In this document: positions 1-64,000 of the stretch, one piece after another
How positions within the stretch are numbered: position 1 is the stretch's first letter
Layout of the letters: each line of letters begins with the position of its first letter
IMG/VR virus record: IMGVR_UViG_3300042196_000264
Strand: one strand, 5' to 3'
Source of the DNA: an uncultured virus (IMG/VR IMGVR_UViG_3300042196_000264)
Taxonomy: Duplodnaviria; Heunggongvirae; Uroviricota; Caudoviricetes
DNA: 64,000 bases
Made by a program: the position numbers and the translations under genes
The notes under the pieces: model-generated
What the model was told of the DNA's origin: nothing
Seen by the model: the letters and a program-made list of their open reading frames with translations, nothing else
Databases searched by the model: none

Positions 1-304
1 CCACTAGGGGGGGGTAAACGGGCTCCATTGCTCCACTAACGTTTTGGTAGCTTTCCGGATCTGAAGTAGATTTAGCAGAAGCGCGCGGTGTTAGCAGCAT
101 CCGTTTCTGTGAGCATCCGACACGCGGCGAAATCTGTGCCAGAAGTGGCTCGCGCGATCGCCGAAGTCGCATCTTTCTTCTTGGCACGGTTTGCGCATGG
201 GCATGGGCAGTGCGCGGTCGACGTGAAGGGCAACCAGGATGACCAGGATGGACGGCACGTTCACACGATCCTGGTTGCCCTGGTTGGCCACCTGGAGATC
301 GGGA

Positions 305-1921
305 TCACGCGTGTGCCGCACGCTGTTTTTTTCTTTTTTTCGGTGAGATCTCCCGCGTCAAAACCTCGGGCTCGTCGGCAGTCGCGCCGTCCGTGGCGGA
401 CGGTTCGCTGGACATCGAAGCCCCACATCGTCCGCAGAACCTCATGTCAGGGGCCGACGGGAAGGAGCACTTCGGGCAGGAGACCTTCTCTCGCTTCATC
501 TCGACGGACACGATCGAAGCGTCCATCGTGCATGGCGACCAGGCAAACGGCTCCTTCTCAGCGTAGCGCTTGCACTGAACCAGGATCTCTCCGAAGAGAG
601 CTCTGGAGCGAGGCGTGAGCGCAACCATGAATGCGCTCGTTCGTTCGTGCCCCACAGCGTTCACGAACCTCGTGATCGAAGCGACGATCGTCGCCTGGTC
701 TTGACTGTTGCTGCAGTCCCAGAGGATGTTCCACTCCTCGCCTTTCAGCGTGGCGCGGATGGCTTGCTGGTCAGGAAGCGTGAGGCTCTTGTGGAACAGC
801 TTGAGCAGCACCGTGAACGGACGCTCGAGGCGGTCTTCTTCCGTCGAGATGTCGAGGACGGTTGGCAGGGCTGCAGATGGGGAAGAACGAGGAGCGGCTG
901 TCGAAGCGCCATCGTCATCGTGACTGTGCGTGCGTATGGCATCGATCGGAGGCGGAGCTGGTGGCGGGGTGTCTGGCGAACCATCACCTCCGCCCATGAC
1001 GCTGCTGAGACCTCCTCCAGGTGAGAACTGCGTGGCCACGGCGTTGGTGATCTCCTTGTCGCTTCCTGGAGGAAGGGCCCCCATCTTCGTCAGGAACTGA
1101 GCTCCGGCGATCGTGAAGAGCGGAGCCATCATCTGGATCAGTCCCTGCGTCATGCCCCCCTTGCTGTTGTTCCTGCTGTTCTCGAGCTCAGCACGGAGGT
1201 CTCGGATCTGGACCTCGTACTCCCACTTCTGCTGCAGGCTCGCGCCTTGCATCTCCACGCCATGATGGAGCGCATCGAAACCTGTCTGGGCGATCTTGGA
1301 GTGGTTGTCGCGGTCCTGCACGAGCCCGTGGACGAGTCCCTCGTACCTGTCGAGCGACCTGTCGATCCGTTCGGACGTGTGCCTGTTCATCTCCATAGCC
1401 TGGCCAACGATCGCCGAGGCCTTGTCCAGCGCCATGCTTACAGCGCGCGTTGCACCATCAAGGAAGCTGTTCACAGCCTGCTTGGACTCGTTGTCGATCT
1501 CGGCCGACACGGACGCGGCGGACGGGAGGTCGACGGTTGGCTCTCCAGTGGGACTCTGACCGAAGTCGACGTTCCACTGCATGTATTTCTTGTCTGCGAC
1601 GCGCTGATGGATCCGGATCCGGTAGCGACACTTCCGTTCGCGCTTCTCCGTGTTCTGGAACGCGTAGGCCATGGCATACGATGCGATGGTCTCTTGGGAA
1701 CACTCTGGTTCTGACTCATGGTCCTTGACGGACGGGATCTCGATGGTCCCGATCGGCGTGTTCCCGGATCCAGTGGTCTCGTAGACCCTGATCGAGTACG
1801 TGCCCTGCCATCGACTCGCGAGCGTTCGCTCGAGAGTCGGGTAGATCGGGAGGGGCTCTTCCGGCAGGTCGATCTCGGGGTCCAGGGCGAACAGTTGCGG
1901 CGGTTTTTTCGACATCGCCAT
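305..1921 (-). CDS. Hypothetical protein with coiled coil, hydrophobic segment, Pro-rich linker and C-terminal zinc ribbon
   Basis: 538-aa ORF with CPKC...FCGRCG near the C-terminus; divergent from the main operon. Confidence 0.75.
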   Translation of the reverse strand: MAMSKKPPQLFALDPEIDLPEEPLPIYPTLERTLASRWQGTYSIRVYETTGSGNTPIGTIEIPSVKDHESEPECSQETIASYAMAYAFQNTEKRERKCRYRIRIHQRVADKKYMQWNVDFGQSPTGEPTVDLPSAASVSAEIDNESKQAVNSFLDGATRAVSMALDKASAIVGQAMEMNRHTSERIDRSLDRYEGLVHGLVQDRDNHSKIAQTGFDALHHGVEMQGASLQQKWEYEVQIRDLRAELENSRNNSKGGMTQGLIQMMAPLFTIAGAQFLTKMGALPPGSDKEITNAVATQFSPGGGLSSVMGGGDGSPDTPPPAPPPIDAIRTHSHDDDGASTAAPRSSPSAALPTVLDISTEEDRLERPFTVLLKLFHKSLTLPDQQAIRATLKGEEWNILWDCSNSQDQATIVASITRFVNAVGHERTSAFMVALTPRSRALFGEILVQCKRYAEKEPFAWSPCTMDASIVSVEMKREKVSCPKCSFPSAPDMRFCGRCGASMSSEPSATDGATADEPEVLTREISPKKRKKQRAAHA

Positions 1922-1969
1922 GACCGTAGAGCCTTCGACGTCGAAGTCAACTCCTAGGTAGACGATCCA

Positions 1970-2137
1970 CTACCTAACGGATACCTAGTGGCTACCTAAC
2001 TCTACCTAACCCACCCTGGATGCTAGTCTACCTAGAGGATGTAAACGTAAGGATCTCGCGTGGATGAAGGATCATCACCTGAAACCTGGAAGTTCCGGCT
2101 ACCTAACGCTACCTAACGCTACCTAGGGCTACCTAAC
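1970..2137. repeat. Helically phased (C)TACCTA(A/G) direct repeats in a divergent intergenic region
   Basis: Copies at about 1970, 1981, 1992, 2002, 2028, 2099, 2109, 2119 and 2129, in two clusters with 10-11 bp period. Confidence 0.85.
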
Positions 2138-2281
2138 TTTTCACAGCGATCTCGTTGTTTGCAAGGCCACGAAAGTTGTGGTTGGAAGGATGGAACACCG
2201 CAGCGCCGTGCAGGCGCAGCATCAACCCACACGGCGCCGCACAGAAAGCGCACCGACTCCCTTCGAGGAAGAACCAAAACC

Positions 2282-2902
2282 ATGTCTCGTTCCAGCAAGC
2301 AGATCGTGAGCCGCGAGTTCAACCCCGCCGAGTTTCGTGGACAGATGACTGAGCTCGCGTCGGGAGACCCACGTGGCGCAGCTGACGTCGCGACCGTCTG
2401 GCGCGAACGCTTCCACAACATCTCCACCGAGACGCAGCACATCACCGGGTTCCTGATCGACCTCGGTCTGACCAGCGTGTCTGCCGGCGTCATGGCCTAC
2501 ATGGACGGTCTGTGGGACGCAGAGCGTGCGGAGATCCAGAAGCAGTTCGACGCGCAGTCCTCCGACATCAACGGTGGCATCGATGTCGAGACCGGCCACG
2601 CGAAGTACACATTCGAGGATGCGGGCGTCGACGATCCGGCGAAGCTCTTCGGGATTGTGGACACGAACCTCCTGATCACGCTCGGTGCAGCCGGTGCGGC
2701 CATGTTCAAGCTCCTCGACTTCTCGAAGGGCGACAGCAAGAAGAACGACTACACGTTCCTAGCTCGCGACATCGCCGTCGGTGGTGCGTGTCGGATCATG
2801 GGAGAGATCTCCCACAACGCCGCGTTCGACTCCCGCCAGAAGGAACTCGCCAAGGTGGAGAACCACGTCGAGTACAAGTTCACTGCACCAGTCAAGCCGT
2901 GA
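2282..2902 (+). CDS. Hypothetical membrane-associated protein (putative virion)
   Basis: ATG at 2282 (MSRSSKQ); two hydrophobic helices; first gene of the + operon. Confidence 0.7.
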   Translation: MSRSSKQIVSREFNPAEFRGQMTELASGDPRGAADVATVWRERFHNISTETQHITGFLIDLGLTSVSAGVMAYMDGLWDAERAEIQKQFDAQSSDINGGIDVETGHAKYTFEDAGVDDPAKLFGIVDTNLLITLGAAGAAMFKLLDFSKGDSKKNDYTFLARDIAVGGACRIMGEISHNAAFDSRQKELAKVENHVEYKFTAPVKP

Positions 2903-3018
2903 ACCAGACCAACTGACTTCCGATCCGCCGGGAGTCCGGGGCCGACTAGTGCCCTAGAAGAACTCGGGCGTACGCACCCGGCGGACCAGAAAAGCAACCA
3001 ACCCAACAGGAAAACGTC

Positions 3019-3672
3019 ATGAACAACGCTCAGCAGAACCAACTCGCGTACGCCCGGAATCTTCAGCTTGCCCGGGCGCAGGCCTCTCGCTCCAACCCCT
3101 CTGTCGGCGCCTGCGCGCCCTCGCCCTGGGATGCGTCCCAGAGCTACGGCACGGGCCAGTTCGGCCTGCAGTACAGCCCGAACATGGGCTTCATGCCCAG
3201 CCTGCCTCAGAACGCGCCCAACGTGCAGAACCCTCTGCTCGTGAATCCGTTCCAGGTGATCCAGCAGAATTACTCGCCGCTCGGCACCCGCACTCCGATT
3301 GCGATCGGCGGCGTGGTCACGCAGATCGACATCGCTCCGAACACCGGACTCTTCTACATCGCCGGCGTCCGCAGCTGCAACGACTGCGACGAGGTCGACA
3401 TCATCCGAGTGATCTCGGGCGGTGCTGACGTGGCCCGCAACGCCGGTACGTTCGACGCGGCGGCCTACAACACCATCGAGTGCTTCTGTCCCGTCGACTG
3501 GGGTGTGATCACCCACAATCAGCCGCTGCAGATCCAGGCGATGCCCGTTGGGACCCAGAGCACTGCTCCGGTGCTCAACTGGACCCTGTTTGGTACGCAG
3601 CAGCAGTCCTGGAACAGCGCCTACCCGGGGATCATCCCCGCGACCATGGGCGGCTTCAACCAGGGGGTCTGA
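3019..3672 (+). CDS. Putative structural protein (N/Q-rich N-terminus, beta-rich core); capsid-protein candidate
   Basis: 217 aa with AGGA upstream and strongly biased codons. The fold is a guess. Confidence 0.5.
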   Translation: MNNAQQNQLAYARNLQLARAQASRSNPSVGACAPSPWDASQSYGTGQFGLQYSPNMGFMPSLPQNAPNVQNPLLVNPFQVIQQNYSPLGTRTPIAIGGVVTQIDIAPNTGLFYIAGVRSCNDCDEVDIIRVISGGADVARNAGTFDAAAYNTIECFCPVDWGVITHNQPLQIQAMPVGTQSTAPVLNWTLFGTQQQSWNSAYPGIIPATMGGFNQGV

Positions 3673-3744
3673 CCGACATCCTCGCAGCCGCGGGCGCAGC
3701 GACTGCGCCCGCGGTGAGCGGGGACCAAAGGAAACCCCTTGGCG

Positions 3745-5586
3745 ATGTTCGCAAGCAAGATCCGCAAGCTGTTCAGCCGGACTCCCCGTGTTGGGAAGAA
3801 GGCCGGGGCAGCTTGTCGGATCGAGGCAGGACAGGTGCGGTGTTCGTTCGACCGGACGCCCGCCGCACTCAGTCCTGGTTGCTACGTGAACACCGGACAA
3901 GGCCGATGGCACTGCCCCAACGTACCAGGTCTCCACGGACGACCGGTGAAGGCAGTTCGCACGCACCAGGATCGCGCCACGAACCAGTCGTGGGCCCATC
4001 TCGATGATGGAACGCCGGTGCCAGCTTTTTCAGTCACGGTCGGCAAGCGACAGGGCGACATGTTCCAGATCATCAACAAGCTTCGCAACGCGTTCAGTGT
4101 TGGTGCCAAGACGCGCCGCCGGAACGCTGCTCTCCCCCCCAGCACTCCTGGACCCATCGGACCTCTCCGTGTGACCGCCCGTGAATTCGGACCGAAGCCA
4201 AAGCCCGATCCGGTCTGCTGCGTCCGACTCACCGAGGACGGCCGCATGCTGCTCGAGTGCAACCCGGACCCGCACGGATGGGCTGGCGTGAAAACCGGCG
4301 GAACGGTCCGCGGCAACACCGTCGAGTTCAGCACGGGCGACGACATCCTCACCTTCCCGATCTGCGGTGGCGGACGCCCGAGAACTCCTCCGCCATGGTT
4401 CCGCGACCGACCTCCGACGATCAAGCCTCCGCTTCAGTGCTGCGTTCGCGTGAGCGAATCCGGCGCGACGCTCGTCAACTGCAGCGACCCGAATTTCGAG
4501 GGGGCGCCCGCGCAGATCGTCAATGTGAACGAAGCCGCAGGCACCGTGCTCGTGCGTCATCGTGGGATCGGGGACCAGGGCCAGTGGCTGCCACTCTGCC
4601 CCCCCGAGGAGATCGACTTTCCGCCTCCGCCCCCGTCCACGCCGCAGTGTTGCTTCGACCCGGTCACGAGCACGCTCCGCTGCGACGACCCGCGATGGAA
4701 CGGCCGCCCTGCTGAGCTCAAGCGCGTGGACCCTGACGGTGTGCTCGTCTACCCCGCAGGCCACCACGACAACATGAAGGTGCAGCTGTGCCCGGCCACC
4801 TCGTGCCCAACGCCACCACCGTGCCCCGAGTGCCCGGACTTCGACTGCCCGCCTCCTCGAGACTGCCCACCGTGTGAGCAGTTCGAGTGCCCGCCCCCGC
4901 AGGACTGCAAGCCCTGCCAGACCTGTCCACCGGGAATGCTCCTCAACACCCAAACCGGTGAGTGCGTACAGATCCCAAGTTGCCCGCCCGGGTACCTGCT
5001 CGACACGAGCACGGGCCAGTGCGTGCAGTGTCCGCCCTGCCTCCCGCCCCCGCCGTTCGACTTCGTTCCACCGCCCAACCAGCCTCCCGGTGACTGCGGA
5101 GACTGTCCTGGATGCGGATGCAGTCCGTGTGAAGCAAACGGAAACTGCGCCACCACCCAGCAGTGGTTCCCGATGCCGATCACCCAACCGTCGGCGGAAG
5201 CATGCTGCGAGTCCTGCGCCCTCGGGCAGGCCTGCGAGTGCGACTGTGACGGCCGCACCATGAATCCTAATAGGGACCCGAATTTACGGGAACTGGCTGC
5301 CGTGGCACCCACTACGGCGATGAGGGTCTACAAGGACGCACCTGCATACATCCAACCACCGCCTTTCCAGTCTGCCGGATCCGGATTCGTGTGGATCCGG
5401 TCAAAAAACGGGGCAGGGTTCATGGGCGCAGGCCACTGGACTTACAGACAGAACTACAAGGATGTCCTCGGATATAAGTTCAACGAGAGCATGTCGCTCA
5501 GACCGAACGAACTGGACCCCACGGTACTCGTACGCAAGTTCAGGACCGATCTCCCACGACCCAAGAAGACCTTCTTCGCACGCTGA
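3745..5586 (+). CDS. Cys/Pro-rich repetitive protein
   Basis: Three CC-x-C modules, a CPPP/CPPC tract and a CCESCALG motif. Confidence 0.75.
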   Translation: MFASKIRKLFSRTPRVGKKAGAACRIEAGQVRCSFDRTPAALSPGCYVNTGQGRWHCPNVPGLHGRPVKAVRTHQDRATNQSWAHLDDGTPVPAFSVTVGKRQGDMFQIINKLRNAFSVGAKTRRRNAALPPSTPGPIGPLRVTAREFGPKPKPDPVCCVRLTEDGRMLLECNPDPHGWAGVKTGGTVRGNTVEFSTGDDILTFPICGGGRPRTPPPWFRDRPPTIKPPLQCCVRVSESGATLVNCSDPNFEGAPAQIVNVNEAAGTVLVRHRGIGDQGQWLPLCPPEEIDFPPPPPSTPQCCFDPVTSTLRCDDPRWNGRPAELKRVDPDGVLVYPAGHHDNMKVQLCPATSCPTPPPCPECPDFDCPPPRDCPPCEQFECPPPQDCKPCQTCPPGMLLNTQTGECVQIPSCPPGYLLDTSTGQCVQCPPCLPPPPFDFVPPPNQPPGDCGDCPGCGCSPCEANGNCATTQQWFPMPITQPSAEACCESCALGQACECDCDGRTMNPNRDPNLRELAAVAPTTAMRVYKDAPAYIQPPPFQSAGSGFVWIRSKNGAGFMGAGHWTYRQNYKDVLGYKFNESMSLRPNELDPTVLVRKFRTDLPRPKKTFFAR

Positions 5587-5625
5587 AGTCCTTCAACCCC
5601 GGGGAGATGAGGCCCCAACACCGCC

Positions 5626-6783
5626 ATGCCTCCACCCAAACTCCCAACCGTACACATGATGCCCGTCTCCGTCTCGGGGACGGGCCAGGTGTACAACCGA
5701 CCCGAACTGATCCCGCGCACAGCACGTCAAGGGGTCGGTGTGGTCATGCCGTCGGGTCCGCTTCCGGGCCCGAGTGGAGCCTTCGGCATGCGCGCTCGGA
5801 ACCCCGCCGTCGGCGGATACCAGGTTCCACAGGCCGTGCCGATCGCGATGGCGGACTCGCCAGTCGCGGCCCCGAACACGCAGCGCCTTTGCGTTCAGGG
5901 GATCGCGGACCCGTTCGCGCTGCAGTGGGTTCCGATCGGACCCGGGTCCATCGCCAGTGATACAGCGCTAGGCGGGTCCGGAAACTTCTCGACAGCCATC
6001 GAGTTCGGGTCCATGGGCGGCACGGTCGACAAGTTCGGCCGCAACATCAACCACGGCGGACCTCTTCTCAAGATCGCGCCGATCCGCTCAGTCGAGTGGT
6101 ACCACGTGACGGTCTGGGCGAATGAGATCGTCCAGCTGCTCACGGCTGGAACTCCGACCTTTGGCGAAGTGATGGCCGCACCGCAGAACTCGATGCTTCG
6201 TGCACGGATCCGCTGGCATGCCCGCCAGGGATACGAGCGCGCCATCGACGTCGACATCGGAACAGGCGTGGACCTCTGGGTCCCTCCGACGCCGCAACTC
6301 GAGGTCGAGCTCCTGGTCCCGAACCCCGCCAGCGCACCTGTCGGCACGACCGGTAACAAGTACCCAATCCCCTGGTTCACGACCAACGGCTTGTCTGACG
6401 GGGACCCGGCCTACCAGTACATCAGCTGCGTGACCGCAACCGCTTACCCGGTCTGTAGCCCGGTGAGCCATCCCCCGAACCGGCTGACATTCAACGCGTT
6501 CTCGGAACAGATTGACGCCGGCATCGGCACGTTCCCTGTCATTCTTATCCCGCCGAATGCACGGTACTGCCAGGTGACATCAAGCGATATCACCTCAAAT
6601 CCGAATATGTTGTGGCTGTTCGATCAGAACGACGCTGCGTCCGTCATCGGAAGTTTCAACTTTCCAGTTGGAGCACTAACGACAGAAAATGTTCTCGTTC
6701 CACAGCACGCGAAGGCTCTACTGATCTTTCCGACAGCCAACGTCTCCCGAACCCTCACCGTCAGCTTCGAGCTCCAGCAGTAG
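5626..6783 (+). CDS. Putative structural beta-sandwich protein
   Basis: 385 aa, alternating hydrophobic pattern, RARNP after the N-terminal region. Confidence 0.6.
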   Translation: MPPPKLPTVHMMPVSVSGTGQVYNRPELIPRTARQGVGVVMPSGPLPGPSGAFGMRARNPAVGGYQVPQAVPIAMADSPVAAPNTQRLCVQGIADPFALQWVPIGPGSIASDTALGGSGNFSTAIEFGSMGGTVDKFGRNINHGGPLLKIAPIRSVEWYHVTVWANEIVQLLTAGTPTFGEVMAAPQNSMLRARIRWHARQGYERAIDVDIGTGVDLWVPPTPQLEVELLVPNPASAPVGTTGNKYPIPWFTTNGLSDGDPAYQYISCVTATAYPVCSPVSHPPNRLTFNAFSEQIDAGIGTFPVILIPPNARYCQVTSSDITSNPNMLWLFDQNDAASVIGSFNFPVGALTTENVLVPQHAKALLIFPTANVSRTLTVSFELQQ

Positions 6784-7278
6784 ATGCAACTCATGCTCCA
6801 CCTGTGCGGACCAGCCGGAGAGGCAATGAGGAGGGAGATCTCCCATGTGCTCGCCGTCCTGAAGGCCGACAACCGGTTCGTGATCAGCGCCCTCCTCGAG
6901 GGTGGAGACTACGTGCCTGAGACGATGTGGGAGCTCCACACGACGTCGCCGAAGGGCTGCGTCTACCGCCCGCCAGACGAGCACGAGTCCAAGACGCCTC
7001 GCCAGGACTTCTACTGCGTTGCAGACCTCGTCGAGCGAGGAGAGTTCAGCTGTGGTGACGCGGCGGCCTACGAAGCCGCCGTGCTCGAGGAGATCTATGG
7101 GATCCCAACCGAGATCATCGTCGTCGCCCAGGGCAGCACGGAGTACCACGCGCTCTACGTCACGCCAGACGGGCCCGTCGATCCGACAGAAAACTGGATC
7201 AAGGAATGGTCGGCTGAAAACCGAAAGCCCTACAAGCCTCCGGTGCGCGGTGCCAACCGCTGGAAGAGGGCCTCATGA
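6784..7278 (+). CDS. Transglutaminase-like cysteine protease (Cys-His-Asp)
   Basis: FSCGDAAAY...YHALY...VDPT, in the order and approximate spacing of a transglutaminase-fold triad. Confidence 0.55.
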   Translation: MQLMLHLCGPAGEAMRREISHVLAVLKADNRFVISALLEGGDYVPETMWELHTTSPKGCVYRPPDEHESKTPRQDFYCVADLVERGEFSCGDAAAYEAAVLEEIYGIPTEIIVVAQGSTEYHALYVTPDGPVDPTENWIKEWSAENRKPYKPPVRGANRWKRAS

Positions 7279-7775
7279 TCCAGCTGTTCGTAGGCGCGGT
7301 GCTTGGTGCGATTGCGGTGGTGTTCTACACCGCCCCGAAGCGCTCGAAGGCAAAGGGGATCCTTGGGACCGGCGTCCGACTGCCGCTCCCGAGCATCAGC
7401 GTGACGATGCCGAGGACTCTCGAGGACCTTCAGAGGGTCGACGACTCGATCTGCTTCTGCTTCTCGGAACTCGCGCCAGACCTCGTCGCGCTCGAGTTGT
7501 CCGGCGTCATCAAGCCCGGGCCACTCCCCGAAGACGCCCCTACGCTTGCGCTCCGTAAAGAACAGGCCAGGACCGACAGCATCACCTCATGGGTTCAACT
7601 CTGCGCAGCCGCAGACCTCTATCCAGAAACCGAAATCGCCTGGCCGCCACAAGTCGGTGACCATCCGACGATCCATGCCCTCTGGGGGATCCTGGACTTC
7701 CGGATCCGCCGTCTCCTTCTCCGCGGAGAAGTACTCGAATCCTGCCCCTCCGCCGGGCAAGAAAGCACGCCATGA
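7275..7775 (+). CDS. Membrane-anchored hypothetical protein
   Basis: N-terminal TM helix followed by basic residues; ATGA overlap with the previous gene. Confidence 0.7.
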   Translation: MIQLFVGAVLGAIAVVFYTAPKRSKAKGILGTGVRLPLPSISVTMPRTLEDLQRVDDSICFCFSELAPDLVALELSGVIKPGPLPEDAPTLALRKEQARTDSITSWVQLCAAADLYPETEIAWPPQVGDHPTIHALWGILDFRIRRLLLRGEVLESCPSAGQESTP

Positions 7776-8647
7776 CTCCAGCACAGAAAGCCCTCCTCAT
7801 CGCCGGCTCCGCCGCAGTCGCAGCGTTCGCGCTTCTCAACCGCAAGGCCAGCGCCGGCCAGCGCCGAACGGGTGGCGAGTGCTCGCCATACTCGTTCGAC
7901 GGTAACGCCGTGAAGGCAGCGATCGATGATGCGATCACGAACGGAGCAGCCACCGCCGAGCACGTCGCGATCACCGTCGCCACCAAGCTCTACTCCCACC
8001 ACCCGTCCGGAGTGACCGTGGCCTTCCCGCCCGCCGCCGATGCTCCTGCGGGTGCGCGCTGCGTTTACGAGCGGATCCTCGGACTCGCGAGGGAAATCGT
8101 GGTCGAATGGAAAGACCTCATCGACACGTGGACGGGGCTCCCAGGTTCTCCAGAACCGGGCAAGTTCTACAGGCAGAGCCAAGGAGAGATCTTCTTCGGC
8201 GGTGATGGCGAGATGTATCGAGTCCTGGATGTCGCTGGCGTCCCGAACACCGGTACCAACCGTGCGAACTATCTCACCGCGATGGAGTGCAGCCCCTTCA
8301 ACGACGCGGTCTACAACCAGGATCTCAGCGACAAGCAGCTGCGTAACCGTGCCCGTACCACGTGGCGCAGAGGGATCCTTCAGTACCCGCAGTACCCGGA
8401 GAACTACCTTCGCGCGATCCAGGGCAAGCCCTTCAAGCGCGGCAACGGCAACGACTTTGCCTTCGCATGGCTGCCTCTCATCGAGCCGACGCCCGACGGT
8501 GGCTTCGCGATCGTCATGTGGCCTGACGGCAGCTCGGGGATCAATCCTCCCGCAGATGTACTCGCGCTCGGTTTTGAAGGTGTTCCTCCGAAACAGTACG
8601 GATGCGGAAGCGATCGATACGCGGGCAGCAAGCAGCGGATCCCCTGA
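7772..8647 (+). CDS. Membrane-anchored hypothetical protein
   Basis: N-terminal TM helix (LLIAGSAAVAAFALL) then NRK; ATGA overlap. Confidence 0.7.
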   Translation: MTPAQKALLIAGSAAVAAFALLNRKASAGQRRTGGECSPYSFDGNAVKAAIDDAITNGAATAEHVAITVATKLYSHHPSGVTVAFPPAADAPAGARCVYERILGLAREIVVEWKDLIDTWTGLPGSPEPGKFYRQSQGEIFFGGDGEMYRVLDVAGVPNTGTNRANYLTAMECSPFNDAVYNQDLSDKQLRNRARTTWRRGILQYPQYPENYLRAIQGKPFKRGNGNDFAFAWLPLIEPTPDGGFAIVMWPDGSSGINPPADVLALGFEGVPPKQYGCGSDRYAGSKQRIP

Positions 8648-8656
8648 AGATGCACG

Positions 8657-9370
8657 ATGCCGACACAGCGACCGCTCGAGCCAGTCATCTGGTACAGGAT
8701 CGATCCGTCCACACCGGGATACCCCTGGCCGAAGGCATGCTTGCACAGGCAGGGGTTTCCGACGCCGGGAATGTTCGTGGACCTGAACGATCGGGGATGG
8801 TTCTTGGCGGAGGACGGCTTCGACGCACTCGTTCGGGCGCTGCTTTTCTCCGCGCTCACCATGTCCGACGCGGACACGGATCTCGCGAACTCCCGCACGT
8901 CGCAAGCGCGGCGCCTCAGGCAGGACGTGCGCACGCTGCTCTGGAATCCATGGAACATGGGTCTCTACGGCGTGAACAACGAGAACCTCTGCTGTGGCGT
9001 CCATCCGGAGAAGCCGGGGGGCGAAGGCCGAGCCTGCGTCGTCGCCCATGTGATGGACGAGGACGGAAGTGGGATCTGCTGGTCGCCGTTGCACGCATCG
9101 AACGTGTCTCTGCTCGCCTCAGGCAGGGCTCCTCGACGCGCGATCGACCGGAACGGAAACCAGCTTCCCGGGGCCGAGTCCCAGCTCTGGCCGCTCCTCT
9201 GGGCACCTGCGCTGGACCTCGAGGTGCTTGCACGACCTTCGCCCGAGGTCGCAGCCGCGACGTGGTCCGACGGGTCGTCATGCACGAAGCCGCCGGCCTG
9301 CGTGGCCGCATACGGAACCCAGGACCCCGTGGCGCTGCCCGGGATGCCGAGCCTCGTGGACCGGCGATGA
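8657..9370 (+). CDS. Hypothetical protein
   Basis: 237-aa ORF in the operon. Confidence 0.65.
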   Translation: MPTQRPLEPVIWYRIDPSTPGYPWPKACLHRQGFPTPGMFVDLNDRGWFLAEDGFDALVRALLFSALTMSDADTDLANSRTSQARRLRQDVRTLLWNPWNMGLYGVNNENLCCGVHPEKPGGEGRACVVAHVMDEDGSGICWSPLHASNVSLLASGRAPRRAIDRNGNQLPGAESQLWPLLWAPALDLEVLARPSPEVAAATWSDGSSCTKPPACVAAYGTQDPVALPGMPSLVDRR

Positions 9371-9479
9371 GCCTGGAAAGATGTCCTGTCCCCCCGCCCG
9401 GACGCTGGATTGGCGGTGTTTTCCCGGCCGGGCGGGGGTCAGGGCTCCTACGTGGAGCCTACCTGAGAGGGGAGCGCGG

Positions 9480-9935
9480 ATGATGCGCATGTTCAGCAGC
9501 CGCTGGGAGCTCGCCGCGGTGCGGGTGGCTGGCACCCGCGTCCCCGCGGGACTCGTTCGCGTGATCTCGGCCCTTCGGGCGGCCTCGGACACGTACCGGG
9601 ACGCCCACTGGAAGACCCGTGGGTACGGGAACCACCTCCTCTTCCAGCGGCTCTACGGAGAGTCCGACACGGCGGTTGACGGCGTGGCGGAGATGCTCGT
9701 GGGCACCTACGGCCCATCAGGACAGCCGTGGCTGCTCGTGCAGGACGCGTCCACGATCCAGAGGATCAGCGGCGCTGAGGACCCGTACTCGCGGGCGATT
9801 GCAGTGGCGCGTGAGGTGCTCGAGGCACTGTCGCGCGCGCCCAAGCCGTCGTCCGGATGGGACGACGTGATCATGAGGAATTCCGCGACCTTCGAGACTC
9901 ACCTCTACCTGCTGCAGCAAGGATCCACGCCATGA
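9480..9935 (+). CDS. Dps/ferritin-like protein
   Basis: AHWKTRG...HLLFQRLY...DGVAE resembles the Dps ferroxidase signature HW..G..H..F..LY..D..AE. Confidence 0.65.
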   Translation: MMRMFSSRWELAAVRVAGTRVPAGLVRVISALRAASDTYRDAHWKTRGYGNHLLFQRLYGESDTAVDGVAEMLVGTYGPSGQPWLLVQDASTIQRISGAEDPYSRAIAVAREVLEALSRAPKPSSGWDDVIMRNSATFETHLYLLQQGSTP

Positions 9936-10657
9936 GGACCGGACCACGACCACCCACGATCCGCCAACCGAATTTCGGGGCCTTCGGGACCATGCAGCAG
10001 AGCATCGGTTCCGCCTATCCGGCGATCGTTCCTCTCCTGATCCAGGGGCAGCAGGTGACTGGCTTGCCCGAGAGGTTTCCTGGGCAGACGAAGCGAACGT
10101 GTCCGACTGGCTTCGAACTCGGCCCCGATGGCCGATGCGTCAGAAAGTCCAACCCCTCGAACCAGATGTGGGCCGGCGGACCCAACTATGGGAAGTTCGA
10201 CTGGGGCATGAGGTACGGCGGGTCCTACACGTACGCGTGGCCGGCTTCGGAGAACGTGCGCCACACGAACCCCTGTTGTAGCGGCAACTGCGGTGACGAG
10301 ATGGGCCAGAACGTGATCGGCATGCCCGCCTACCAGGAGGAACGCATCGACCTGCGCAACGCCACGGACCGTTTCGGAGCTCCAACCTACGGTGGGCAGG
10401 ACCCATACTCGATCTGGGACTGGAACGTCCGGAACGCGACGCCGTATGGCAACGGCCAGTACGGACTGCAGTACTCGAACATGACCGTGAAGAGCCCCTC
10501 GCTGCCCGCTGCTCAGCCGGGGACCTGGCCGGTCCACGCACCGATGACGCAGACGCCCTGCGCAACCGCTCAGGCCTACGGCGTCACCATGATCGCCAAC
10601 CCGCTTCGCAGTGCTGCCCGCGGAGTTGCGATCCGTACCGCGAGGGCCGTCCGGTGA
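9932..10657 (+). CDS. Hypothetical protein with several RxxNP motifs
   Basis: ATG at 9932; RKSNP, RHTNP; YGxGQ(Y/F)GLQYS shared with ORF 3019. Confidence 0.65.
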   Translation: MRTGPRPPTIRQPNFGAFGTMQQSIGSAYPAIVPLLIQGQQVTGLPERFPGQTKRTCPTGFELGPDGRCVRKSNPSNQMWAGGPNYGKFDWGMRYGGSYTYAWPASENVRHTNPCCSGNCGDEMGQNVIGMPAYQEERIDLRNATDRFGAPTYGGQDPYSIWDWNVRNATPYGNGQYGLQYSNMTVKSPSLPAAQPGTWPVHAPMTQTPCATAQAYGVTMIANPLRSAARGVAIRTARAVR

Positions 10658-11130
10658 GACCTTGGCACCGCCCATGCGTCGTGCGCCAGGTGCACCCGTA
10701 CTACGGGTACATCCTTGGAGGCTGCCGCTACCTCCCAGGGTCTCCTCGCGAGGGCACGCAGGTCCTGGTCCTGGAAACCCGCCGTGAGCGAGGGGGGACC
10801 CTCATGCTCGTGCAATACGTGTCGCGCGGACTGCCCTTCCGTGCGATCCTTCCGAAGGAGGGCAGCATGTTTAGATCTCCAAAAGGACCTCGTCCGCCCT
10901 GGCGGCGCCACCACAACCCGCTCGTCGTCGGAGCGCTCCCGTTCCAGTTTCAGGCCCAGGCACAACGCCAGGCCGCGTGTCCGCCTGGTCAGTTCATGAG
11001 GCTCGGGAAGTGTCAGCCGCAGATGTGCGGACCGCGGCTTCCGTGCCCTCCGGGCACCACGTGTGTCGGAGGCCGGTGCCTTCCTTCGCGCCACATGAAC
11101 CCCGTGCCCGCGCTCTACTGGAGGTTTTGA
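10654..11130 (+). CDS. Hypothetical Cys-containing protein
   Basis: GTGA overlap; RHHNP and RHMNP. Confidence 0.55.
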   Translation: MRPWHRPCVVRQVHPYYGYILGGCRYLPGSPREGTQVLVLETRRERGGTLMLVQYVSRGLPFRAILPKEGSMFRSPKGPRPPWRRHHNPLVVGALPFQFQAQAQRQAACPPGQFMRLGKCQPQMCGPRLPCPPGTTCVGGRCLPSRHMNPVPALYWRF

Positions 11131-11133
11131 ACC

Positions 11134-11718
11134 ATGATGTCTCCGATCGGACAACTTCTGCTCCTCGGGATCACCGGAGGCTCGCTCTTCATGGCGGCCA
11201 ACCATTACCGAGCCAAACGCAAACCGAAGGCCGGAACGAACGGCAACGTGTCTGAAGACGACTACGACGAAGACGGCACGGCTCCGCCGTCCTCTTCGTC
11301 CCATCCAGCAGCGGAACACGGCTCAGTCTCGGTCCAGGTTCCACCGTGTCTCGCCGGCGTCTACGAGCCTGGAAGAACCCTCGGCGAGAGCGGCTACATG
11401 GCCAACCTCTCCGACGAGATCCGATCCGCACCGGCAACCGGAGGTCGCTACCCAACGACCATGGCTGACGCGATGAACTTCCGAACGGACATGAGCATCG
11501 ACGCCATGGCCGAGATCTTCAGTCAGTCGAGTTGGTACCACGAGGCCGGTAACAACCCACTCTACCCGCGTTCCTGGCTGGACAACCTCGTCGACAGTCT
11601 CGCGCCTGGGTGTGACTGGTCAGACCCGACCATGGAGCAGTTTCAACGCAAGCTCCGCGGAGCCTCCTTCGGGATCGCGACGCTCGCAAAAGCCAACTCT
11701 GAATCGAGAGGATACTGA
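11134..11718 (+). CDS. Membrane-anchored hypothetical protein
   Basis: MSPI...GGSLF N-terminus shared with ORF 14356. Confidence 0.7.
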   Translation: MMSPIGQLLLLGITGGSLFMAANHYRAKRKPKAGTNGNVSEDDYDEDGTAPPSSSSHPAAEHGSVSVQVPPCLAGVYEPGRTLGESGYMANLSDEIRSAPATGGRYPTTMADAMNFRTDMSIDAMAEIFSQSSWYHEAGNNPLYPRSWLDNLVDSLAPGCDWSDPTMEQFQRKLRGASFGIATLAKANSESRGY

Positions 11719-11720
11719 TC

Positions 11721-12203
11721 ATGTTCGCAGTAGCAGGAAGAATGAACCCCAACTGGGCGCTCGCCTCGGGCCAGCGGTTTCAGAACGGCGACCTGATCGA
11801 CCCGTTCAAGCCGCCGTCCTGCACCCAGCAGTGCATGCGTGGCGGGCTAATCGACCCGTTCTGCTACGCGAGGTGTGCGAAGATCGCCGCGAAGCCCAAG
11901 CCCAAGCCGCTCTCCGGAGTTACTCGGTTTTCGGTGGGCCATGGCTCCTGTTGTGGCTCCTGCGCGAGCGGTGGGCCATGCGAGGGCGAGCGCCACGCCA
12001 ACCCTCCGAAAGGCCAGTCGTGCTGTGAGTCCTGTGCTATGGGGATGCCGTGCGAAGGTGGCTGCGGTGCAGCGTGCACCTGCGGCAAGGAAGGCCCGTT
12101 GGCCAACCAGCGCAGGCCGAACGGTTTCGGTCTCATGCACGCCCAACAAACCATGGGAGCCCGTCGCTTCCACAACCCCCGCTGGGGACTCGCATCGAGG
12201 TAA
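11721..12203 (+). CDS. Cys-rich metallothionein-like protein
   Basis: Two CC-x-SCA-x-G-x-PCEG motifs; NP motifs. Confidence 0.65.
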   Translation: MFAVAGRMNPNWALASGQRFQNGDLIDPFKPPSCTQQCMRGGLIDPFCYARCAKIAAKPKPKPLSGVTRFSVGHGSCCGSCASGGPCEGERHANPPKGQSCCESCAMGMPCEGGCGAACTCGKEGPLANQRRPNGFGLMHAQQTMGARRFHNPRWGLASR

Positions 12204-12207
12204 GTCT

Positions 12208-12552
12208 ATGGCACCGCTCGCAATCATCGCGATCTCAGCCGCTGTCGCCGGGATGGCATACGTCGCAAATAAAAGGCGTAGGGGCAGGCTACTTCGCCGA
12301 GGATCTACGACGAGTATAGCCACGTGTGAAGGAGCGTGGACTCCCGCGCGCGTGTCGCAACGTGGCACGATGCACATCAGCCCAGAAGTAGAGGAGTCCT
12401 ACGCGATGGCCATGGCCGAAGGAAGACCGAAGGATGAGACATTCGCGAGGCATCCAAACCTTCGTTTTGTTCTCGACTGCAAGGGTAGGGAACTGAACGA
12501 AAAGGAATCGCAGGTCAGAGACTCGCTGCTCAACATCAGATTCGAGGAGTAA
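12208..12552 (+). CDS. Membrane-anchored hypothetical protein
   Basis: ATG at 12208; TM helix then KRRR. Confidence 0.65.
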   Translation: MAPLAIIAISAAVAGMAYVANKRRRGRLLRRGSTTSIATCEGAWTPARVSQRGTMHISPEVEESYAMAMAEGRPKDETFARHPNLRFVLDCKGRELNEKESQVRDSLLNIRFEE

Positions 12553-12866
12553 TGAAGACCTGCATCATCGCCGTGACTCGCCAGGACGACGGAACACTCG
12601 TGATCTGCGATGCTTCCGGCCGCCACCATCCCGTGCACTCCGGCATGGCGGACGATGTCCTGCGCGAGATCCTCGATGATGACTCGATCCCAAATCCGGA
12701 GAAGGTCAAGCCCGAGCGCTACCAGTTCGAGAACGCTGCCTCCAAGATCTGCGAAGGGATCGCACCCGCGCCCCTGCGACCCTTCGCCGGCCCGGTCGCG
12801 AAGCTCCTCGTCGACAGGCTGATCACGCTCAGCGACAAGCGCCACTCGAGGAGACGTGCAGGATGA
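12552..12866 (+). CDS. Hypothetical protein
   Basis: TAATG coupling to the previous gene. Confidence 0.6.
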   Translation: MKTCIIAVTRQDDGTLVICDASGRHHPVHSGMADDVLREILDDDSIPNPEKVKPERYQFENAASKICEGIAPAPLRPFAGPVAKLLVDRLITLSDKRHSRRRAG

Positions 12867-12953
12867 GCCCAGGGCTCCTTTTGCTCCTGTCGTTCGTGGA
12901 CGACATCGCGATCGGGGCACTCGTCCTCTGGAGACGCAGGAAGAAGCGACGTC

Positions 12954-13115
12954 ATGAAGCTCGGAACCAAGCTGCTCCTCGTCACCATGGTCGACCTGGC
13001 CTTCACCGCCTACGTCTTCCGGCCGCGCCGCCTCCGGCCCACCTCCGTCCCCAGCCGACCTCCGCCGGCCTGGCCCCCACCCCAACAAGGCCCCACCACG
13101 GACCTTCGAAGATGA
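12954..13115 (+). CDS. Small membrane peptide (MKLGTKLLLVT...)
   Basis: Read by eye, below the ORF-track cutoff; TKLLLVT shared with ORF 14871; overlaps another TM ORF at 12863-13126. Confidence 0.45.
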   Translation: MKLGTKLLLVTMVDLAFTAYVFRPRRLRPTSVPSRPPPAWPPPQQGPTTDLRR

Positions 13116-13122
13116 GGAACTC

Positions 13123-13548
13123 ATGAGTCTCAAACTCGCCAAGAACCCCGAAGCCCCCACCTCGAACCCCATGTCCATGCGCGCGATGGTGGGCACGACG
13201 ATCCTCGTGACCGTCGTCACCACGGTCGTCTCCCAGGTGATGATCGACGTCTACAAGGCGATCAAGAACCGCAAGGATGAGGAGCGGAAGAAGAACGCGG
13301 CGGCGGCCGCCGCCGGCCAGGGCCCGTTCGAGGGCTACGGCCAGTTCATGAACCCCGGGGCGCCCTCGAGCGTGCCGCCGAATTACCAGTACGCGGCCAC
13401 GGTCGCCAACGCCAACCAGAGCTACGGCTACAACTTCGGGTCTCCTGAACAGCCCCCGGTGGTGGACCTGTCCCGCCGGGCATCGGAACTCGACGCCCGG
13501 GAACGCCACCTCATCGCCCGGGAGCGGGAGATGCGGCTGGTTTCGTAG
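13123..13548 (+). CDS. Membrane-anchored hypothetical protein
   Basis: TM helix near the N-terminus and a C-terminal coiled coil. Confidence 0.7.
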   Translation: MSLKLAKNPEAPTSNPMSMRAMVGTTILVTVVTTVVSQVMIDVYKAIKNRKDEERKKNAAAAAAGQGPFEGYGQFMNPGAPSSVPPNYQYAATVANANQSYGYNFGSPEQPPVVDLSRRASELDARERHLIAREREMRLVS

Positions 13549-13570
13549 TCTGGTAGGCTCAGAACCGACG

Positions 13571-14335
13571 ATGCGGACCTGGAACAGACGGCGCGAACCG
13601 AATTACTCGGCGGACCACGGGTACTCACGCCCACCAGCGCAGGGCGAGCCACTACGCCCGCTGTGGGACGAGGCCTTCGTGGCCGCGAAGCAGTACTACA
13701 CGAAGGCGCGCGCACCAGATCCGGACGTGCTCTCGAGCAACACAGCCTGGAAGACGGTCGTCCTGGAGAGCAACCCCGAGGTCGCCGGGAAGCTCCGTGG
13801 AGCCAACGTCGGTTTCGGCATGCAGGAGCACCGGGTGGTGTTTCCGCCGAAGGCGACGTTGCTCGGGAAGGTGCTCGAGCTCTGTTTCGTGTCTCACGAC
13901 GGAGCGCTCGTCTGCCAGAAGTTTGAAGCTCCAGGACTACCAGACCTGATCTGGGACAACGCGCGCAAGGAACTCTTCGTGGTCCAAGTGAGTGCCCGCA
14001 AGACCTCGTGCCTACCTGGTACGAACGGGTTGGGCTCTCAGGCGAGCATGCTGAAGGTCTGGTCGAAGCGAGATGCAGAGTGCACGGTCGAGTACGACGA
14101 CCCCAGAGTACTTGTGGCACCCGTCGGAGTCGCAGATACGATCGCCTACAGGTCCGACAAGTGGAACAAGAAGAACGGAGAGCCCGACCTGATCGGGAGT
14201 CCGGAGTACGTACACCAGTTTGATGACGGGGTTTTCGTGGAGGAGCCCCGTCGCAGAAGCAGCAACAGCGCGCCCAAGTTGGCGCTGATCCATGGCGGCA
14301 AGCTCGACGTCGAGGCCGGCGGGATCGTCAACTGA
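13571..14335 (+). CDS. Virus-type hypothetical protein (Y-x-S-x-K...YxHxF...GG...GIVN)
   Basis: 254 aa; the motif pattern recalls uncharacterised viral proteins; TGGTAGGCT upstream. Confidence 0.6.
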   Translation: MRTWNRRREPNYSADHGYSRPPAQGEPLRPLWDEAFVAAKQYYTKARAPDPDVLSSNTAWKTVVLESNPEVAGKLRGANVGFGMQEHRVVFPPKATLLGKVLELCFVSHDGALVCQKFEAPGLPDLIWDNARKELFVVQVSARKTSCLPGTNGLGSQASMLKVWSKRDAECTVEYDDPRVLVAPVGVADTIAYRSDKWNKKNGEPDLIGSPEYVHQFDDGVFVEEPRRRSSNSAPKLALIHGGKLDVEAGGIVN

Positions 14336-14355
14336 CCGAAAAGGAAGCAAGCACC

Positions 14356-14874
14356 ATGAGTCCGATCCAAGCCATCCTTATGACCGCGACTGTCGCCGGA
14401 GGGTCGCTCTTCCTGGCCGCTCGAGCCCGCAAGGCGAAGCAGCGCGGTCCGAGCGCGTCGGGACCGTCCGCCGCAAACTGCACGTCCTACGTGACCGCAG
14501 ATGGCACGCGCGTCACCGTCTACAAGCAGGGCGAGCGGCTCGCTGCCTACATCGTCTCGGACATGATGGGTCCGGACGGCACCCCAGGCGTTGACCCTGG
14601 GCTCGTCGTCAACATCGACCCAGAGATGCAGGCGGTTGCCTACGAGAACATGCGTGCTGAGATCCGCGAGCGTGGTGTGTACAAGGGTGACGTCAACGTG
14701 ATCCTCGCAGGTCTGCAGTCGATCGCCTCGAGCTGCGACTGGTCGCCGTTCCTGGCGGGCCGGTTCGCCGGTTCGACCACGAGCTCGACCATAGGCGGAT
14801 CTCCCGCTGAGCAGGTGGTGGTCGGAGTCGTGGACATCGCGGCGATCGCCGCTGTGAAAGAAGGGATCGTGTGA
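14356..14874 (+). CDS. Membrane-anchored hypothetical protein
   Basis: N-terminal TM plus basic patch; CDWS motif shared with ORF 11134. Confidence 0.7.
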   Translation: MSPIQAILMTATVAGGSLFLAARARKAKQRGPSASGPSAANCTSYVTADGTRVTVYKQGERLAAYIVSDMMGPDGTPGVDPGLVVNIDPEMQAVAYENMRAEIRERGVYKGDVNVILAGLQSIASSCDWSPFLAGRFAGSTTSSTIGGSPAEQVVVGVVDIAAIAAVKEGIV

Positions 14875-15014
14875 GTTTTTCAACCAAGCTGCTCCTCGTC
14901 ACCCTGGCCACCGTCGGTGGTGCGATCGCGGTCGTGCGCATGCAGAAGAGGCACAAGCTGCGCCAGAACGCGAAAACCGACGAGCCTGAGCCCGAGGAAC
15001 GCACTGGAACCTGA
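14871..15014 (+). CDS. Small membrane peptide (MSFSTKLLLVT...)
   Basis: GTG start overlapping the upstream stop; 47 aa, TM plus basic; read by eye. Confidence 0.55.
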   Translation: MSFSTKLLLVTLATVGGAIAVVRMQKRHKLRQNAKTDEPEPEERTGT

Positions 15015-15016
15015 CC

Positions 15017-15673
15017 ATGGCCCTGCCCGACACGATACTGAGCAAGAAAAACCTCAAGCGGATCGCAATCGGAACCGTTGTTGGTGGAGTCGCACTCGCT
15101 GCCCTCACTCGCATGAAAAAAGCGCGTGGGGGCGTGCGGGCACCAACGGACACGGGTCTGAGCGTCTCGACGCTCTGCAACACCTACGAGGTCACCAACC
15201 GCTCGAAGCTCGAGCGCACGTTCTCGGACATCGTGAACAGCCGGGTCTCCGAGGGGGCTCACGACGCCCAGTCGATCTCCGTCTTGTTCCTCCGGGTGGT
15301 AGCTCCCGCATGTGTGTCCTCTACGAAGCCAGCCAACCCAGGACAGGCATTGCTGCGCTTTCTCACTTGGGTCGACACTGCCCAGGAGCTCGAGCGCCTC
15401 CGCGTGCTGACCCCTGACCAGATGACGGCGGAGGTCTTCAAGGCGAAGGCCTGGGCGGTGGAGAACGGCGTGAGCGCGACTCACCCAGCCCTGCGCGACC
15501 CAGACACAGCAGGACTCGTGGACACCGTCGTCCCGGGCGACATCCAGATCACCTGTGAACCGCCCCTCGTGGCCGTGCAGACGTACTCAGGCGACTGGGA
15601 GTGTGCGTGCCCACCAGGACGAAGCATGACCCTCATCGAGCGCGATGGCGTCATGCAACCGGAGTGTGTGTGA
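15017..15673 (+). CDS. Membrane-anchored hypothetical protein
   Basis: TM helix flanked by basic residues; C-terminal Cys module. Confidence 0.7.
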   Translation: MALPDTILSKKNLKRIAIGTVVGGVALAALTRMKKARGGVRAPTDTGLSVSTLCNTYEVTNRSKLERTFSDIVNSRVSEGAHDAQSISVLFLRVVAPACVSSTKPANPGQALLRFLTWVDTAQELERLRVLTPDQMTAEVFKAKAWAVENGVSATHPALRDPDTAGLVDTVVPGDIQITCEPPLVAVQTYSGDWECACPPGRSMTLIERDGVMQPECV

Positions 15674-16542
15674 TGTCAGCATCAGGACCAACCCAGACGC
15701 AGATCTACAGGCTTGCGGTAATTACCGGGCTTTTCCAAGAACACCTTCTGAATGAGTATGTCGGGAAAGTGGTCGGAAAACCGCAATGGGTGATCAAGAA
15801 GAGGGGCAGGAAGGTCTACCCAGAGCCGCTCACGTCCGGAGACTACAAACGGGCGATCGATCACGCGAAGAGCAGGAGCGGCAACCCTAAGCTCCCGGAC
15901 CTCTACAGCCTGATCCGACCCGGTGACCGCGTCACGGTTGTGGACTCCCGCGGTGGACGCCACGTCGGGAAGGCCGTGATGCGCGGTCCCGCCGGATGGG
16001 TCCTCAACATGGGAGGCCGCCATGGGAAGACGGCAATCGCCCACCGAGACAACGTCGTGGGCGTCAAGCCGAGTGTGACTCCAAGGGCAAGGAAGTCGAA
16101 AGGGAACCGTTTCAAGGTCCGCTTCTGGACTGGGCCGTCCTACGTGGAGCAGATCGCCGCCAAGGCCAGAGCGGCCGGATATCACCCGGTCGTGGGCACG
16201 GAGCACATCGTCGTGGAGTCCGAAGGCTCCGACAAGGGCGCGGCCGCTCACAATTTTCTCGTCGACATGCAGCGCAAGCACGGCACGGACTTTGGCCTCC
16301 GCGTTCATAATCCTGACGTGAGCAAGCCCGAGTTGCTAGCAGCGATCAGGCGCGACCAGTCCGATCTGGAGAAGTACCGTGGCTATGTCCGCAAGCTCAG
16401 AGCCGGAGGCAAGGTCAGCAACCTCACGCTCGAGAAAGCGGAGCACATTGTCTCTGGACTCGAGTCCACGATCGCCACCAAGAAGAAAACGGCTGCGGCA
16501 ACGTCCACGAAGCGGCTCGCCAACAAGCTCAAGAGGTCATGA
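15673..16542 (+). CDS. Basic multidomain protein ending KRLANKLKRS
   Basis: TGATG coupling; internal RSGNP and RVHNP. Confidence 0.75.
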   Translation: MSASGPTQTQIYRLAVITGLFQEHLLNEYVGKVVGKPQWVIKKRGRKVYPEPLTSGDYKRAIDHAKSRSGNPKLPDLYSLIRPGDRVTVVDSRGGRHVGKAVMRGPAGWVLNMGGRHGKTAIAHRDNVVGVKPSVTPRARKSKGNRFKVRFWTGPSYVEQIAAKARAAGYHPVVGTEHIVVESEGSDKGAAAHNFLVDMQRKHGTDFGLRVHNPDVSKPELLAAIRRDQSDLEKYRGYVRKLRAGGKVSNLTLEKAEHIVSGLESTIATKKKTAAATSTKRLANKLKRS

Positions 16543-17057
16543 TGGCTACCAAGATCAAGAAGTACTACGGGATCCTCGGCGACAACAACCCCATCGAGCA
16601 CTGGGGAGGTGTTGTCTACGAGGGGCAGTACGGTCCAGAAGTCACCTACTTCCAAAGCTACGAAGACAAGGTCTCCGTCTACAACTTCCAAGTGGCCGAG
16701 GACGTGACCAAGGACCTCGACTGGGTGAAGTGGGAGAACGTAGCTACGTACATCGGGATGCCCACCAGCGAGCTCAAGGCCCACGCGAAGTCCGACAACG
16801 TCATGGCCAGAGCCAGCGTGTACGAGTCCGTCGCTGGATACTACGGGTTCACAGAGATCGGGAGTTGGGAGCCCGTGGAGATGTCGCTCAAGGCAGCTGA
16901 GAAGAAGTACGGGCGCATGGTCGATGCTGCCCACAGGTCCAGCAGCGGCAGGTCATCCAACCGGCGCAGCGTGAGCCGCAGCAAACCCAGAAGTGGCGGA
17001 CGCTCATCCTCCGGAACGGTCACATCACGGCTCGCGAACAAGCTCAAGAGGGCATGA
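16539..17057 (+). CDS. Protein ending SRLANKLKRA
   Basis: Acidic globular domain followed by an RSKPRSGGRSSSG tail. Confidence 0.75.
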   Translation: MMATKIKKYYGILGDNNPIEHWGGVVYEGQYGPEVTYFQSYEDKVSVYNFQVAEDVTKDLDWVKWENVATYIGMPTSELKAHAKSDNVMARASVYESVAGYYGFTEIGSWEPVEMSLKAAEKKYGRMVDAAHRSSSGRSSNRRSVSRSKPRSGGRSSSGTVTSRLANKLKRA

Positions 17058-17629
17058 TGTCGAAGAAGCCGAACCCTGCGCACAGGGACATCTTCCACTC
17101 CGGAACCTACAAGGCCGTCGTCTCCGAGGGCTACCGGGTCACGGTGTGGAAGGGCAGGAAGAAGGTCGGGGCCTGGGTGATCGCTCCGCCCATGTACGAG
17201 TTGAAGCTCGGGACCTGGGGACCCTCGGATGTGGCCGCCGCAGGGATCAAGACAGCGAAGGAGCGCGAGCGGAACCAAGGCAAGAAGTCCGGCGCCGACC
17301 ATCAGGACCCGATCCTCGCCCTCTTCAACTACCACGGTGGCCAGGGAACGGCGCTCTATGGTGTCGCCTCGACGCTCAACGCCGGACGAACCCCGACGGA
17401 TGACGCCATCGACGAAGCGATCACTGACCTTGAGATCTACGCGCGCAAGACCAAGAGCCGTAAGGACAAGCTCGAGATCGCGGAACTGATCGATTACCTC
17501 GGGTCGATCAAGGGAGGCCGGTCATCGAACTCACGACGCGTGGGCCGCAGCAAGCCCAGGAGCGGCGGAAGATCTTCGTCTTCCGGCATGCAGACCTCCC
17601 GCCTCGCCAACAAGCTCAAGAGGGCCTGA
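17054..17629 (+). CDS. Protein ending SRLANKLKRA
   Basis: Same tail as ORF 16539 with an unrelated N-terminus. Confidence 0.75.
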   Translation: MMSKKPNPAHRDIFHSGTYKAVVSEGYRVTVWKGRKKVGAWVIAPPMYELKLGTWGPSDVAAAGIKTAKERERNQGKKSGADHQDPILALFNYHGGQGTALYGVASTLNAGRTPTDDAIDEAITDLEIYARKTKSRKDKLEIAELIDYLGSIKGGRSSNSRRVGRSKPRSGGRSSSSGMQTSRLANKLKRA

Positions 17630-17632
17630 GTC

Positions 17633-18829
17633 ATGCGAAAACGCAACACAACGTCAGCACGGGCCATGGAAGTTGCGAAGGAGATCCAGCGGCAGCTTGG
17701 GAGCAAGACTTTCTTCATGCTCGGCGCAAAACACCTCACGGCGATTGGCAGCGGAGTGGGAGCAGGTCATCCCGGGCTGATGTTCCAGATCCGCGGGTCG
17801 AAGGTCGCCAACCACATATCGATCGTCCTGGACCCGGATGACACGTACACGATAGCCTTCGCCAAGATCGGCCGTGACTACAAGGCCAAGGTGGTCAAGG
17901 AGTTCAGTGGCGTCCACTTCGACCAACTCCACGGCATCATCGAGAAGACCACTGGGCTCTACACTCGCATGAACCCTGGCAAGTCACGATCAACTAACCG
18001 TTCGTGCAGGAAGTGCGGCGGGAGGATCGGAACTCAGGATCCAGGAGATATCTGCAGTACCTGCAAGTGGAGAAAATCGCCCAAGGCGACCAAGCGAGTC
18101 AATCCGACAGAGCATTACGACAAAGATTTCGGCAACGCAGCATGGGATGATCTTCTACGCGGCATCGACGGCGGCAGCCTCAATGCGAGCGTAGAGTTCC
18201 TCGATCGTGTTGGCTCATGGCCATCCGAAGACCACGAGGTTCGGAAGTACCAGGCGAAGGCCAACAAGATCCTCCTCGGACGAAGAGGCATGTCGAACAA
18301 TCCGTCGTCCGCCAAGCACCTGTTCGTCGGGATCATGCCGGGAGGGATCTCCTACGCGGACAAGCGCTCCGAGGAGGATGGAGACTACAAAAAGGTAGCC
18401 TTCCTCCCGTACGACACGCTGGACCTCAGGGTCTACGACAGCAAGAACTCTCTCCTGCCGATCGTGAAGTCCCACGCGAAAACGATCATCGACCAGCGCG
18501 GCAAGACCTTCGAGATCAGCGCCTCAGGTCAGACCGTCACACTCGGACGCAAGTCGCGAAATCCCGGTGGCCGCAAGCCCCCGAGTGGCGGCACGCTTCC
18601 GCCCAAGGGCAAGTGCATGCTCGCTGCGGTGTACGAGTCCGCCGTAGCTGGAGGTCTGGGCAAGCGCAAGAAGAAAGCCGCCGCCAAGCAGGCATGGTGC
18701 GCTGTGAAGAGGCAGTACAAGAAAGTCGGAGCGACCTGGAAGAAGCGGAAGCGCACTCTGGGACCCGGCGAACAGCCACCCGGATGCACGCCGCTGAAGC
18801 GGCTCGCCAACAAGCTCAAGAGGTCATGA
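17633..18829 (+). CDS. Multidomain protein ending KRLANKLKRS
   Basis: Segments separated by RMNP, RVNP, NNP and KSRNP; includes a CxxC...CxxC module. Confidence 0.75.
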   Translation: MRKRNTTSARAMEVAKEIQRQLGSKTFFMLGAKHLTAIGSGVGAGHPGLMFQIRGSKVANHISIVLDPDDTYTIAFAKIGRDYKAKVVKEFSGVHFDQLHGIIEKTTGLYTRMNPGKSRSTNRSCRKCGGRIGTQDPGDICSTCKWRKSPKATKRVNPTEHYDKDFGNAAWDDLLRGIDGGSLNASVEFLDRVGSWPSEDHEVRKYQAKANKILLGRRGMSNNPSSAKHLFVGIMPGGISYADKRSEEDGDYKKVAFLPYDTLDLRVYDSKNSLLPIVKSHAKTIIDQRGKTFEISASGQTVTLGRKSRNPGGRKPPSGGTLPPKGKCMLAAVYESAVAGGLGKRKKKAAAKQAWCAVKRQYKKVGATWKKRKRTLGPGEQPPGCTPLKRLANKLKRS

Positions 18830-19068
18830 TGGCTCGCAGGAAAGGCGCGAAGAAGAAGAAGGCAGGCGTAACGGCGCCGGCGAGTGCCTCTCCGGAAGTG
18901 CTCGCATGGGCGGCAGGCAAGACGCGCCGCGAAAAGGTGGACGGGGTGTGGACGCTTGTGCCTGTCGACGATGGGCATCGCGCAAGTGCTAGCCGTAACG
19001 GCAACCCATGCTGCAGCCCATGCAGGCTCAAGAACCTCGCGAAGAACCTGAAGAAGGTGTCGTCATGA
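18826..19068 (+). CDS. Small basic protein ending KNLAKNLKK
   Basis: ATGA coupling; RNGNP. Confidence 0.65.
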   Translation: MMARRKGAKKKKAGVTAPASASPEVLAWAAGKTRREKVDGVWTLVPVDDGHRASASRNGNPCCSPCRLKNLAKNLKKVSS

Positions 19069-19493
19069 ATGAAAATCCACCGCCAGAGTTCCAGCAAGGC
19101 GACCTCGTGCGCCCGTCTCGCTCGTACCTCCGTGCCCTGGGGGGAACCGGGCCCAGGGACGGACTGGTCGCGGGATGGGCTGGTGACATGGTCGTCATCG
19201 CCTGGAACGACGACTCTGAGAACCCCAGGCTCGTCGCTCCGGCCAGTCTCGAGCACTTCGGTCACAAGGACTGGTTGATCCCAGAGGCGAGGAAGCTCCT
19301 GGCCAAGTTCAGAAAGCTCATGAAGGCCCGCGGCGCGACCCAGGCCGAGCTCGCCGGGATCCATTCCGGACGACACGGCAACCCTGATCCGATCGGAAAC
19401 AGACGATCCATGTCGAAACAGAAGCCGCGCAGTGGATCCCACGGACGCCCGCTCGCTCGACTCGCCAACAAGCTCAAGAGTACGCGATCATGA
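19065..19493 (+). CDS. Protein ending RLANKLKSTRS (SH3/KOW-like N-domain)
   Basis: FQQGDLVR...DGLV pattern; RHGNP. Confidence 0.7.
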   Translation: MNENPPPEFQQGDLVRPSRSYLRALGGTGPRDGLVAGWAGDMVVIAWNDDSENPRLVAPASLEHFGHKDWLIPEARKLLAKFRKLMKARGATQAELAGIHSGRHGNPDPIGNRRSMSKQKPRSGSHGRPLARLANKLKSTRS

Positions 19494-19966
19494 AGAAGCG
19501 CATGCGTGTCGTAGCCAATCCGAGGGCGGAAGACTGGGAAGACGTCTGGTACGCCACCGGGGTCGAAGACGCCAAGTATCACGGGCCCGAGTCATTCCTC
19601 TTTTCGGAGGGTGACATCTCGAGCATGTTCATGTATGCAGAACGATCTGCAGATCCAGAGTACAGGCCAGGATCGGAGAAGGATTACGTGCGAGGGTTCA
19701 AGAGCGTGATCAACTGGGCAGGTATTCCCAAGTCAAAAAACACATCCAAGCGAGGCTCGATCCACGAACGGATCGCTGAGGCTCTAGGGTGGTCAGTCGC
19801 GGACGTGCGGTCGTTCTCGCTGCCGTCTCTTCGCGATCTGGTCAGGCCAGATCATCCAAAGCTTGCGCACGAGATCGACGAGTCCATCCGTTCTGGCGGC
19901 ATCGTCAAGCAAACCAACCGCAAGCCAGCGCTGTCCCGCCTCGCCAACCGACTCAAGAACCCATGA
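19490..19966 (+). CDS. Protein ending RLANRLKNP
   Basis: Starts MKKRMRVVANP. Confidence 0.7.
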   Translation: MKKRMRVVANPRAEDWEDVWYATGVEDAKYHGPESFLFSEGDISSMFMYAERSADPEYRPGSEKDYVRGFKSVINWAGIPKSKNTSKRGSIHERIAEALGWSVADVRSFSLPSLRDLVRPDHPKLAHEIDESIRSGGIVKQTNRKPALSRLANRLKNP

Positions 19967-20589
19967 CCACGAAGAAGCGCATGCGCGTCGTCGCCAATCC
20001 CCAGGACCCCCGCGCGGAGGCACGCAAGGTCGTGCCCGCTCAACATGTCGCCCGGCTCGAGTCCTCGGGCGCCCGCTGGGTCTTCGGGCGGATGGACCCC
20101 TGGGCCTCTCGCGTCCTCAACAAGCAGGTCGGGCGCCCCGGAGCACTCGCGCTCAAGCGAGCGGGGATCTCGATCTTGCCCCCGCGGTCGAAGAACGCAT
20201 CTGGGGAAGAGATCGCTGCCGCTGCCCACGCGTACACGAGCGCGGAAGACGATCGCCTGAACGCGATCCGCAGTGGCAGTCGCCAAGGGGCCAAGGCCGC
20301 CACGAAACGCAGCAAGGCCGCCATGAAGGACCTCCAGCGAACAGCCGCAAGCGGCCCGACCGTTGGTGCGGCCGTTGGTGCGGCCCTCGGAGCTGCCGCC
20401 GGCGCTATGGGAGGCCCGCTCCTCGCAGCAGCTGGCGGAGTGGCAGGGGCCCTGGCCGGTAGCATGGTCGTGACCCCCAAGAACGGACGCGCCCAAGAAC
20501 CGCCCCCATCCAACCTCGAGACCGAGGAAACCTCGCTCGCCCCCTACCGCGGACGCTACCGAAACCTGGCCAAGAGTCTGAAGGAGTAA
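19963..20589 (+). CDS. Glycine-zipper protein ending RNLAKSLKE
   Basis: Starts MTTKKRMRVVANP; GxxxG tract. Confidence 0.7.
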   Translation: MTTKKRMRVVANPQDPRAEARKVVPAQHVARLESSGARWVFGRMDPWASRVLNKQVGRPGALALKRAGISILPPRSKNASGEEIAAAAHAYTSAEDDRLNAIRSGSRQGAKAATKRSKAAMKDLQRTAASGPTVGAAVGAALGAAAGAMGGPLLAAAGGVAGALAGSMVVTPKNGRAQEPPPSNLETEETSLAPYRGRYRNLAKSLKE

Positions 20590-20590
20590 C

Positions 20591-20926
20591 ATGGCACGCA
20601 AGAAGAACATTGCCCACTCGCGCAAACGAAAGAACGGCTCCAAGACGGATGCTGCTCTCGGCGCTGGAACAGGCTCGCTCATCGGCGGAACGATCGGAGG
20701 TCTCACTGCCGGACCCATCGCGGCCTACGGTGGCTCGATCGTCGGTGGCATGCTCGGCACAGGACTGTTCGGAAAGAAGCCGTCCGGAAAGGCTCGCGTG
20801 AGCGCGACCGTCGGCGCAGCCCTCCTCGGACCCATCGGGGCTGGTGTCGGGGCGGCACTCGGAACAGACTCGAGCCGCGGTAGCAACATGAAGCGTCTCG
20901 CCAACCATCTCAAGAGGTACACATGA
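20591..20926 (+). CDS. Glycine-zipper protein ending KRLANHLKRYT
   Basis: GxxxG repeats. Confidence 0.7.
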   Translation: MARKKNIAHSRKRKNGSKTDAALGAGTGSLIGGTIGGLTAGPIAAYGGSIVGGMLGTGLFGKKPSGKARVSATVGAALLGPIGAGVGAALGTDSSRGSNMKRLANHLKRYT

Positions 20927-21108
20927 GCAAGGAAGAACTCGAAGCACGCGCGCGCGGGATCTCGGAGCGTCATGCCCAGAGGGCAGCGGACATCCATGTG
21001 CTCGCCATCAACAGGCTCGCCACGAGGCAAGCCGCAGCGGAAGCCAGAGCCGCCAGAGAAGCCGCCATGGCAGACGACCTAGCGGACGAACCAGATTCCG
21101 TGGCATAG
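20923..21108 (+). CDS. Small hypothetical protein
   Basis: ATGA coupling; contains NRLATR. Confidence 0.5.
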   Translation: MSKEELEARARGISERHAQRAADIHVLAINRLATRQAAAEARAAREAAMADDLADEPDSVA

Positions 21109-21152
21109 TACGGGCAACCGTCGCCGCCACACAACCCCGGAAGGAGGCCGCC

Positions 21153-21572
21153 ATGGCCAAGAAGCGAAGTAAGAAACGAGCCAAGAAGGCGGGCTCCGCC
21201 CGCAAGACCCGCCGCAAGAAGAACAGCTACGGGGCGAAGCGCCGTGCGCATAGGATCGGCGCCGCACTCGCCCGCCGCAAGCCCAACAAGAAGAAGCGCC
21301 GCAAGAAGGCCGGCAAGAAGCGTGCGAAGAAATCGACCACGCCCGCTTGCTCAACCGCCGCGACCGAGCTCGTCGACTGCCGCTGGGGCAAGAAGACGAG
21401 CAAGAAGAAGCGCGCGAAGAAGGCCGGCAAGAAGGCCGGCAAGAAGCGCTCGCGCAAGCGCAACACCGGCGTCCGCGTCGAGAGCTTCGGGCCGATGCTC
21501 CCTGCGTCATCGCCACGCAGCGCCAATCCTCAGCACATGGCGCGTCTCGCCAACCGCCTGAAGCGGGCCTGA
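21153..21572 (+). CDS. Histone H1-like K/R/A-rich DNA-binding protein ending RLANRLKRA
   Basis: AGGAGG RBS; KKAGKKRAKK repeats; RSANP before the tail. Confidence 0.8.
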   Translation: MAKKRSKKRAKKAGSARKTRRKKNSYGAKRRAHRIGAALARRKPNKKKRRKKAGKKRAKKSTTPACSTAATELVDCRWGKKTSKKKRAKKAGKKAGKKRSRKRNTGVRVESFGPMLPASSPRSANPQHMARLANRLKRA

Positions 21573-21655
21573 TCCAAAAAAAGCGCACGTAGGCTGCTTG
21601 GTGGAGGATGGAGGGGGACCAGTCCGCCACCAAGCAGCCGACCTACTGAAACGCC

Positions 21656-22162
21656 ATGATCCGCAGGAACCCAGAAGCCTGGGGACACATCCGCGACGCC
21701 GGGACACGAGACCGTCTACAGGAAGTCCTCGAGCGTGCCCAACTCGCACACGTCCGGCTCCTCGAAGCGAGCATGCGAAGGGACGCCCGCGAGTCCCGCT
21801 CGTGGGAGAGCCGCCTCGAAGCCGCAGAGAAGGACCTCGGAGACGCCGAGCGCGAGCACGGTCCCGCCTGGAGAAGGCCGAACCCGCGGGCCGACCTGAA
21901 GTACGACGCCTTCCTCTCCTACGCGAAGAAGGACCTCCTCGAGGCCCGCCGCGTCTTCGACAGCCAGGCGATCCGGCTCCTGGCGGCCAAGAGCGCCCTG
22001 TACTGGGCCGAGAAGGCCTACAGGATCTCACGACGTAGGAAGGACCCCATGCGTGTGGCGACGGCTGACCAGCTTCGCTGGGAGGCCACGAAGGAGATCG
22101 CGGCGCTGAGCCCGAGGCGCCCGAACGCAGGCCTGCTCAGACGGGCCCTCCTCCGCGCCTGA
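21656..22162 (+). CDS. Helical hypothetical protein
   Basis: MIRRNP start; RRPNP; ends LLRRALLRA. Confidence 0.7.
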   Translation: MIRRNPEAWGHIRDAGTRDRLQEVLERAQLAHVRLLEASMRRDARESRSWESRLEAAEKDLGDAEREHGPAWRRPNPRADLKYDAFLSYAKKDLLEARRVFDSQAIRLLAAKSALYWAEKAYRISRRRKDPMRVATADQLRWEATKEIAALSPRRPNAGLLRRALLRA

Positions 22163-22236
22163 GCCTACCCAGGAGGGGCCCTGAGCAGGCTGGTTCAAAA
22201 CCGTGTAGGCTACGTAACAGAGCCCAGGAGACGCCC

Positions 22237-22671
22237 ATGGCCAGCCGCATGTACAACCGGGGGATGTTCGAGTTCATCGGTCAGACGACAAACTTCGACA
22301 CCGGAGCGATCGTCATGATGCTGATGACCTCGGCGTACTCGTTCAACCCCGACAGCAACTTCGTCTCCGATATTGTCGCCAACGAGATCTCGACGACCAA
22401 CTACGTACGCCAGTCCCTCGCAAACACGACGGTCACCGAGGACGACACGAACGATCGGGTGGTCCTCGACGCCGACGACGTGACGATCAACAACCTCGGG
22501 CCAGCATCCGGAGGTCCAACGGTTGGTGGCGCCGTCATCGAGAGGAACACGGGCTCGGACGCATCTTCCCCGCTCCTCTCCTTCAACGACTTCACCGACA
22601 CCCAGGTGAACGGTGGAAACTTCACGGTCCAGTGGGCCTCGGGTGGCCTGATCACTGCGACCTCTCCATGA
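22237..22671 (+). CDS. Phage fibre-module protein
   Basis: AGGAG RBS; LDADDVT...NGGNFTVQW pattern seen in proteins of phage fibre loci. Confidence 0.65.
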   Translation: MASRMYNRGMFEFIGQTTNFDTGAIVMMLMTSAYSFNPDSNFVSDIVANEISTTNYVRQSLANTTVTEDDTNDRVVLDADDVTINNLGPASGGPTVGGAVIERNTGSDASSPLLSFNDFTDTQVNGGNFTVQWASGGLITATSP

Positions 22672-22679
22672 GGTGAACC

Positions 22680-23222
22680 ATGACCGATGTACTCGTCAGC
22701 GTTGGAGTTCCGACTAGCGCGCTCCCAAAGCTGGAGTGGAGACCTGGAGATGGGAAGCTCGAGTCGAGCCACGGTCCCTACAGCGTTTCCATGGTCCAGG
22801 AAGGCGAACACTGGATCGCCGAGGTGAGGCGCGGCGATGCCAGGATGAGTCGTACGAAGGGACTCGATCAGTCCGGTGTCATGCGCTCGGTCGCGAAGGT
22901 GATCATGAATCTGATGTCCATCGAGAAGGACTTGGGTTCCTGCAAGTCGTGCGGCGGAGTCACACATCCACGGAAAATGATCGGTGATGAGATCGTACTC
23001 CTCGACAAATCCAAGGTTCCCCACGCGGAGAAGTACACCATGTGGGATGAGATCGTTGGAGATCGGACAGGAGACGATCATGTGACAAAATTTCGCGGTC
23101 GTGTCATCGAGATCCGCAAGGATCAACTCGTGGTGAGGTTGCTCACCGATAAGAGCGCTGTCGACTACCGTTGCCACAACCCGGAGTGCAAGGATCGCGG
23201 GAAGCGCGTCTCACACTCCTGA
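22680..23222 (+). CDS. Hypothetical protein (CxxC...CxxxxC)
   Basis: GAGGTG RBS; 180 aa. Confidence 0.65.
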   Translation: MTDVLVSVGVPTSALPKLEWRPGDGKLESSHGPYSVSMVQEGEHWIAEVRRGDARMSRTKGLDQSGVMRSVAKVIMNLMSIEKDLGSCKSCGGVTHPRKMIGDEIVLLDKSKVPHAEKYTMWDEIVGDRTGDDHVTKFRGRVIEIRKDQLVVRLLTDKSAVDYRCHNPECKDRGKRVSHS

Positions 23223-23234
23223 CCCTGAGGTAAC

Positions 23235-24050
23235 GTGGCTGGGTTCTCGAGCTACGACGACATCATCAATGAGGTGACGGTCAACGGCAAGGGCCTCGAC
23301 TGGAACTTCTTCAAGATCGGCCCGACGATGGAGGGCGCGGGAGTCTGGGGATCGCACTGGTACGCGTCCGGGTCTCCTGGTGCAGGTTCTAATCCTGCTG
23401 CAACTCCTGGAACAGCCTACGATGATGATGTCGGTTCGATCTACTTCGCAGACACGACCACGGATCAGAAACACATCCTCACCTTCGGAGCTGCAGCGTC
23501 TCAGAACTGCACGCTGATGCTCTACGACCGGCTCGTAGGCGTTTCGGGCCTGAGCGTCGCATCCACCGGGAACAAAACGGTCAGCAGCACGGGGCTCCCA
23601 CGCTACACGAGTTCAGCGGCCTCGGTGGTCGAGGCCTGGCTCGAGGTCACCACGGCCACGACCACCACGGCCGCGATCGTGTCGATGAACAGCTACACGA
23701 ACGAGGGTGGCACCACGGGCCGTGCCGGAGGCACCGTGACCTTCCCCGCGACGGCCACGGACGTCCGCACGATGATCAAGATGCCGCTCCAAGCCGGTGA
23801 CAAGGGCGTGCAGGCCTGCAGCACGATCAACGTCGCCACGGCCGCCTCCGCCGGTGTCGTCAACTTCCTCCTGATCCGCCCGCTCGTCTTCCTCCCGCTC
23901 ATCGCCAACATCTGGAATGAGCGCGACTGCGTGCTCCAGTTTACGTCTCTTCCGCGCGTGTTCGATGGGGCATCGCTTGCGATCGCTCAGCTTGCAACCG
24001 CAACGACCGCTACCAACGTGTGGGGTAGGATCAACCTTGCGTACGGCTGA
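23235..24050 (+). CDS. Structural/fibre-associated protein, paralogue 1
   Basis: LMLYDRL...LPRYT...WLEVTT domain present four times in the locus. Confidence 0.75.
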   Translation: MAGFSSYDDIINEVTVNGKGLDWNFFKIGPTMEGAGVWGSHWYASGSPGAGSNPAATPGTAYDDDVGSIYFADTTTDQKHILTFGAAASQNCTLMLYDRLVGVSGLSVASTGNKTVSSTGLPRYTSSAASVVEAWLEVTTATTTTAAIVSMNSYTNEGGTTGRAGGTVTFPATATDVRTMIKMPLQAGDKGVQACSTINVATAASAGVVNFLLIRPLVFLPLIANIWNERDCVLQFTSLPRVFDGASLAIAQLATATTATNVWGRINLAYG

Positions 24051-24055
24051 CCACC

Positions 24056-24871
24056 ATGCCCGGCTTCACCAGCTACGACGACATCATCAACGATGTGACA
24101 GTCTGGGGCCAGTGCTTCGAGTGGAACTTCTGGAAGCAGGGGCCCACGATGGAGGGCGCGGGCGTCTGGGCGTCACTCTGGTACGAGGAAGGATCTCCTC
24201 GCGGCGGCGGAAACCCAGCGACGACTCCAGGCGAGACCTACGCCAACCACGCCAACAGCCTGTGGTTTCCGCCCACGAGCGACGACAGGAAATTCTTGGT
24301 CACAGTAGGTGCAGTCGCGACGCAGAACTGCACGTTGATGGTCTACGACAGGCTCGTTGGGGTGGGTGGCCTGAGCGTCGCCTCCACCGGGAACAAGACG
24401 GTCAACGGCGTCGCGCTTCCACGGTATACTGGCGCTTCGGCCTCGGTCGTGGAGGCCTGGCTCGAGGTCACCACCGCCACCACCACGACAGCCGCGGTCG
24501 TCTCCATGAACAACTACACGAACCAGGGCGGCACAGGCGGCCGTTCCGGAGGTAACGTGACCTTCCCCGCGACCGCAACTGACGTTCGTACCATGATCAA
24601 GCTGCCACTCCAGGCCGGGGACAAAGGCGTGCAAGACTGCAGTTCGATCAACGTGGGCACGGCCGCCTCGGCAGGCGTCGTCAACTTCCTGCTGATCCGT
24701 CCTCTCGCGTTCATCCCCCTTCTCGCCAACATCTGGAACGAGAAGGACCTCGTCCTCCAGTTTCCGTCCATGGCACGGGTCTTCGACGGGGCTTCGCTGT
24801 CACTGGCTCTGCTCGCGACCGGAACCACAGCCACCAACGTCTACGGCACCATGAAAGCAGCGTACGGGTGA
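24056..24871 (+). CDS. Structural/fibre-associated protein, paralogue 2
   Basis: Full-length similarity to ORF 23235. Confidence 0.75.
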   Translation: MPGFTSYDDIINDVTVWGQCFEWNFWKQGPTMEGAGVWASLWYEEGSPRGGGNPATTPGETYANHANSLWFPPTSDDRKFLVTVGAVATQNCTLMVYDRLVGVGGLSVASTGNKTVNGVALPRYTGASASVVEAWLEVTTATTTTAAVVSMNNYTNQGGTGGRSGGNVTFPATATDVRTMIKLPLQAGDKGVQDCSSINVGTAASAGVVNFLLIRPLAFIPLLANIWNEKDLVLQFPSMARVFDGASLSLALLATGTTATNVYGTMKAAYG

Positions 24872-24875
24872 ATCA

Positions 24876-25133
24876 ATGGCCCTCATGAACGCATCCCAGA
24901 TCTCCAGGGTCCACGCGAAGCTCGTTCAACTCCTGAAGGAACGCGCATCTGACTTTGGAGGCAACTTTCAGGACCTCGACAACGCGATCTCCGACTGCGA
25001 TGCCTTCGCGGACGCCAACGGGACATCCATGCGGAACGCAATCCGCGCTGGGATCCGTCCTCTCTTCAACGCTCGCATGACCGCCGAGCTCTATCAGGAA
25101 GTCTTCCGACTCCGGATCCAGGACGGACTCTAA
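24876..25133 (+). CDS. Hypothetical protein
   Basis: 85 aa, in operon. Confidence 0.6.
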   Translation: MALMNASQISRVHAKLVQLLKERASDFGGNFQDLDNAISDCDAFADANGTSMRNAIRAGIRPLFNARMTAELYQEVFRLRIQDGL

Positions 25134-25633
25134 TGGCTTCTGGCGACCCCATGCTCCAGGTTTGCCGAGCGATCCCTCCGGGGTCCTCGGCTCCAGCAGG
25201 CATGTTCTACCCCGGCGGCAGCTCTCCTCCAGAGAGTTGGTTTGTGTGGGATTTCGACGACACAGCCGTCGAGGTCCTGGACTTTCACTGCGTGCTCGCG
25301 CCAACGTACTCGGGCGGTGGCGTGACTGGCGGGTTGATCTGGGGGAGGGCAGTCGGAACGAGTGCTGTGAACTGTATCTGGGAAATTGCCTTCCGAGCGA
25401 TCGTCGATGACGTGACAGACACGGACAACTCGTTCACCTACGACTTCAACCAGGTCACAGCGTCGGCTCCGGGCGCCGTAGGAAGGTTCGTGTACGATGC
25501 GATCCCGTTTACGAACGGGGCGGACATGGACTCAGTGGGAGCAGGCATGGCCTTCGTGGCAAGGATCCGTCGCAATGGCGGGACCCTTACGGGAGACGCT
25601 CGTCTCCGAGATTTCACCCTGAGAGAGACGTGA
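25133..25633 (+). CDS. Hypothetical beta-rich structural protein
   Basis: TAATG coupling; 166 aa. Confidence 0.65.
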   Translation: MASGDPMLQVCRAIPPGSSAPAGMFYPGGSSPPESWFVWDFDDTAVEVLDFHCVLAPTYSGGGVTGGLIWGRAVGTSAVNCIWEIAFRAIVDDVTDTDNSFTYDFNQVTASAPGAVGRFVYDAIPFTNGADMDSVGAGMAFVARIRRNGGTLTGDARLRDFTLRET

Positions 25634-25637
25634 GATC

Positions 25638-27164
25638 GTGGCTCGCCACATCGTCTATGGCGGTGCGGTCGCAGACCTGATCACCTGGCCAGACAGCACG
25701 CTGATCCGAACGCCATCCGCCGCGGTGACGCTGGGGTGCTGGGTCAACATCACGGGCTCTGGGCAGGGCAACACTGTTGTTCTAGGAAAGAGGCACGGCA
25801 CTACGTTCCACACGTGGAGCATTGCTAGCTTTTTCTCCGCCCCACTCGACCAGCTTGCATACATCAGCGTGAGCGGTACGCTTTACAGCACTGCAAATGC
25901 GACGCTGACCGCGAACACCTGGTATTTCGTCGTTGCCAAGTGGGCGAGCGGTGGACGACTCTTCTTCCAGGCCTATACGGCCGATGGCGTCAAGGCCTTC
26001 GAAACTGACAACGGTTCCAATATCTCCGGCACGATCGACTACGACACCGGAGTGCTCATGTGCGGTCAGTCCGATGACCTTTCCTCCAACCAGGGCGACT
26101 TCTACGTCGCCAATGGATTCGCCTCGAGCGTCGCCTTGGCGGACAACGAGATCTTCGGTTTCGCGAAAGCCTCCGGAGTGGTACCTCGCGGAGTCGTCTT
26201 CATGGCTCCGTTCACGGGTATCAGCGACCCCGAGCCAGACTTCGCTGGCGGAGCTCAGGGCACCGTCACGAGCGCGCCACCAAATGCCGAGGGCCCGCCT
26301 GTGCTCATGGCCCCCATGGCTGGCGACTGGCAACCGGAAATGACGATGGTCAAGTCTGGATGGCCGACCTACGCGGCATTCAAGTCGAACGTCGACGACA
26401 ACAAAATGTTCGAGGAGTTCTTCTACAAGACCGGACCTACGAACGAGGGCGCGGGCTTCTGGACGTCACTCTGGTACGCGGCGGGCAAGCCGGCGGCAGG
26501 AGCGGACCCTGCGGCGACTCCAGGAACCGCCTACAGCAGCGCAGCGGGATCTCTGTTTTTCCCGGCAACCTATCCGTACGGCCGTTTCCTCGTTCAGATC
26601 GGAGCAATCGCGACGCAGAACTGCGTGCTCATGCTCTATGACAGGCTCGTTGGGGTCTCCGGCCTGAGCGTCGCCTCCACGGGCGACAAGACGGTGAACA
26701 GCATCGCGCTTCCACGGTATTCCGGCCCGCCGGATGTCTACAACGTGGAGGCCTGGCTCGAGATCACCACCGTCACCGCGACCACCGCGCCCATCGTGAC
26801 CATGAACAGCTACACGAACGGAGCCGGGACAGCGGGTCAGGGTGGAGTTGCAACAGGCTTCCCCGCGGCTGTGACGGACGTGCGCACGATGGTACGGCTC
26901 AAGCTCGACACGGCCAGCCGCGGAGTCAAGGCGTGCGCCACGATCAACGTGGGCACGGCCGCATCCGCCGGCGTCGTCAACTTTCTGCTGATCCGTCCGC
27001 TCGCGTACATGAACCTCCGCGCCAACATGTGGACCGAGAAGGACCTGCTCGTTCAGATGTCTTCCTTCGTGGGCCTGCAGTCCGGGCACTCGCTCGCGCT
27101 CGCCATGCTCGCGACGGGCACGACTGCGGCCAACATCGAGGGCACGATCAAGGCGGCGTACTGA
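25638..27164 (+). CDS. LamG/concanavalin A-like domain fused to paralogue 3
   Basis: VTLGCWVN...NTWYFVVAKW pattern, followed by the YDRL domain. Confidence 0.7.
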   Translation: MARHIVYGGAVADLITWPDSTLIRTPSAAVTLGCWVNITGSGQGNTVVLGKRHGTTFHTWSIASFFSAPLDQLAYISVSGTLYSTANATLTANTWYFVVAKWASGGRLFFQAYTADGVKAFETDNGSNISGTIDYDTGVLMCGQSDDLSSNQGDFYVANGFASSVALADNEIFGFAKASGVVPRGVVFMAPFTGISDPEPDFAGGAQGTVTSAPPNAEGPPVLMAPMAGDWQPEMTMVKSGWPTYAAFKSNVDDNKMFEEFFYKTGPTNEGAGFWTSLWYAAGKPAAGADPAATPGTAYSSAAGSLFFPATYPYGRFLVQIGAIATQNCVLMLYDRLVGVSGLSVASTGDKTVNSIALPRYSGPPDVYNVEAWLEITTVTATTAPIVTMNSYTNGAGTAGQGGVATGFPAAVTDVRTMVRLKLDTASRGVKACATINVGTAASAGVVNFLLIRPLAYMNLRANMWTEKDLLVQMSSFVGLQSGHSLALAMLATGTTAANIEGTIKAAY

Positions 27165-27976
27165 TGGCTGGCTTCGGATCCTACTCGGCAGTGATCTCTG
27201 CGCTCAACGCAGGGGCAAGGCTCGAGTACCAGTTCTACAAGGTCGGCCCCACGAATGAGGGAGCCGGCGTGTGGACGTCACTTTGGTACGCCGGGAGCGC
27301 GCCAGCTGCAGGAACGGATCCTGCTGCTACCCCGGGCACCGCCTACACGAACGCTGCCGGATCGATCCAGTTTCCAAACACGTCCACCGCCACCAACTGG
27401 ATGCTGGACCTGAACGCTACAGCCACGCAGGACGGCACGCTGATGCTCTACGACCGGCTCGTGGGTGTGTCGGGCCTGAGCGTGGCCACCACGGGCAACA
27501 AGACGGTGAGCAGCACGGGACTCCCGCGCTACACGAGCTCGGCGGCCTCGGTGGTGGAAGCCTGGCTCGAGGTCACCACCGCCACGACCACGACGGCTGC
27601 GATCGTGTCGATGAACAGCTACACGAACGAGGGTGGCACCACGGGCCGTGCCGGAGGCACCGTGACCTTCCCCGCGACGGCCACGGACGTGCGGACGATG
27701 ATCAAGCTGCCGCTCCAGGCCGGGGACAAGGGCGTGCAGGCCTGCAGCACGATCAATGTCGCCACAGCAGCCGCCGCAGGTGTCGTCAATTTCGTCCTGC
27801 TCAGGCCGATCATGTACGTCCCACTTCTTGCGAACATCGACTCGCGCATGTCCTGCCTCTTCGATGCTTCCCGAACGATGAGGGTTTTCGACGGGGCCTC
27901 GCTCGCCTTCGCCTGGCTTGCCACAGGCACCACCGCAGCCACGGTCACAGGTGACCTCAGGATCTCCTACGCATGA
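27164..27976 (+). CDS. Structural/fibre-associated protein, paralogue 4
   Basis: ATG at 27164 (MAGFGSY); central region identical in protein to paralogue 1. Confidence 0.75.
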   Translation: MAGFGSYSAVISALNAGARLEYQFYKVGPTNEGAGVWTSLWYAGSAPAAGTDPAATPGTAYTNAAGSIQFPNTSTATNWMLDLNATATQDGTLMLYDRLVGVSGLSVATTGNKTVSSTGLPRYTSSAASVVEAWLEVTTATTTTAAIVSMNSYTNEGGTTGRAGGTVTFPATATDVRTMIKLPLQAGDKGVQACSTINVATAAAAGVVNFVLLRPIMYVPLLANIDSRMSCLFDASRTMRVFDGASLAFAWLATGTTAATVTGDLRISYA

Positions 27977-30297
27977 GCGGCAGAAGTCAGATGTTCGGAA
28001 GGTCAGTGAACTGGCCGGGGGCACTCAATTTCTACCCCTGGCGGAAGTTCTACTACTCGATCCCAGACAATTCGGAGTGGCGCGGTGCTCAGACTGGGTC
28101 GCCGATCCCGATCAAGGATCAGCTGCTCATGACGCCGGCAGCGGCGTCCTTTCTGTTCACGGTGAACGACGCGACCGCGAGCACGACGACCTCATCCCAG
28201 ACGGTCACGCCAGCAGCATCTTCGTTCCTGTTCACGTCGAACGACCCGACCGCCGTGGCAGGCACCGTGACAGTGTCCCCGACCGCATCGTCGTTCCTGT
28301 TCACCGCGAACAACCCGGCACTCTTGACGCCCGTGACGCTAGCGACCGCAGCTGCCTCATGGCTGTTCACCGCCAACGACCCGACGCCAGTCGCTGGTGG
28401 CGTCACGACTGCACCTGCCGCGGCTTCGTTCCTGTTCACAGCCAACGACCCATCTGCGGTAGCTGGTGGCGTTACCGTCGCACCGAACGCCAGTGCGTTT
28501 CAGTTCACAGCCAACGACGGATCCCTGTCAACTCCTGTCACGCTGTCACCTGCCGCGTCATCGTTCCTATTCACCGCCAACGATGGAACCGCGGCAGCGG
28601 GGTCCGTAACCGCGGCTCCTGCGGCAGCCGCCTTCCAGTTCTCGGTCAACGATCCGACTCCCATCGCTGGAGGCGTGACGGTCGCCCCGAATGCTTCTGC
28701 CTTCGTCTTCACCGCCAACGACCCTGCTCTCTCGACGCCCGTCACGCTCACCCCCGATGCCGCGCCATTCCTTTTTGCAGCGAACGACCCGACGCCAGTC
28801 GCCGGAGGTGTCACCACTGCACCTGCATCAGCAGGTTTCGTCTTCACGGCCAACGATCCATCGCTCTCAACTCCTGTCACGCTCACTCCTGATGCTGCCC
28901 CACTCCTCTTCACGTCCAACGATGCCACACCCGTCGTCGGAAGTGTGACGGTCGCCCCGAACGCATCTGCCTTCGTCTTCACAGCCAACGATCCAGCAGC
29001 GCTGCCGGGGCTCGTCACGCTCACACCGGACGCCGCCCCTTTCCTTTTCACGGCCAACGATCCATCTGCCAACGCAGGTGCAGTCACGTTGACGCCAGCT
29101 GCAGCGCCGCTGCAGTTCACAGCCAACGATCCCTCCGCGCTTACGGGCGCAGTCACACTCTCACCTGCGGCCGCACCCTTCCAGTTCACATCCAACGACC
29201 CGTCCGCAAGTACAGCCACGATCGTTTCTCCAGATGCTGCCTCGCTGCTGTTCACAGCGAACGATCCCGCATCCGCGGCAGGAGCCGTTACGGTCTCGCC
29301 TGCCTCGAGCGCCTTTCAGTTCGCGGCCAACGACCCCACGGTGCTCTCCACGGTCATTATCTCACCTGCCGCAGCGTCTTTTCTGTTTTCCGCGAACGAC
29401 CCAACCGCCGTGGCTGGAGGTGTCACGCTCACACCAGACGCAGCTCCGCTCGTCTTCTCAGCCAACGACGCCACACCCAACACGCCAGCCACCGTCTCAC
29501 CGGCCGCCGCTCCCCTCCTGTTCACCGCCAACGATCCTACCCCGATCACAGGCGCCGTCGTGGTCGTCGCGAGCGCATCTCCGCTCGAGTTCAATGTTCA
29601 GGACCCCACTGTCGCTGCGGTCATCGTTCTCGTTCCTGGGGCCGCCCCGTTCGAGTTCACCGCCAACGACACCACAGCCTCGAGCGTAACGACCGTTTTC
29701 CCGACAGCCTCCGACCTCATCTTCACCGCCAACGACCCCACCGTCTCCACCACCGCGGACACGACGGTCACCCCTGCAGCCGCCACCTGGCTCTTCACCG
29801 CCCAAGACGCCGAAGCGATCCCCGGACCCGTCAGCGTAGCCCCCGCCCCCGCCCCCTGGGAATTCTCCGCCAACGACCCCGTCGCCACAGGCACCGTCCT
29901 GGTGACCCCGGAGGCCGCCCCCTTCGTGTTCACGGCCTTGGACCCCTCCGTGGCCGCCGGGGCCATCCTCGTCGCCCCAGCGGCCGCTCCGTGGCTCTGG
30001 CTGGCCCACGACGCCACGGCCTTCTCGCCGCCTCCCACTCCGCCCGCCCCACCCGTCGTCAAGATCGGTGGTGGCGGAGGTGGCGGCTGGCTCCCCATCG
30101 GTCCGCCGCTGCGCGTAAACCCCGCATACGCGTACGGGCCGCCGCTCCGGGTCCCTCCGCCTGTCGCGGGATTTGGGGTCCGCTCGGAGGGCCCCCCCGT
30201 CGTCTTCGTGCAGGCCTTCCGTTACGACGGGTGGCCACTCCGGGTATCCTTGACGAGGACGCCGCCGCCTCCACCCATTCGACCGAAAAAGCGCTGA
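27973..30297 (+). CDS. Repetitive fibre/stalk-like protein
   Basis: About 28 repeats of 22-24 aa with consensus V-T-x-x-P-x-A-A-x-F-x-F-T-A-N-D-P; Pro-rich C-terminus. Confidence 0.8.
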   Translation: MSGRSQMFGRSVNWPGALNFYPWRKFYYSIPDNSEWRGAQTGSPIPIKDQLLMTPAAASFLFTVNDATASTTTSSQTVTPAASSFLFTSNDPTAVAGTVTVSPTASSFLFTANNPALLTPVTLATAAASWLFTANDPTPVAGGVTTAPAAASFLFTANDPSAVAGGVTVAPNASAFQFTANDGSLSTPVTLSPAASSFLFTANDGTAAAGSVTAAPAAAAFQFSVNDPTPIAGGVTVAPNASAFVFTANDPALSTPVTLTPDAAPFLFAANDPTPVAGGVTTAPASAGFVFTANDPSLSTPVTLTPDAAPLLFTSNDATPVVGSVTVAPNASAFVFTANDPAALPGLVTLTPDAAPFLFTANDPSANAGAVTLTPAAAPLQFTANDPSALTGAVTLSPAAAPFQFTSNDPSASTATIVSPDAASLLFTANDPASAAGAVTVSPASSAFQFAANDPTVLSTVIISPAAASFLFSANDPTAVAGGVTLTPDAAPLVFSANDATPNTPATVSPAAAPLLFTANDPTPITGAVVVVASASPLEFNVQDPTVAAVIVLVPGAAPFEFTANDTTASSVTTVFPTASDLIFTANDPTVSTTADTTVTPAAATWLFTAQDAEAIPGPVSVAPAPAPWEFSANDPVATGTVLVTPEAAPFVFTALDPSVAAGAILVAPAAAPWLWLAHDATAFSPPPTPPAPPVVKIGGGGGGGWLPIGPPLRVNPAYAYGPPLRVPPPVAGFGVRSEGPPVVFVQAFRYDGWPLRVSLTRTPPPPPIRPKKR

Positions 30298-30300
30298 GAC

Positions 30301-30774
30301 ATGTCGCACACCTTCACGTGGTCACCAGCTCCAGCGGAGGCAGGCGTCCTCTACTACCTCCTCGAACGCAGTTCGGACGGCGGCGCTACGTTCGAGGTCC
30401 TCGCTCAGATCCCGAACCGTCAGGATGGTGACGACTTCGACTTCGAGAACCAGCAGTTCCGCTACACGCTCGCGGGCGACGAGGTCCCCGGTGACGTGCT
30501 TCGGATCGCGTCGGTCTCAGACACGGTGGGGCCATACGCGTACTTCTACACGCCGAATCCCCCGCCTCCACCGCCGATCCCAGTACTCGAGCTTGGAGGT
30601 CCGAAGAGCCCGTACAAGGACAACCCGGTTCAGCGCCCCGTCCCAACGCGCCTTGCCAACCGGATCTCCGCGCCTACGCCAGCGACATCGAGCCCCCGGC
30701 GAAACCTTGGGACGCTAGCGATGGCCGCGGTGGCCGTGACGGTCGCGGTGATCGTGATCAAAGCGATCCGGTGA
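30301..30774 (+). CDS. FN3-like domain protein with C-terminal membrane anchor
   Basis: FTWSP...YYLLERSSDGG..F pattern; RLANR; terminal TM helix. Confidence 0.65.
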   Translation: MSHTFTWSPAPAEAGVLYYLLERSSDGGATFEVLAQIPNRQDGDDFDFENQQFRYTLAGDEVPGDVLRIASVSDTVGPYAYFYTPNPPPPPPIPVLELGGPKSPYKDNPVQRPVPTRLANRISAPTPATSSPRRNLGTLAMAAVAVTVAVIVIKAIR

Positions 30775-30950
30775 TGCTCGACGAGAAGAAGCTCCAGGAG
30801 GTCGCCGACAGCGCGGAGAAGGATCCCGACGCTCCGGAACTCTTCGTGCACGGTCGGCTCGAGAAGGAAGACCTCCACGAGGACGTGCTTGTGCTCGCCA
30901 CGGTGCTCTTCGTTTTCATCGTCATGGCATGGATTGCGTACACGTCATGA
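30774..30950 (+). CDS. Small C-terminally anchored membrane protein
   Basis: TGATG coupling; 58 aa, read by eye. Confidence 0.55.
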   Translation: MLDEKKLQEVADSAEKDPDAPELFVHGRLEKEDLHEDVLVLATVLFVFIVMAWIAYTS

Positions 30951-31004
30951 ATGTGGCACGCTCTCACCTAGCCTCACCGTCGGAGCCGGCCGGCTCTTCC
31001 GGGC

Positions 31005-31034
31005 AGCCCGCATCTGATCCATGCGGGCTTTTTT
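31005..31034 (+). terminator. Rho-independent terminator closing the structural operon
   Basis: AGCCCGCAT-ctgatcc-ATGCGGGCT followed by a T tract. Confidence 0.85.
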
Positions 31035-31057
31035 GTTTCCTGGTGTACACTCAGGTC

Positions 31058-31294
31058 ATGAAGCGCTTCGCACCATCCATCCTTCTGATCCCACTCCTGT
31101 TCTCCTGCGACCAGAAGGCAGCCAAGGCCGTCAGCTGCGCTGTCGCAGACGAGAAGCTCTCCGTCGCGTTCACGGATCCAGCGCGCGCGCGCGACTACCT
31201 GACAAGGCTTGCCGACCGTCTCGAGTCTGGTGAGCCCAAGGCAGCCGGGGAAGCGGCCGAGTTGGTGGCCACCATCGTCGAGTGCCTGCGCTGA
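31058..31294 (+). CDS. Small lipoprotein, copy 1
   Basis: MKRF...LLFSC lipobox-like; TACACT 6 nt upstream of ATG. Confidence 0.7.
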   Translation: MKRFAPSILLIPLLFSCDQKAAKAVSCAVADEKLSVAFTDPARARDYLTRLADRLESGEPKAAGEAAELVATIVECLR

Positions 31295-31376
31295 CCTTCG
31301 TCAAGCTGTTTGGCTCATGATCAGAAGACCAAGCTCCTCGGGGCATACCCCTCGGAGGACGAATCAGAGGATCGAA

Positions 31377-32162
31377 ATGAAGAAGATCATCCACCTGCTC
31401 ATCACCACCATCGTTGCCGCGTGCGGCGTCCCCTCCGACGACGTCGAGCAGCGGGGGTTCTCCCTGCCATCCTACGCCAACGGTCTCGCCTTCAGCCCAG
31501 CGTTTGCGCTGGGGAACGGGGAGTCCCTGGCCGACGGGGTCGGGGCTACGCACGGCGTCCGCACCACCAGCGGTCTCGCGACCGCCACGGGTCTCTTCTC
31601 GACGGGCAACTCCGCTGGCGTCCTCGACTCCCCCGAGGGTCGAGTCTTCGTGAAGGCTCTGGTGGAATGCGCCCTGCCTCCTGGCCAGTCGGTCAGCAAG
31701 ACCGTCGCCGGAACGAACTACGTCTTCGCGGGCAAGATCGGCGTTGCTCCCACGTGGAGGTTCGGGTCCTGCAATGCCACATGCCAGCAGTGGGTGACGG
31801 CCTGCGTGCTCGCTCAGAGCAACGCATCCGGAGCCGTTGACCCGATCGAGCTTCGCGCCAACAACTCGGCGATCAACTACTGGGCCAAGGACGTCGCGGC
31901 TATCGATCAGGAGCGCGCGTGGTTCGGGAACATGTTCTCGAACCCCCCGCTCCTCTACCAGTCGGCAGGTTCCGATCTCGCCTCCGTGGGCATCGACGTC
32001 GCCGTACGCGACTGCGATGGGGGTACGCCGTGCGCGATCTCTACCGTGGGATACATGATCTTGCGTTGTACGCCGATCGGTTCGGCGGAGAGCGCGAGCG
32101 CATGCACGGCCAGTGCAGGTGGACCGTCTTTCCTCCCGGTGACGACTCACCTGAGGAACTGA
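31377..32162 (+). CDS. Myxobacterial-type lipoprotein
   Basis: VAAC lipobox; LVECALP...GKIGVAPTW...CQQWVTACVLA..N resembles a family I associate with Myxococcota. Confidence 0.65.
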   Translation: MKKIIHLLITTIVAACGVPSDDVEQRGFSLPSYANGLAFSPAFALGNGESLADGVGATHGVRTTSGLATATGLFSTGNSAGVLDSPEGRVFVKALVECALPPGQSVSKTVAGTNYVFAGKIGVAPTWRFGSCNATCQQWVTACVLAQSNASGAVDPIELRANNSAINYWAKDVAAIDQERAWFGNMFSNPPLLYQSAGSDLASVGIDVAVRDCDGGTPCAISTVGYMILRCTPIGSAESASACTASAGGPSFLPVTTHLRN

Positions 32163-32222
32163 TGATCGATGCCGATCATGGGCCATATGGGTCAGGTCTT
32201 GCGTGCTAGTGTAGCCAACACC

Positions 32223-32666
32223 ATGAGCGACTGGACTCATCGTGGGTTGGAGATTCCGTTGCCAACCCGTGTGCTCGAGGAGGTGATCGAGGAGGAGGAC
32301 GGAGCCTTCGGATCACTCATCGTCACGTTTCTCGACCACAAGATGGCCCGCTTCGTCGGCGTGGCCATCGATCGTTCCGATGACCAGTGCACCCGTTGGC
32401 TCGAGGCGCCAGTGCAGGACGCAGAGTGGGAATCGGCACGTCGGGGGATGACGAGCCTCCGAGACCTATTCCGCAAGGCCGAGGTCCACGTCGTCAACCG
32501 CCGGCGGGACCTCACCCCGGTGCGGGCGTGGAAGATTGCCGCCGACATGCTGCGACCCGACCAACTTCCCGATGAAGATGCGACACTCGAAGTGGAGACA
32601 CCGAGTGACGAGCCCTCGGAGACCACGGTTTTGCCAAAAACCATGTGCCAGACTGGGATGGTGTAA
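32223..32666 (+). CDS. Hypothetical protein (DUF6575-like)
   Basis: RWLEAPV...G..SLRDLF pattern; family call tentative. Confidence 0.5.
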   Translation: MSDWTHRGLEIPLPTRVLEEVIEEEDGAFGSLIVTFLDHKMARFVGVAIDRSDDQCTRWLEAPVQDAEWESARRGMTSLRDLFRKAEVHVVNRRRDLTPVRAWKIAADMLRPDQLPDEDATLEVETPSDEPSETTVLPKTMCQTGMV

Positions 32667-32986
32667 GAGTGCAAACACTCACGTTGCCACCAAGGAAGAT
32701 CACCCACCTCCGATTTCCGCCGCCTGTAAATGGGAAGGCTACAGTCAGGGTCAGGGTGATGTCCGACCATCCGGTCCATGTGTTCGTCGTAGACGCAAAA
32801 AATCTCGAAAACCTTATCGCTCGCCAGCCGTTCCGTCCGTTTGGTCTGGGCGTCGCATATCCAAACAGGCCGATTGACGCGTTCGCATGTCTCCCCAACT
32901 GGGAGTTTTATGTAGCATTTTCAAACAGGAACAAGGTTGAGTGCACCGTACACTGCGAGGTTCGCTTGCCGATCAACGATCGCTGA
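32645..32986 (+). CDS. Small beta-sandwich hypothetical protein
   Basis: Lower GC; SDHPVHVFVV...FYVAFSN; start uncertain. Confidence 0.5.
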   Translation: MPDWDGVRVQTLTLPPRKITHLRFPPPVNGKATVRVRVMSDHPVHVFVVDAKNLENLIARQPFRPFGLGVAYPNRPIDAFACLPNWEFYVAFSNRNKVECTVHCEVRLPINDR

Positions 32987-32999
32987 CTGTTGGAGTGTT

Positions 33000-33326
33000 C
33001 TAGTGAGCCAGAATCCCGACATCATACTCGACGTGGACATGCTTCTCCGTACGATTCACAATTATGAGGACAATCGGATGACGCGCAGGCCAGGGCGTAA
33101 CGATCCTGTGGCTCTGGGAGCCGAGAGCCGTTCTCGGACCCGTGTCGAAGTTGGTTTCTCCGATATGCAAAAAACCATTCGACTCGGTTCGTGTGACAAC
33201 GTGAACGTCGACCTCTGACTTTGCCTTAACATATACGGCGATGAGTGTACTCCTGGGATTTGAAATATACCATGCCGTTATGTGAGAGTCCGGTGGGATC
33301 GTATCTTCCATCATCGCCGTAGCCAT
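33000..33326 (-). CDS. Small beta-sandwich hypothetical protein
   Basis: Lower GC; SEVDVHVV...LIIVN; convergent with and resembling the previous ORF. Confidence 0.5.
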   Translation of the reverse strand: MATAMMEDTIPPDSHITAWYISNPRSTLIAVYVKAKSEVDVHVVTRTESNGFLHIGETNFDTGPRTALGSQSHRIVTPWPARHPIVLIIVNRTEKHVHVEYDVGILAH

Positions 33327-33424
33327 CTGGGTTTAACTTCTCGTTTTAAGGCCACATCGACGACCATGCATCCTCTACGAGGCGAGAACTAAGCCGTGTT
33401 GAGGACGGGGCCGAGGTCGTCCTG

Positions 33425-33873
33425 CTTGGATCTTCGTGTGCGAGAGTCGGTATGCGTAGGGGTGGTTCCTTGGTTCTTCGTGTGCGAGAGAAGAGTGTTG
33501 CGGTGTCTCGAGCCACATCGACCGCCCATCCGCGCCAGCGACCGAGCAGCTTGGATCTTCGTGTGAGAGAGAAGAGCGTTGCGAGAGGTACGCCATGGGG
33601 TCCACGTCGTTGAGCGCGCATGCTTGGATCTTCGTGTGAGAGAGAAGAGCGTTGCGAGTAGGCAGAGCTTCCGTCGAGAGTGGGGCTCTGGAACTTGGAT
33701 CTTCGTGTGAGAGAGAAGAGCGTTGCGAGGCGAGAAATCGGGGATCCTCCGATGGGCCATGGAGGCTTGGATCTTCGTGTGAGAGAGAAGAGCGTTGCGA
33801 GGAGGAAGAGGCCATGAGACTGTTTTCGCAGCAAGTCCTTGGATCTTCGTGTGAGAGAGAAGAGCGTTGCGAG
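33425..33873 (-). CRISPR. CRISPR array 1: 5 intact repeats plus 1 degenerate and 1 truncated
   Basis: Repeat (minus sense) CTCGCAACGCTCTTCTCTCTCACACGAAGATCCAAG at 33550, 33623, 33694, 33766 and 33838; 35-37 nt spacers; decay at the left end. Confidence 0.95.
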
Positions 33874-33983
33874 TGGCCCCCTACTGGTGCACGTGCGAGG
33901 TGCTGGGGCCGTCGGCACCTGCGCATCATGGCACGCGGGGCCAGGGCGCGTCAACGCCCGGTCTTGCGTGCTAGTGCAAACCA
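33874..33983 (-). promoter_or_regulatory. Leader/promoter of array 1
   Basis: Minus strand TTTGCACTAGCACGCAAG box, then TTGACG-N18-CATGAT with a TG extension; homologous to the other two leaders. Confidence 0.8.
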
Positions 33984-34012
33984 TAGCCGGAGTTCATACA
34001 CTCCAACAACCC

Positions 34013-34246
34013 ATGAAGTCCCTCACGATCGTCCTCGCAGCGCTCCTCATCTCCTCTTGCGACCAGAAGGCAGCCAAGGCCGTCAGCTGCGCGATCGCGG
34101 ATGAGAAGCTCTCCGTCGCGTTTACGGATCCTGCACGAGCGCGCGACTATCTCACGAGACTCGCCGACCGACTGAAGACTGGCGAGCCCAAGGCCGCTGG
34201 AGAAGCAGCCGAGCTCGTGGCCACGAGCGTCGAGTGCCTACGATGA
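34013..34246 (+). CDS. Small lipoprotein, copy 2
   Basis: Mature part nearly identical to ORF 31058; LISSC; TACACT upstream. Confidence 0.7.
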   Translation: MKSLTIVLAALLISSCDQKAAKAVSCAIADEKLSVAFTDPARARDYLTRLADRLKTGEPKAAGEAAELVATSVECLR

Positions 34247-34565
34247 CACATGACGGCTAGATGACCCACGGACGATCGAGCAGCCAGACTTCCCAGGCCC
34301 ATGACGCGATCTGATTGCTGACCGATTTTGTTCCATCCAGCCGGCACCCGAACGCTCGCACGTGGCCTGCAGAGTACTTCCCGTGGGCCTCGCGGACCAG
34401 GAACGCCAACACATCCTGCCAACTTTTGCCATGGACCCTGGCGTAGTAGGTGGACGGTACGGACCCGTCCAGAACATCCGTACAGTCACGCAGTTCGACG
34501 CCATTGATGTGCGTGATTGTGACGTGCCTGCGCCCGCGCTTGCCAGATTTCTTCATCGAAGGTCC

Positions 34566-34760
34566 TCAAGTGGGAACGGTAGCTGAGGAAGGGTTTCGTC
34601 CGCGGATCTCGTTCGACATGGCGACCTCGGCCTCGAGCCTCGAGCCGAAGCCGCACTTGCACGACAGGGGTCCGTTCCTGTAGCGGCTCGTGACCGTCTC
34701 TCGCCAGCACCAATGCTGGCGGTGCCGATCGAAGTAAACCGTGAAGCCTGGAAACCTCAT
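34566..34760 (-). CDS. Small hypothetical protein
   Basis: Coupled to the stop of the Gp88-like gene. Confidence 0.45.
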   Translation of the reverse strand: MRFPGFTVYFDRHRQHWCWRETVTSRYRNGPLSCKCGFGSRLEAEVAMSNEIRGRNPSSATVPT

Positions 34761-35953
34761 CAGCGGAGCAGACTCCTGCGGATCGGGTTGGCGGCACGAG
34801 CCCCTTCGGACACATCGTTCTCCGCCACGCCAGGTTCGCTCCTCGGTGTCACAGCAGCGACGATCTGGCCATCGACGACGTGAACGGGCACCACGAAGAC
34901 CGTGTTGCGTTGGTCGATGCCAGCCCCCCTCGGTGGCTTGTACTTGAGGCCTACGATCACACCCTTCGGGTCCAGCGGACGAGCATCATGCGAGTCGCCG
35001 TCGATGACTTTCTTTCCGAGAAACATCGCCGGGAATCCGCCTGGCGTCCTCTTCCACTCGGTTGGACGTTCATGCTTGAAAAACACGACGGCGACGCGCT
35101 TGCCGATCTGGAGCTCGTGGCGGACCTCGTTGAGATTTCGGCCTGAGTACGAGAACGTCAGGTCGTAGTTGGACGGCACGCGTCGACCAGGGACCTTCGT
35201 GTAGTCGTAGAACTGCGCAGGCACACGCTCGAACAACTCCGGGAACACCATCTCCCACGGCACGTCTGAGAACACGTTCAGACGGATGAACGGTAGGATC
35301 CCAGATCTCTTCGGTCGTCCTGGGCCGGACGAGTCTCCGACATGTCGCTTGCAGGCCTCGTACAGGATCCTTCCGAAGGCGACAGGATCGCTCACGAAGG
35401 CTTCTGTCCTCGCCTTCTTCACGCGGGTGTTGTACGGGTCCGCTTCGTTTCTTCCCGAATACACGAGACAAGCCGATCGGCACTCGCGAGTCGCACCGAC
35501 GCAGGTGTTGATCCGCTGGGTGCCTCCAAGCTTGGTGTAGGCGACGTTCGGGAGCAGAGAGAGTCCCTGGACGTCGACGTAGTGAGACGGGTGCTCCTTG
35601 GAGGTCTTGTAGTTCTGACCGAGGAGACGATCGACCATGCCCGCTGGAGTCGAGTAGGAAGCCACTGCAGACCCATGCTTTCTGAGCTTCCCGAAGACCT
35701 TCATCATCCGCTCATGCGCGTCCACAAGGGATAGACGCTCGACGTCTCGCCACTCGATCCGGGTCTTCTTGACACCTCGCCATGCCAGCGCCGGACCCTG
35801 CGCGGCTGTAGGCGGATTCCCCTCGCGTTCGTCGAAGAGTGATGACCGGTCGACGAACACCTTCGGGGCGGCCCTTTTTCCCGTCTGGACAGCCTGGCCT
35901 TCCGTCTCTTCCGTGGTGAGGATCTCCCCGGAGGGACTGATGATCGCGAACAT
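34760..35953 (-). CDS. Phage Gp88-family (radical SAM-like) protein
   Basis: TCVGATRECRSAC, IRLNVFSD, FYDYTK, YDLTFSYS, IDGDSHDARPLD..GVIVGLKYK; likely start MFAII. Confidence 0.8.
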   Translation of the reverse strand: MFAIISPSGEILTTEETEGQAVQTGKRAAPKVFVDRSSLFDEREGNPPTAAQGPALAWRGVKKTRIEWRDVERLSLVDAHERMMKVFGKLRKHGSAVASYSTPAGMVDRLLGQNYKTSKEHPSHYVDVQGLSLLPNVAYTKLGGTQRINTCVGATRECRSACLVYSGRNEADPYNTRVKKARTEAFVSDPVAFGRILYEACKRHVGDSSGPGRPKRSGILPFIRLNVFSDVPWEMVFPELFERVPAQFYDYTKVPGRRVPSNYDLTFSYSGRNLNEVRHELQIGKRVAVVFFKHERPTEWKRTPGGFPAMFLGKKVIDGDSHDARPLDPKGVIVGLKYKPPRGAGIDQRNTVFVVPVHVVDGQIVAAVTPRSEPGVAENDVSEGARAANPIRRSLLR

Positions 35954-35992
35954 ACGTACAGGGTATCCTGGGGCTATGGTACCTTCAAGGAG

Positions 35993-36559
35993 GTGCCAGT
36001 CCTCGACCCCAGGCCATGGTTCTTCGACTACCAGCTGGCCCCCTGGCTCTCGGCCCTCCAACTCCGGGCCCACCTCGTCCACCACGCCGGGTACGTGAGC
36101 GAGGTGCGGGCCGCGGGGGACTTTGACGGGCTCGAGTCCGCCCTCGAGGAGGGGAGACGGGCGAACAACCTCAAGCTGATCCGTGCCGCCAACCAGGCAT
36201 GGAACCATCACATGCTCTGGCTCTCGCTCTCGCCGCGCGGCGGCGAGGTCCCGAAGCGCGGGCTCCTCGCCCAGACGAACGATATCTCGTCGAAGCTTCG
36301 CGCGGCGGCGATGGATGTCTGGGGCTCAGGCTGGGCATGGGTGACGCTCTACAAGAACAAGATCCGAGCGGTCTCGACACCGACGGATGAGAGGTGCCCT
36401 GGGTATCCTCTCCTATGCGTGGACATGTGGGAGCACGCCTACTACCTCGACTACATCGGAGATCGCGAACGGTACGTCGCAGAGATCATCATGAACCTCG
36501 TCAACTGGGAGTTCGCGGACATGCGGCTGAACGGGTTCGTCCCAGAGGAGTTGAGATGA
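35993..36559 (+). CDS. sod: Fe/Mn superoxide dismutase
   Basis: HHAGYV, WNH, GSGWAW and DMWEHAYY; all four metal ligands present; AAGGAG RBS. Confidence 0.9.
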   Translation: MPVLDPRPWFFDYQLAPWLSALQLRAHLVHHAGYVSEVRAAGDFDGLESALEEGRRANNLKLIRAANQAWNHHMLWLSLSPRGGEVPKRGLLAQTNDISSKLRAAAMDVWGSGWAWVTLYKNKIRAVSTPTDERCPGYPLLCVDMWEHAYYLDYIGDRERYVAEIIMNLVNWEFADMRLNGFVPEELR

Positions 36560-36757
36560 CGTACGACGACGGTGTTCTGCTCGAGCTCTACATCTCACTC
36601 GGGATCGAGATGGTCACGATCGACCGCTTGAGGCTGAGCGAGAAGACGAAGAATGCGATCGATTCTTGCCTCGGGACTCTCCTCGAAGGCATGACCAACG
36701 AAACGAAGTTACGGGCCGCCCATGCGGTCGTGAGTTTCAAGGAAAGGGATGGGAAAG

Positions 36758-36985
36758 ATGCCCCTGTTTGACTACGCGTGCAAGAAGTGCGGAGCAACGG
36801 AAGAGGTTCTGATGGGACGCGACGACGATGAGCCGTCCCACTGCGGGAAGACCATGGAGCGTCTCAAGTCGATCCCCCGTGGAATCGTCGTCAAGGGGTC
36901 TGACGGTCGTTCGGTGCGCCTTGGTGAAGAGACGGTGACGAAGGACGCCAACTTCACCTACACCGTCAAGAACGTGGAGGGGTGA
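36758..36985 (+). CDS. FmdB-family zinc ribbon protein
   Basis: MPLFDYACKKCG...HCG..MERL. Confidence 0.75.
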   Translation: MPLFDYACKKCGATEEVLMGRDDDEPSHCGKTMERLKSIPRGIVVKGSDGRSVRLGEETVTKDANFTYTVKNVEG

Positions 36986-37395
36986 TGCGGTGTCCGTACT
37001 GCGCCGGCAACCATCCGGCTGTCAGGCCTGTCAGCGCGTCGATCCTCAGCGCCGACCTCTCCAGGATGCTCGAGCAGGCCGGGTTCGTGCCTGAGGAGGC
37101 GACGGCGGTCCGGCACGCGCCGCTCGACCAGGAGCACGCTCGGAACCCAAGGCGGTACGCCCAGGTGGTACCGAACGATCTTCTGTTCGAGTTCTCGCAG
37201 GCGATCCTGTGGCTTCCTCGGGAGCATAGGATTGGACTGTTAGCGCACGAGGTCGGCCACTGCCTAGACCCCTTGGGCGGAGAAGACGGGGCGGACGAAG
37301 CAGCTCTCCGTGTCCTCGGCATCAAGATCGGCTACGATCCGCGTTGGCCTGGAAAGGGCCTTCAGACCGCAAGGAAGAAAAAATGGGCCTACTGA
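36985..37395 (+). CDS. HExxH metallopeptidase-like protein
   Basis: LLAHEVGH...E..AD. Confidence 0.6.
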   Translation: MRCPYCAGNHPAVRPVSASILSADLSRMLEQAGFVPEEATAVRHAPLDQEHARNPRRYAQVVPNDLLFEFSQAILWLPREHRIGLLAHEVGHCLDPLGGEDGADEAALRVLGIKIGYDPRWPGKGLQTARKKKWAY

Positions 37396-37922
37396 AGATC
37401 CCCTCCGCGCCACGCAAGTACCTCTACGAGGCCCCCGAGCTCGTGCCTGTTCCGTCAGGCAGGACTGCAGTAGAACTCGAGGGCATCGCAAGGAGCAGGA
37501 TCTCGCGAGCGGGCATGCGGATAGTGGTCTCCGAAACGCGGGACAACGCGGTCACCTGGCCCAATGGAGAAGTGGAACTCCCGCGCAACTGGAACTCACG
37601 AAGCGATGCTGACCAAGCGATCCTGCTCTGGCACGAGAGCGCGCATGCCTACCAGCGCAAGTCCATGGGTGCGTTCACCTATCGGTTTCGGTATGCGCTT
37701 GCCCAGGGGTGGTGGTTCGCGATGGAGGTCGAAGCCGAGCAACAGGAGATGTTGGCGATGCATCGGCTCGGCTTCACGTACTCGATCAAGTTGAACGAGG
37801 ACAGGCTTTGCGACGGAAAAACGTACAAGGCACTCTCCCGCTTCTACAACGAGAAGCATCTCCGTGAGATGTTCAGGGACGTGATGACCAAGAGGAAGAG
37901 GCTGATCGAGTCGACCCCGTGA
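37383..37922 (+). CDS. HExxH metallopeptidase-like protein
   Basis: LWHESAHAYQ...MEVEA. Confidence 0.65.
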   Translation: MGLLKIPSAPRKYLYEAPELVPVPSGRTAVELEGIARSRISRAGMRIVVSETRDNAVTWPNGEVELPRNWNSRSDADQAILLWHESAHAYQRKSMGAFTYRFRYALAQGWWFAMEVEAEQQEMLAMHRLGFTYSIKLNEDRLCDGKTYKALSRFYNEKHLREMFRDVMTKRKRLIESTP

Positions 37923-37926
37923 GCGG

Positions 37927-38280
37927 TCACGGAGCTCCGCGTCGTCTCATCTTGTGGCCTTCCCATAGTTCGCAAAGCATCGACTCAACCCGCGCACCGC
38001 ACCTCTTCCCGGACGGGTACTCGTGCCATACCGTCCCGCTCCCGACGTAGGTCTCCCCGTCCATCTCGATGACGTTGCCGCGGACGTCGTCCCAGAACTT
38101 CCAGCGCCTGGGAGGGTTCCCCTCCTCCTGGGCGGGCTGCGCATGGACCGCCATGGGGCGCCTGAACTGGATCGAGAGTCCGAAGAACGGCACTGGGAGA
38201 ACGTAGAGTGTCCGATCCTTGCGGCTCCAGTAGAAGCCGATCCAGAAGTCATACCAGGCGAAGATGAGGCGGACTTTCAT
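37927..38280 (-). CDS. Phage hypothetical protein
   Basis: FAWYDFWIGFYW motif; GAAGG RBS; directly downstream of the tRNA. Confidence 0.65.
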   Translation of the reverse strand: MKVRLIFAWYDFWIGFYWSRKDRTLYVLPVPFFGLSIQFRRPMAVHAQPAQEEGNPPRRWKFWDDVRGNVIEMDGETYVGSGTVWHEYPSGKRCGARVESMLCELWEGHKMRRRGAP

Positions 38281-38297
38281 GGTTCCTTCGCTTTCCG

Positions 38298-38373
38298 TGG
38301 TGCTCTCGGAAGGACTTGAACCTCCGACGCTCGGCACTTCAAGCCGACGCTCTACCAACTGAGCTACGAGAGC
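38298..38373 (-). tRNA. tRNA-Phe (GAA) with encoded CCA
   Basis: 76-nt cloverleaf: acceptor GCTCTCG/CGAGAGC-ACCA, anticodon arm TCGGC-TTGAAGT-GCCGA, T loop TTCAAGT. Confidence 0.93.
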
Positions 38374-38407
38374 TTTGCGATTGACGACGGGCCACCACGA
38401 GGAAGTA

Positions 38408-39385
38408 CTTGGATCTTCGTGTGAGGAAGATGTGTGTTGCGAGTGCGCACGAGGTCGACGTCCTGCCAACGGAGCGCCCTCCTGGATCTTCGTGTGAGGA
38501 AGAAGTGTGTTGCGAGATGGCGACCTCCGGTTGTCCCGTGAGGTACCGGGGGCTTGGATCTTCGTGTGAGGAAGAAGTGTGTTGCGAGTACCGCGCTACC
38601 GCCTCCTCCTTCCGCACCGCGTTCCTTGGATCTTCGTGTGAGGAAGAAGTGTGTTGCGAGTGGGGCGGGGCTATCATGCGGGTGCACGGCTGTGGATCTT
38701 GGATCTTCGTGTGAGGAAGATGTGTGTTGCGAGAGGGCGGTGGGTGCCTGCGGTACCTGGGACATGCCCACTTGGATCTTCGTGTGAGGAAGAAGTGCGT
38801 TGCGAGGTGACGCGAGCTTGCCGACGAAGCTCCGGTCCGAGACTTGGATCTTCGTGTGAGGAAGAAGTGCGTTGCGAGTGCAGACACCGGGTTGCCAGGT
38901 CGCGGTGTACGGACTTGGATCTTCGTGTGAGGAAGAAGTGTGTTGCGAGACCGGCGCTCTGGATAAGCGTATTCCAGCTTGACGTCTTGGATCTTCGTGT
39001 GAGGAAGAAGTGTGTTGCGAGGCTGGCTGGGCGAGCGCGCTCGCGGGCAGCGTCATCTTGGATCTTCGTGTGAGGAAGAAGTGTGTTGCGAGTTGTGCTC
39101 GCCCGCACTCGGCCTCCCAGCCATTCCTGCTTGGATCTTCGTGTGAGGAAGAAGTGTGTTGCGAGCTGCGTCGGGATGGCCTGGGACGGGGTGGCATGGC
39201 CGGCTTGGATCTTCGTGTGAGGAAGAAGTGTGTTGCGAGCTGACGACCACCGAGACCCACTCCCTGACGGGGGAGCTCTTGGATCTTCGTGTGAGGAAGA
39301 AGTGTGTTGCGAGTTCGAGCCTTTTCGCGTGAGCCTGGGAGTACTCGTCCTTGGATCTTCGTGTGAGGAAGAAGTGTGTTGCGAG
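38408..39385 (-). CRISPR. CRISPR array 2: 14 repeats, 13 spacers
   Basis: Repeat (minus sense) CTCGCAACACACTTCTTCCTCACACGAAGATCCAAG; 35-38 nt unique spacers. Confidence 0.97.
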
Positions 39386-39493
39386 AGCCACCCTGTTGCC
39401 ACGCTGGCGTGGTGATGAGGCAGTCGGCACATGCGCAGGATGGCACGCGACGTCTGAGTGCGTCAACCCCCGGCCTTGCGTGCTAGTGCAAAG
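39386..39493 (-). promoter_or_regulatory. Leader/promoter of array 2
   Basis: Same box, then TTGACG-N18-CATCCT. Confidence 0.8.
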
Positions 39494-39501
39494 TGAGGTG
39501 C

Positions 39502-40584
39502 TCACCGGGCCACCCACGTCAACTTCCGCGCCGCTCGTGTGGCCGCCGTGTACCGCCAGCGGCTGGCAGACCACATGTCCGCAACCTGGTCGAGCACGAG
39601 CACTCGATCCCACTCGCTGCCCTGCGCCTTGTGGGTCGTCAGGCAGTAGCCAAAATCGAAGAGACCGACGCTGCGTCTGTAGTCGTCGAGCTTCTTCGGC
39701 GCCCCGAATTGCTCCCAGTTCACGCGGACATCGGTGTAGGGCGTGCCATCGTCGGCAACGAAGTTGATCGTGTCGGCTCCGACGTCCGTCACGGAGCCCA
39801 TCATGCCGTTCCAGACGCCGAGTTCGTAGCTGTTCTGGAGACAGATCACCCGCTCTCCTAATCCTGGACGCGGGCCCGAGAACCCGAGTTGCCTCCTCAC
39901 CTTCGCGTTCACGGCGATGCGTGTGTTGTTGAAGCCGCACAGCACCACGTCGTAGTCGCAGACCCGTTCAGGGATCCTCCTCAGCACTTCCACGCTGGTA
40001 CCCGCGGACGCGTGGGAGGAAGACACCGGACTCACGTTGACACGCAGGTCATGGGCGAAGCGGATGATTGGGCTGCCGCTCGCTTGCCGATGGATCGTCT
40101 CGAGACGCGCGTCGAGGTGCCGCATGATCTCCGGGTCATCTCCGACTGGCTCGAGTTGGCCATGATCGCCGACGTACAGCACCTTCTTGCCGAAACTCTC
40201 GAGGTCGGACACGAGAGCGGAACTCAGCATCGAGGCCTCATCGACGACCACAAGATGGCATCCGATATGCCTGACCTTGCGGAAGCGAGGCGGATTCCCC
40301 TCCGCCTCGTAGATCAACCTGTGGACCGTCGTCGCAGGCACCCCCTTCGAGCGGAGCACGCTCGCCGCCTTGCCCGTCGGAGCACAGACGGCCACGCCCT
40401 CAGCGAGGTTCATGGTGTGGCTTCCCTCGTCCGTCCCACGTCCAAGGTTCAGGATCTCCTTGATGATGGTCGTCTTGCCCGTGCCGGCGTAGCCTCCGAG
40501 CACGAAGGTCTGCCGGAGCCCACTGGACAGCCACTCCGCGACGGAGTCCACCGCCGCGCGTTGTTCTTCGCTCAGGTCGATCAT
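39502..40584 (-). CDS. RecD/Dda-like SF1B DNA helicase
   Basis: GYAGTGKT, APTGKAA, TVHRL, VDEASM, GDHGQL, HRQ, TTHKAQGSEW, YTAATRA. Confidence 0.92.
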   Translation of the reverse strand: MIDLSEEQRAAVDSVAEWLSSGLRQTFVLGGYAGTGKTTIIKEILNLGRGTDEGSHTMNLAEGVAVCAPTGKAASVLRSKGVPATTVHRLIYEAEGNPPRFRKVRHIGCHLVVVDEASMLSSALVSDLESFGKKVLYVGDHGQLEPVGDDPEIMRHLDARLETIHRQASGSPIIRFAHDLRVNVSPVSSSHASAGTSVEVLRRIPERVCDYDVVLCGFNNTRIAVNAKVRRQLGFSGPRPGLGERVICLQNSYELGVWNGMMGSVTDVGADTINFVADDGTPYTDVRVNWEQFGAPKKLDDYRRSVGLFDFGYCLTTHKAQGSEWDRVLVLDQVADMWSASRWRYTAATRAARKLTWVAR

Positions 40585-40649
40585 CTTGCTCTAGGTGGCT
40601 TGGGGACGCCTTGACGTGTACCGTGCGTGACGGTAAGGTGCAAGTCCCC

Positions 40650-40946
40650 ATGCAACCACCTGGCCCTGACGACCCCATGAACCAAGACGCCCACGACCTC
40701 CACGAGAGGATCGAGGAGACCAAGTCCACCATCGTGACCATCCAGGACAGGATCAAGATCCTGCGCGAGATCGAGTCCGAAGTATTCGGCAAGATGGTCA
40801 CGCAGATCGACATCGCTCCGAAAACCAGGATCCTGGCGGACCTCGCGGTGGTCATCGCGGGCCAGCGAAGCTACCTTGAAGAGCTTCAGTCCAGCGTTGA
40901 GCCTGAACCCCTCAGAGCGTTCAGGTCACTCCTCAAGGGCCGATGA
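40650..40946 (+). CDS. Coiled-coil hypothetical protein
   Basis: First gene of a coupled + strand run; start uncertain. Confidence 0.55.
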   Translation: MQPPGPDDPMNQDAHDLHERIEETKSTIVTIQDRIKILREIESEVFGKMVTQIDIAPKTRILADLAVVIAGQRSYLEELQSSVEPEPLRAFRSLLKGR

Positions 40947-41350
40947 AGGTCTCCGCGGTCATCATCGCCGGCGGTCGAAACGTCCGGCTGAACGAACTCC
41001 AACGCAACGCCTTGGCGAGGCTGCTGATCCGGTTCCCTGAGTCCACCGTCATGAGCGGCGGTGCTTCTGGCGCGGATACCGACGGGGTTGAAGTTGCGAG
41101 CGGGCTCGGCCTCGAAATCCATGTCGAGCACGCTGACTGGACCACGTACGGCCGCTCCGCGGGGATCCGCAGGAACGCCGTGCTCGTGAAGCTCGCTCTG
41201 AACCGCGGGCGCGCCGTGCTGATCGCCTTCCCCGGAGGCCGAGGGACCGAGGATATGGTCACGAGATGCCGCCGTGCCGGGCTCATGGTGTTCCGTGTAG
41301 ACTCTTCCGGTGCGATCGGCGAACCTCAGGTTGAGGACTACGATGGCTGA
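40943..41350 (+). CDS. SLOG-superfamily (DUF2493/YspA-like) protein
   Basis: IIAGGR, SGGASGAD, ADW..YGRSAG.RRN, IAFPGGRGT. Confidence 0.85.
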   Translation: MKVSAVIIAGGRNVRLNELQRNALARLLIRFPESTVMSGGASGADTDGVEVASGLGLEIHVEHADWTTYGRSAGIRRNAVLVKLALNRGRAVLIAFPGGRGTEDMVTRCRRAGLMVFRVDSSGAIGEPQVEDYDG

Positions 41351-41660
41351 CATCCGAGAAGACATCCTTGTGCTCGCAGATAATCTCGACGATGTCTCAC
41401 CGGGCTTCTGGGTCTTGGCGCTCCGGGCGATCGTGAAGAAGCACGCTGCCGACCTGGACCGGATGCTTCGCGAGCGGAAGTGTCTCAACCTCCTGGCGGA
41501 CAACGGAGGCACCCTGGCATACGCGGACGGGGGGACCCGGTGCACGACGATGGGGCTCGACGGGGACCTCATCGAGACCCAATCTGAGGACACGTGCGAT
41601 GCAATCGAGAGGTGCTTCGCCAAGCTCGAAGAGACTCACCTCCGTAAGGACACGGCATGA
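41343..41660 (+). CDS. Hypothetical protein
   Basis: GAGG RBS; overlapping start. Confidence 0.55.
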   Translation: MADIREDILVLADNLDDVSPGFWVLALRAIVKKHAADLDRMLRERKCLNLLADNGGTLAYADGGTRCTTMGLDGDLIETQSEDTCDAIERCFAKLEETHLRKDTA

Positions 41661-41844
41661 CCCGTGCTGACTTCGAGCGGTGGTGCCTCATGGCGCCAGC
41701 ATGGTCACCGACGTGCGCGCGGACATCGGAAACCTCAGCTACACGCATCGTCGACCCAACGAAATTCGTTCCACCATGGCCCAAGATTCAACCGTACCGC
41801 GTGAGCCTGACCCTGCTTCCCGAACTTCCGGGGATCCCTGTGAG

Positions 41845-42129
41845 ATGACGGAGTGGTGGAAGACCCACCACCGAAGCCTGGGTTCGTCACCCACGTTCAC
41901 CGCCAAGATGGGGACACTGGAACTCGAGGTAGGCATCGAGTGCGATGGTTTTGCCTACTGGCAGGTGTCATGTTCCTCAGAGGACCAGCTCGCCGGTGGC
42001 AACGTCATCGATCCAGAGTTAGGGGACGGACCAAATGCACCGGACGGCTGGCAGAAACGAACGATCGCGATAGCGAAGGCGCGTTGCGAGAGGGTCGCTA
42101 GGACTCTCGCCGTGGAGGCCGCGGGATGA
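41845..42129 (+). CDS. Hypothetical protein
   Basis: ATGA coupling on both sides. Confidence 0.5.
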   Translation: MTEWWKTHHRSLGSSPTFTAKMGTLELEVGIECDGFAYWQVSCSSEDQLAGGNVIDPELGDGPNAPDGWQKRTIAIAKARCERVARTLAVEAAG

Positions 42130-42962
42130 CCGTCATCGAGTGGACGCACCCCCCGGGCTACAAAGGCGAAACCTGGAACCCGGCGACTGGATGCACGAAG
42201 GTCTCACAGGGATGCAAAAACTGTTTCGCAGAAGGTGTGGCTGAGAGGTTCTGGGGCGAGCGCAAGTTCACCGACGTTCGGATCCATCCCGAGCGCATCG
42301 GGAGTCCGCTGCGATGGAGGGATCCGCGGTTCGTCTTCGTCAACTCCATGTCGGATCTCTTTCACGAAGACATCGCCTTTAGCTTCGTGGCCTGCGTCGT
42401 CGACGTGATGCTGCAGACACCGCGGCACCGCTACATCGTGCTCACCAAGCGTCCACAACGCGCGAAGGATTTCTACCAATGGTGCGCGGACCAAGGCGGC
42501 GACGTGCCCAACAACCTGATCCTCGGCGTGTCTGCCGAGGATCAGAAGACCTTCGACGAGCGGGTCCCAGTGATCCTTGAGTGCCCAGCGGCTTGCTATG
42601 CCGTGAGCTACGAGCCGGCCCTCGACCAGGTGGACTTTTGTTTCGGCAGCTACCCGAGGAGCGGACCCCATGTGGAGTGGCTGATCGCCGGCGGTGAATC
42701 CGGACCGAACGCTAGGCCATGCGATGTCTCCTGGATACGTTCCGCGGTCTCCCAGGCACGGGACTCCGGATTCCCGGTGTTCGTCAAGCAACTCGGAACT
42801 CGGCCGCATCACGACTGCTCTCTTGGAGAGAAAAACTGGGACTGGTCTGAGTGTGAGACGCTCGCCAAGGTCCGTGATAGGAAGGGTGCGGACCCCAGCG
42901 AGTGGCCAGAGGACCTTCGTGTAAGGCAGTGGCCATCGATCCTCACGAAGGAAGACTCGTGA
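42126..42962 (+). CDS. Phage Gp37/Gp68 (DUF5131) radical SAM-like protein
   Basis: IEWT..TWNPATGCTKVSQGCKNCFAE, FVNSMSDLFH, LTKRP, WLIAGGESG, FVKQLG. Confidence 0.92.
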   Translation: MTVIEWTHPPGYKGETWNPATGCTKVSQGCKNCFAEGVAERFWGERKFTDVRIHPERIGSPLRWRDPRFVFVNSMSDLFHEDIAFSFVACVVDVMLQTPRHRYIVLTKRPQRAKDFYQWCADQGGDVPNNLILGVSAEDQKTFDERVPVILECPAACYAVSYEPALDQVDFCFGSYPRSGPHVEWLIAGGESGPNARPCDVSWIRSAVSQARDSGFPVFVKQLGTRPHHDCSLGEKNWDWSECETLAKVRDRKGADPSEWPEDLRVRQWPSILTKEDS

Positions 42963-43408
42963 TGGACATCGACCAGGTGATCGATCGCATCAGCGAAGGA
43001 CTGAAGCTTCCGCAGATCTCGTTCGCTTGGACGACGGAGGCGTTCTTGGCCGGTCACAAGACGGTGACGAGGCGCCAGGGGGCCAAGTGGATCCTCCTCA
43101 AGAAGGGAGACCTGCTCATGGCGATCGAGAAGGGGCAGGGACTGAAGCGCGGCGAGAAGGTCCGAAGGCTCGACGTCATCGAGGTCGTGAGCGCCATCCG
43201 AGTGGGAGTGTCATCGATCAACTACGAAGACCTATTTCGCGAGGGAGGGTCTTGGAAAAGCACCGAGGAGTTCGTCGAGATGTACTGCCGCGGGAACCGC
43301 TGCGAACCGGGTCACCTCTGCACACGCATCGAGTTCCGGAGACTCGGCGTTCCAGATGACGTGCTGAAGTCTGGGCAGATGGTTGCATCAAGGAGCGCTC
43401 GGCCATGA
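42961..43408 (+). CDS. ASCH/PUA-like protein
   Basis: ISF...GHKTVTRR...KKGDLL...REG...FVEM...RIEF; start approximate. Confidence 0.7.
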
Positions 43409-43623
43409 AGCCGAAGAAGACCACCGTCAAGCGAACGGGACCCATCACAAAACCGTGGCCCGTGTTCACGCGCGCGCTCGAAGAGGGGATCCGCGCCGGG
43501 CTCGTGCGCTCTCGCAAGCACACGGAAAGCCCAACCGATGAGGAGGTCTTCCAGAAGGTCTACGACTCCGTGCTCAACGAGGTACTCGAGGTCTTCGACT
43601 TTCCGGACGAGTGCGACTCTTGA
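43405..43623 (+). CDS. Phage hypothetical protein
   Basis: ALEEGI.AG..RSRKHTESP pattern. Confidence 0.6.
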   Translation: MKPKKTTVKRTGPITKPWPVFTRALEEGIRAGLVRSRKHTESPTDEEVFQKVYDSVLNEVLEVFDFPDECDS

Positions 43624-44654
43624 TCCGCGGCGGCTCCCTCTTCTCTGGGATCGGTGCGCTCGACCTCGCCATGGAACGCTGCGGCATCAGCGTTGCGTGG
43701 CAGTGCGAGAAGGACCCCTACTGCAGGACGCTCCTGGCCAAGCACTGGCCAGGAGTACGATGCTACGAGGACATCACACATGTCGACTTCGCATCAGCTG
43801 ACCCTGTGGACGCTCTCTTCGGAGGTTTCCCGTGCCAGGACGTCAGCGGAGCAGGGCTCCGTGCCGGTATGTCCGGCTCCCGTTCTGGACTCTGGCGGGA
43901 GTTTGCTCGAGCCGTTCGCGTGGTACGACCCAAGCTCGTCTACGTGGAAAACGTGGGCTCGGGACGGAGCCGGTATCTCGGAGACGTACTCGGGGACCTG
44001 GTCGAGCTCGGGTACAGTACAGGGTGGAATAGCCTGGAAGCGTGTGATGTCGGAGCCACGCAACTCCGGGATCGGTGCTTCATTCTGGGCTACACCGACC
44101 GCGACCAACTACGGCAGCTCGCAGAATGGCTTCAAGCGCAACCAGCCGAGCGGCGGGACACCCTCGCTCGAGAACATGGCGCGGGAGTTCCATCAGCGCG
44201 AGGACCTCTGGCCGACGTCATTAGCCGTGGATGCGAAGGATCTAGCCCAGTCGCAGGAGTATCAGGACGATCCGAAAAACGGAGCGAGCCTCCTCACGAT
44301 GGTGCGTGGGTTTCACCGGCGAGCGGACTTGTGGCCGACTGCAACGACAACGGATGCGAAGGACTCCGCCCGGCACACGACCACGTCGGAAGTCATGCAC
44401 CCGGGCACGATGCTGCTCGACGAGGTGAGGAACTTCCATTCCCGCCCGGACCTCGAGCCCCTACCGAAGAGTGGCGGGAGTGGTTCTCACGCGGTGGTCC
44501 TGCGCCCGGAGTTCGTCGAGACGCATATGGGGATCCCCGTGGGGTGGACGCACGACGACGGAAGTACCGACTTTACGTCCTTGGCAATGCCGTGGTCCCA
44601 GCGCAAGCGGAAGCCGCCTTCCGGTGGCTGATCGAGCGGCATGCTAGGATGTAG
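43611..44654 (+). CDS. dcm: C5 cytosine DNA methyltransferase, main polypeptide
   Basis: SLFSGIG (I), GGFPCQD (IV), VENV (VI), QLRDR (VIII), LGNAVVP (X). Confidence 0.88.
   Translation: MRLLIRGGSLFSGIGALDLAMERCGISVAWQCEKDPYCRTLLAKHWPGVRCYEDITHVDFASADPVDALFGGFPCQDVSGAGLRAGMSGSRSGLWREFARAVRVVRPKLVYVENVGSGRSRYLGDVLGDLVELGYSTGWNSLEACDVGATQLRDRCFILGYTDRDQLRQLAEWLQAQPAERRDTLAREHGAGVPSARGPLADVISRGCEGSSPVAGVSGRSEKRSEPPHDGAWVSPASGLVADCNDNGCEGLRPAHDHVGSHAPGHDAARRGEELPFPPGPRAPTEEWREWFSRGGPAPGVRRDAYGDPRGVDARRRKYRLYVLGNAVVPAQAEAAFRWLIERHARM
43780..44631 (+). CDS. Overlapping alternative-frame polypeptide of the methyltransferase (TRD/motif IX-like)
   Basis: Nested frame with repeated W(A/P)T..A.D.K units and LRPEFVETHMGIPVGWT. 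Confidence 0.7.
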   Translation: MSTSHQLTLWTLSSEVSRARTSAEQGSVPVCPAPVLDSGGSLLEPFAWYDPSSSTWKTWARDGAGISETYSGTWSSSGTVQGGIAWKRVMSEPRNSGIGASFWATPTATNYGSSQNGFKRNQPSGGTPSLENMAREFHQREDLWPTSLAVDAKDLAQSQEYQDDPKNGASLLTMVRGFHRRADLWPTATTTDAKDSARHTTTSEVMHPGTMLLDEVRNFHSRPDLEPLPKSGGSGSHAVVLRPEFVETHMGIPVGWTHDDGSTDFTSLAMPWSQRKRKPPSGG

Positions 44655-44658
44655 AGCA

Positions 44659-45465
44659 ATGCCAACGGTTCTGCCGAGCATCGATGTCACCATGCTGGCC
44701 TATAAGGAGCCAGCGATCGAGCACAACATCCGGAGTTGGCTTCCGCATGCAAGGAAGATTGTCGTGGTTGCAGGGGCAACCCTGGAAGCTCGAGGAGCCG
44801 GGTTCCCGGCCGTAGATGACGTGCTGGTGGAAAATCTCAGGATCATGGCGTTCCATGATTGCAGGATAGTCGTAGTGGACCGTGACACGTACTGGAAAGA
44901 CAAGAACGAGATGGCCGCGGCAGCTGCTGAACACCTGGGGGCAGACATCGTATGGCAGGTCGACGCAGACGAATTCTACTTCGCGGACGACATCGAACGA
45001 GCCAGGATGGAACTGGCTGACGATGGATGGGTCATCGCCAAGATGCCTCACATCATATTCTGGAAAGACAAGGAGCACGTGCTCCGTAGCCGTGCTGGCG
45101 ATGACTGGTTCGTACCTCAGCGCATCTGGAGGCGAGCGGACGGGGAAAGGTTCCTGCACCTTCCGTTCGGCACGATCCAGAAGTCAGATGGATCAGTGAC
45201 GACGTACGAGGGGAACGGCGTTCGAACTCTCGGATGGGGCCGCTGTTATCACAGTTGTTGGTGCCCACCTGCCGAGCGGATCGCATTCAAGTTTGCCTAT
45301 CACAAAGCAAGGGGAGACGGCGGATCCGAGCGATGGATCCATGATGTATGGGAAAACGGAGTGATCCCGCCAGAAGGTGTGCATCCCGGACAGACTGGGA
45401 TCTTTCCGACTCCGTTTTCCGGGCCGTGGCCACCAGCCTTTGTCGCGTCAGTTGAGTGCAAATGA
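44659..45465 (+). CDS. GT-A fold (GT2-like) glycosyltransferase
   Basis: WQVDADEFY DxD motif; lower GC than neighbours. Confidence 0.7.
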   Translation: MPTVLPSIDVTMLAYKEPAIEHNIRSWLPHARKIVVVAGATLEARGAGFPAVDDVLVENLRIMAFHDCRIVVVDRDTYWKDKNEMAAAAAEHLGADIVWQVDADEFYFADDIERARMELADDGWVIAKMPHIIFWKDKEHVLRSRAGDDWFVPQRIWRRADGERFLHLPFGTIQKSDGSVTTYEGNGVRTLGWGRCYHSCWCPPAERIAFKFAYHKARGDGGSERWIHDVWENGVIPPEGVHPGQTGIFPTPFSGPWPPAFVASVECK

Positions 45466-45491
45466 AAACACCACCGTTGCTGGCCATGCGG

Positions 45492-45516
45492 CTGCGTCGG
45501 GCTTCGCCCGACGCAG
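45492..45516. terminator. 11-bp perfect hairpin between the convergent GT gene and array 3
   Basis: CTGCGTCGGGC-TTC-GCCCGACGCAG; no clear U tract. Confidence 0.55.
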
Positions 45517-45539
45517 GTGTTGGAGTACCTAGGGATCCG

Positions 45540-46597
45540 CTTGGATCTTAGTGTGAGAAAGAAGTGTGTTGCGAGCGCAGCGACGGAGCGTCTGCCGCTG
45601 CTTCATCAGGTCCTGGATCTTCGTGTGAGGAAGAAGTGTGTTGCGAGGCGAACTCTACGGCCGCCCCCAGAGGTCTCGTCTGGCCTGGATCTTCGTGTGA
45701 GGAAGAAGTGCGTTGCGAGTCGGCGCCACGTCGGTGATCGTGAGTAGTGGATCGGTGTCCCTGGATCTTCGTGTGAGGAAGAAGTGTGTTGCGAGGCACC
45801 ATCCTGGGTCCGCTGGTGAAATATCACCGTCCTGGATCTTCGTGTGAGGAAGAAGTGTGTTGCGAGCCGAGACGATCCAGGCGGGGCTCCTGGACATCCT
45901 GCTCCTGGATCTTCGTGTGAGGAAGAAGTGTGTTGCGAGAAGGCATGATCAGCTTTGAGGCCACAGCGAACGCCATCCCTGGATCTTCGTGTGAGGAAGA
46001 AGTGTGTTGCGAGTACTCGCTCGCGCAGGTCGTGGAGGCCCTTGGGTCCCCTGGATCTTCGTGTGAGGAAGAAGTTGTGCTGCAAAGCCGTGCCCGTGAG
46101 CCCCCAGAGGAAGAGCGTACAGCGGCCTGGATCTTCGTGTGAGGAAGAAGTGTGCTGCAAGTCCAAGCCCGCCACGGTGCAGCTTGTCCTGTTTGGGCCT
46201 GGATCTTCGTGTGAGGAAGATGTGCGTTGCGAGTTCGCCCTGACGTTCGGCACCCTGCCCACGATGCGATACCTGGATCTTCGTGTGAGGAAGAAGTGTG
46301 TTGCGAGCGGGCAGGCCTGGATCGCGGTCGAGGGGGCAGGACGGGCCCTGGATCTTCGTGTGAGGAAGAAGTGTGTTGCGAGACTGCGCCCCCTGCGCCG
46401 GGCGCAGAAACGGTGGCACCTGGATCTTCGTGTGAGGAAGAAGTGTGTTGCGAGACGATCGTGGTGAACGGCCGGGAGATGCAGGTCGACCTGGATCTTC
46501 GTGTGAGGAAGAAGTGTGTTGCGAGGAGGATACGGGCGTGCGGTTGGCCGCGGACTGCATTCCTGGATCTTCGTGTGAGGAAGAAGTGTGTTGCGAG
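45540..46597 (-). CRISPR. CRISPR array 3: 15 repeats, 14 spacers
   Basis: Repeat (minus sense) CTCGCAACACACTTCTTCCTCACACGAAGATCCAGG; 35-40 nt spacers; degenerate leftmost repeat. Confidence 0.97.
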
Positions 46598-46707
46598 GGC
46601 CCCACTGTTGCCACGCTAGCATGGTACTGGGACCGTCGGCACTTGCGCAGGATGGCACGCGACGTCTGAGCGCGTCAAGGGCCGGTCTTGCGTGCTAGTG
46701 CAAAACC
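46598..46707 (-). promoter_or_regulatory. Leader/promoter of array 3, divergent from the effector gene
   Basis: Same box, then TTGACG-N18-CATCCT. Confidence 0.8.
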
Positions 46708-46783
46708 ATTCGCTAGAGCAAAGATCATGGGCGTGTCGATTTTCGCTTGTAGCTTTCCGTTCGGGACGGTAAGAAGCCCTCAC

Positions 46784-48586
46784 GTGGTCGACGCGAAACC
46801 AGACGCCAAGAAGGGCGTGCGCAGCAGGCTCCTCGAAGAGAAGAAGTCTCGGCGGGAGGCAGCGCTGCAGGACGGGCTCATGTGCGTGTACCAAGCGTAC
46901 AAGTACGAGATCCGTGAACGCTCGCCAGGACAGTTCCAGTTGCTGGCCAGGCACGCTGGCCTGAGCAGGTTCGCGAAAAACTGGTCGCTCCGGTTCTGGG
47001 TCAAGGAGCGAGAGGAGTTCGAGCGCGCGCGCGAACACATCAAGCTGCTGAAACTCGATGGATCCGCGGAAGCGGGCATCGCAGAGATCCAGAAGGTGCT
47101 TGACGAAGCCGTGAGGTCCTACTGGAGCTCGGCCATCCATGAGTCGTGGACGAAGGAAGCCCGCGATGTCGTGGACGAGATCGTGGCGTCCGCTCCGTTC
47201 GCCATCGTTCTGAACCTCGAACAGCAGCAGGAGAAGAGGGAGAAGATCGCGAAGGCGAAGGCAAAGGAAGCGGCGAAAAAGGCGAAGGAGGCGGCGAAGA
47301 GGTCTGCTTCCTCCCGCCGCAGCGTGGGCAGGCTCCGATCTGCAGCTCTTCCAGAAAAGGAAAAGGAAGAGGACAAGCCGCTGGAGATCGTAGAGCATCG
47401 GCGCACCCCTCTTGGGCTGCTGTCGAGGCTGTGGACGCAAACCGTCAAGCAGGTCTGCGTGAGCAGGGAGGATGGAAGCTTCTGGGCTGCGGGCCTGACC
47501 AGATGGGCCGCACAGGGTGCCCTCATCGCCACGGACGGAGCCTATTTCACGCACTTCAAAGCCCGTGCCAAGGCCAATCGTGGAGAGCTCTCTCGCGACG
47601 CAGTCCCAGGGCTCCCGACCTTCAAGAAGCGTAACGGGAAGAAGTCGTTCGCGGTCCAGTACTCGGGCGTCAAGTTGCCGCACGACGATGCGTCCCTTCG
47701 ACCCGATGAGGTGAAGGTCCAGGGCGTTGGAGTCGTAAGGCTCTACGAAGGACTGCAGAAGTTCCAGGGGACGATCAAGGCTGTCTCGGTCTCGAGCGAG
47801 GTTCGCGGCCGCTGGTGGATCTCGTTCACCGTCGAACGGACGCGACCGATCCCACGGCGTCGGCCGCAACCACGGGTAGGCGTCGACCTCGGAGCCAGGG
47901 ACACGATCACGCTCTCCGACGGCGTGGCGCACGAGCGCTCCTGGGAGGCTCCGAAACCGCTCGCCAACTCGCTCAAGAGGTTGCGTCGTCTCAGCAGGGC
48001 CCAGAGTCGTCGGAGAAAACCGTCGTGGGATAAGGAGACGCATGAGACCCTCGTCGAGGGGAGCAGCGGTTGGTACAAGGCTCGCCTCGAGGTCGCCAAG
48101 CTCAATTTCAAGATCGCGTGCCAGCGGCGGAACTGGCTCCACAACGTCACCACCGAGATCGCGAAGACGTACACCGACATCGTCATCGAGGGGTACAACG
48201 CCCGCGAGCTCGTGAAGAAGTCTCGCAAGGTCGTGAAGACGAAGGAGGGCCGTCGTAACATGGCCGACTCCGCAGTGGGGATGGCGCGATGGATGCTCAA
48301 GTACAAAGGTGACTGGTACGGGTGCCACGTCACCGTCGCCGACTCCAAGCTCCCCGCGAACAAGACCTGCTCCGTGTGCGGATGGGTGTCCCAACGCACG
48401 CAGTCCAAGAGGATCTACAAGTGTGATGCCTGCGGACAGCAGTGCATCAGGCCGATCAACACGGCAAGGTTTCTCGCTCGGTTTCGGCCAGGTGAGGAAG
48501 GACCGGCTATGGAATCCGGTCCCAAACTGGGTGGAGAGGACAAGCTAGCCCCGTCGGAAACGGCGGACGTGATGCCTCCTCCGTGA
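46784..48586 (+). CDS. tnpB: CRISPR-associated TnpB/Cas12-like RNA-guided protein, probably nuclease-dead
   Basis: AYKYEI...LLARHAG.SRF..NW, PTFKKR, GVDLG (RuvC-I), IVIEG (RuvC-II), CSVCG...CDACG zinc finger; RuvC-III reads IRPINTA in place of DRDxNAA; likely GTG start, about 600 aa. Confidence 0.88.
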   Translation: MVDAKPDAKKGVRSRLLEEKKSRREAALQDGLMCVYQAYKYEIRERSPGQFQLLARHAGLSRFAKNWSLRFWVKEREEFERAREHIKLLKLDGSAEAGIAEIQKVLDEAVRSYWSSAIHESWTKEARDVVDEIVASAPFAIVLNLEQQQEKREKIAKAKAKEAAKKAKEAAKRSASSRRSVGRLRSAALPEKEKEEDKPLEIVEHRRTPLGLLSRLWTQTVKQVCVSREDGSFWAAGLTRWAAQGALIATDGAYFTHFKARAKANRGELSRDAVPGLPTFKKRNGKKSFAVQYSGVKLPHDDASLRPDEVKVQGVGVVRLYEGLQKFQGTIKAVSVSSEVRGRWWISFTVERTRPIPRRRPQPRVGVDLGARDTITLSDGVAHERSWEAPKPLANSLKRLRRLSRAQSRRRKPSWDKETHETLVEGSSGWYKARLEVAKLNFKIACQRRNWLHNVTTEIAKTYTDIVIEGYNARELVKKSRKVVKTKEGRRNMADSAVGMARWMLKYKGDWYGCHVTVADSKLPANKTCSVCGWVSQRTQSKRIYKCDACGQQCIRPINTARFLARFRPGEEGPAMESGPKLGGEDKLAPSETADVMPPP

Positions 48587-48646
48587 AGCCCGGACTTCGT
48601 GTGAACTGCTTCGCCTCCCGGCAGGTAAATCTCGGGAGGCACTTTT
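48500..48646 (+). ncRNA. Putative tracrRNA derived from an omega-RNA scaffold
   Basis: Nested hairpins overlapping the gene end; CTTCGTGTGA at 48595-48604 is complementary to the crRNA repeat; 5' end uncertain. Confidence 0.75.
48613..48646 (+). terminator. Terminator after the putative tracrRNA
   Basis: GCCTCCCG...CGGGAGGC followed by ACTTTT. Confidence 0.7.
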
Positions 48647-49698
48647 CACGCTCGACGCTTGCGTAGGCGCGAGACTTGAGCACCGCTTCCGCGGGAATGC
48701 TTTCCAGATCCCTTCTTGCTCGGAGAACCGTGGATCAGGATCTCCTCCAACTCGTCGACCAACTTGCGAGGGGAACTCGTCCTGGCGTCGTCGTAGCGCT
48801 GCAGCATCGCTACTCCTGCGTGGCGTGTGAGCCTGGAAACGTCGCGGAGGTTTCCGTCCGTCATGTCCAGAGCGGTCGTCGCCCCGGTGTGACGCAACCC
48901 GTGTGGACGGATCCGCTTTCCATGCGAAGCGCTGATCCTGTCGAAGAGCCGCCTGACCGCAGCGATCGTCAACCTCTTCCCGCTGGACCTGTTTCCGAGC
49001 GTGATGAAGAGCGGGCCTTTCTCCTTCCCGCGGATCGCGAGCCATGCACGGATCGCATCCGCCGTCATCGCGCCGATCGGAAACCAAGATTTCTCACGCT
49101 TGCCCTTCCCGCGGAAGCGGATCTGCGGTTCCTTGCCGAGGTCCAGGTCTTCCGGGAAGTCGATGGCGAGCGGCTCCATCCGGCGCAGCAGGCAGGTCGA
49201 GTAGATCCTGACGAGCGCGAGGTCCCGGGTCGCCAGTGGGTCCCCCGCCGTCGCCAGTCTCGCGAGCTCGGCGTCGATTTCCCGGACGGACGTCGCCCCG
49301 GGGCCCGAGGGGTCACGCTTGGCCTCGTGGCGGACGCTGTCCACCTCGAGGGTCCAGGAGCAGAGGCCCAGGAGCCTGGCGACCCGCAGGAACGCATTCA
49401 GGCTGGCCAGCCTGCGGTTCACCGTGGAGCTGGCCAGGCCCGCCTCGCGGGCCTCGTCCCGCCACTCCAGCACGAGGGCGTTGGCCTCGGGTCCGGGGCG
49501 GCTGAGCAGGTCTGCGAGGGCGGACCTGGCGTCCGGGGTGCCCATGAACGCCGCCAGCGAGCGGAAGTCCCGTTCGTACTCGGCCGCCGAGGCCTTGGAG
49601 AGGCTGGCCAGGAGCCGTTCGTAGGCCCCGCTGCTGGGGCGCCTTGCGGCCTGGCGGGGGACTACGGCGGCGACGGGGGGCAGCTTGGCTGGGAGCAC
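48646..49698 (-). CDS. Tyrosine recombinase/integrase
   Basis: STVNRRLASL, RDLAL, LRRME, GKG, HGLRH, TRH, QRYDD; catalytic set intact; likely GTG start at 49698. Confidence 0.92.
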   Translation of the reverse strand: MLPAKLPPVAAVVPRQAARRPSSGAYERLLASLSKASAAEYERDFRSLAAFMGTPDARSALADLLSRPGPEANALVLEWRDEAREAGLASSTVNRRLASLNAFLRVARLLGLCSWTLEVDSVRHEAKRDPSGPGATSVREIDAELARLATAGDPLATRDLALVRIYSTCLLRRMEPLAIDFPEDLDLGKEPQIRFRGKGKREKSWFPIGAMTADAIRAWLAIRGKEKGPLFITLGNRSSGKRLTIAAVRRLFDRISASHGKRIRPHGLRHTGATTALDMTDGNLRDVSRLTRHAGVAMLQRYDDARTSSPRKLVDELEEILIHGSPSKKGSGKHSRGSGAQVSRLRKRRA

Positions 49699-49825
49699 CC
49701 GGAAAGTCCTAGCACACAAAATGGAAGCCTTTGTGACCTAGGAACAGGGGTTTCCACCCCCTCAAACACGCGTAAACAGCGCGCTATCTTAGGATTCCTA
49801 TAAGAGTTATAAGGGGCCGGACATC

Positions 49826-50131
49826 ATGCCCAAACCTCCCCAACGCCCCCAGGCCGCTCCGGCCCCCATGACTCTGGGGCTCGACCTCCCCGGCACATCG
49901 GGGGGGCCGGCAGCCTCTGAGGACAAGCGGAGTCCCGGCGGGGCTGGTGACCCCCTGGCCGGCGCCTACATCCACGCCCACCGGCGGGGCAGCATCGAGA
50001 CCTGGGTCTCGGCCGTCCGCCTGGTGGAACTCGCCCACCCCGCGGCAGCCCTGGTGCTGCAGGCCGAGGGGCTGAGGCGCTACCGGGACGACTTCGAGAA
50101 TGAATTGGCCCTCACGCAGGAGAAACCATGA
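49826..50131 (+). CDS. Hypothetical protein
   Basis: AGGGG RBS; coupled to the next gene. Confidence 0.5.
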   Translation: MPKPPQRPQAAPAPMTLGLDLPGTSGGPAASEDKRSPGGAGDPLAGAYIHAHRRGSIETWVSAVRLVELAHPAAALVLQAEGLRRYRDDFENELALTQEKP

Positions 50132-50490
50132 GCGAACGCAAGAAGCGTGTGCGGAAGCGCGTGCGAAATCGCGTGCGAACGCAAGACAAGCGAAAAGAGC
50201 GAAAACGTCCCGGGTGGATCCAGACGCGAAGGTCCGTTTCCCTTTCGGCATCCGTGTACATGTTGCTCGAGGAGGAAGCGCGGTGTGCAGCGATACCGGT
50301 GGCAGCTCTCCTGGCCAAACTGATATTGGATCACGCATCCGCGAACGGACGAACGCCGATCCCTGCGCAGGAGGCCTCGCGTATCATGCGGGAAGCTGCC
50401 ATGCGACGTCGCAGGGAACGCGAGAAGCGTCGGGCTGAGGCGCTGCAGGATCCGGATCTTCCGGATGGCGGCGGTGTGTTCACGTTCTGA
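50128..50490 (+). CDS. Ribbon-helix-helix-like DNA-binding protein
   Basis: RRSVSLSASVY..LEEEAR...PVAALL..LI pattern; AGGAG RBS. Confidence 0.55.
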   Translation: MSERKKRVRKRVRNRVRTQDKRKERKRPGWIQTRRSVSLSASVYMLLEEEARCAAIPVAALLAKLILDHASANGRTPIPAQEASRIMREAAMRRRREREKRRAEALQDPDLPDGGGVFTF

Positions 50491-50504
50491 GAAGGAGTGA
50501 AACC

Positions 50505-50792
50505 ATGAGACCCAAGCCACGCGGAAGCCATCTCATCAATCTCAGAGAAGAAGAGTTCGATGCGATCCTCGATGGAAGGACCAGATGCATCACAGGCCTC
50601 GATCTCATTCAGGTTGGAGACCTGGTCCAGGTCCGCCGGGTTGGCTCCACTGACAGGGAGACGTTCGTGGCTACATACGTCATGCACGGGCCACGTTACG
50701 GACTCCGTGAAAACTGGTCAGTGGTTTCGCTGGCCAGGGAGATCGAGATCGAGATCGAGAACCATTCCACGTCGTCGGTAACGGGCCCATGA
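50505..50792 (+). CDS. ASCH/DUF3850-like protein
   Basis: EEFDAILDG...QVGDLV...TYV...YGL.ENW.V.SL. Confidence 0.6.
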   Translation: MRPKPRGSHLINLREEEFDAILDGRTRCITGLDLIQVGDLVQVRRVGSTDRETFVATYVMHGPRYGLRENWSVVSLAREIEIEIENHSTSSVTGP

Positions 50793-51043
50793 CCGACGAG
50801 GGCAAGGAGAATCTGACGATGAGCAAGACAGAAAAAAACTCAGAAGATGAGATCGAGAAGACGACCAAGGCCTGCCTTGGCGTGCTCGAGGGGATGCCTG
50901 ACAACGAGTCCAGGACCCGCGTCATGGCCATGGTGGCCATACACTTTGGGGAGTACGACGTCGCCATGGTACTCATCGAGAGCGGGAAGAGGTTTGCGGC
51001 CATGCGCAAGGAACTCTTCGAGATGAGGCCAGGGGATGACTGA
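50789..51043 (+). CDS. Hypothetical protein
   Basis: Coupled ORF. Confidence 0.55.
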   Translation: MTDEGKENLTMSKTEKNSEDEIEKTTKACLGVLEGMPDNESRTRVMAMVAIHFGEYDVAMVLIESGKRFAAMRKELFEMRPGDD

Positions 51044-51386
51044 TGCAGCATTGCCGATATTCATGGTCACGCCCATCGAGAGTTTCGACCTCGATCCGAA
51101 CACCGGATGCTACGTCAGATCTCTTCCAGCCATGTTCGCCGCAAGGTCCCACCGTGAAGCCGCGCTGATGTTCGCGGAGATGCGTTTGTCTGGACGCACT
51201 CCCATGGGCATGTTCGCGGTACGCGAACATGGGGAGAGGGCCTCTGTCGTCAGGATCTCAGATGGGATATCCGAGACGCCCGGGGACGTCAGTGGCGTCG
51301 CGGTGGAGTTTCGGATCGGCAAGGTCCACATTTCACCGTACGTCGCAGTGAACATGTCCGAGCCTGGCGACACAGAGAACGCCTGA
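51036..51386 (+). CDS. Hypothetical protein
   Basis: Coupled ORF. Confidence 0.55.
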   Translation: MTDAALPIFMVTPIESFDLDPNTGCYVRSLPAMFAARSHREAALMFAEMRLSGRTPMGMFAVREHGERASVVRISDGISETPGDVSGVAVEFRIGKVHISPYVAVNMSEPGDTENA

Positions 51387-51396
51387 AGGTACACCC

Positions 51397-51660
51397 ATGG
51401 ACGCACACTTCAAGGAGAAGTTCGCCGCGCTCGAGGAGAGGGTTGCTGCGATTGAAAAAACACTCCGATCCCTCATGAAGGCGAGCCCACGGCTGCGCTT
51501 GCCGGACCTCTTGCGCAAGATGAAGCTCCGGATGAACGCCGCTAAGGCACGCGCTTCCAAGACCGTCGGAGACGGGCCTCACGGGGTCTCATCGAAACAG
51601 GTTCAGCGCCAACTCCAGAAGGAGTATCTGGCCATCACTCAGGAGAAGAAGAAACCATGA
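51397..51660 (+). CDS. Hypothetical protein
   Basis: GAAGGT RBS. Confidence 0.55.
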   Translation: MDAHFKEKFAALEERVAAIEKTLRSLMKASPRLRLPDLLRKMKLRMNAAKARASKTVGDGPHGVSSKQVQRQLQKEYLAITQEKKKP

Positions 51661-52178
51661 CCCAAAGGTTGAAGAATAAGGTCTACCTCGCGGCTCGCTA
51701 CAGCAGACGCGAGGAGCTCTGCGAGCACAGAAGCATCCTGGAGAGTGCCGACTGGTTCGTGACCAGTCGGTGGCTGAACGGGAACCACCAGGTCACCGAC
51801 GACGGTCTGTCCGCAGAAGGTACTCGCGAGCCGAGGACACGGTTCGCTCAGGAAGACTACGAAGACGTGTGCGCGTCAGACATCCTGATCTCGTTCACAG
51901 AACCCCCAAGGTCCACATCGAGCCGAGGTGGACGACACGTGGAATTCGGGCTGGCACTGGGACTTGGGATCCGCTGCATCGTCGTGGGTCCGCGCGAGAA
52001 CGTGTTCCACTGTCTTCCACGGGTGGAGGTGTACGATTCCTTCGGCGACGCGCTCCGACGCATGGAGATCTACTGTTCCGCGGACCCCTTCGAGACGCTT
52101 CGCATGGCGGCCGTTGGACTCGTGAGGGCCGTGGAAGGTCTCCTCGGAGACTCTGGGAAAGACAAGCCCAAGCGGTGA
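51657..52178 (+). CDS. Nucleoside 2-deoxyribosyltransferase-like protein
   Basis: KVYLAARY...VTSRWL...D..DV..SD...RGGRHVEFGLA...VVGPRENVFH. Confidence 0.75.
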   Translation: MTQRLKNKVYLAARYSRREELCEHRSILESADWFVTSRWLNGNHQVTDDGLSAEGTREPRTRFAQEDYEDVCASDILISFTEPPRSTSSRGGRHVEFGLALGLGIRCIVVGPRENVFHCLPRVEVYDSFGDALRRMEIYCSADPFETLRMAAVGLVRAVEGLLGDSGKDKPKR

Positions 52179-52220
52179 GGCTCCCCGTCGCGCGCGCTCA
52201 GAAGGAGAAGAAAGGACTAC

Positions 52221-52661
52221 ATGAACAACCTCACCGCAAAAGAACGTCGAGACGGATGGCCCGAGTGGATCAGACTCCCGTCGCCGAATCACTTCGTCAG
52301 AGGAGTGTGGACCCATGACAGGGAATGCGGGTCCGTCGGATGCCTCGTCGGGAACGTGATGATCTCATTCATGGGCAAGAAAGCCCTCGATTACTCATGG
52401 GGAGGCTGCTGGAACACTCCTATTCCCAGGGCAGCGAAAGAGTTTCTCCGAACGATCTGCCGACTGGAAGGTCACCCTGTTCCGCCTTACGTGGATGAGG
52501 TGTTGCACGCGTCATACCTGTTCGAGGACGTATCAGGTTCCGGTCGGACCGTCCGCGGGATGACCTTCGAACGGGCTACGGAGTTGTTTCGTATGGCCGC
52601 GTCCGAGCACGGCTATGACGTCGACCATGCTGTTCCAATGAAGAAGGATGAGATCATCTGA
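52221..52661 (+). CDS. Hypothetical protein
   Basis: AAGGA RBS; CGSVGCLVG motif. Confidence 0.6.
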   Translation: MNNLTAKERRDGWPEWIRLPSPNHFVRGVWTHDRECGSVGCLVGNVMISFMGKKALDYSWGGCWNTPIPRAAKEFLRTICRLEGHPVPPYVDEVLHASYLFEDVSGSGRTVRGMTFERATELFRMAASEHGYDVDHAVPMKKDEII

Positions 52662-52692
52662 AGGTGGTCGTAACAACCAGGAGAAGAGCGCC

Positions 52693-53037
52693 ATGAAGAA
52701 GCAAGCCAAAAAAACCACCACGCGCAAAGCTGCCAGCCAGAAGTCGGCAGCACCACTCCTCACAGTCGGCAACATCGTGCTGATCCGGACCGCCGTGTAC
52801 CACGCGCTTGGACGTGTCCAAGCCCTGTTCACGGTCGAAGGCGTGGGATTCGTCCAGATCGCGGAGGCAAGCTATATCGGCGACACAGGCCGGTACCACG
52901 AGGCGACGTCGCGGCGTCTGGCGGAGATCGCCAATGCGGAGATCGAGCCAGTCGGTGGCGCCGGACTGATGGATATCCAGGTCGCAGCGATCTGCGACGT
53001 CGCCATCACCGTCGCGACGGAGAAAACGGTAAAATGA
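52693..53037 (+). CDS. Phage hypothetical protein with Sm/SH3-like beta pattern
   Basis: VGNIVLIRT..YH..GRV...ASYIGDTGRY...EIEP; directly precedes the Ser-X mini-genes. Confidence 0.7.
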   Translation: MKKQAKKTTTRKAASQKSAAPLLTVGNIVLIRTAVYHALGRVQALFTVEGVGFVQIAEASYIGDTGRYHEATSRRLAEIANAEIEPVGGAGLMDIQVAAICDVAITVATEKTVK

Positions 53038-54157
53038 GCCCGATCATGCACATGGCACGGACGCGGACGCGGTCGGGGTCGGGGTCACGGACGCGGTCGG
53101 GGCCGGTGTCGCGGTCGCGGTCGCGGTCGGTGTCGCGGTCGGGGTCGCGGTCGGTGCCGCGGTCGGGGTCGTGGTCGTGGTCGCGGTCGCGGTCGTGGTC
53201 GCGGGCGCGGTCGCGGGTGCGGTCGTGGTCGGGGGGGTCGTGGTCGTGGTCGGGGTCGTCAGGAGGTGCCAGATGAGTCCGGTGATCCGCATGGCGTGTT
53301 CGCGAGTGTCGTGGGGAATGGGGTCGGTGTCGCGGTCGCTGTCGCTGTCGGTGTCGCGGTCGCGGTCGCGGGTGCGGTCGTGGTCGGGGTCGGGGTCGGG
53401 GTCGCGGTCGCGGTCGTGGTCGCGGGCGCGGTCGCGGGTGCGGTCGTGGTCGGGGGGGTCGTGGTCGTGGTCGCGGTCGTCAGGAGGTGCCAGATGAGCC
53501 CGGTGATCCGCATGGCGTGTTCGCGAGCGTTGTGGGGACTGGGGTCGCGGTCGGGGTCGTGGTGGTGGTCGCGGTCGCGGTCGCGGTCGCGGATGCGGTC
53601 GGGGTCGGGGTCGGGGTCGCGGTCGTGGTCGCGGTCGTGGTCGCGGATGCGGTCGTGGTCGTGGTCGTGGTCGTGGTCGCGGTCGCGGACGCGTTCGTCA
53701 GGAGGTGCCAGATGAGCCCGGTGATCCGCATGGCGTGTTCGCGAGTGTTGTGGGGACTGGCGTCGGTGTCGCGGTCGGCGTCGCGGTCGCGGTCGCGGTC
53801 GCGGTCGGGGTCGCGGTCGTGGTCGGGGACTCGGACGCGGACGGGGTCGTGGTCGTGCTCGCGGTCGGGGTCGCGGTCGCGGTCGCGGGTGCGGTCGTGG
53901 TCGGGGTCGCGGTCTCGGGCACGTTCGTCAGGAGGTGCCAGATGAGTCCGGTGATCCGCATGGCGTGTTCGCGAGCGTTGTGGGGACTGGGGTCGGGGTC
54001 GGGGTCGCGGTCGGGGTCGCGGTCGGGGTCGGGGTCGCGGTCGCGGTCGCGGTCGGGGTCGGGGTCGCGGTCGCGGTCGCGGTCGTGGATGCGGATGTGG
54101 TCGTGGTCGTGGTCGTGGTCGCGGTCGCGGTCGCGGTCGTCAGGAGGTGCCAGGTGA
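53034..54157 (+). repeat. Five tandem mini-genes encoding (Ser-Arg/Gly/Trp)n peptides
   Basis: ORFs 53034-53276, 53273-53497, 53494-53715, 53712-53945 and 53942-54157; junctions TCAGGAGGTGCCAGATGAG; body is (TCG-NGG)n. Confidence 0.85.
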
Positions 54158-54402
54158 CCGCACCCGACTACCACGTCGGTCTCGAGGGGTGGGCGGTGTT
54201 CGCTGATGACACCGGTTCGGAACTCGTGGGATTTTTTGCCCGCAAGGAAAACGCCGAGTTGTTCGCCGCTGTTACCTTCGATGACGGATGGGTCGTAGCA
54301 CCCGCCGTAGTAACTGAGGGTGGGATCGTGGTGGTAGACGACGATACGGTCGAGACCCACGAGCATGTCTGGGCCTGCGTCCGGGAAAGACGTGCTCCTT
54401 GA
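54154..54402 (+). CDS. Small acidic hypothetical protein
   Basis: GTG start served by the same AGGAGGT junction. Confidence 0.55.
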   Translation: MTAPDYHVGLEGWAVFADDTGSELVGFFARKENAELFAAVTFDDGWVVAPAVVTEGGIVVVDDDTVETHEHVWACVRERRAP

Positions 54403-55231
54403 AGATTTCGCACACGAGGATGGTTACCTGATGAGTGTGATCCTGAAGGCGCTGAACGTTCGGTACTCGCCGCCTGAGTGGTCGACGTACACCGAGGTGG
54501 ACCTGAGGGGCCGGCGAGCGGATTTCGTCGCCGTCAACCTCTGGGAGAGTCGCGGTGGCCATGTCGTCGGCGTGGAGATCAAGGCCTCACGCTCGGACTG
54601 GCTCCGTGAACTTGCGGATCCTTCCAAGATGGACAGGCTGTTCCGGGAGTGCAATCTGGTCTACCTCGCCGTGGATGACCCAAAGATCGTGAAGGATGAC
54701 CTTCCGCCCAGGTGGGGTCTCCTCGTGCTTCAGGGCAGCCGCATGGTCCAGAAGGTGAAGCCTGACACCACCAAGCCCGAGCATACGCCAATCTTTTGGC
54801 GAAGGCTGATCCAGCACGAGCTCAACCACCGTACGGCCATGGTTCACCATGCCGTGAGTCTGGAGAGGGAGAGGATGAGGGCTGCGATCGAGGGCGAGGA
54901 GATCGAGCGCCTGCAAAAGGAAGTCGAACGTCTCAAGGGAGCCGTTGGCGTGCATGCCGAGGCGCGAGACAAGGCCGAAGAGAGGTTCAATGACATGGAG
55001 TCAACCTTGGAGTGGTTGGCTGGGTTGGGGCACTTCGAGAGGGAACGCGCCCGCGCAGCCATGCACGTCCTGAGAAAGAGTTGGTGGTGGTGTCAGGCGT
55101 GGACAGGTGACCGTTTCCAGAAGGACTGCGCAGACGTAGCCGAGAGAGCGGCCGCCGTCGGCAAGGATATCAACAACCTCGCACGGGTGATCCGCGGCGA
55201 GCCAACAGAGACCCCAGAGGAAAGCCCATGA
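54365..55231 (+). CDS. MmcB-like PD-(D/E)xK nuclease with coiled coil
   Basis: RRADFVAV...GVEIKASRSDWLREL.DPSK...LP..WGL. Confidence 0.75.
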   Translation: MSGPASGKDVLLEDFAHEDGYLMSVILKALNVRYSPPEWSTYTEVDLRGRRADFVAVNLWESRGGHVVGVEIKASRSDWLRELADPSKMDRLFRECNLVYLAVDDPKIVKDDLPPRWGLLVLQGSRMVQKVKPDTTKPEHTPIFWRRLIQHELNHRTAMVHHAVSLERERMRAAIEGEEIERLQKEVERLKGAVGVHAEARDKAEERFNDMESTLEWLAGLGHFERERARAAMHVLRKSWWWCQAWTGDRFQKDCADVAERAAAVGKDINNLARVIRGEPTETPEESP

Positions 55232-56382
55232 AGTTCGAGATCAGCAAGTCAGACCTGTCACGCATGCTCTCGGAGGCAAGCTCGGTCGCAGCCAAGAAGA
55301 AGGCCGCGCCTGCGTCCACGATCCTGTCAAACGTGAAGATCGCGTCTGGGGATGGATTCGCACAGGTGTCGAGCACGAACCAGATCATCGCGTACACATC
55401 GCAATGCAACGTCGAGAACACTGGGGAGCAGGAGTCCTACATCGTCGATGCCCACAGCGCAAACAAGCTCGTCAGCCTCCTGCCCGAGAGCAAGCTCGGC
55501 GTCGAGACCAACCCAGCGCGCACGCACCTATGCATCAGGGTCCTGGACGAGAAGCTCGATCCAGTCGAGATCCGTCTCCAGTGTTGGGGTGCCAGGGACT
55601 TTCCCGACTTCCCCGCACAGCATGACGAGCTCGGCTACGAAGTCGATGGCGCCTCGCTCACCAAGCTGATCACATCGACGAAGGCGTCCATGAGCCACAA
55701 CGTGGCGGCCGAGCACATGAACGGGGTGTTCCTGTCCTGCAAGGACGGCACCGCCGTCGCGGCTGCAACGGATGGCGTGCGGCTGCTCAGGTACACCAAG
55801 CCCATCCCCGACCTCGTCATCGACCCCCCTGTTTTCCTTCCAGAAGACGGAGTGAGCGCTGCGGCGCGGTTCATCGACGAGTCCGAGAAGGTAAGGGTGT
55901 ACGTGGGCAATGACCACGTATTTTTCGCAAGAGGTGGCGCCTGCATCGCGATGCGTTACCTGTCAGGCATGTCATTCTCGAAGTACGAGAGGGTGATCCC
56001 GAAGGATCTAGCGTCGTCCATACGCATGAAGACTTCCGCATTCTTGGTGGCAGTTGAGCAGCTGATGACGATGACGTCAGGACGCGACGAGGTCGTAGCC
56101 ATCGAGATCGGGCCGGAGGTTACACGCGACACGGTCATGTTCGAGACCTCCAACCCGGACATCGGCGTGGCCCGGGTACGTATCGGGTACTCGGAACCAC
56201 GTGGTCCAGGTAAGCACCTGCGGATGGGGTGCAACATCAGGTCCATGAGCGAGATGGTGGGGGCGATGGCTGACTGCGAGAGCGTCGAGTTCTCATTTGC
56301 GGGGCCCCTCGACGCCTTCACGATCCGCCCGACGTGCTCGGATGACCTGCTCGCCGTGATGGCGCCGATGCGGCTACAGTAG
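55228..56382 (+). CDS. dnaN: DNA polymerase III beta sliding clamp (divergent)
   Basis: ILSNVKI, DFPDFP, MNGVFL, AATDGVRL, YERVIP, AVMAPMRL; 384 aa. Confidence 0.88.
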   Translation: MKFEISKSDLSRMLSEASSVAAKKKAAPASTILSNVKIASGDGFAQVSSTNQIIAYTSQCNVENTGEQESYIVDAHSANKLVSLLPESKLGVETNPARTHLCIRVLDEKLDPVEIRLQCWGARDFPDFPAQHDELGYEVDGASLTKLITSTKASMSHNVAAEHMNGVFLSCKDGTAVAAATDGVRLLRYTKPIPDLVIDPPVFLPEDGVSAAARFIDESEKVRVYVGNDHVFFARGGACIAMRYLSGMSFSKYERVIPKDLASSIRMKTSAFLVAVEQLMTMTSGRDEVVAIEIGPEVTRDTVMFETSNPDIGVARVRIGYSEPRGPGKHLRMGCNIRSMSEMVGAMADCESVEFSFAGPLDAFTIRPTCSDDLLAVMAPMRLQ

Positions 56383-56387
56383 GGACC

Positions 56388-56711
56388 ATGAAGATCGAGA
56401 GCCCCACGGTCGGTGACGTGGTCAACCGCCTGAGAGCGAGGTTCCCCGGGAAGAGCGTCGAGGAGATCTTCGGACTCATCGAGTTCGAGTACGATGAAGA
56501 CGCGTGGGAGCTCGGTGTAGCATGCGGCTTGCAGTACGCACTGCTCACGATACAGATGGGTATCCACCAGGAACTCGTCGAGGAAGGACTATCAGCGCTC
56601 ATCGCGTCCACCGCCAGTGGCAGGATGAACGAGCATAGGGGGACAATGGAGCTCTGCATGGCGATGGCCGCCAGGTGGAGGGGCCTCCTCAAGACAAGCG
56701 AGTCCGACTGA
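56388..56711 (+). CDS. Hypothetical protein
   Basis: In operon. Confidence 0.55.
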   Translation: MKIESPTVGDVVNRLRARFPGKSVEEIFGLIEFEYDEDAWELGVACGLQYALLTIQMGIHQELVEEGLSALIASTASGRMNEHRGTMELCMAMAARWRGLLKTSESD

Positions 56712-57184
56712 TGACTCGAGCAGAATGGATCGAAGATGGCTACGTCTACTCCACGGACCCGTCACTCGACCTCGCCGAGGCCAAGATGAGGAGCGGTCCT
56801 CCTCAGGCCCACCCGTTCCGACGCCGGGTTCTTTGGCTCATCGCACAGGACGACGTCTTCGCGGAGGCGGAACTATCACCTAGCACCTCGGACATCTACG
56901 GTGTGTACGTGAGGGTTGCGGACCGTAGGGCCTTTGCCTGCGCCATGGTCTTCCGGTCCGGGTTCGCGAGCCTGCTCACGGAGTCCGGACTCCTCATGGA
57001 CAACGCTGTCGTTCAGCACATGCCGGACCGCGAAGCCAACGCGCTTTCGGTGAGCGACGGTCTGGTCCGCTGGTCGGACAGGAACAAGTTCACCCCGGTA
57101 CACAAGCACCTGCGCTTCCAAGTGCGGTTCGTTGACACCCGATCTGCTCCAGAGCACCTACCAGAAAGGACCTCCGATGCCTAG
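56711..57184 (+). CDS. Hypothetical protein
   Basis: TGATG coupling. Confidence 0.55.
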   Translation: MTRAEWIEDGYVYSTDPSLDLAEAKMRSGPPQAHPFRRRVLWLIAQDDVFAEAELSPSTSDIYGVYVRVADRRAFACAMVFRSGFASLLTESGLLMDNAVVQHMPDREANALSVSDGLVRWSDRNKFTPVHKHLRFQVRFVDTRSAPEHLPERTSDA

Positions 57185-58328
57185 GAAACGCCGCCAAGTG
57201 ATCGAGACTAGACCAAGGATCTGCCTCTCCATGATCGTCAAGGACGAGTCGAAGTGCATCGTGAGATGCCTCGACGCCATGATCCCCTGGATCGACACAT
57301 GGTGCATCGTCGACACGGGCTCCACGGATGGCACGCCGGACATCGTCATCGCCCACATGGCGAAATCCGGACGCAACGGCAACCTCTATCGCAGGGACTG
57401 GGTCGACTTCGCCGCCAACCGAACGGAGTGCCTCGAGCTCGCGCGAGCGGACCAAGGGAAACCTGACTACCTGCTCGTGATGGACGCCGACGACACGCTC
57501 ATGTTCCCAGACGGTTTCAAGTGGCCAGAACTTACAGAGTCGGCCTACGAGCTCGAGCTCAGAGGTGGGAATGTCTCCTGGTGGAGAGCACAGATCTTCC
57601 GCGCGGCGGACCCTTGGCGCTACGAGTCCGAGATCCACGAATACGCGATCGGCGGAGGACCGATCGCCCAACTTCATGGACCATGGGTCCGCATCGGGAG
57701 TGACGGCGGGAGGAAATCTGCCGGGGAGTCAGCCGTGTACGCCGCGGACGCCGAGCTCCTCAGGGGCATCGTCAAGAAGCGTCCGCGTGACCCTCGAGCA
57801 TGGTTCTACCTGGCCGAGAGCTACAGGTTCTCGGGGCAGCCCGAAGCCGCGATCAGTGCGTATGGTCATCGGCTCGAGCTCGAAGGCTGGGACGAAGAGC
57901 GATGGTGGTCGCAGTACCAGATTGGAGTCTTGTGGGAGCAGATCCTGGAGGGGTGGAATGACGCCTCCTTCGACCTGGCCACCGAGGCCTACGACGCGGC
58001 CTACAGGATCCGTCCGACCCGCGCCGAGTCACTCGTCAAGTGCGCATCGTTGCTACGCCGCAAGGGTCGTCATGCAGAGGCCTTCCTGCGTGCTTGTGCG
58101 GCGATCCAGATCCCCAGGCCACCCGACCGTTGGCTCATCGAGGAATCCTGTTACGTGTGGATGGCCGCCGACGAGTACTCGCTCGCGTGTCACAACCTCG
58201 GTTTTCACGCCAGGGCCGCGGAGGCCACCATGAGGCTTCTCGCCAATCCCAAGGTTCCACACGAGCAACTCGAGCGCCTCACCAACAACCTCAGCTTCTA
58301 CAGGAAGGGGCTCGCTCATGCCGGATGA
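57177..58328 (+). CDS. GT2 glycosyltransferase with TPR repeats
   Basis: ICLSMIVKDE, IVDTGSTDGT, DFAANR, MDADD, IHE, RAWFYLAESY. Confidence 0.9.
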   Translation: MPRKRRQVIETRPRICLSMIVKDESKCIVRCLDAMIPWIDTWCIVDTGSTDGTPDIVIAHMAKSGRNGNLYRRDWVDFAANRTECLELARADQGKPDYLLVMDADDTLMFPDGFKWPELTESAYELELRGGNVSWWRAQIFRAADPWRYESEIHEYAIGGGPIAQLHGPWVRIGSDGGRKSAGESAVYAADAELLRGIVKKRPRDPRAWFYLAESYRFSGQPEAAISAYGHRLELEGWDEERWWSQYQIGVLWEQILEGWNDASFDLATEAYDAAYRIRPTRAESLVKCASLLRRKGRHAEAFLRACAAIQIPRPPDRWLIEESCYVWMAADEYSLACHNLGFHARAAEATMRLLANPKVPHEQLERLTNNLSFYRKGLAHAG

Positions 58329-58542
58329 TGAAGTGGATCCTGAATCAACTGGGATCGGGCGATTCAGTGACGGGCTAGTCCACGTGTACTCCATGATGAA
58401 GAACCCGATGTCGCCTCACAAGTCCACTCCGATGTGTGGGGCTGATGCCTCTTACGCCGACACGGGGCACGCGTACGATCTGCTTTGCAAGTCCTGCATA
58501 ACGAGGCTTGCGCTCCTCTGGGCAATCGACATGCTCAACTGA

Positions 58543-61487
<2,945 letters not shown>

Positions 61488-61501
61488 GTTTCAGTTCTCC
61501 T

Positions 61502-63763
61502 TCACCACGAGATCACGTAGATCGCTCCGTGTCCACCTGTGCCACCTGCACCGGATGTGCCCGGAGATGTGGCTGCACCGCCACCGCCACCGCCACCGCC
61601 AGGCTGCCCGCCGTTTCCGCCTGCTCCGCCCGCCCCCGCGAGCGCGCCACCACCACCACCGCCGCCACTTCCGGCTTCGTAGCCATTTCCCGCGTCGCCG
61701 GCACCACCCGCTCCGCCCGCGGCTGCCCCGGCCGTACCTCCACCGCCTGTCGTAGCCGTGCGCGAACTCGCCTCGGATCCGCCGAGTCCCCCCGCTCCGC
61801 CAGCGGTGGTTCCACCTCCACCATTGACACCACCACCGCCGCCACCGCCGCCGGGACCGGCAGCACGGCTGCCGGCGGCTCCGGCCGCCGTGTCGTCTCC
61901 TGCTCCGCCGGATCCACCGTTGTCGGAGGCATTGTTGGTCCCCGCTCCTGCCGTCCCTGACGCAGTGCCTCCACCTCCTCCGGCAGTGGCGCCCGCCGCG
62001 AACACAACACTGCCGAACGTGGATTCTGTGCCGTTGGTGCCGCCATTTCCAGCACCATCGACTGCGACGCCCGCTCCGCCTGCGCCTCCAGTACCCACGC
62101 TCGTGGCCTCCGTGGCGCCGAGGGATGCAACGGTGAAGAACGCCTCGACGCGGGCGCCACCGCCAGCGCCGCCGCCGCCGCTGTCGTTCGTACTTCCACG
62201 GCCACCACCACCACCACCACCGCCACCGCCGAAGGCGATCACCTGTGCGTAGGTCGTTCCCGAGGCCTTCGTCCACGTACCGGCACCCGTCGCGGTGAAC
62301 GTCTGGACGTTGATCGCAGATCCAGTAGGTCCAGTTGCACCGGTGGCCCCCGTGGTTCCGCTGGCTCCCGTAGCGCCTGTTGCCCCCGTTGGTCCTGTCG
62401 CTCCCGTCGCGCCTGTTGCCCCGGTCGCACCGGTGGCCCCGGTGGCGCCTGTGGGCCCGGTGGCGCCCGTGGGTCCAGTCGCCCCCGTGGGCCCGGTGGC
62501 GCCCGTGGGCCCTGTCGCTCCGGTCGCCCCGGTGGCGCCCGTGGGCCCTGTCGCTCCGGTGGCTCCGGTGGCGCCCGTGGGCCCGGTCGCTCCCGTGGGT
62601 CCAGTAGCCCCCGTGGTCCCGGTGGCGCCCGTGGGCCCAGTAGCCCCCGTGGCGCCAGTCGCCCCTGTGGGGCCTGTCGCTCCGGTGGCTCCGGTGGCGC
62701 CCGTGGGTCCAGTGGCGCCCGTAGGACCCGTGCTCCCGGTCGCCCCGGTCGCTCCCGTCGCTCCCGTGGCGCCCGTGGGTCCTGTCGCGCCAGTCGGACC
62801 CGTGCTCCCGGTCGCACCCGTCGCACCCGTGGGTCCGGTGGCCCCGGTGGCGCCAGTCGGACCTGTTGCGCCGGTGGATCCTGTGGGCCCGGTGGCGCCG
62901 GTGGGTCCTGTCGCACCGGTGGCCCCGGTTGCGCCGGTGGATCCTGTGGGTCCCGTCGCACCAGTTGCGCCTGTGGGACCGGTGGCGCCTGTGGGACCCG
63001 TCGCTCCGGTTGGCCCGGTCGCGCCTGTGGGACCCGTGGCACCGGTCGCTCCGGTGGCTCCTTGTGCCCCTGCGACACCAGTTGGACCCGTGGCACCCGT
63101 GGCACCCGTGGGTCCAGTTGCGCCAAACGTACCTGTGGGCCCTGTGGGGCCTGCTGGCCCGGTTGGACCTGTTGGGCCTGTGGGTCCTGTGGAGCCGGTC
63201 CCGGGGCCTGCAGGTCCGGTTGAGCCGGTAGGGCCTGTCGCCCCTGTCGGCCCCATGGGACCTTCTTGATCGCAGCACTCGAGAGATTGGATCGCGAGGA
63301 TCTCTGCAAGGTCGTCGGGGACCTCGAAGTTGATGCGAACGAGGATCGGATCTCCAGGGTTCGCGGATAGCCCGACGACCTGGAGGTCGGAGCCCTGGGG
63401 TACGAAGATCCCCTGGATCTCTTCGAAGTAGTCCGTGAGCCCGACGAGGCTGACGACTTCCTTCTGGAAGGAGACCGCTCCGGAGGTTCGGTCGACGATG
63501 TTGATGGCAGCGCCAGCGACTCCGGCGTTGGGTCCAGCGATCCAGATCGAGACGATGTAGCGGTTGCCGTAGGCGCTATCACCGGCGCCGAAGTTCGCAA
63601 CGTTCCCGAAGTCCGGCGTGAGCAGGCCTAGGTTCGCGACGGGTACGCGGTAGACCTGGTCGAGCTCGGGTGGCGCCCGGCTCGTGTCGATGACAGGGGC
63701 AGGCGTCGTGCCGTCCAGGGTCCCGCTGACGATGTACAGGACCGTGATCGTCTTGCTGCTCAC
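61502..63763 (-). CDS. Collagen-like and glycine-rich fibre protein, paralogue B
   Basis: GTG start (VSSKTIT); same three-part architecture as paralogue A. Confidence 0.85.
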
Positions 63764-64000
63764 AGGTACCTGATCTCGACGCTGAGACGGTAATCGATCT
63801 CCGGAACGTGGTCGTTGGCGACTCCGAGCGACACGAGGTCGCCGACGTTCCACGAGAACGTTCCTGTTGGGTCGAACGAGATGTTGGTGCTGCCGGCTGG
63901 GAGCGGAGAGAGCGTGAGGCTGTTCACGACTACGCCGTTGACCGCGAGACTGAGCTCGAAGTCTCCGCTGTCACTCGACCAGACCTCCACCGTCGGGATG
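63760..64000 (-). CDS. Partial hypothetical protein (5' end outside the window)
   Basis: Frame runs to the window edge; stop overlaps the start of paralogue B. Confidence 0.55.

Follow-up and report, generated by a model that had tools for sequence, protein, structure and literature searches.

The 64,000-nt window analysed here, which is the whole stretch of DNA under study and part of a 119.9-kb contig of an uncultured virus (IMG/VR IMGVR_UViG_3300042196_000264; Caudoviricetes), carries three co-oriented CRISPR arrays and one gene of the TnpB family. We hold with moderate confidence that these elements constitute a compact, phage-borne, type V-like CRISPR system with no adaptation genes in the window. 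Judged from the sequence, all three arrays probably feed the one small TnpB-derived effector.

Three arrays with distinct repeat variants

The arrays comprise 7, 14 and 15 repeats of 36 nt:

33425..33873, minus strand: CRISPR array 1, five intact repeats plus two decayed ones at the low-coordinate (trailer) end
38408..39385, minus strand: CRISPR array 2, 14 repeats and 13 spacers
45540..46597, minus strand: CRISPR array 3, 15 repeats and 14 spacers

Regular, near-identical direct repeats alternate with unique spacers of similar length, of which 31 are regular (35–40 nt, no duplicates); the decayed end of array 1 adds two irregular intervals of 8 and 45 nt. As the first-pass annotation had stated, the arrays share one orientation and differ from one another in repeat sequence, with one variant per array. 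Read in crRNA sense (minus strand), the intact array 1 repeat, CTCGCAACGCTCTTCTCTCTCACACGAAGATCCAAG, differs from the array 2 repeat at positions 9, 11, 17 and 18, and the array 3 variant is distinguished by position 35 (AGG in place of AAG). AGG ends 14 of the 15 array 3 repeats; AAG is found instead in the terminal low-end repeat, which bears two more changes. The same changes at repeat positions 9, 13 and 35 recur in different arrays.

The 16-mer core CTCACACGAAGATCCA (positions 19–34) has 36 minus-strand copies in the window at no more than two mismatches, compared with 0.08 expected. The core is exact in 33 of the 36 repeats, the exceptions being both decayed low-end repeats of array 1 plus the repeat that terminates array 3 at its low end. 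When variation was counted as (array, base) events over 33 repeats, which leaves out the two degenerate array 1 repeats and the indel-bearing repeat at 46050, 13 of 14 events fell outside the core, and the sole event inside it belongs to the array 3 terminal repeat. With this exception, the earlier statement that the core is constant in intact repeats and that variants lie outside it is borne out. At most one of 14 events inside the core corresponds to a binomial P of ~0.003, calculated on events that are not independent. The repeat's own 5-bp hairpin (UCUUC/GAAGA) is kept in all three variants, with a shifted register in array 1, and is weak (−3.0 to −3.2 kcal/mol; z-scores −0.7 to −2.5).

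No spacer is common to different arrays, again as first noted, the longest common word being 12 nt with one mismatch. Spacers have no match in the rest of the window (longest exact word, 14 nt), those of arrays 2 and 3 gave chance-level matches only against phages and plasmids (E ≥0.3), and exact 24-mers of three leader-proximal spacers gave 0 matches in IMG/VR. On contigs from other sequencing runs, the arrays differ and include additional repeat-spacer units.

Conserved leaders define the array polarity

All three arrays have a conserved 107-nt flank, the leader, at the high-coordinate end only:

33874..33980, minus strand: leader copy 1, adjoining the high-coordinate end of array 1
39386..39492, minus strand: leader copy 2, 85% identical to leader 3 and 76% to leader 1
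46598..46704, minus strand: leader copy 3, separating array 3 from the effector gene, which is oriented divergently

The ungapped identity among the leaders is 76–85%, compared with 21–30 identical positions of 107 in neighbouring flanks. The degenerate repeats of arrays 1 and 3 lie at the low end, opposite the leader, a polarity typical of CRISPR arrays. The position of the leader copies, each at the high-coordinate end of its array, sets the reading direction to the minus strand. Leader 1 contains a minus-strand match to a sigma-70-like promoter (TTGACG-N18-CATGAT, 33954 to 33925), and this promoter block is the best conserved part of the leader. Conservation is lowest in the 40 nt next to the repeat (62–75%), more in line with a promoter function than with an integration site. 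No usable covariation emerged when the three leaders were folded as a consensus.

A TnpB-family effector is encoded next to array 3

The effector gene starts 283 nt from array 3:

46880..48586, plus strand: effector gene, 568 aa, TnpB family

The start codon (ATG at 46880) is supported by an end-to-end alignment with P0002, the only close relative, which shares 66% identity and is the sole relative above ~40% among 1.84 billion representative proteins. The effector contains the Pfam domains OrfB_IS605, Cas12f1-like_TNB and HTH_OrfB; it scores 146 bits against NCBIfam guided_TnpB, above the cut-off of 100, and 171 bits against IS607_TnpB, below the cut-off of 350. As in type V, it is a single protein whose RuvC domain is split as in TnpB and whose gene lies beside an array; it has an N-terminal expansion of 200 aa compared with TnpBs of ~400 aa. 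In a PDB search, TnpB (8BF8, E 1.8e-21) ranked better than RdCas12n (9J09, E 1.4e-19), and the similarity to LaTranC is weak (E 3e-9). With a profile of the clade, the nearest solved CRISPR effector is RdCas12n (9J09; 263 bits), LaTranC scoring 118 bits. Cas12u4, the label assigned by PADLOC, was rejected as the effector class, as this profile gives ordinary TnpBs 310 bits and the effector 170. Atlas neighbours of the effector are mostly Actinomycetota TnpBs.

IMG/VR contains no relative of the effector and only two single matches to the 16-mer core, neither of them an array; a metagenome scan with the repeat pattern gave 0 matches. Protein-based scans recovered 24 metagenome loci and one genome locus, all at no more than 42% identity (best segment), and none of these 25 loci has an array. 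The RuvC-III motif, readable in 18 of the 25, always carries the canonical Asp. The best match in a phage collection, LR745208, is a canonical TnpB without an array and was set aside.

The RuvC-III aspartate is replaced

In the effector, D336 of RuvC-I and E437 of RuvC-II are kept, and the RuvC-III Asp (D361 of ISDra2) aligns with P525 in the motif RPINTA, likewise in P0002; the RuvC D-E-D triad is incomplete. In a 49-row tree, 17 of the 18 non-Asp proteins, the effector included, form a clade with support of 98/97, a monophyletic group with a conserved non-Asp RuvC-III motif of the kind that the available text of PMC10691335 treats as a TnpB branch. D and E are retained in 17 of the 18 proteins with an altered RuvC-III residue, and no compensating acidic column was found; the conserved GGED of the C-terminal tail is one candidate for an acidic residue at the RuvC-III position. 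The non-Asp clade is too divergent for its alignment to be used in a scan for loci. Because the RuvC-III Asp is replaced by Pro with D and E kept, the effector may have a rearranged active site or may bind DNA without cutting it.

A predicted anti-repeat follows the effector gene

A candidate tracrRNA was located at the 3´ end of the effector gene, by analogy with the TnpB omegaRNA and with Cas12n as described in the available text of PMC12216341:

48590..48604, plus strand: predicted anti-repeat CCGGACTTCGTGTGA, pairing with repeat positions 20–33 in crRNA sense
48430..48647, plus strand: putative tracrRNA region, overlapping the 3´ end of the effector ORF

The anti-repeat 15-mer is single-copy in the window and begins 4 nt after the effector stop codon. 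Its predicted duplex energies with the repeats of arrays 1, 2 and 3 are −20.8, −20.8 and −22.3 kcal/mol, and the same 13 base pairs of the repeat:anti-repeat duplex appear in all nine co-folds; 17 of 40,830 windows score as well or better. The exact seed is only 10 nt long, and four repeat-matching 10-mers occur elsewhere in the window outside the arrays; therefore its position, not the match itself, carries the argument for the anti-repeat. A scan over windows of 50 nt was dominated by chance duplexes rich in G-U pairs and was discarded. The putative tracrRNA would end in a 9-bp hairpin (48613–48640) followed by ACUUUUC; this hairpin fails a consensus terminator scan, and folding z-scores are weak. 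Rfam returned only tRNA at the gathering threshold, and around the effector only matches with E >4. By analogy, an anti-repeat and hairpin behind the stop codon match the TnpB/Cas12n/TranC layout; for Cas12n, the available text of PMC12216341 describes a tracr overlapping the ORF together with a disordered C-terminal tail.

Downstream, the effector gene faces a recombinase gene tail-to-tail across a gap of ~60 nt:

48646..49719, minus strand: tyrosine recombinase (phage integrase family)

Among the 115 ORFs of the window (64 kb of the 119.9-kb contig), none encodes Cas1, Cas2 or Cas4, and none encodes another Cas protein, TnpA (Y1) or a serine recombinase. The effector gene is single-copy in the window, and the arrangement is not that of a TnpB in a transposon with TnpA or in multiple copies.

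Proposed mechanism and alternatives

In the mechanism that we favour, three paralogous modules, each a 107-nt promoter leader with 36-nt repeats, would be transcribed on the minus strand, and in the resulting crRNAs the spacer would be preceded by the retained 3´ part of the repeat. This 3´ part would pair with one plus-strand tracrRNA that originates in the end of the effector gene plus the ~60 nt behind it, and the tracr:crRNA pair would load onto the single TnpB-derived 568-aa effector. The three arrays could differ and yet serve one effector because repeat changes would be tolerated only outside the pairing, retained segment. With Pro at the RuvC-III Asp position, the effector would either rely on a rearranged active site or act as a binder that does not cut.

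The first-pass annotation had already proposed that one effector and one tracr serve all three arrays. Both ideas gain computational support from near-equal predicted pairing of the three variants, and the former also from the presence of a single Cas-like gene in the window; the tracr itself is a prediction rather than an observation. The proposal that selection acts on the tracr-pairing segment agrees with the coincidence of the constant part and the predicted pairing part, but constancy of the 3´ half would also follow simply from its being the portion of the repeat that a mature type V crRNA retains as its handle, whether a tracr takes part or not. Independent growth of the arrays is suggested indirectly by the lack of common spacers, by a leader for each array and by AGG in 14 of 15 array 3 repeats, with AAG in the oldest. 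Acquisition from elsewhere, also proposed, fits the lack of Cas1, Cas2 and Cas4 in the 115 ORFs, a scan to which ~56 kb of the contig and the host are external. That annotation had missed the minus-strand reading from the conserved leaders, the handle alternative and the missing RuvC-III Asp.

The arrays might instead belong to another Cas system, encoded by the host or beyond the window in the phage genome; in that case the TnpB-like gene would be an unrelated domesticated or transposon-derived gene with its own omegaRNA that merely lies beside array 3. The window contains neither an adaptation module nor a second effector, phage arrays with host repeats that may use host Cas proteins are described in the available text of Al-Shayeb 2020 (PMC7162821), the 10-nt anti-repeat seed is at chance level for the window, and the adjacent tyrosine recombinase recalls the TnpB-recombinase associations in the available text of PMC10691335. 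We nevertheless consider this reading unlikely. The anti-repeat lies exactly at the TnpB guide/scaffold junction site, in the orientation that allows pairing with the transcript defined by the leaders, and it pairs with the spacer-proximal part of the repeat; moreover, neither TnpA nor a second gene copy is present, the effector is lengthened like domesticated Cas12 proteins, and the repeats have no strong palindrome, their own hairpin being worth about −3 kcal/mol.

We give still less weight to an effector that uses crRNA alone, with the repeat hairpin (UCUUC/GAAGA) as the handle and a coincidental anti-repeat match. Phage effectors such as Cas-phi are reported to function without a tracr, and the 5 bp persist in all three variants (in a shifted register in array 1); however, this hairpin is weak (−3.0 to −3.2 kcal/mol), and TnpB-size proteins need a scaffold RNA of at least 100 nt (structures 8BF8 and 9J09), for which a 36-nt repeat is too short. 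It is similarly improbable that the arrays are inert relics, in the sense of duplicated modules of leader and repeats that have ceased to take up spacers or to guide anything. Such decay would agree with the lack of Cas1, Cas2 and Cas4, with the absence of spacer matches in the phage and plasmid searches (arrays 2 and 3) and in IMG/VR (three spacers), and with the decaying end of array 1, but the core is exact in 33 of 36 repeats, the promoter block is the best conserved part of the leader, the effector has an uninterrupted ORF that is conserved in P0002, and contigs from other runs carry array differences and extra repeat-spacer units.

Comparison with known systems

The system resembles Cas12n (V-N, formerly V-U4; RdCas12n, 9J09) in its TnpB-proximal compact effector (~400–700 aa). 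Cas12n works as a monomeric complex with an A-rich 5´ PAM. Its tracr is reported to overlap the ORF 3´ end, and it has a C-terminal tail (available text of PMC12216341); here, an anti-repeat is predicted 4 nt past the stop codon. In contrast to the canonical RD.NAA of RuvC-III in RdCas12n, the effector has RPINTA, and it is closer to plain ISDra2 TnpB than to 9J09 and does not group with Cas12n. TranC (transposon-CRISPR intermediates) and the roughly 50 independent TnpB-to-Cas12 origins (V-U6 to V-U45) likewise link TnpB-lineage proteins to CRISPR arrays that lack an adaptation module, and the omegaRNA seems to have been divided into a tracr and a crRNA (available texts of PMC13565253 and PMC10691335). 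However, the similarity to LaTranC is weak, and the present system is phage-borne with three dispersed arrays.

Huge phages carry type V-U/V-F systems, including a 'dCas14' proposed to be a repressor rather than a cutter (Al-Shayeb 2020, available text of PMC7162821), and share with our system the phage context, the lack of Cas1/Cas2/Cas4 and a compact effector without one catalytic residue. The arrays here are longer than the median of six repeats reported in that text, there are three of them, each with a leader, the effector lineage is another one, and the contig is ~120 kb rather than >200 kb. The incomplete RuvC catalytic set also recalls Cas12k, Cas12m and TldR, for which RNA-guided binding without cleavage is possible; in contrast, one of three catalytic residues is changed here, with D and E retained, and there is no transposase as for Cas12k or target-gene partner as for TldR. 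Relative to nuclease-dead derivatives (TldR, Cas12k and Tyr-recombinase-linked TnpB), the effector has lost one of three residues, and a tyrosine recombinase lies ~60 nt away.

The literature already describes type V systems of phages that lack Cas1/Cas2, the presence of several arrays, and effectors derived from TnpB that have a tracr. What is added is an almost unsampled TnpB-to-CRISPR lineage carried by a phage, with one relative among 1.84 billion representatives. Its three diverged repeat variants in one genome are a natural experiment on the positions that effector and tracr need, its clade, which lacks the RuvC-III Asp and keeps the other two residues, is a test case for a rearranged nuclease versus a binder, and the compact 568-aa effector is of interest for tool building. 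We tentatively raise a reading that we rate as a low-probability one: the effector could be a natural RNA-guided DNA binder, with which a temperate-looking phage with 31 or more guides in three or more arrays silences genes of rival elements or the host or, more speculatively, the guides could direct the tail-to-tail tyrosine recombinase. If true, the phage would carry a programmable system for repression or targeting that stems from a TnpB lineage not sampled before.

Three arrays with their own leaders and repeat variants

The first-pass annotation had placed three CRISPR arrays (A1, A2 and A3), with different repeats, in the window, and both the 16-mer count and in-register extraction recover them at the same positions. 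The 16-mer CTCACACGAAGATCCA has 36 minus-strand copies at ≤2 mismatches (33 exact) versus 0.08 expected.

CRISPR arrays (in-register extraction) and their leaders.
33425–33873, minus strand: A1, five intact repeats and two decayed repeats at the low end
33874–33980, minus strand: leader 1, conserved 107-nt segment at the high-coordinate end of A1
38408–39385, minus strand: A2, 14 repeats
39386–39492, minus strand: leader 2, conserved 107-nt segment at the high-coordinate end of A2
45540–46597, minus strand: A3, 15 repeats
46598–46704, minus strand: leader 3, conserved 107-nt segment at the high-coordinate end of A3

The repeats are 36 nt long and the regular spacers (n = 31) measure 35–40 nt. 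In crRNA sense, the A1 and A2 repeats differ at positions 9, 11, 17 and 18, and the A3 repeat differs at position 35, with AGG instead of AAG. The claim that the arrays share no spacers also held on comparison: no spacer is common to two arrays or has a match elsewhere in the window. The A2 and A3 spacers have no significant match in 50,697 phage or 72,556 plasmid records, and 24-mers from three leader-proximal spacers have none in IMG/VR. A tRNA-Phe (GAA) gene (38298–38373, minus strand) lies 34 nt past the last A2 repeat on the same strand as A2, and read-through from the A2 leader would co-transcribe it.

The leaders are 76–85% identical to one another (ungapped); the adjoining 107 nt and the opposite array flanks agree at only 21–30 of 107 positions. 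Repeat decay is confined to the low-coordinate array ends. In leader 1 a promoter scan picks out TTGACG-N18-CATGAT (minus strand), and the leader alignment shows this block kept in the other two leaders, where the second hexamer reads CATCCT. The high-end leaders, low-end decay and minus-strand promoter together indicate that transcription of the arrays runs on the minus strand and, for A3, leads away from the effector gene. Over their distal 67 nt, which include the promoter block, the leaders are 84–91% identical, whereas the 40 nt adjoining the first repeat are only 62–75% identical, so that leader conservation points to transcription rather than integration.

Four exact copies of CTTGCGTGCTAGTG occur in the window versus 0.33 expected (32198, 33963, 39475 and 46687, plus strand), three at the far ends of the leaders and a solo copy at 32198; the element is possibly a phage promoter or operator. 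Three of the four copies precede a plus-strand gene, which in one case is the effector gene. Two small lipoprotein-like paralogues with 74% identity are encoded at 30929–31294 and 33839–34246 (plus strand); one stands directly behind the A1 leader. The duplication also shows up as a second mapping when contigs from the sequencing runs are compared with the window.

A predicted tracrRNA and a constant repeat segment

Effectors of TnpB size require a long scaffold RNA. This RNA overlaps the 3′ end of the ORF in TnpB and Cas12n (PMC12216341).

Predicted pairing element.
48590–48604, plus strand: predicted anti-repeat CCGGACTTCGTGTGA of a putative tracrRNA, four bases past the effector stop codon, unique in the window

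Downstream of it stand a 9-bp hairpin and then ACUUUUC. The anti-repeat is predicted to pair with repeat positions 20–33 (crRNA sense) through 10 bp and 3 bp across a one-base bulge, with duplex energies of −20.8 (A1), −20.8 (A2) and −22.3 kcal/mol (A3); G35 of the A3 repeat provides two extra pairs. Only 17 of 40,830 windows score equally well or better, and the pairing recurs in all nine co-folds (three tracrRNA boundaries for each of three arrays). The exact seed is 10 nt, and the four such repeat matches in the window are a chance-level count. The hairpin fails a consensus terminator scan, and folding z-scores are unremarkable.

Variants were counted in 33 repeats, a set that omits both decayed repeats of A1 and the one at 46050, which bears an indel. 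Fourteen (array, base) events fall at nine positions, all but one of them outside positions 19–34; the exception is in the A3 terminal repeat. If events were placed uniformly, one or none would fall inside with a probability of ~0.003; this value treats the events as independent, which they are not, since those at positions 9, 13 and 35 are seen in more than one array. This recurrence may reflect exchange between arrays. Selection on the tracrRNA-pairing segment, as first proposed, fits this pattern, which is explained equally well if the constant segment is the part of the repeat retained in mature type V crRNA.

A TnpB-family effector with an altered RuvC-III motif

The sole Cas-like gene in the window is the plus-strand ORF ending at 48586. 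Its start is placed at the ATG at 46880, where the alignment with its one close relative (P0002) begins, giving 568 aa. The protein matches OrfB_IS605, Cas12f1-like_TNB and HTH_OrfB_IS605 in Pfam, and guided_TnpB above and IS607_TnpB below threshold in NCBIfam. An HMMER search through the whole set of 1.84 billion representatives returned 8,761 proteins at E ≤0.001; P0002 is 66% identical, and the next match (E 1.6e-42) is confined to the C-terminal two-thirds. A stretch of 200 aa at the N terminus, which includes a Lys/Glu-rich insert, is found in this pair only. Among solved structures, ISDra2 TnpB is closest, followed by RdCas12n (9J09), with LaTranC far behind. The PADLOC label Cas12u4 was rejected as diagnostic because ordinary TnpBs outscore the effector on that profile.

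Alignments with PDB structures show that RuvC-I (VGVDLG, D336) and RuvC-II (IVIEGYN, E437) are preserved. At RuvC-III, the Asp (ISDra2 D361, RDENAA) aligns gap-free to P525 in RPINTA and is likewise Pro in P0002, in contrast to RdCas12n, which keeps it (RDLNAA). In an alignment of 49 proteins the position holds Asp in 31; in the remaining 18 it is Q, P, R or G, and x-N-T-A comes next. Of these 18, 17, the effector among them, form one clade with 98/97 support in a maximum-likelihood tree. No compensating acidic column was found.

Six large TnpB branches have altered RuvC-III (Altae-Tran et al., 2023, PMC10691335), and the same source argues that conserved alterations may keep activity; it also reports tyrosine recombinase-linked TnpBs as inactivated. 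Here a tyrosine recombinase gene lies ~60 nt from the effector gene, tail to tail. The variability of the residue (Q, P, R, G) argues against a catalytic role of that residue itself. The other two residues, D and E, are retained by 17 of the 18 non-Asp proteins, which speaks against complete inactivity of long standing. On these alignments, a DNA binder and a rearranged nuclease appear about equally probable.

A tail motif past RuvC-III, GRG.PP ... GG ... ARG, is common to most of the non-Asp clade; in this region (48476–48583, the C-terminal tail of the effector), the effector and P0002 share GP.LGGED..APS. An overlapping scaffold RNA may constrain the sequence here at the RNA level, or the tail may reach the active site.

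Array growth and variation in the population

The oldest A3 repeat carries AAG and the other 14 carry AGG, a split expected if a mutated leader-proximal repeat had been copied; AGG is also present in one old A2 repeat. By Pfam, none of the 115 ORFs in the window (~56 kb of the 119,894-bp contig lie outside) encodes Cas1, Cas2, Cas4, TnpA or a second effector.

Part of the locus is present in nine DNA runs from nine studies, and three runs contain 66–74% of the sampled words; contigs of four runs were compared with window 33000–49000. Unique stretches in contigs of run X1, which may be the source sample, are identical to the window. A contig in X1 and in run X3 joins 38407 to 38698, the tRNA-side flank to the fifth A2 repeat, and thus skips the four oldest A2 units between two repeats with the same variant; the join reflects a deletion allele or else an assembly path. 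In both runs, contigs whose depth is phage-like contain repeat-spacer units that the window lacks, with one extra spacer a near-copy of the A2 spacer 38950–38985, and one run contig has a leader-repeat junction unlike the window's three. These contigs suggest either a fourth array or allelic arrays; three may therefore be a lower bound, with arrays varying within the population. A contig in run X2 and in X3 skips 1077 nt (34811–35889) inside a GP88-family gene (34760–36211), so strains differ by an indel in this gene.

Phage-like context

The context was called phage-like because of PHROG matches (tail-fibre, Dda-like helicase, clamp), an integrase and a member of the Pfam GP88 family. Most genes in the window are orphans, and none was recognised as encoding a capsid protein or terminase. 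Two long collagen-repeat proteins (58543–60804 and 61502–63853, minus strand) match phage tail-fibre PHROGs. Between A1 and A2 lies an Fe/Mn superoxide dismutase-like gene (35993–36559, plus strand), whose closest relative other than itself shares 56% identity and is encoded on a metagenome contig of 26.6 kb that may belong to a related phage. A 774-aa protein (27973–30297, plus strand) has ~25 repeats of a ~23-aa unit (..AAASFLFTANDP..) and a Pro-rich tail at its end, with a weak DP-EP match as its only family assignment. Positions 53058–54139 hold ~180 tandem copies of CGGTCG (67% matches), with several overlapping open frames.

Comparison with known systems

Phage-borne type V-U and V-F systems without Cas1, Cas2 and Cas4, compact phage arrays, and a 'dCas14' lacking one catalytic residue have been published (PMC7162821), as have repeated independent TnpB-to-Cas12 transitions and TranC intermediates (PMC10691335; PMC13565253). 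Judged from its sequence, the locus would work like these systems, but the comparisons do not place it within Cas12n or the solved TranC lineage. The effector lineage appears to be new, although the supplementary trees and tables of PMC10691335 may already contain the clade. Also new are the absence of the RuvC-III Asp from a phage-borne protein linked to CRISPR arrays, and the presence of three dispersed arrays that differ in repeat variant and have a leader copy apiece.

Follow-up and report, generated by a model that had tools for sequence, protein, structure and literature searches.

The type V-M systems are among the closest described counterparts of the locus reported here. Their TnpB-derived effectors of about 600 amino acids are carried by mobile genetic elements (plasmids and some prophages), are described as having no adaptation genes nearby and, being nuclease-inactive, silence by binding to DNA, where they act as a roadblock to transcription or replication in conflicts between elements (PMC10442227, PMC11013384, PMC11656645). 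Non-canonical RuvC triads, HDD among them, are described for Cas12m (PMC10442227), and the silencing of other mobile elements by nuclease-inactive type V systems that are themselves borne on mobile elements is already known from V-M of plasmids and some prophages (PMC11656645). In the myxophage MV-1, a phage Cas12m of 610 amino acids with the reported residues D305, E463 and D555 is accompanied, according to its description, by one array of eight spacers, with no cas1, cas2 or cas4 and with no protospacers found (10.64898/2026.09.14.751636). Cas12f, which functions as a dimer, makes use of a tracrRNA (PMC11013384). Mini-arrays and other CRISPR loci borne by viruses and phages are described as carrying spacers against other mobile elements, in competition between elements (PMC11656645), and TldRs are nuclease-dead TnpB-like proteins that are thought to be RNA-guided repressors (PMC10705468).

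The locus examined here lies in a 64-kb stretch of DNA, which is the whole stretch that was analysed and is called the window below. It resembles V-M in its compact TnpB-derived effector on a mobile element, in a non-canonical RuvC triad and in having no adaptation genes in the window. It differs from V-M in that the effector falls outside Cas12m by profile (Cas12u1 6.8e-7 versus Cas12u4 1.6e-50; Cas12m4a E 0.26), the triad is D-E-P and not HDD, HEK or DED, three arrays share one leader, and its binding without cutting is putative. With V-F or former V-U4 systems (Cas12f-like) and with TnpB, the effector shares its best profile matches, a zinc-finger/TNB domain and the RuvC-I and RuvC-II residues; in contrast to these active DED nucleases, it has no RuvC-III Asp. 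The likeness to MV-1 consists in a small phage-encoded type V effector beside a CRISPR array, no adaptation genes and no protospacers, whereas the present locus has three arrays, 30 scored spacers and a D-E-P site, the two loci being compared by description only. Like TldRs, the effector is a TnpB descendant that has lost a nuclease residue. Among TldRs there are some that prophages carry and that act upon genes of the host; their guide is a single omega-RNA-like RNA, unlike the many-spacer CRISPR arrays found here. Virus-borne mini-arrays, finally, mostly rely on host repeats and effectors and have related viruses as targets, whereas this phage carries an effector of its own and two spacers that read as recombinases.

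What sets the present locus apart is the D-E-P effector lineage near TnpB, V-U4 and V-F, the three arrays with a common leader, and the spacers reading as transposase and integrase. A limited literature search (CRISPR spacers, IS66 and transposases; phage-encoded CRISPR) found no earlier report of a phage spacer against IS66, which is not proof of absence. The locus would add, in a modest way, to the cases in which one mobile element turns CRISPR against another.

Three arrays with one leader in a phage-like window

Matches to PHROG and Pfam families make the window (about 62% G+C) look like phage DNA. They comprise tail-fibre proteins, a Dda-like helicase, a sliding clamp, Gp37/Gp68 (DUF5131), GP88 and a tyrosine integrase; most of the remaining ORFs are orphans, and one tRNA-Phe is present. 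The phage's own integrase gene suggests a temperate lifestyle:

48646 to 49719, minus strand: tyrosine integrase of the phage, without the LRWQDVDL motif of the array 2 spacer described below

No cas1, cas2 or cas4 was found among the 70 ORFs scanned in the window. The window is about half of a contig of 119,894 bp, and cas1 and cas2 or further effectors may lie outside it.

A mismatch-tolerant scan of the window revealed three arrays built on one repeat family, with the following features:

33469 to 33873, minus strand: CRISPR array 1, five perfect 36-nt repeats and a degenerate one at 33469, five spacers
33423 to 33446: further repeat remnant beside array 1
33874 to 33985, minus strand: leader of array 1, conserved beside all three arrays
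33954 to 33925, minus strand: sigma70-like promoter in the array 1 leader (TTGACG at 33954, 18-nt spacer, CATGAT ending at 33925), reading into the array
38408 to 39385, minus strand: CRISPR array 2, 14 repeats of a variant form (...GAGGAAGAAGTGTGTTGCGAG), 13 spacers
about 39386 to 39495: leader of array 2, the same as that of array 1
45540 to 46597, minus strand: CRISPR array 3, 14 copies of the repeat detected, interrupted by a 112-nt gap at 46014-46125
about 46598 to 46710: leader of array 3, abutting the effector gene

The 36-nt repeat CTTGGATCTTCGTGTGAGAGAGAAGAGCGTTGCGAG is present in array 1 in five perfect copies and gave matches in none of 100 shuffles of the window. Across the three arrays 30 spacers were scored, counted without the 112-nt gap of array 3.

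On their right-hand side, all three arrays have about 110 nt in common, with a mean column identity of 81%. The TTGACG box is also kept in the flank alignment of arrays 2 and 3, the promoter scan itself being of array 1 only. The left flanks of the three arrays show no conservation, and degenerate repeats stand at the left ends. Because of the shared right-hand leader, the array 1 promoter and these degenerate repeats, the sense of the crRNA is that of the minus strand. The same orientation had been assumed in the preliminary description, and the conserved right flank, the minus-strand promoter and the unrelated left flanks bear this assumption out. The hairpin of the repeat is silent on orientation, since it forms only a weak stem of 5 bp in either sense.

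Array 2 varies between metagenome contigs, in which alternative spacers and a form without four of the units were seen; the arrays therefore turn over. A search for the repeat pattern in viral contigs (IMG/VR) gave no matches, and comparison of the arrays with phages and plasmids (blastn, megablast) returned either no match or matches at chance level only.

IS66-like coding content of an array 1 spacer

One spacer of array 1 is the main subject of this report:

33586 to 33622, minus strand: IS66-like spacer of 37 nt, minus-strand frame (T)CALNDVDPMAYL

Perfect repeats bracket it on the left (33550-33585) and on the right (33623-33658). With these flanking repeats, with the leader and promoter of its array and with the same repeat family standing beside a Cas12-like gene in array 3, it is a genuine spacer. 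Counted from the leader it is number four of five, and degenerate repeats adjoin; lying near the degenerate trailer end, it may be a relic.

Translated on the minus strand, positions 33585-33620 give CALNDVDPMAYL, and all 11 complete codons of this frame carry G or C at the third position. The preliminary description had observed just this, an IS66-like peptide with GC-rich third positions. A frame on the opposite strand (+0) also has a GC3 of 0.92, so that GC3 alone cannot choose the frame. The third base of the last Leu codon is derived from the repeat, CTN encoding Leu regardless of that base, and the two bases CA ahead of the peptide are compatible with the end of a Thr codon.

When a query of 26-27 residues (the spacer with its repeat-derived flanks) was compared with the 24,736 models of Pfam, the sole match was PF13817, the IS66 C-terminal element. 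It scores 16.7 bits (E 0.0088-0.0095), below the gathering cut-off of 30 bits, and covers 16 of the 39 profile positions, the spacer fragment amounting to 12 residues. As a control, 157 spacer-frame peptides were used, that is, 30 spacers in six frames minus 23 frames with stop codons. Among these the IS66 match ranks best and four implausible families appear with E of 0.029, 0.064, 0.068 and 0.36; a second plausible family was not found among all spacer frames. Since 157 frames were tested, over which about one match at E 0.009 is nominally expected, and since noise reaches E 0.029-0.068, the PF13817 match alone is not significant.

Two narrower models were built from IS66 transposases. The C-terminal 128 residues of the transposase L205, used as query, gave 145 proteins at E 1e-10 or better; the best 120 of the 145 were used, and every one of these carries a precomputed PF03050. 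A clade HMM built from 116 of the 120 C-termini (four missed by the anchor pattern were left out) gives the bare spacer peptide 15.3 bits, with E 1.6e-4 over 180 spacer-frame peptides, which is 13 bits above the next best peptide at 2.2 bits. A position matrix of fixed register (PSSM), made from 58 distinct motif variants of the IS66 clade, gives CALNDVDPMAYL 41.8 bits (exact tail probability 7e-15). Of the 98,804 remaining 12-mers in the window none scores above 9.2 bits, and the next-best spacer 12-mer stands at -3.7. The scores of both models are somewhat flattered, because the models were built from relatives of L205, which had been chosen for its likeness to the spacer. Even if one allows very generously for other motifs that might have been noticed, a chance match is unlikely.

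In frame, the peptide agrees with the IS66_C motif T-[C/A]-x-L-N-[D/G]-[V/I]-[D/E]-P-x-A-[Y/W]-L, and 10 of its 12 residues are identical to L211, a metagenome gene, and to the protein P0038.

In databases, the coding pattern is found almost exclusively in IS66. Contigs taken from one genome per species contain LNDVDPxA(Y/W/C)L in at least 124 stretches, with at least 125 matches. Among the matches listed, 122 of 125 passed a strict IS66-context test, the three exceptions being an IS66-like pseudogene (L103), a match at the edge of its locus (L011) and a match with Cys that is not IS66-like (L104). PF03050 (DDE_Tnp_IS66), together with PF13817 over the motif, was present in 30 of 30 ORFs tested out of 47 ORFs of at least 300 amino acids, and the distance from the end of the motif to the stop codon of IS66 ORFs is 25-45 codons, with a mode of 33, among the matches listed. 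In viral contigs all nine pattern matches have an IS66-like context. The related pattern CxLNDVDPxAYL occurs in at least 119 stretches of metagenome contigs; of the 119 listed, the strict test accepts 113, and in the remaining six the likeness to IS66 is plain to see. The identification of the peptide with the C-terminal motif of IS66 TnpC, made in the preliminary description, is well supported by the PSSM score, the clade HMM score and this restriction of the pattern almost only to IS66. Judged by this coding content, the spacer very probably derives from the transposase gene (tnpC) of an IS66-family element.

Among the matches listed, the nearest metagenome gene is L211 (VRTCTLNDVDPVAYL), identical to the spacer at 31 of 37 nt; L237, L205 and L145 follow with 30 of 37 each. 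Four of the six mismatches between L211 and the spacer fall on third codon positions, and the other two are single G/A changes that lead to Ala/Thr and Met/Val. The consensus of the nearest clade, RTC[R/T/S/V/L/A]LNDVDP[V/I]A[Y/W]L, varies exactly at the two unusual positions of the spacer. P0050 reads RTCAL there, and P0052, whose record name is that of an IS66 transposase from a MAG of the Myxococcales, reads RTCAL...PMAY.

A pattern for the exact peptide, in which synonymous changes were allowed, had no matches in genome, viral and metagenome contigs, and no near-identical protospacer inside an IS66 element was found in these contigs searched by pattern. The best nucleotide identity to the spacer was 28/37 in genomes and viral contigs and 31/37 in metagenomes, among the matches listed and in relaxed scans of IS66-like patterns only, which cannot show that the overall best match is IS66. 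Identities of 28-31/37 are too low for targeting, and the mismatches include the repeat-proximal part. Comparison of the spacer with PLSDB by blastn gave 13 records with E between 0.03 and 5, all at chance level. The three top matches (H1-H3, E 0.03-1) lie outside IS66: the first, from Halorussus, falls in an unrelated protein (...PNDVAPGAYN...), the second, a stretch from Subdoligranulum, has no coding frame, and the third, from Embleya, is likewise not IS66. Two further matches, H4 from Bradyrhizobium (TCKLNDVNPVAYI, 24/28, E 0.4) and H5 from Sinorhizobium (TCRLNDVDPKAWL, 23/25, E 5), fall in frame on the homologous codons of IS66 tnpC.

A second spacer of the locus, placed at the trailer end of array 2, also reads as part of a recombinase:

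38444 to 38480, minus strand: trailer-most spacer of array 2, reading RALRWQDVDLVR, a tyrosine-recombinase (phage integrase) motif

The pattern LRWQDVDL occurs in 47 stretches of viral contigs, all of them in ORFs with the tyrosine-recombinase context TG(L/M)RxSE...LRWQDVDL, and PF00589 was present in 18 of 18 tested ORFs that carry it. The best identity of the spacer to these viral genes is 30/37; in Pfam it had no match with an E of 1 or below. In the 5' flanks of the homologous IS66 genes (…GCGGA, …CGAGA) or of the integrase homologues, no common motif that could serve as a PAM was found. Of the 30 spacers, two thus resemble segments of genes for the recombinases of mobile elements. This speaks for mobile DNA, rival or resident, rather than host genes as the class of target. 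The integrase-motif spacer in particular fits a target in rival mobile elements no less well than one in the host. For the probably multicopy insertion sequence of the host that the preliminary description proposed as the target, the searches gave no support.

The effector and its RuvC site

A single gene for a possible effector was detected:

46688 to 48586, plus strand: TnpB-derived Cas12-like effector, an ORF of 632 amino acids from the first start codon

Translation probably begins only at residue 65, with the ATG at 46880, which is also where the homologue P0004 starts. The effector is the sole Cas-like protein in the window, and its gene abuts array 3 and lies 13 kb from array 1. Pfam recognizes OrfB_IS605 and a TNB (Cas12f1-like) domain in it. 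PADLOC gives Cas12u4 at 1.6e-50, Cas12f at 3.7e-45 and Cas12u1 at 6.8e-7, Cas12u1 being the former name of V-M (class-name equivalences are those given in PMC11013384), and in the PDB the structures of TnpB are best, with E 2e-21 to 2e-28, as against E 0.26 for Cas12m4a. Judging from its best profile matches, the effector would be a V-U4/V-F-like Cas12 derived from TnpB. No relatives of it were found in viral contigs (IMG/VR).

The effector keeps the Asp of RuvC-I (VGVDLG) and the Glu of RuvC-II (IVIEGY). Its RuvC-III motif is altered. The catalytic D361 of ISDra2 TnpB aligns to a Pro within the effector stretch QQCIRPINTARFL, where TnpBs have xDRDxNAAxNL, and Ile takes the place of the Asp that precedes the D361 position; neither a His nor an acidic residue stands in at this site. 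In the alignment to ISDra2 TnpB the RuvC residues of the effector read D-E-P. The same stretch, Pro included, is found in P0004, which is 62% identical and the only close homologue in the protein collection.

A D-E-P site is compatible with binding without cutting and is not proof of it. Conserved replacements in RuvC-III have been described for TnpB, and such rearranged sites possibly are still active (PMC10691335), so the loss of the RuvC-III Asp does not prove inactivity. The non-cleaving effector supposed in the preliminary description is therefore plausible: the change of the third RuvC Asp to Pro, repeated in P0004, speaks for it, while the kept RuvC-I Asp and RuvC-II Glu and the possible activity described for rearranged sites speak against taking it as settled.

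Proposed mode of action and its alternatives

Our preferred reading is as follows. The phage would carry a type V CRISPR system with an old spacer taken from the 3' portion of tnpC in an element of the IS66 family, the source segment being the conserved IS66_C motif, roughly 25-45 codons before the tnpC stop. The crRNA, which corresponds in sense to the mRNA of tnpC, would find its pairing partner in the template strand of this gene. Guided by it, the D-E-P effector would bind IS66-bearing DNA and block its transcription or replication rather than cut it; given a temperate phage, not cutting would spare the lysogen that carries the insertion sequence. It is on the template strand that dCas12a represses best. 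We put the probability of the whole chain, from the IS66 tnpC origin through template-strand pairing to binding and blocking rather than cutting, at roughly 55%. It presupposes a matching copy of IS66 in the habitat of the phage, be it in the host chromosome or in a rival plasmid or prophage, use of this crRNA by the effector, and binding by the effector without cutting. The weakest links are the matching insertion sequence in the habitat of the phage, the activity of the effector and the 3'-terminal position of the target, a motif near the 3' end of tnpC being an awkward, poor site for a block of transcription. The 13 kb between the effector gene and array 1 likewise count against the chain.

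If the proposed chain is true, this would be a natural case in which a virus turns a non-cutting CRISPR effector on genes for transposases and integrases, and the silencing of plasmid by plasmid known from type IV and V-M would be extended to a conflict between phage and insertion sequence. The compact D-E-P lineage of Cas12, apart from Cas12m, would then possibly be a natural DNA binder. For now, what the spacer mainly offers is a first clue to the targets of an orphan CRISPR system of a phage, together with a definite sequence by which the host or the rival element may be traced in the same metagenomes.

A wider version can be imagined, in which a temperate soil or sediment phage would use its nuclease-impaired effector and all three arrays to silence the IS66 transposase and tyrosine integrase genes of other mobile DNA, through crRNAs of mRNA sense directed at the most conserved motif segments, and would in this way police transposition and rival integration in the lysogen without chromosome breaks. 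We regard this wider version as speculative and, taken as a whole, improbable.

The bind-and-block reading has to be weighed against the possibility that the spacer does come from IS66 and is functionless now, having been taken up as a bystander, e.g. from plasmid DNA or from abundant intermediates of transposition, through adaptation machinery supplied in trans, and having since stayed on in the oldest part of the array. Its place, fourth of five from the leader and beside degenerate repeats, would suit such a relic, as would the lack of cas1, cas2 or cas4 in the window, the absence of a target match from genome, viral and metagenome contigs, and the gain and loss of units in array 2 between metagenome contigs, which indicates that unselected turnover occurs. 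However, both flanking repeats are perfect and the leader and promoter of array 1 are intact. A second trailer-side spacer with a recombinase motif in the same sense makes the capture look less like an accident, and the absence of a target from databases is uninformative for an uncultured phage of sediment or soil. On balance a functionless spacer is unlikely.

Slightly less likely still, in our estimate, is that the effector is an active nuclease with a rearranged catalytic site, which would cut rival plasmids or prophages bearing IS66, or the host chromosome during lytic growth. The two retained catalytic residues agree with such activity, as do the best profiles, which belong to the nuclease-active lineages TnpB, Cas12f and V-U4, and the possibly active RuvC-III replacements already described (PMC10691335). 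Against it stand the replacement of the canonical Asp by Pro and of the preceding Asp by Ile, conserved in the 62%-identical homologue, and the consideration that a temperate phage would kill its own lysogen by cutting a chromosomal insertion sequence.

That the spacer comes from an unrelated source, e.g. another phage, and reads IS66-like in one frame by chance is very improbable: the low Pfam score close to noise, the lack of an identical natural sequence in genome, viral and metagenome contigs and the non-IS66 chance matches at the top of PLSDB are what such an origin would give, but against it stand the matrix score, to which nothing else in the window comes near, the clear lead of the peptide under the clade HMM, the IS66 context of the coding pattern (122-124 of 125 genome matches and 119 of 119 metagenome matches, among the matches listed, and 9 of 9 viral ones) and the mostly synonymous positions of the mismatches to the nearest genes.

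Some observations bear on where the phage lives. DNA of the window is present in sediment and soil metagenome runs. When its helicase was compared by tblastn, phages of many hosts were found at no more than 37% identity (best 15 of 1,402 records), all 1,402 records staying below 60%, and a search of GenBank found no close phage relative of the window. Named homologues of the DUF5131 protein are few and come from Planctomycetes or Nitrospinae, with 37-47% identity. The sole hint towards Myxococcota is P0052, a Myxococcales member of the broader IS66 clade.

An integrase-like spacer and a possibly excisionase-like one

In the crRNA sense, two spacers have the following conceptual translations:

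38444-38480, minus strand, trailer-most spacer of array 2, translating to RALRWQDVDLVR
45720-45759, minus strand, 40-nt spacer of array 3, translating to DTDPLLTITDVAP

Judged by its translation, the array-2 spacer reads as the LRWxDVDL box that is conserved among tyrosine recombinases. All 47 viral-contig matches to the motif pattern of this spacer fall within integrase-like ORFs, and PF00589 was present in every one of the 18 such ORFs tested. The best nucleotide identity to the spacer among these matches reached 30 of 37 positions. The LRWxDVDL-type motif is absent from the phage's own tyrosine integrase (48646-49719, minus strand). The array-3 spacer peptide has no match in Pfam; its LLT..xxA stretch may resemble the start of excisionase/AlpA-type HTH proteins.

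Array 2 and the neighbourhood of arrays 1 and 2

Metagenome contigs from two sediment/soil sequencing runs, X1 and X2, include one form of array 2 in which 290 nt (four repeat-spacer units, approximately 38407-38700) are skipped, as well as several alternative spacers of 37-40 nt located between the same repeats. Array 2 is therefore heterogeneous in nature. A tRNA gene lies immediately at its trailer end:

38298-38373, minus strand, tRNA-Phe (GAA) gene

Array 1 is flanked at a distance on both sides by a 202-nt direct repeat (31094-31295 and 34046-34247, 84% identity), the right copy of which falls inside a small ORF that encodes a lipoprotein-like signal (MKSLTIVLAALLISSC...).

Between the two arrays, at 36276-36509, contig depth exceeds that of the surroundings about 4-fold in X1, about 5-fold in X2 and more than 10-fold in a third run, X3, and many loose contig ends occur in these runs near 36420 and 36454. 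A short segment within this interval is common to many other contigs of these metagenomes.

Shared leader and effector

The three arrays and the effector gene involve the following features:

33874-33985, leader of array 1
39386-39495, leader of array 2
46598-46710, leader of array 3
46688-48586, plus strand, Cas12/TnpB-like effector

The leaders share a sequence of about 110 nt with a mean identity of 81%. A promoter scan of the array-1 leader detected a sigma70-like promoter on the minus strand. Upstream of its -35 box, all three aligned leaders carry TTTGCACTAGCACGCAAG without any change.

Among 5.8 billion proteins, the effector has a sole close homologue, P0004 (62% identity), and in both proteins the RuvC-III Asp is replaced by Pro. 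The effector further carries a Lys/Glu/Ala-rich insertion of about 130 residues (approximately residues 100-250), which its TnpB relatives lack.

Follow-up and report, generated by a model that had tools for sequence, protein, structure and literature searches.

Four CRISPR arrays in a viral genome

The IMG/VR record studied here is a single sequence of 119,894 bases, classed as a virus, with direct terminal repeats (119.77 kb plus a 127-bp terminal repeat) and a CheckV completeness of 78. The window, i.e. the whole 64-kb stretch of DNA that was analysed, is the start of this record; positions beyond it are marked as genome positions. The record carries four CRISPR arrays built on a single 36-bp repeat family (50 repeat copies, 46 intervals), together with genes for a TnpB-derived Cas12-like protein and a tyrosine recombinase:

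33425..33873, minus strand: CRISPR array 1, 7 repeat copies of a variant repeat, with its leader at 33874-33984
38408..39385, minus strand: CRISPR array 2, 14 repeats of 36 bp and 13 spacers of 35-38 nt
39386..39492, minus strand: leader of array 2, sharing ~85% identity over ~107 nt with those of arrays 3 and 4
45540..46597, minus strand: CRISPR array 3, 15 repeats, divergent from the candidate effector gene
46598..46704, minus strand: leader of array 3, between array 3 and the candidate effector gene
46727..48586, plus strand: 619-aa TnpB-derived Cas12-like protein (candidate effector), facing away from array 3 across its leader
48646..49698, minus strand: XerC-like tyrosine recombinase, the sole PF00589 gene of the element, without an ALRW motif
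genome 76726-77686: CRISPR array 4, with its leader at genome 77687-77794

Regular repeats, unique spacers (43/44 of them 34-40 nt long) and a common leader identify these loci as CRISPR arrays. The analysis bears on the 44 spacers that fill intervals of at least 30 nt, two remnants of 8 and 18 nt being left out. All four leaders share the ~85% identity over ~107 nt, with invariant blocks that include a TTGACG hexamer on the minus strand. Since every array has its leader on the right and two arrays are decayed at the left end, we infer that transcription proceeds on the minus strand, which would then be the crRNA sense, as the first-pass annotation had also taken it to be. A sigma-70 scan gave 0 sites, and the consensus fold of the leaders is weak, with a compensatory change in 1/12 pairs. 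Pieces of 16-17 nt from one leader block recur at 32195-32211 and at genome 114279-114294.

Among 7,742 genome windows, none was conspicuous as a tracrRNA or anti-repeat, and an Rfam scan of 33-50 kb returned only tRNA. Array 2 is followed, 34 bases downstream, by a tRNA-Phe(GAA) gene of like orientation (38298-38373, minus strand), of which the genome contains no other copy of 14 nt or more. The Cas1, Cas2 and Cas4 families had no match in the record, and the same profiles matched 7/14, 6/14 and 8/14 control genomes, respectively. The repeat pattern had 0 matches in each of GTDB, JGI and IMG/VR, a result that neither shows nor excludes a host array with this repeat.

About 80% of the words of the 38-48 kb part of the window are present in three sediment metagenomes, and no RNA dataset is listed among the holders of these words. 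Two of the sequencing runs in which the element occurs, X1 and X2, have a contig in which 38407 is followed directly by 38698; their allele of array 2 thus lacks the spacer at 38444-38480 and its three neighbours. The repeat at 38481 ends in CCTGG, as is typical of arrays 3 and 4, which hints at exchange between arrays.

Neither Pfam (42 + 28 proteins) nor PHROG (56 of the ~200 predicted genes) recognised a terminase, portal or major capsid family, and Terminase_6N had no match. The element has its own DNA polymerase III beta clamp (55228-56382) and, at genome 68384-75098 and 78556-80481, a sugar-modification cluster around array 4 and a DNA methylase with an intein/LAGLIDADG match. Many small genes of unknown function with membrane-anchor-like ends occupy 2-22 kb and 84-89 kb. 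Among the repeated sequences are eight genes in a row (16509-21584) with a near-identical 3′ stretch encoding a RLANKLKR-like C-terminus (repeat family D20), ~210-bp tandem units at 52986-54169, each with a short ORF that begins MRITGLIWHLLT and continues in Thr/Ala/Pro repeats, and a near-identical pair of short lipoprotein-like genes (31043-31294 and 34013-34246). As regards the host, the best match of GMD is 63% to a Deinococcus plasmid, and the structure neighbours of the clamp fall in Myxococcota and Bacillota clusters.

An integrase-like spacer in array 2

The first-pass annotation had proposed that a spacer of array 2 encodes a tyrosine-integrase motif of another element and is not directed at the element itself. 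This spacer is leader-distal and is flanked by the repeats at 38408-38443 and 38481-38516:

38444..38480, minus strand: 37-nt spacer reading RALRWQDVDLVR, which corresponds to the stretch that directly follows the first catalytic Arg (R-x-x-E) in tyrosine integrases of the phage/ICE type

We scored it against a position profile of 58 integrases, drawn from 66 integrase loci that were collected by family search alone and from which 8 without a parsable first-Arg motif were dropped; one duplicate, three loci from genomes not yet published and two integrases retrieved via the motif did not enter it. The spacer aligns at offset +5 relative to the catalytic Arg with 20.4 bits, compared with 8.2 bits for the runner-up among the 44 spacers and less than 0 for its own five other frames. 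True integrases in a leave-one-out test have a median of 19.7 bits, and 28/58 of them score as high as the spacer. The Arg ahead of ALRW is unusual, as Leu, Val and Cys dominate at this position of the profile. With a 165-column profile of the whole domain, the spacer scores 20.7, a value that 1/5,000 shuffles attained. The other spacers do not get below p 0.08, which leaves one of 44 with a score on the catalytic domain of integrases.

Database searches are consistent with this reading. The back-translated core pattern of the spacer occurs at 24 sites in IMG/VR, all 24 in frame in proteins above the PF00589 cut-off, and a looser pattern gave four IMG/VR matches (24-27/37), each with R-x-x-E upstream. 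In GTDB, the two matches to a 10-codon pattern are both in integrases, albeit distant ones (24/37 and 28/37). When the whole of array 2 was compared by blastn with 50,697 phages, two matches were obtained, both in this spacer and both annotated as integrases, and arrays 1, 3 and 4 gave 1, 0 and 1 weak unannotated matches. Against plasmids, arrays 2 and 3 gave 8 and 11 rows at chance level. With the spacer alone, integrases are the best 2 of 14 phage rows and 5 of the best 6 of 33 plasmid rows; 12/14 phage and 27/33 plasmid rows are not annotated as integrase, and the remainder beyond the best rows is noise (E of at least 1).

Could the motif have arisen by chance, the true source being another gene or the opposite frame (AHEVDVLPTERP)? 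The spacer was chosen after the fact from 44 spacers in six frames, and the search for an exact target was negative. Pfam and PHROG scans of its 21-aa padded peptide returned nothing, although HMMER filters drop such short matches. A codon model, which finds the correct frame in 4/4 known primase spacers (see below), prefers the RALRWQDVDLVR frame only narrowly (2.07 vs 1.62), so that the opposite frame is almost as coding-like. Nevertheless, the score of the spacer was reached by none of 10,000 shuffled spacers (maximum 13.7) and none of 9,565 37-nt tiles of its own genome (maximum 15.6), and the opposite-frame pattern had 0 matches in the IMG/VR test that gave 24 for the integrase frame. We thus regard a chance motif as highly improbable, and the first observation of the annotation is confirmed and its reading supported: the spacer most likely stems from a foreign phage/ICE-type tyrosine integrase.

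The donor itself was not found in IMG/VR, JGI, GTDB or the sequencing runs, where the best match to the spacer is 32/37. The exact spacer had 0 matches in IMG/VR and an 11-codon wobble pattern had 0 in the JGI metagenomes; the best of the 24 IMG/VR core matches is 30/37 and an integrase of an Exiguobacterium phage matches at 31/37. Runs X1 and X2 each contain one small non-array contig of low depth (2-2.4) that matches at 30/33 and 32/35, with hand-translated flanks GTGLRQGEIL...GELTVRHTLQ and WTGMRLGEVL...KVLRVTATLS. We rejected both as protospacers: over the full spacer they match at 30/37 and 32/37 (5-7 mismatches), no nearer than unrelated public integrases (31/37), and they therefore represent the right kind of integrase in the right habitat, not the donor. 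Runs X7 and X5 contain no contig that matches the spacer. Judged by these alignments, the database matches indicate the gene family and not the donor.

The element's own recombinase reads LRRMEPLAIDFPEDLDL at the site equivalent to the spacer peptide, a segment that scores -1.1 bits. Its 71% relative reads LAVDYPEDLDL there, and the L-x-W-x-D motif is present in 1/55 of its homologs. In addition, the best match of the spacer in its own genome is 23/37, which is chance level. With a recombinase so divergent, in the element as in its kin, and a genome match at chance level, the spacer is neither a self-target nor directed at the recombinase of kin; on this point too the annotation is borne out.

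Primase-helicase spacers and other targets

The most frequent recognisable target of the arrays is of another kind. Four of the 44 spacers match the element's own primase-helicase gene at 29-34/36 nt, each above all of 880 shuffles, and none of the 44 spacers matches another own gene at this level. The features concerned, with a further spacer discussed below, are:

genome 97895-100636: own D5-type primase-helicase gene, 2.3% of the genome
38950..38985, minus strand: spacer matching the primase-helicase gene at genome 98475-98510, 34/36 nt, peptide identical, 5′ flank TTC
46014..46049, plus strand: spacer matching it at genome 98510-98545, 30/36 nt and 9/12 aa, plus frame YSLAQVVEALGS vs own YTLAQIVEALGA
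33730..33765, plus strand: spacer matching it at genome 100215-100250, 29/36 nt
genome 77615-77650: spacer matching the primase-helicase gene, 31/36 nt
33586..33622, minus strand: spacer reading CALNDVDPMAY, a weak match to the C-terminal region of IS66 transposases (Pfam E 0.037)

The differences between these spacers and the gene are mostly synonymous, kin primases read like YSLAQVVEALGS, and in the spacer at 38950-38985 both mismatches fall within the first 11 nt. Primase relatives were sought in IMG/VR and none was confirmed. Two of the spacers run in the sense of the gene and two against it, and their presence on both strands points to DNA targeting. Three of them cluster at 98474-98545; this clustering is only suggestive, because two of the spacers overlap, the third is adjacent and conserved genes are detected more easily. 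In the own genome, the matched sites have TTC, CTT (shifted by one base), ATC and AGC as 5′ flanks; in 17/58 integrases, TC ends the codon that directly precedes the segment of the integrase spacer. A 5′ NTC-like PAM is possible on this basis, if weakly supported. Kin primases are the dominant recognisable target of the arrays.

This assignment overturns the reading of the spacer at 46014-46049 as a second, weaker integrase case: the peptide GLHDLRE on which it was founded is literally encoded, but in the wrong frame, the primase match being 30/36, and the integrase domain profile does not place the spacer in its top 8. The broader proposal that integrases of rival prophages or ICEs are targeted now depends on one spacer. 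It is supported as regards the foreign integrase origin of 38444-38480 and unsupported for integrases as a class (1/44 spacers). Indeed, integrase genes make up 2-3% of two temperate phage records that we inspected, and at that share a single match in 44 spacers shows no preference.

The other spacers were less informative. All 44 spacers were compared with Pfam in their three best stop-free frames (132 peptides), which gave five weak matches, the IS66 C-terminal one being the best, and none for the integrase peptide; a PHROG scan of 20 spacer peptides gave none. The spacer at 45720-45759 was considered as a piece of an excisionase gene and dropped, as its single IMG/VR match has no ORF of at least 40 aa over it. 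Altogether, the recognisable targets are four primase, one integrase and one probable transposase, and 38 spacers are without a recognisable target.

The TnpB-derived protein and its possible mode of action

The candidate effector is the only TnpB-family gene of the record. It retains RuvC residues D387 and E488 and a C4 zinc finger, but the Asp of RuvC-III is replaced by Pro576 (D-E-P), and its local sequence near RuvC-III offers no substitute acidic residue. This Asp is present in 88/94 aligned homologs, and Pro occurs in the candidate and in its one close relative (62-66%), found among 1.84 billion representatives; the next TnpBs are below 42%, and no relative was confirmed in IMG/VR. This relative and the 71% relative of the recombinase are both on Logan contigs of 11,869 bp, probably the same one. 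In a FastTree phylogeny of 151 sequences (midpoint root, diagnostic RuvC-III column included in the alignment), the candidate and its close relative belong to a 22-member clade, all of whose sequences lack the RuvC-III Asp (support 0.94). The REC segment N85-W253 spans 168 aa for a median of 38 and contains an insertion of ~130 aa that is predicted to be helical (pLDDT 84). The nearest solved fold is ISDra2 TnpB (Z 23.6, rmsd 3.0, 337 aligned), followed by Cas12p (16.5), Cas12m (16.0, rmsd 4.1, 394 aligned) and Cas12n (15.4, 215 aligned). In PADLOC the best model is Cas12u4 (V-U4) with 170.8 bits, level with the IS607 TnpB model at 170.3 bits, which is below its cut-off of 350; Cas12u1 (V-U1) gives an E of 6.6e-7 over 127 residues vs 1e-50 for the V-U4 and TnpB profiles.

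The protein was compared with several known families. As regards the TnpB of an IS200/IS605 or IS607 transposon, no Y1 or serine transposase (TnpA; PF01797, PF00239) matched in the record, of CheckV completeness 78 as given above, and the triad D387, E488 and P576 is not D-E-D. As for Cas12n (V-U4), no anti-repeat stood out, the flanks TTC, CTT, ATC and AGC are not A-rich and the RuvC-III Asp is absent. It has one trait of Cas12m (V-M), a helical REC2-like insertion in a TnpB core, whose homology to Cas12m REC2 is putative; its V-U1 profile match is weak, so that by sequence it was not assigned to Cas12m, as judged by profiles and fold. The candidate thus looks like Cas12m in plan and is not filed as one. 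As the V-U1 profile is weak and TnpB, not Cas12m, is the nearest fold, an origin independent from Cas12m is likely, as judged from sequence profiles and the predicted structure.

We propose the following mode of action, to which, taken as a whole, we give slightly better than even chances: an integrase-derived guide would steer the element's own Cas12-like protein to the DNA of a rival's gene, where the protein would bind and block transcription rather than cut. A piece of the integrase gene of a rival element in the same host would have been inserted at the conserved leader by the Cas1-Cas2 of the host. The arrays would be transcribed leftwards and the guide from 38444-38480 would carry the sense of the integrase mRNA; a guide with mRNA sense cannot pair with that mRNA and would thus have to act on DNA. 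One effector could serve all four arrays, given their common repeat and leader. Bound to the template strand, it would block transcription, and integration or excision would be prevented; as a non-cutting roadblock, it would leave the rival locked in the chromosome and the host DNA unbroken. That the spacer guide is loaded on the TnpB-derived effector is likely. It is also fairly probable, from its sequence, that the effector does not cut; the one observation behind this is the loss of the RuvC-III Asp, and non-cutting is the weakest step of the mechanism.

A more specific version of this proposal is quite improbable. In it, a RuvC-III-less branch of IS607-like TnpB would have independently given rise to a type V system that is nuclease-dead, needs no tracrRNA and serves as natural CRISPR interference. 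The integrase and primase spacers would be directed at a single kind of rival, namely a satellite or integrative element with both an ALRW-type integrase and a primase-helicase close to that of the virus. Such a rival would be locked in the chromosome with its excision and replication silenced and the host DNA uncut. All four self-matching spacers fall in one gene, as would be expected if the target shared only that gene with the element.

Two other readings share the integrase origin of the spacer. In one of them, which we consider unlikely, the target is cut, either because the rearranged RuvC site is active or because a host Cas complex whose repeat is similar makes use of the arrays. The protein still has D387 and E488, but a Pro at RuvC-III is unable to bind metal and no acidic residue replaces it locally; six large TnpB branches with conserved changes of RuvC-III may retain activity (PMC10691335). 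The phage effector Cas12r requires RuvC for interference (bioRxiv 10.64898/2026.04.20.719267). Three of the four arrays lie far from the effector, like the phage mini-arrays that borrow host Cas proteins (PMC11656645); the absence of the repeat from GTDB, IMG/VR and JGI records is, as noted above, neutral on a host array. Cutting would also have to be reconciled with the 34/36 match to the element's own essential primase gene, which is tolerated despite its TTC flank, yet both mismatches are seed-proximal.

The other reading is that the integrase spacer is neutral by-catch: the host Cas1-Cas2 would have sampled any mobile DNA, and selection would act only on the primase spacers. It is compatible with the same integrase origin and denies only that the spacer at 38444-38480 matters; we hold it to be somewhat unlikely. 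About one integrase spacer is expected from random uptake at an integrase share of 2-3%, and one in 44 is what scores on the integrase domain. Moreover, this spacer is the oldest of array 2 and is missing from the allele in X1 and X2, which fits a dispensable, old spacer. It lies, on the other hand, on a strongly conserved motif, where escape is hard, and the IS66-like spacer as a second mobility-gene spacer suggests a wider use against other elements; neither point is decisive, since detection is biased to conserved motifs.

Several known systems resemble the one proposed here. Cas12r of Thermus Lalka phages (bioRxiv 10.64898/2026.04.20.719267) is likewise a phage-borne, TnpB-derived compact type V effector (564 aa) beside an array, without adaptation genes or tracrRNA, and its spacers are directed at integrative elements with a tyrosine integrase and a primase-helicase, just as integrase and primase-helicase spacers occur here. 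It differs in that it cuts, for which RuvC is needed, works with an ARG PAM and has repeats of 29 bp and spacers of 31-33 nt, and in that its 15 element protospacers lie upstream of integrase genes, whereas one spacer lies inside the integrase motif here. With 36-bp repeats, a D-E-P site lacking the RuvC-III Asp and four arrays, our candidate departs from the description of Cas12r. Cas12m, type V-M (PMC10442227, PMC11656645), is also an effector of ~600 aa made of TnpB and a helical REC insertion and carried on mobile elements, and with its non-canonical RuvC it silences rival elements by binding; the triad of Cas12m2 is HDD vs D-E-P here. For the myxophage MvCas12m, the preprint reports an intact triad and no targets found (bioRxiv 10.64898/2026.09.14.751636).

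A further parallel is VIPR, by which phage SUSP1 silences the excision recombinase of the F5 satellite (bioRxiv 10.64898/2026.10.15.759431): a phage RNA guide is directed at a conserved coding stretch in the recombinase of a rival and silences its transcription. VIPR is not CRISPR, reads its target non-contiguously, and has had its target and effect shown experimentally, whereas here they are inferred. Kin-targeting viral arrays, as covered in PMC11656645, also lack Cas1/2/4 and carry spacers against related viruses, as do 4/44 spacers here with their kin primase; unlike them, the present arrays are long, at 7-15 repeats, and have an effector of their own. In the partial literature that we covered, we found no account of a phage CRISPR effector that is nuclease-dead and directed at an integrase, and nothing relevant on spacers aimed at integrase genes, though Table S5 of the Cas12r preprint may list such protospacers.

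A single integrase-derived spacer is ordinary, and virus-borne CRISPR against other mobile elements is established; the new element is supplied by the effector. On the side of method, reading a spacer as a peptide can name the class of its target without a database protospacer, and it misleads when the frame is not controlled, as with GLHDLRE. If the hypothesis holds, the effector would be a candidate compact programmable DNA binder. The system also offers a ready test of whether viruses hold their rivals in the chromosome by a CRISPR that only binds, so far shown for the non-CRISPR VIPR. Finally, if the D-E-P protein silences without cutting, it would represent another independent conversion of TnpB to Cas12, converged on the strategy of Cas12m, in a virus.

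Follow-up and report, generated by a model that had tools for sequence, protein, structure and literature searches.

A CRISPR-linked clade of TnpB-like proteins with an altered RuvC-III position, viewed from a probable viral locus

In a 64,000-nt stretch of DNA assigned to an uncultured virus (the window), a TnpB-like protein that has a proline in place of the third RuvC aspartate lies beside a CRISPR array. The locus raises the question of whether gene and array form one CRISPR system and, if so, what an effector with such an active site does to its target. A sequence-only reading had proposed a virus-borne, independently evolved, compact type V-like system that represses or blocks DNA rather than cleaving it.

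The effector gene, its arrays and their carrier

The ORF at 46688-48586 (+) matches the Pfam families OrfB_IS605 (2.8e-13) and Cas12f1-like_TNB (2e-09). Translation likely starts at the ATG at 46880, because the one close relative (P0002) and the HTH_OrfB domain begin there, and because the array leader covers 46598-46704. The coordinates of all features are given in Table 1. The protein was first described as a TnpB-family member of ~600 aa; the family stands, and the length is corrected to 568 aa. The AF2 model (pLDDT 87.5, pTM 0.81) has ISDra2 TnpB (8h1j/8exa) as its best Foldseek match, with a TM of 0.76-0.81 on the target, and its leading matches are TnpB and Cas12f/m/p. The long helical insertion that was said to enlarge the protein is found as a block of ~135 extra residues relative to the shortest clade members described below, identified by alignment and AF2 secondary structure, with long helices predicted at residues 18-57, 64-85, 92-104 and 109-147 and, after them, a linker without order. 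The C-terminal tail (residues 542-568) is also disordered in the model (pLDDT < 50). There is no second copy of the effector within the window. The gene is maintained, as near-identical contigs show: those of run X3 span 46687-48800 with 1 base different, and those of X1 have 0 different.

Instead of the single 15-repeat array reported beside the gene, the window has three; A3 is that array, and A1 and A2 had been missed. Together they have 35 repeats and 32 unique spacers, and the repeat core matches the window 28 times versus 0 expected (100 shuffles). We take the true repeat to be 36 nt, because the spacers, as initially delimited, all had C as their last base. The variant repeat of A1 has 5 differences from the main repeat, and 8 in its outermost copy. 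The spacers are 35-45 nt long (median 36). They are real spacers: all 32 are different, and none of the 32 matches the window. Their mean GC of 0.67 is higher than the 0.63 of the element itself. Compared by megablast with phages and with plasmids, the stretch 33400-46700 gives no spacer target, and a 26-nt seed of one of the 32 spacers has no match in IMG/VR. A degenerate repeat marks the far end of each array, and a ~107-nt leader-like module is conserved by all three, solely on the gene-proximal (right) side. The degenerate ends, the leader side and the polarity across related loci suggest minus-strand transcription of the arrays, a polarity that agrees with the divergent arrangement of gene and array noticed earlier.

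Table 1. Features of the locus, in window coordinates.
Feature	Coordinates	Strand	Description
Effector gene	46880..48586	+	568 aa plus stop; TnpB fold
Effector domains	46880..48586	+	N-terminal WED strand, helical REC insertion, RuvC domain, intact CxxC...CxxC zinc finger
REC insertion	46997..47410	+	Residues about 40-177; helical, Lys/Glu/Ala-rich; from alignment, AF2 and composition
RuvC-I Asp336	47885..47887	+	GAC, in VGVDLG; kept; invariant in 18-member clade alignment
RuvC-II Glu437	48188..48190	+	GAG, in VIEGYN; kept; Gly next (E-G-Y) versus usual E-D-L
RuvC-III position, Pro525	48452..48454	+	CCG, in CIRPINTA; catalytic Asp in TnpB/Cas12
Repeat-like stretch	48588..48604	+	17 nt, directly after stop codon; weak lead
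Array A3	45541..46597	-	15 repeats, 14 spacers; degenerate repeat at 45541 end
Leader-like module of A3	46598..46704	-	Box at 46655-46694
Array A2	38409..39385	-	14 repeats, 13 spacers
Leader-like module of A2	39386..39492	-	Box at 39443-39482
Array A1	33470..33873	-	6 variant repeats, 5 spacers
Leader-like module of A1	33874..33980	-	Box at 33931-33970

The absence of tnpA, cas1 and cas2 holds against family models: Pfam (53 window ORFs) and PHROGs (60) identify no Cas1, Cas2, Cas4, or Y1 or serine transposase families. That three arrays with 32 spacers come without adaptation genes counts against the reading preferred below. A tyrosine integrase gene (48646-49719) is convergent with the effector and 60 nt downstream of it. 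As for the carrier, phage-type genes occur in the window, but PHROGs and Pfam recognise no capsid, portal or terminase there (ESM Atlas look-ups gave no usable match), so the viral origin first asserted is probable. In at least two cases, contigs carrying members of the clade are 120-160 kb long and phage- or plasmid-like.

An array-linked clade with an altered RuvC-III position

The catalytic codons are as first read, with Asp and Glu intact and CCG for Pro at the third position. HMMER alignments place R-P-I-N-T-A of the effector opposite R-D-x-N-A-A of ISDra2 TnpB (8bf8/8h1j). The flanking acidic residues are also gone, with E-D replaced by E-G and D-R-D by I-R-P. The change of the usual SS/TS-K-T-C to ANKTC is real as well, PANKTC replacing PSSKTC in the effector and throughout its clade.

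Among 1.84 billion representatives, P0002 is the only close relative of the effector; it has 62-66% identity and the same IRPINTA. The effector falls, with a long branch of its own, in a clade that comprises 24 proteins (SH-aLRT 98-99). By tree, the clade takes 18 of 138 rows (SH-like 99), 24 of 61 (SH-aLRT 98) and 24 of 65 (99). The shortest of its effectors has 417 aa and the longest 691 aa, and all come from metagenome and MAG data. In all 24 the RuvC-III residue is Gln, Arg or Pro, within an R-x-x-N-T-A motif also found in 24/24, and RuvC-II reads E-G-[F/Y/W] except for one E-N-F (locus L085). By comparison, the RuvC-III column of 151 aligned proteins has Asp in 120 and other residues in 31 (Q14, E5, R5, P3, G2, N1, A1). 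Because every clade member carries Q, R or P there, the alignment indicates that the RuvC-III change is systematic and not a lesion. In an 18-sequence clade alignment Asp336 and Glu437 are the only invariant acidic residues, and it thus shows no conserved carboxylate that could stand in for the lost one. The four zinc-finger Cys are invariant in the clade alignment, and the RuvC-III helix is present.

For the genomic context, genome contigs were searched with a generic pattern, since the sequences of an initial clade alignment varied too much to find loci with; one of the 80 kept loci belongs to the clade. Metagenome loci were then retrieved by a pattern requiring R-Q-x-N-T-A. Arrays with homologous 36-nt repeats are present at 7/7 loci where the gene is full-length (the window, L001, L085, L090, L099, L105 and L110), a count that describes Gln-type members plus the Pro-type window. 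In the tree, these loci are distributed over the pair that includes the window and, among its four larger starred subclades, over three. From these Gln-type loci and the window, the clade as such is linked to CRISPR arrays, which together with the Pfam and fold matches bears out the description of the protein as a CRISPR-associated TnpB derivative. The clade repeats begin CTCGCA[A/G]C (GTCGCAGC in L099) and mostly end G[A/G]TG[C/T]CAC. In five loci and the partial L092, the array is downstream of the gene and on the gene strand reads CTCGCA, or something close to it; for the window and L110 it is upstream and inverted. Other conserved neighbours are none: the neighbours in clade loci include no tnpA and no Y1 or serine recombinase families, and an integrase is found in 2/7 loci, the window and L001, where it is tyrosine-type and ~1.2 kb beyond the array.

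The leader modules share a ~40-nt box, CACG[AC][AC]AG-N24-32-CGTGC, that is found upstream of 9/9 clade arrays, with 56-57 nt between its end and the first repeat in 8/9. It matches the window 4 times versus 0.21 expected, and only 3/162 other loci. In L001, the effector ORF contains the box at its 3' end. We find no tracrRNA or anti-repeat, and leader-versus-repeat duplex energies are within background. A leader acting as tracrRNA was rejected for lack of evidence: cognate leader-repeat pairs (mean -18.6 kcal/mol) are no better than non-cognate ones (-25.1 kcal/mol). The repeat-like stretch after the effector stop codon scores like several chance-level matches elsewhere in the window, with a duplex energy near the 5th percentile of background. 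The three window leaders show double-sided changes in 5 minus-strand pairs and in 0 plus-strand pairs, in sequences too similar to be informative, and the nine leader copies share one invariant 5-bp stem with no covariation. In a promoter and terminator consensus scan of 45300-48800 no site passed, which also counts against the reading preferred below; by eye, the window leaders have TTGACG-17 nt-CATCCT/CATGAT, a pattern not conserved in other loci. Rfam identifies a tRNA alone.

Searches of viral and plasmid sequences return nothing closer. IMG/VR has no close relative by protein and none by repeat; the back-translated motif has three chance matches only, and the clade repeat pattern has 55 single chance matches, none with an array or clade gene. 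Queried with the effector by tblastn, isolated phages and plasmids yield ordinary TnpBs only, at 24-33% identity, with 0 records at 80% query coverage, and against 50,697 phage records nothing above 31% identity. Its place in the trees makes the effector a divergent representative of a broader family that is linked to CRISPR arrays.

Relation to TnpB and to named Cas12 systems

The effector has two features of a generic type V protein, a TnpB/RuvC-like fold and a conserved association with arrays. Nearest by sequence and fold is the TnpB of IS200/IS605 and IS607 (for example ISDra2 TnpB, PDB 8h1j/8exa), with which it shares domain order and zinc finger. Unlike TnpB, it has no TnpA or multicopy signature, its RuvC-III Asp is replaced, and its REC domain is longer by the inserted block; TnpB uses a single omega-RNA guide, whereas the effector has CRISPR arrays. 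The nearest named Cas12 by sequence is RdCas12n (Cas12n/V-U4, PDB 9j09; E 4e-20 with the effector, 2e-71 with the clade profile), which is likewise a small, TnpB-like, array-linked effector, but has a canonical D-R-D-L-N-A-A and is in a separate clade of the tree. The PADLOC Cas12u4 model gives 170 bits for the effector, 138-270 for the clade, 281-310 for TnpBs (n=3) and 640-680 for V-U4-like proteins (n=4). By these bits and the separate clades, the effector falls outside V-U4/Cas12n.

It is established that TnpB and Cas12 evolution can lead to RNA-guided proteins that bind DNA and leave it uncut. TldR proteins are truncated, without RuvC-III and zinc finger, and have one fixed guide by the regulated gene and no arrays. 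The effector does not match that general description, as its zinc finger is intact with 4 invariant Cys, its RuvC-III helix is present, and its arrays are long, with 32 spacers. Cas12k works with Tn7-like transposition genes, and in this it is unlike the present locus, where no transposition genes are seen. Two other candidates were rejected: Casdelta, at 867-936 aa and with a canonical D-E-D, and the myxophage MvCas12m, whose D305/E463/D555 are differently spaced.

Cas12m (type V-M, formerly V-U1; MmCas12m2, GoCas12m) is like the effector in its compact TnpB-like core (~600 aa), its long and helical REC insertion and its non-canonical RuvC, and in being a stand-alone effector with a ~36-nt-repeat array, no adaptation genes and no tracrRNA. 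Passages of PMC11013384 and PMC10442227 describe Cas12m proteins with D-E-D, H-D-D or N-D-D triads that have a helical REC insertion and bind but do not cut dsDNA, show that Cas12m silences in this way, and report the triads HEK/HQK, HDD, DED/NED, DND and NDD, in which positions I and II are changed. The effector has D-E-P, with Q or R at the third place in relatives, and this is none of the triads reported in these passages. The Cas12m 'Roof' (residues 50-124) is analogous in position alone to the REC insertion here, which is Lys/Glu/Ala-rich where the Roof is Arg-rich. In a PDB search, UnCas12m4a has E 0.32 with the effector and 3.4e-10 with the clade profile, against 1.3e-79 for TnpB, and Cas12m2 is absent at E<=0.01; PADLOC Cas12u1 scores 5.7e-07. 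By these remote scores and the triad, the effector falls outside the Cas12m family. The proposal of independent evolution is upheld in part: by sequence the lineage is apart from both Cas12m and V-U4/Cas12n, but it is not a one-off of this virus.

Cas12r of Thermus Lalka phages, compared here by description in passages of 10.64898/2026.04.20.719267, is also phage-encoded and TnpB-derived, with ~565 aa, its own array, an integrase nearby, no cas1/cas2 and no tracrRNA. It differs in its 29-bp degenerate repeats (36 here), its array downstream of the gene and its catalytic Asp numbering. In the same passages its authors derive it from a thermophile TnpB branch and propose a role in mobile-element conflicts.

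The clade may already be listed among the 40 V-U groups that have been catalogued without a name (V-U6 to V-U45; PMC10691335). In full-text articles, we found no account of a CRISPR-linked clade with D-E-Q/R/P and R-x-x-N-T-A.

Binding, cutting or regulation

We lean towards a stand-alone type V-like system that would block DNA by binding rather than cutting. Judging from the class of residue at RuvC-III, and by analogy, binding without cutting would be the likeliest mechanism. In this scheme the TnpB-derived effector, on a probable temperate phage or phage-like element, would be loaded with crRNAs from the three arrays. Minus-strand transcription from the conserved leader would yield a crRNA with the 36-nt repeat at its 5' end and a spacer of ~36 nt at its 3' end. 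The complex would recognise dsDNA targets, and most likely bind and not cut them, because the third RuvC carboxylate is Pro and the neighbouring acidic residues are lost; as with Cas12m, tight binding would then make a transcriptional or replication roadblock. The large helical REC insertion may help to hold the guide-target duplex, while Asp336 and Glu437 could hold one metal ion or contact the displaced strand, or possibly serve in RNA processing. The likely targets would be host genes or rival mobile elements with a GC near 67%, and new spacers would be supplied in trans by a host adaptation module.

Two features of the protein count against a binding-only effector, and they lead to the strongest rival, unlikely but to be taken seriously: that the protein is still a nuclease, with D-E-[Q/R/P] as a rearranged working site or with nicking, single-strand or RNA cleavage, and serves ordinary cleavage-based interference. 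One is the strict, clade-invariant retention of Asp336 and Glu437, which would be expected if some catalysis remains; the other is the disordered C-terminal tail of the model, which may supply a compensating residue. The intact zinc finger and overall fold (alignment, AF2) also suit a nuclease, as does the specific and conserved, not random, character of the RuvC-III substitutions. Passages of Altae-Tran et al. 2023 take such conserved, specific alterations as possible signs of an altered yet active nuclease, and those on the phage-borne, TnpB-derived Cas12r (10.64898/2026.04.20.719267) report active, RuvC-dependent interference that D238A abolishes. Against a working site, residues as chemically unlike as Gln, Arg and Pro share the RuvC-III position in one clade, the flanking acidics of E-D and D-R-D are lost, and the 18 aligned sequences have no further invariant acidic residue. 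Moreover, single alanine substitutions in the RuvC triad abolish cleavage by ISDra2 TnpB.

A quite improbable alternative is that the effector is an exapted RNA-guided regulator or recruiter, silencing host genes for the phage in the manner of TldR or guiding the adjacent tyrosine integrase. Such an integrase is beside the effector in the window and near the array in L001, the excess of spacer GC over element GC would fit host targets, and passages of Altae-Tran 2023 link tyrosine recombinases with inactivated TnpBs. However, the integrase occurs at those two of seven loci only, with no other conserved neighbours, and long diverse arrays with 32 spacers resemble immunity or competition repertoires and not fixed regulatory guides. 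Hardly tenable is an ordinary transposon-borne TnpB beside an unrelated array by chance: the best NCBIfam models are indeed IS607_TnpB (4.6e-50, below its cutoff) and guided_TnpB (1.6e-42), but the lack of TnpA, the single copy in the window, the one close relative among 1.84 billion representatives and the clade-wide linkage to homologous repeats and leader box already contradict it.

The preferred reading of a DNA-binding system has a broader form, which we regard as possible but doubtful. The clade would be an unnamed type V subtype that lost the RuvC-III Asp ancestrally (to Gln, Arg or Pro), its lineage would be natural compact RNA-guided DNA binders, and the leader box would be a remnant, or a still-used part, of an omega-RNA. 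The omega-RNA origin is suggested because the L001 box lies where the omega-RNA scaffold of a TnpB would lie. If this origin is true, the clade would be an extant intermediate form between omega-RNA and CRISPR arrays. The fixed-distance box is a handle on how TnpB omega-RNAs gave rise to CRISPR arrays, as well as on how arrays are transcribed and extended without cas1 and cas2.

If the clade binds without cutting, it would be the second independently evolved natural 'dead' miniature Cas12-like family, after Cas12m, with a different active-site solution in which position III is lost and positions I and II are kept. Members as small as the shortest one here would be useful for compact CRISPRi, base-editing and epigenome tools. 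For the biology of the carriers, binding alone would mean that phages and other mobile elements hold large guide repertoires, here 32 spacers in three arrays, with which to silence without destroying.

The effector and its altered catalytic site

The ORF adjoining array A3, one of the three CRISPR arrays in the window, carries Pfam OrfB_IS605 and Cas12f1-like_TNB domains. The start that best fits the evidence is the ATG giving a protein of 568 aa, because the first residue of its sole close homologue aligns there, the HTH_OrfB match starts there, and the conserved flank of A3 fills the stretch ending at 46704. The sequence-only reading had placed the three catalytic-site codons correctly; in HMMER alignments, R-P-I-N-T-A with Pro525 falls opposite the R-D-x-N-A-A of solved TnpBs. 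That reading had also described a long helical insertion, and in the confident AF2 model (pLDDT 87.5, pTM 0.81, from a 134-row alignment) this region folds into four long helices, with the C-terminal tail disordered.

Features of the window and of two comparison loci (L070, Streptomyces netropsis; L075, Kitasatospora brasiliensis)
Feature	Position	Strand	Remarks
Array A1	33470-33873		six copies, variant repeat
Fe/Mn superoxide-dismutase-like ORF	35993-36559	+	Sod_Fe_C 1.1e-20
tRNA-Phe	38298-38373	-	anticodon GAA
Array A2	38409-39385		14 copies
C5 cytosine methyltransferase ORF	43611-44654		Pfam match spans N-terminal 168 residues only
65-nt direct repeat	44176-44240, 44299-44363		71% identical, within the methyltransferase ORF
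Array A3	45541-46597		15 copies
Conserved flank of A3	46598-46704
Effector gene	46880-48586	+	ATG at 46880
Asp336 codon	47885-47887	+
Glu437 codon	48188-48190	+
Pro525 codon	48452-48454	+	RuvC-III position
GC-rich hairpin CCTCCCG...CGGGAGG, then CACTTTTC	48595-48647		by eye
CGGTCG repeat run	53058-54139		6-nt unit, about 180 copies
Collagen-repeat ORF	58543-60804	-	phage tail-fibre PHROGs
Collagen-repeat ORF	61502-63853	-	phage tail-fibre PHROGs
V-U4/Cas12n-like gene	L070:1288-2919
CRISPR-like array	L070: about 2982-3300		6 copies (k-mer counts)
V-U4/Cas12n-like gene	L075:5434-7155
CRISPR-like array	L075: about 7257-8200		16 copies (k-mer counts)

By alignment and tree, the window protein is a member of a clade and no singleton. 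We aligned 151 proteins (the window protein, its homologue P0002, and 149 of the best 150 matches listed when 1.84 billion representatives were searched exhaustively), in which the RuvC-III column reads D 120, Q 14, E 5, R 5, P 3, G 2, N 1 and A 1. The non-Asp cases are not scattered. Among the matches listed, about 20 of these cases have in common a RuvC-II E-G-[F/Y/W] in place of E-D-L, a RuvC-III R-[Q/R/P]-x-N-T-A, and P-T-[D/N]-x-x-C in place of P-S-S-K-T-C ahead of the zinc finger. P0002 (556 aa, 62-66% identity), encoded on an 11.9-kb contig, is the only close relative among the matches listed, after which E-values fall to 1e-42; as to whether homologues keep the Asp-to-Pro change, P0002 retains I-R-P-I-N-T-A. 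In a FastTree of 138 rows, with 13 fragments under 330 aa excluded, this pair forms a long branch within an 18-member group (SH-like support 99). When six genes from fetched loci were added, a quick IQ-TREE search separated the 24 clade rows from all others (SH-aLRT 98, 61 rows), and the same split has SH-aLRT 99 with four V-U4-like proteins added (65 rows); all these trees are unrooted. Three proteins (P0154, P0085 and P0101) have clade-like E-G-[F/W] and R-R-x-N-T-A, yet fall among Asp-type TnpBs in both the 138-row and the 61-row tree, a placement that could reflect convergence, recombination or a tree artefact. Another pair of TnpB relatives, P0015 and P0078, has all three RuvC positions substituted (Ala, Gln, Gly), and P0015 additionally has N-T-A; this pair sits outside the array-linked clade.

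We lean slightly towards binding-based silencing as the way in which the effector, judged from its catalytic residues, would act. Two-metal DNA cleavage is argued against by the loss of the third carboxylate, by the loss of flanking acidic residues, and by the filling of the site, in a single clade, with Gln, Arg or Pro. The same changes speak against the alternative that the effector retains nuclease, nickase or RNase activity, which we regard as unlikely. On the side of retained activity, Asp336 and Glu437 are strictly kept, so that the pocket still matters, and Altae-Tran et al. expressly allow for activity where RuvC-III is altered in a conserved way. Invariant positions in an 18-sequence clade alignment include these two residues, Gly438, Arg524, Asn527, Thr528 and four zinc-finger cysteines; that alignment holds no further invariant or near-invariant acidic residue.

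Arrays, spacers and the upstream box

The window (63% GC) has three arrays of a single repeat family, and A3 has the 15 repeats beside the effector that had been reported from sequence. Allowing up to 3 mismatches, the repeat core matches the window 28 times, with no match expected; every match falls in A2 or A3, and the six A1 copies and an A3 copy that carries an indel exceed this threshold. When the spacers were first delimited, each of the 32 had C as its last base, which makes the repeat of the unit 36 nt long. The spacers are 35-45 nt (median 36, n=32) with mean GC 0.67; all 32 are distinct, and 0/32 match the window. The leftmost repeat is the most degenerate copy in each array. The tRNA-Phe gene lies 35 nt past the leader-distal end of A2, on the strand of the inferred array transcript.

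Outside the window, a scan of genome contigs kept 80 TnpB loci, of which only L001, a contig of 158 kb from a Flavipsychrobacter bin, has a clade member; a 36-nt repeat, present in about 20 copies, begins 8 nt past the effector stop codon. We also scanned metagenomes with a back-translated clade motif, a selection independent of array presence. This motif required R-Q, so the scan carries no information on Arg- and Pro-type members. It gave 30 loci, 21 of them chance matches in unrelated frames and nine that look like clade genes. All five full-length genes (L085, L090, L099, L105, L110) have arrays; two of them, both Gln-type, encode 417 aa (L099) and 591 aa (L110). The other four are truncated at contig ends; L092 has three repeats, and no repeats are seen in L089, L103 and L106, whose contigs measure 1.0-2.6 kb. 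In the 61-row tree, three of its four larger starred subclades include array-linked loci, as does the window pair; clade members without a locus are the P0040/P0053 pair (of the Arg- and Pro-type), P0008 and P0023. In gene direction, clade repeats open with CTCGCA[A/G]C (GTCGCAGC for L099) and most close with G[A/G]TG[C/T]CAC, a family that the window repeat fits on the minus strand (CTCGCAACAC...GATCCA[A/G]G). The window and L110 have an inverted array upstream of the effector; in the other five array-linked loci, and in partial L092, the array is downstream. We find no cas1, cas2, cas4 or transposase beside the array-linked clade loci. Neighbouring genes, none of them conserved, are of mobile-element type (ParB, DUF3310, integrase, RadC, helicases).

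The right flanks of A1, A2 and A3 are near-identical over about 107 nt, and the left flanks are unrelated. Aligned over the 130 nt that lead up to their first repeat, nine arrays (three in the window, six at other loci) have in common a box, CACG[AC][AC]AG-N24-32-CGTGC, which adjoins 9/9 arrays and has the same strand as the array. It matches 4 times in the window, against 0.21 expected, and a match occurs in only 3 of the other 162 fetched loci. From box end to first repeat is 56-57 nt in eight of the nine arrays and 79 nt in L099; in L001 the box falls within the 3' end of the effector ORF. RNAalifold on the nine copies of the box region gives only an invariant 5-bp stem, with no covariation. 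Pairing of the upstream element with its cognate repeat is no stronger than with non-cognate ones, so nothing points to a tracrRNA-type anti-repeat. Directly 3' of the effector stop, a 17-nt stretch resembling the repeat scores no higher than chance matches elsewhere. The hairpin between the convergent effector and integrase genes could be their shared terminator; it is not called by a consensus scan.

The carrier and related metagenome contigs

The window comes from a contig of 119,894 bp (protein database row). Its phage-type genes comprise two collagen-repeat tail-fibre-like ORFs, DUF5131, GP88, ChaB, a Dda-like helicase, a sliding clamp, a C5 methyltransferase, a tyrosine integrase and tRNA-Phe. 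The tail-fibre matches reach E-values of 1e-84 and are driven largely by Gly-X-Y repeats. No capsid, portal or terminase is recognised in the window, and the carrier is therefore a probable, not a proven, phage.

Sediment-metagenome runs of other studies have contigs with near-identical DNA. Contigs of run X3 cover the entire effector gene with one differing base, and those of run X1, possibly the sample of origin, have zero differing bases over most of the stretch. Both runs contain repeat-flanked spacers not in the window, at the window joints 38699-38733 and 46127-46161; one such spacer, compared by eye, has 3 differences from the window spacer at 38950-38985. Such spacers point to additional arrays beyond the window or to strain variants that co-exist.

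Relation to known systems

Foldseek ranks ISDra2 TnpB first (E 2e-18, TM 0.76-0.81 on target), followed by Cas12f, Cas12p and Cas12m. The clade profile scores TnpB at 1e-79, RdCas12n at 2e-71 and Cas12f at 5e-14. UnCas12m4a reaches 3e-10 against the 1e-79 of TnpB, Cas12m2 is absent from the profile matches, and PADLOC Cas12u4 gives the clade 138-270 bits, under ordinary TnpBs (281-310) and V-U4-like proteins (640-680). By sequence, therefore, the clade is neither Cas12m nor Cas12n. The V-U4/Cas12n-like genes of L070 and L075 (Cas12u4 640-650 bits) keep the canonical R-D-L-N-A-A motif and have CRISPR-like arrays just 3' of them. The architecture of Cas12m resembles that of the clade: published accounts describe a helical REC insertion, and effectors with altered or even canonical triads that bind without cutting (PMC10442227, PMC11013384). 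By analogy, we infer that the clade may have a mode of action like that of Cas12m.

Binding-only effectors are already known, and about 50 independent TnpB-to-Cas12 transitions with 40 unnamed V-U groups are on record (PMC10691335; PMC12669027). A full-text literature search, with the V-U tables and Tordoff et al. 2025 outside its scope, returned no account of a clade with D-E-[Q/R/P], N-T-A and CTCGCA repeats, nor of its leader box. Given that scope, we rate the clade with its arrays as not categorically new; the finding is real and coherent, and it merits bench work.
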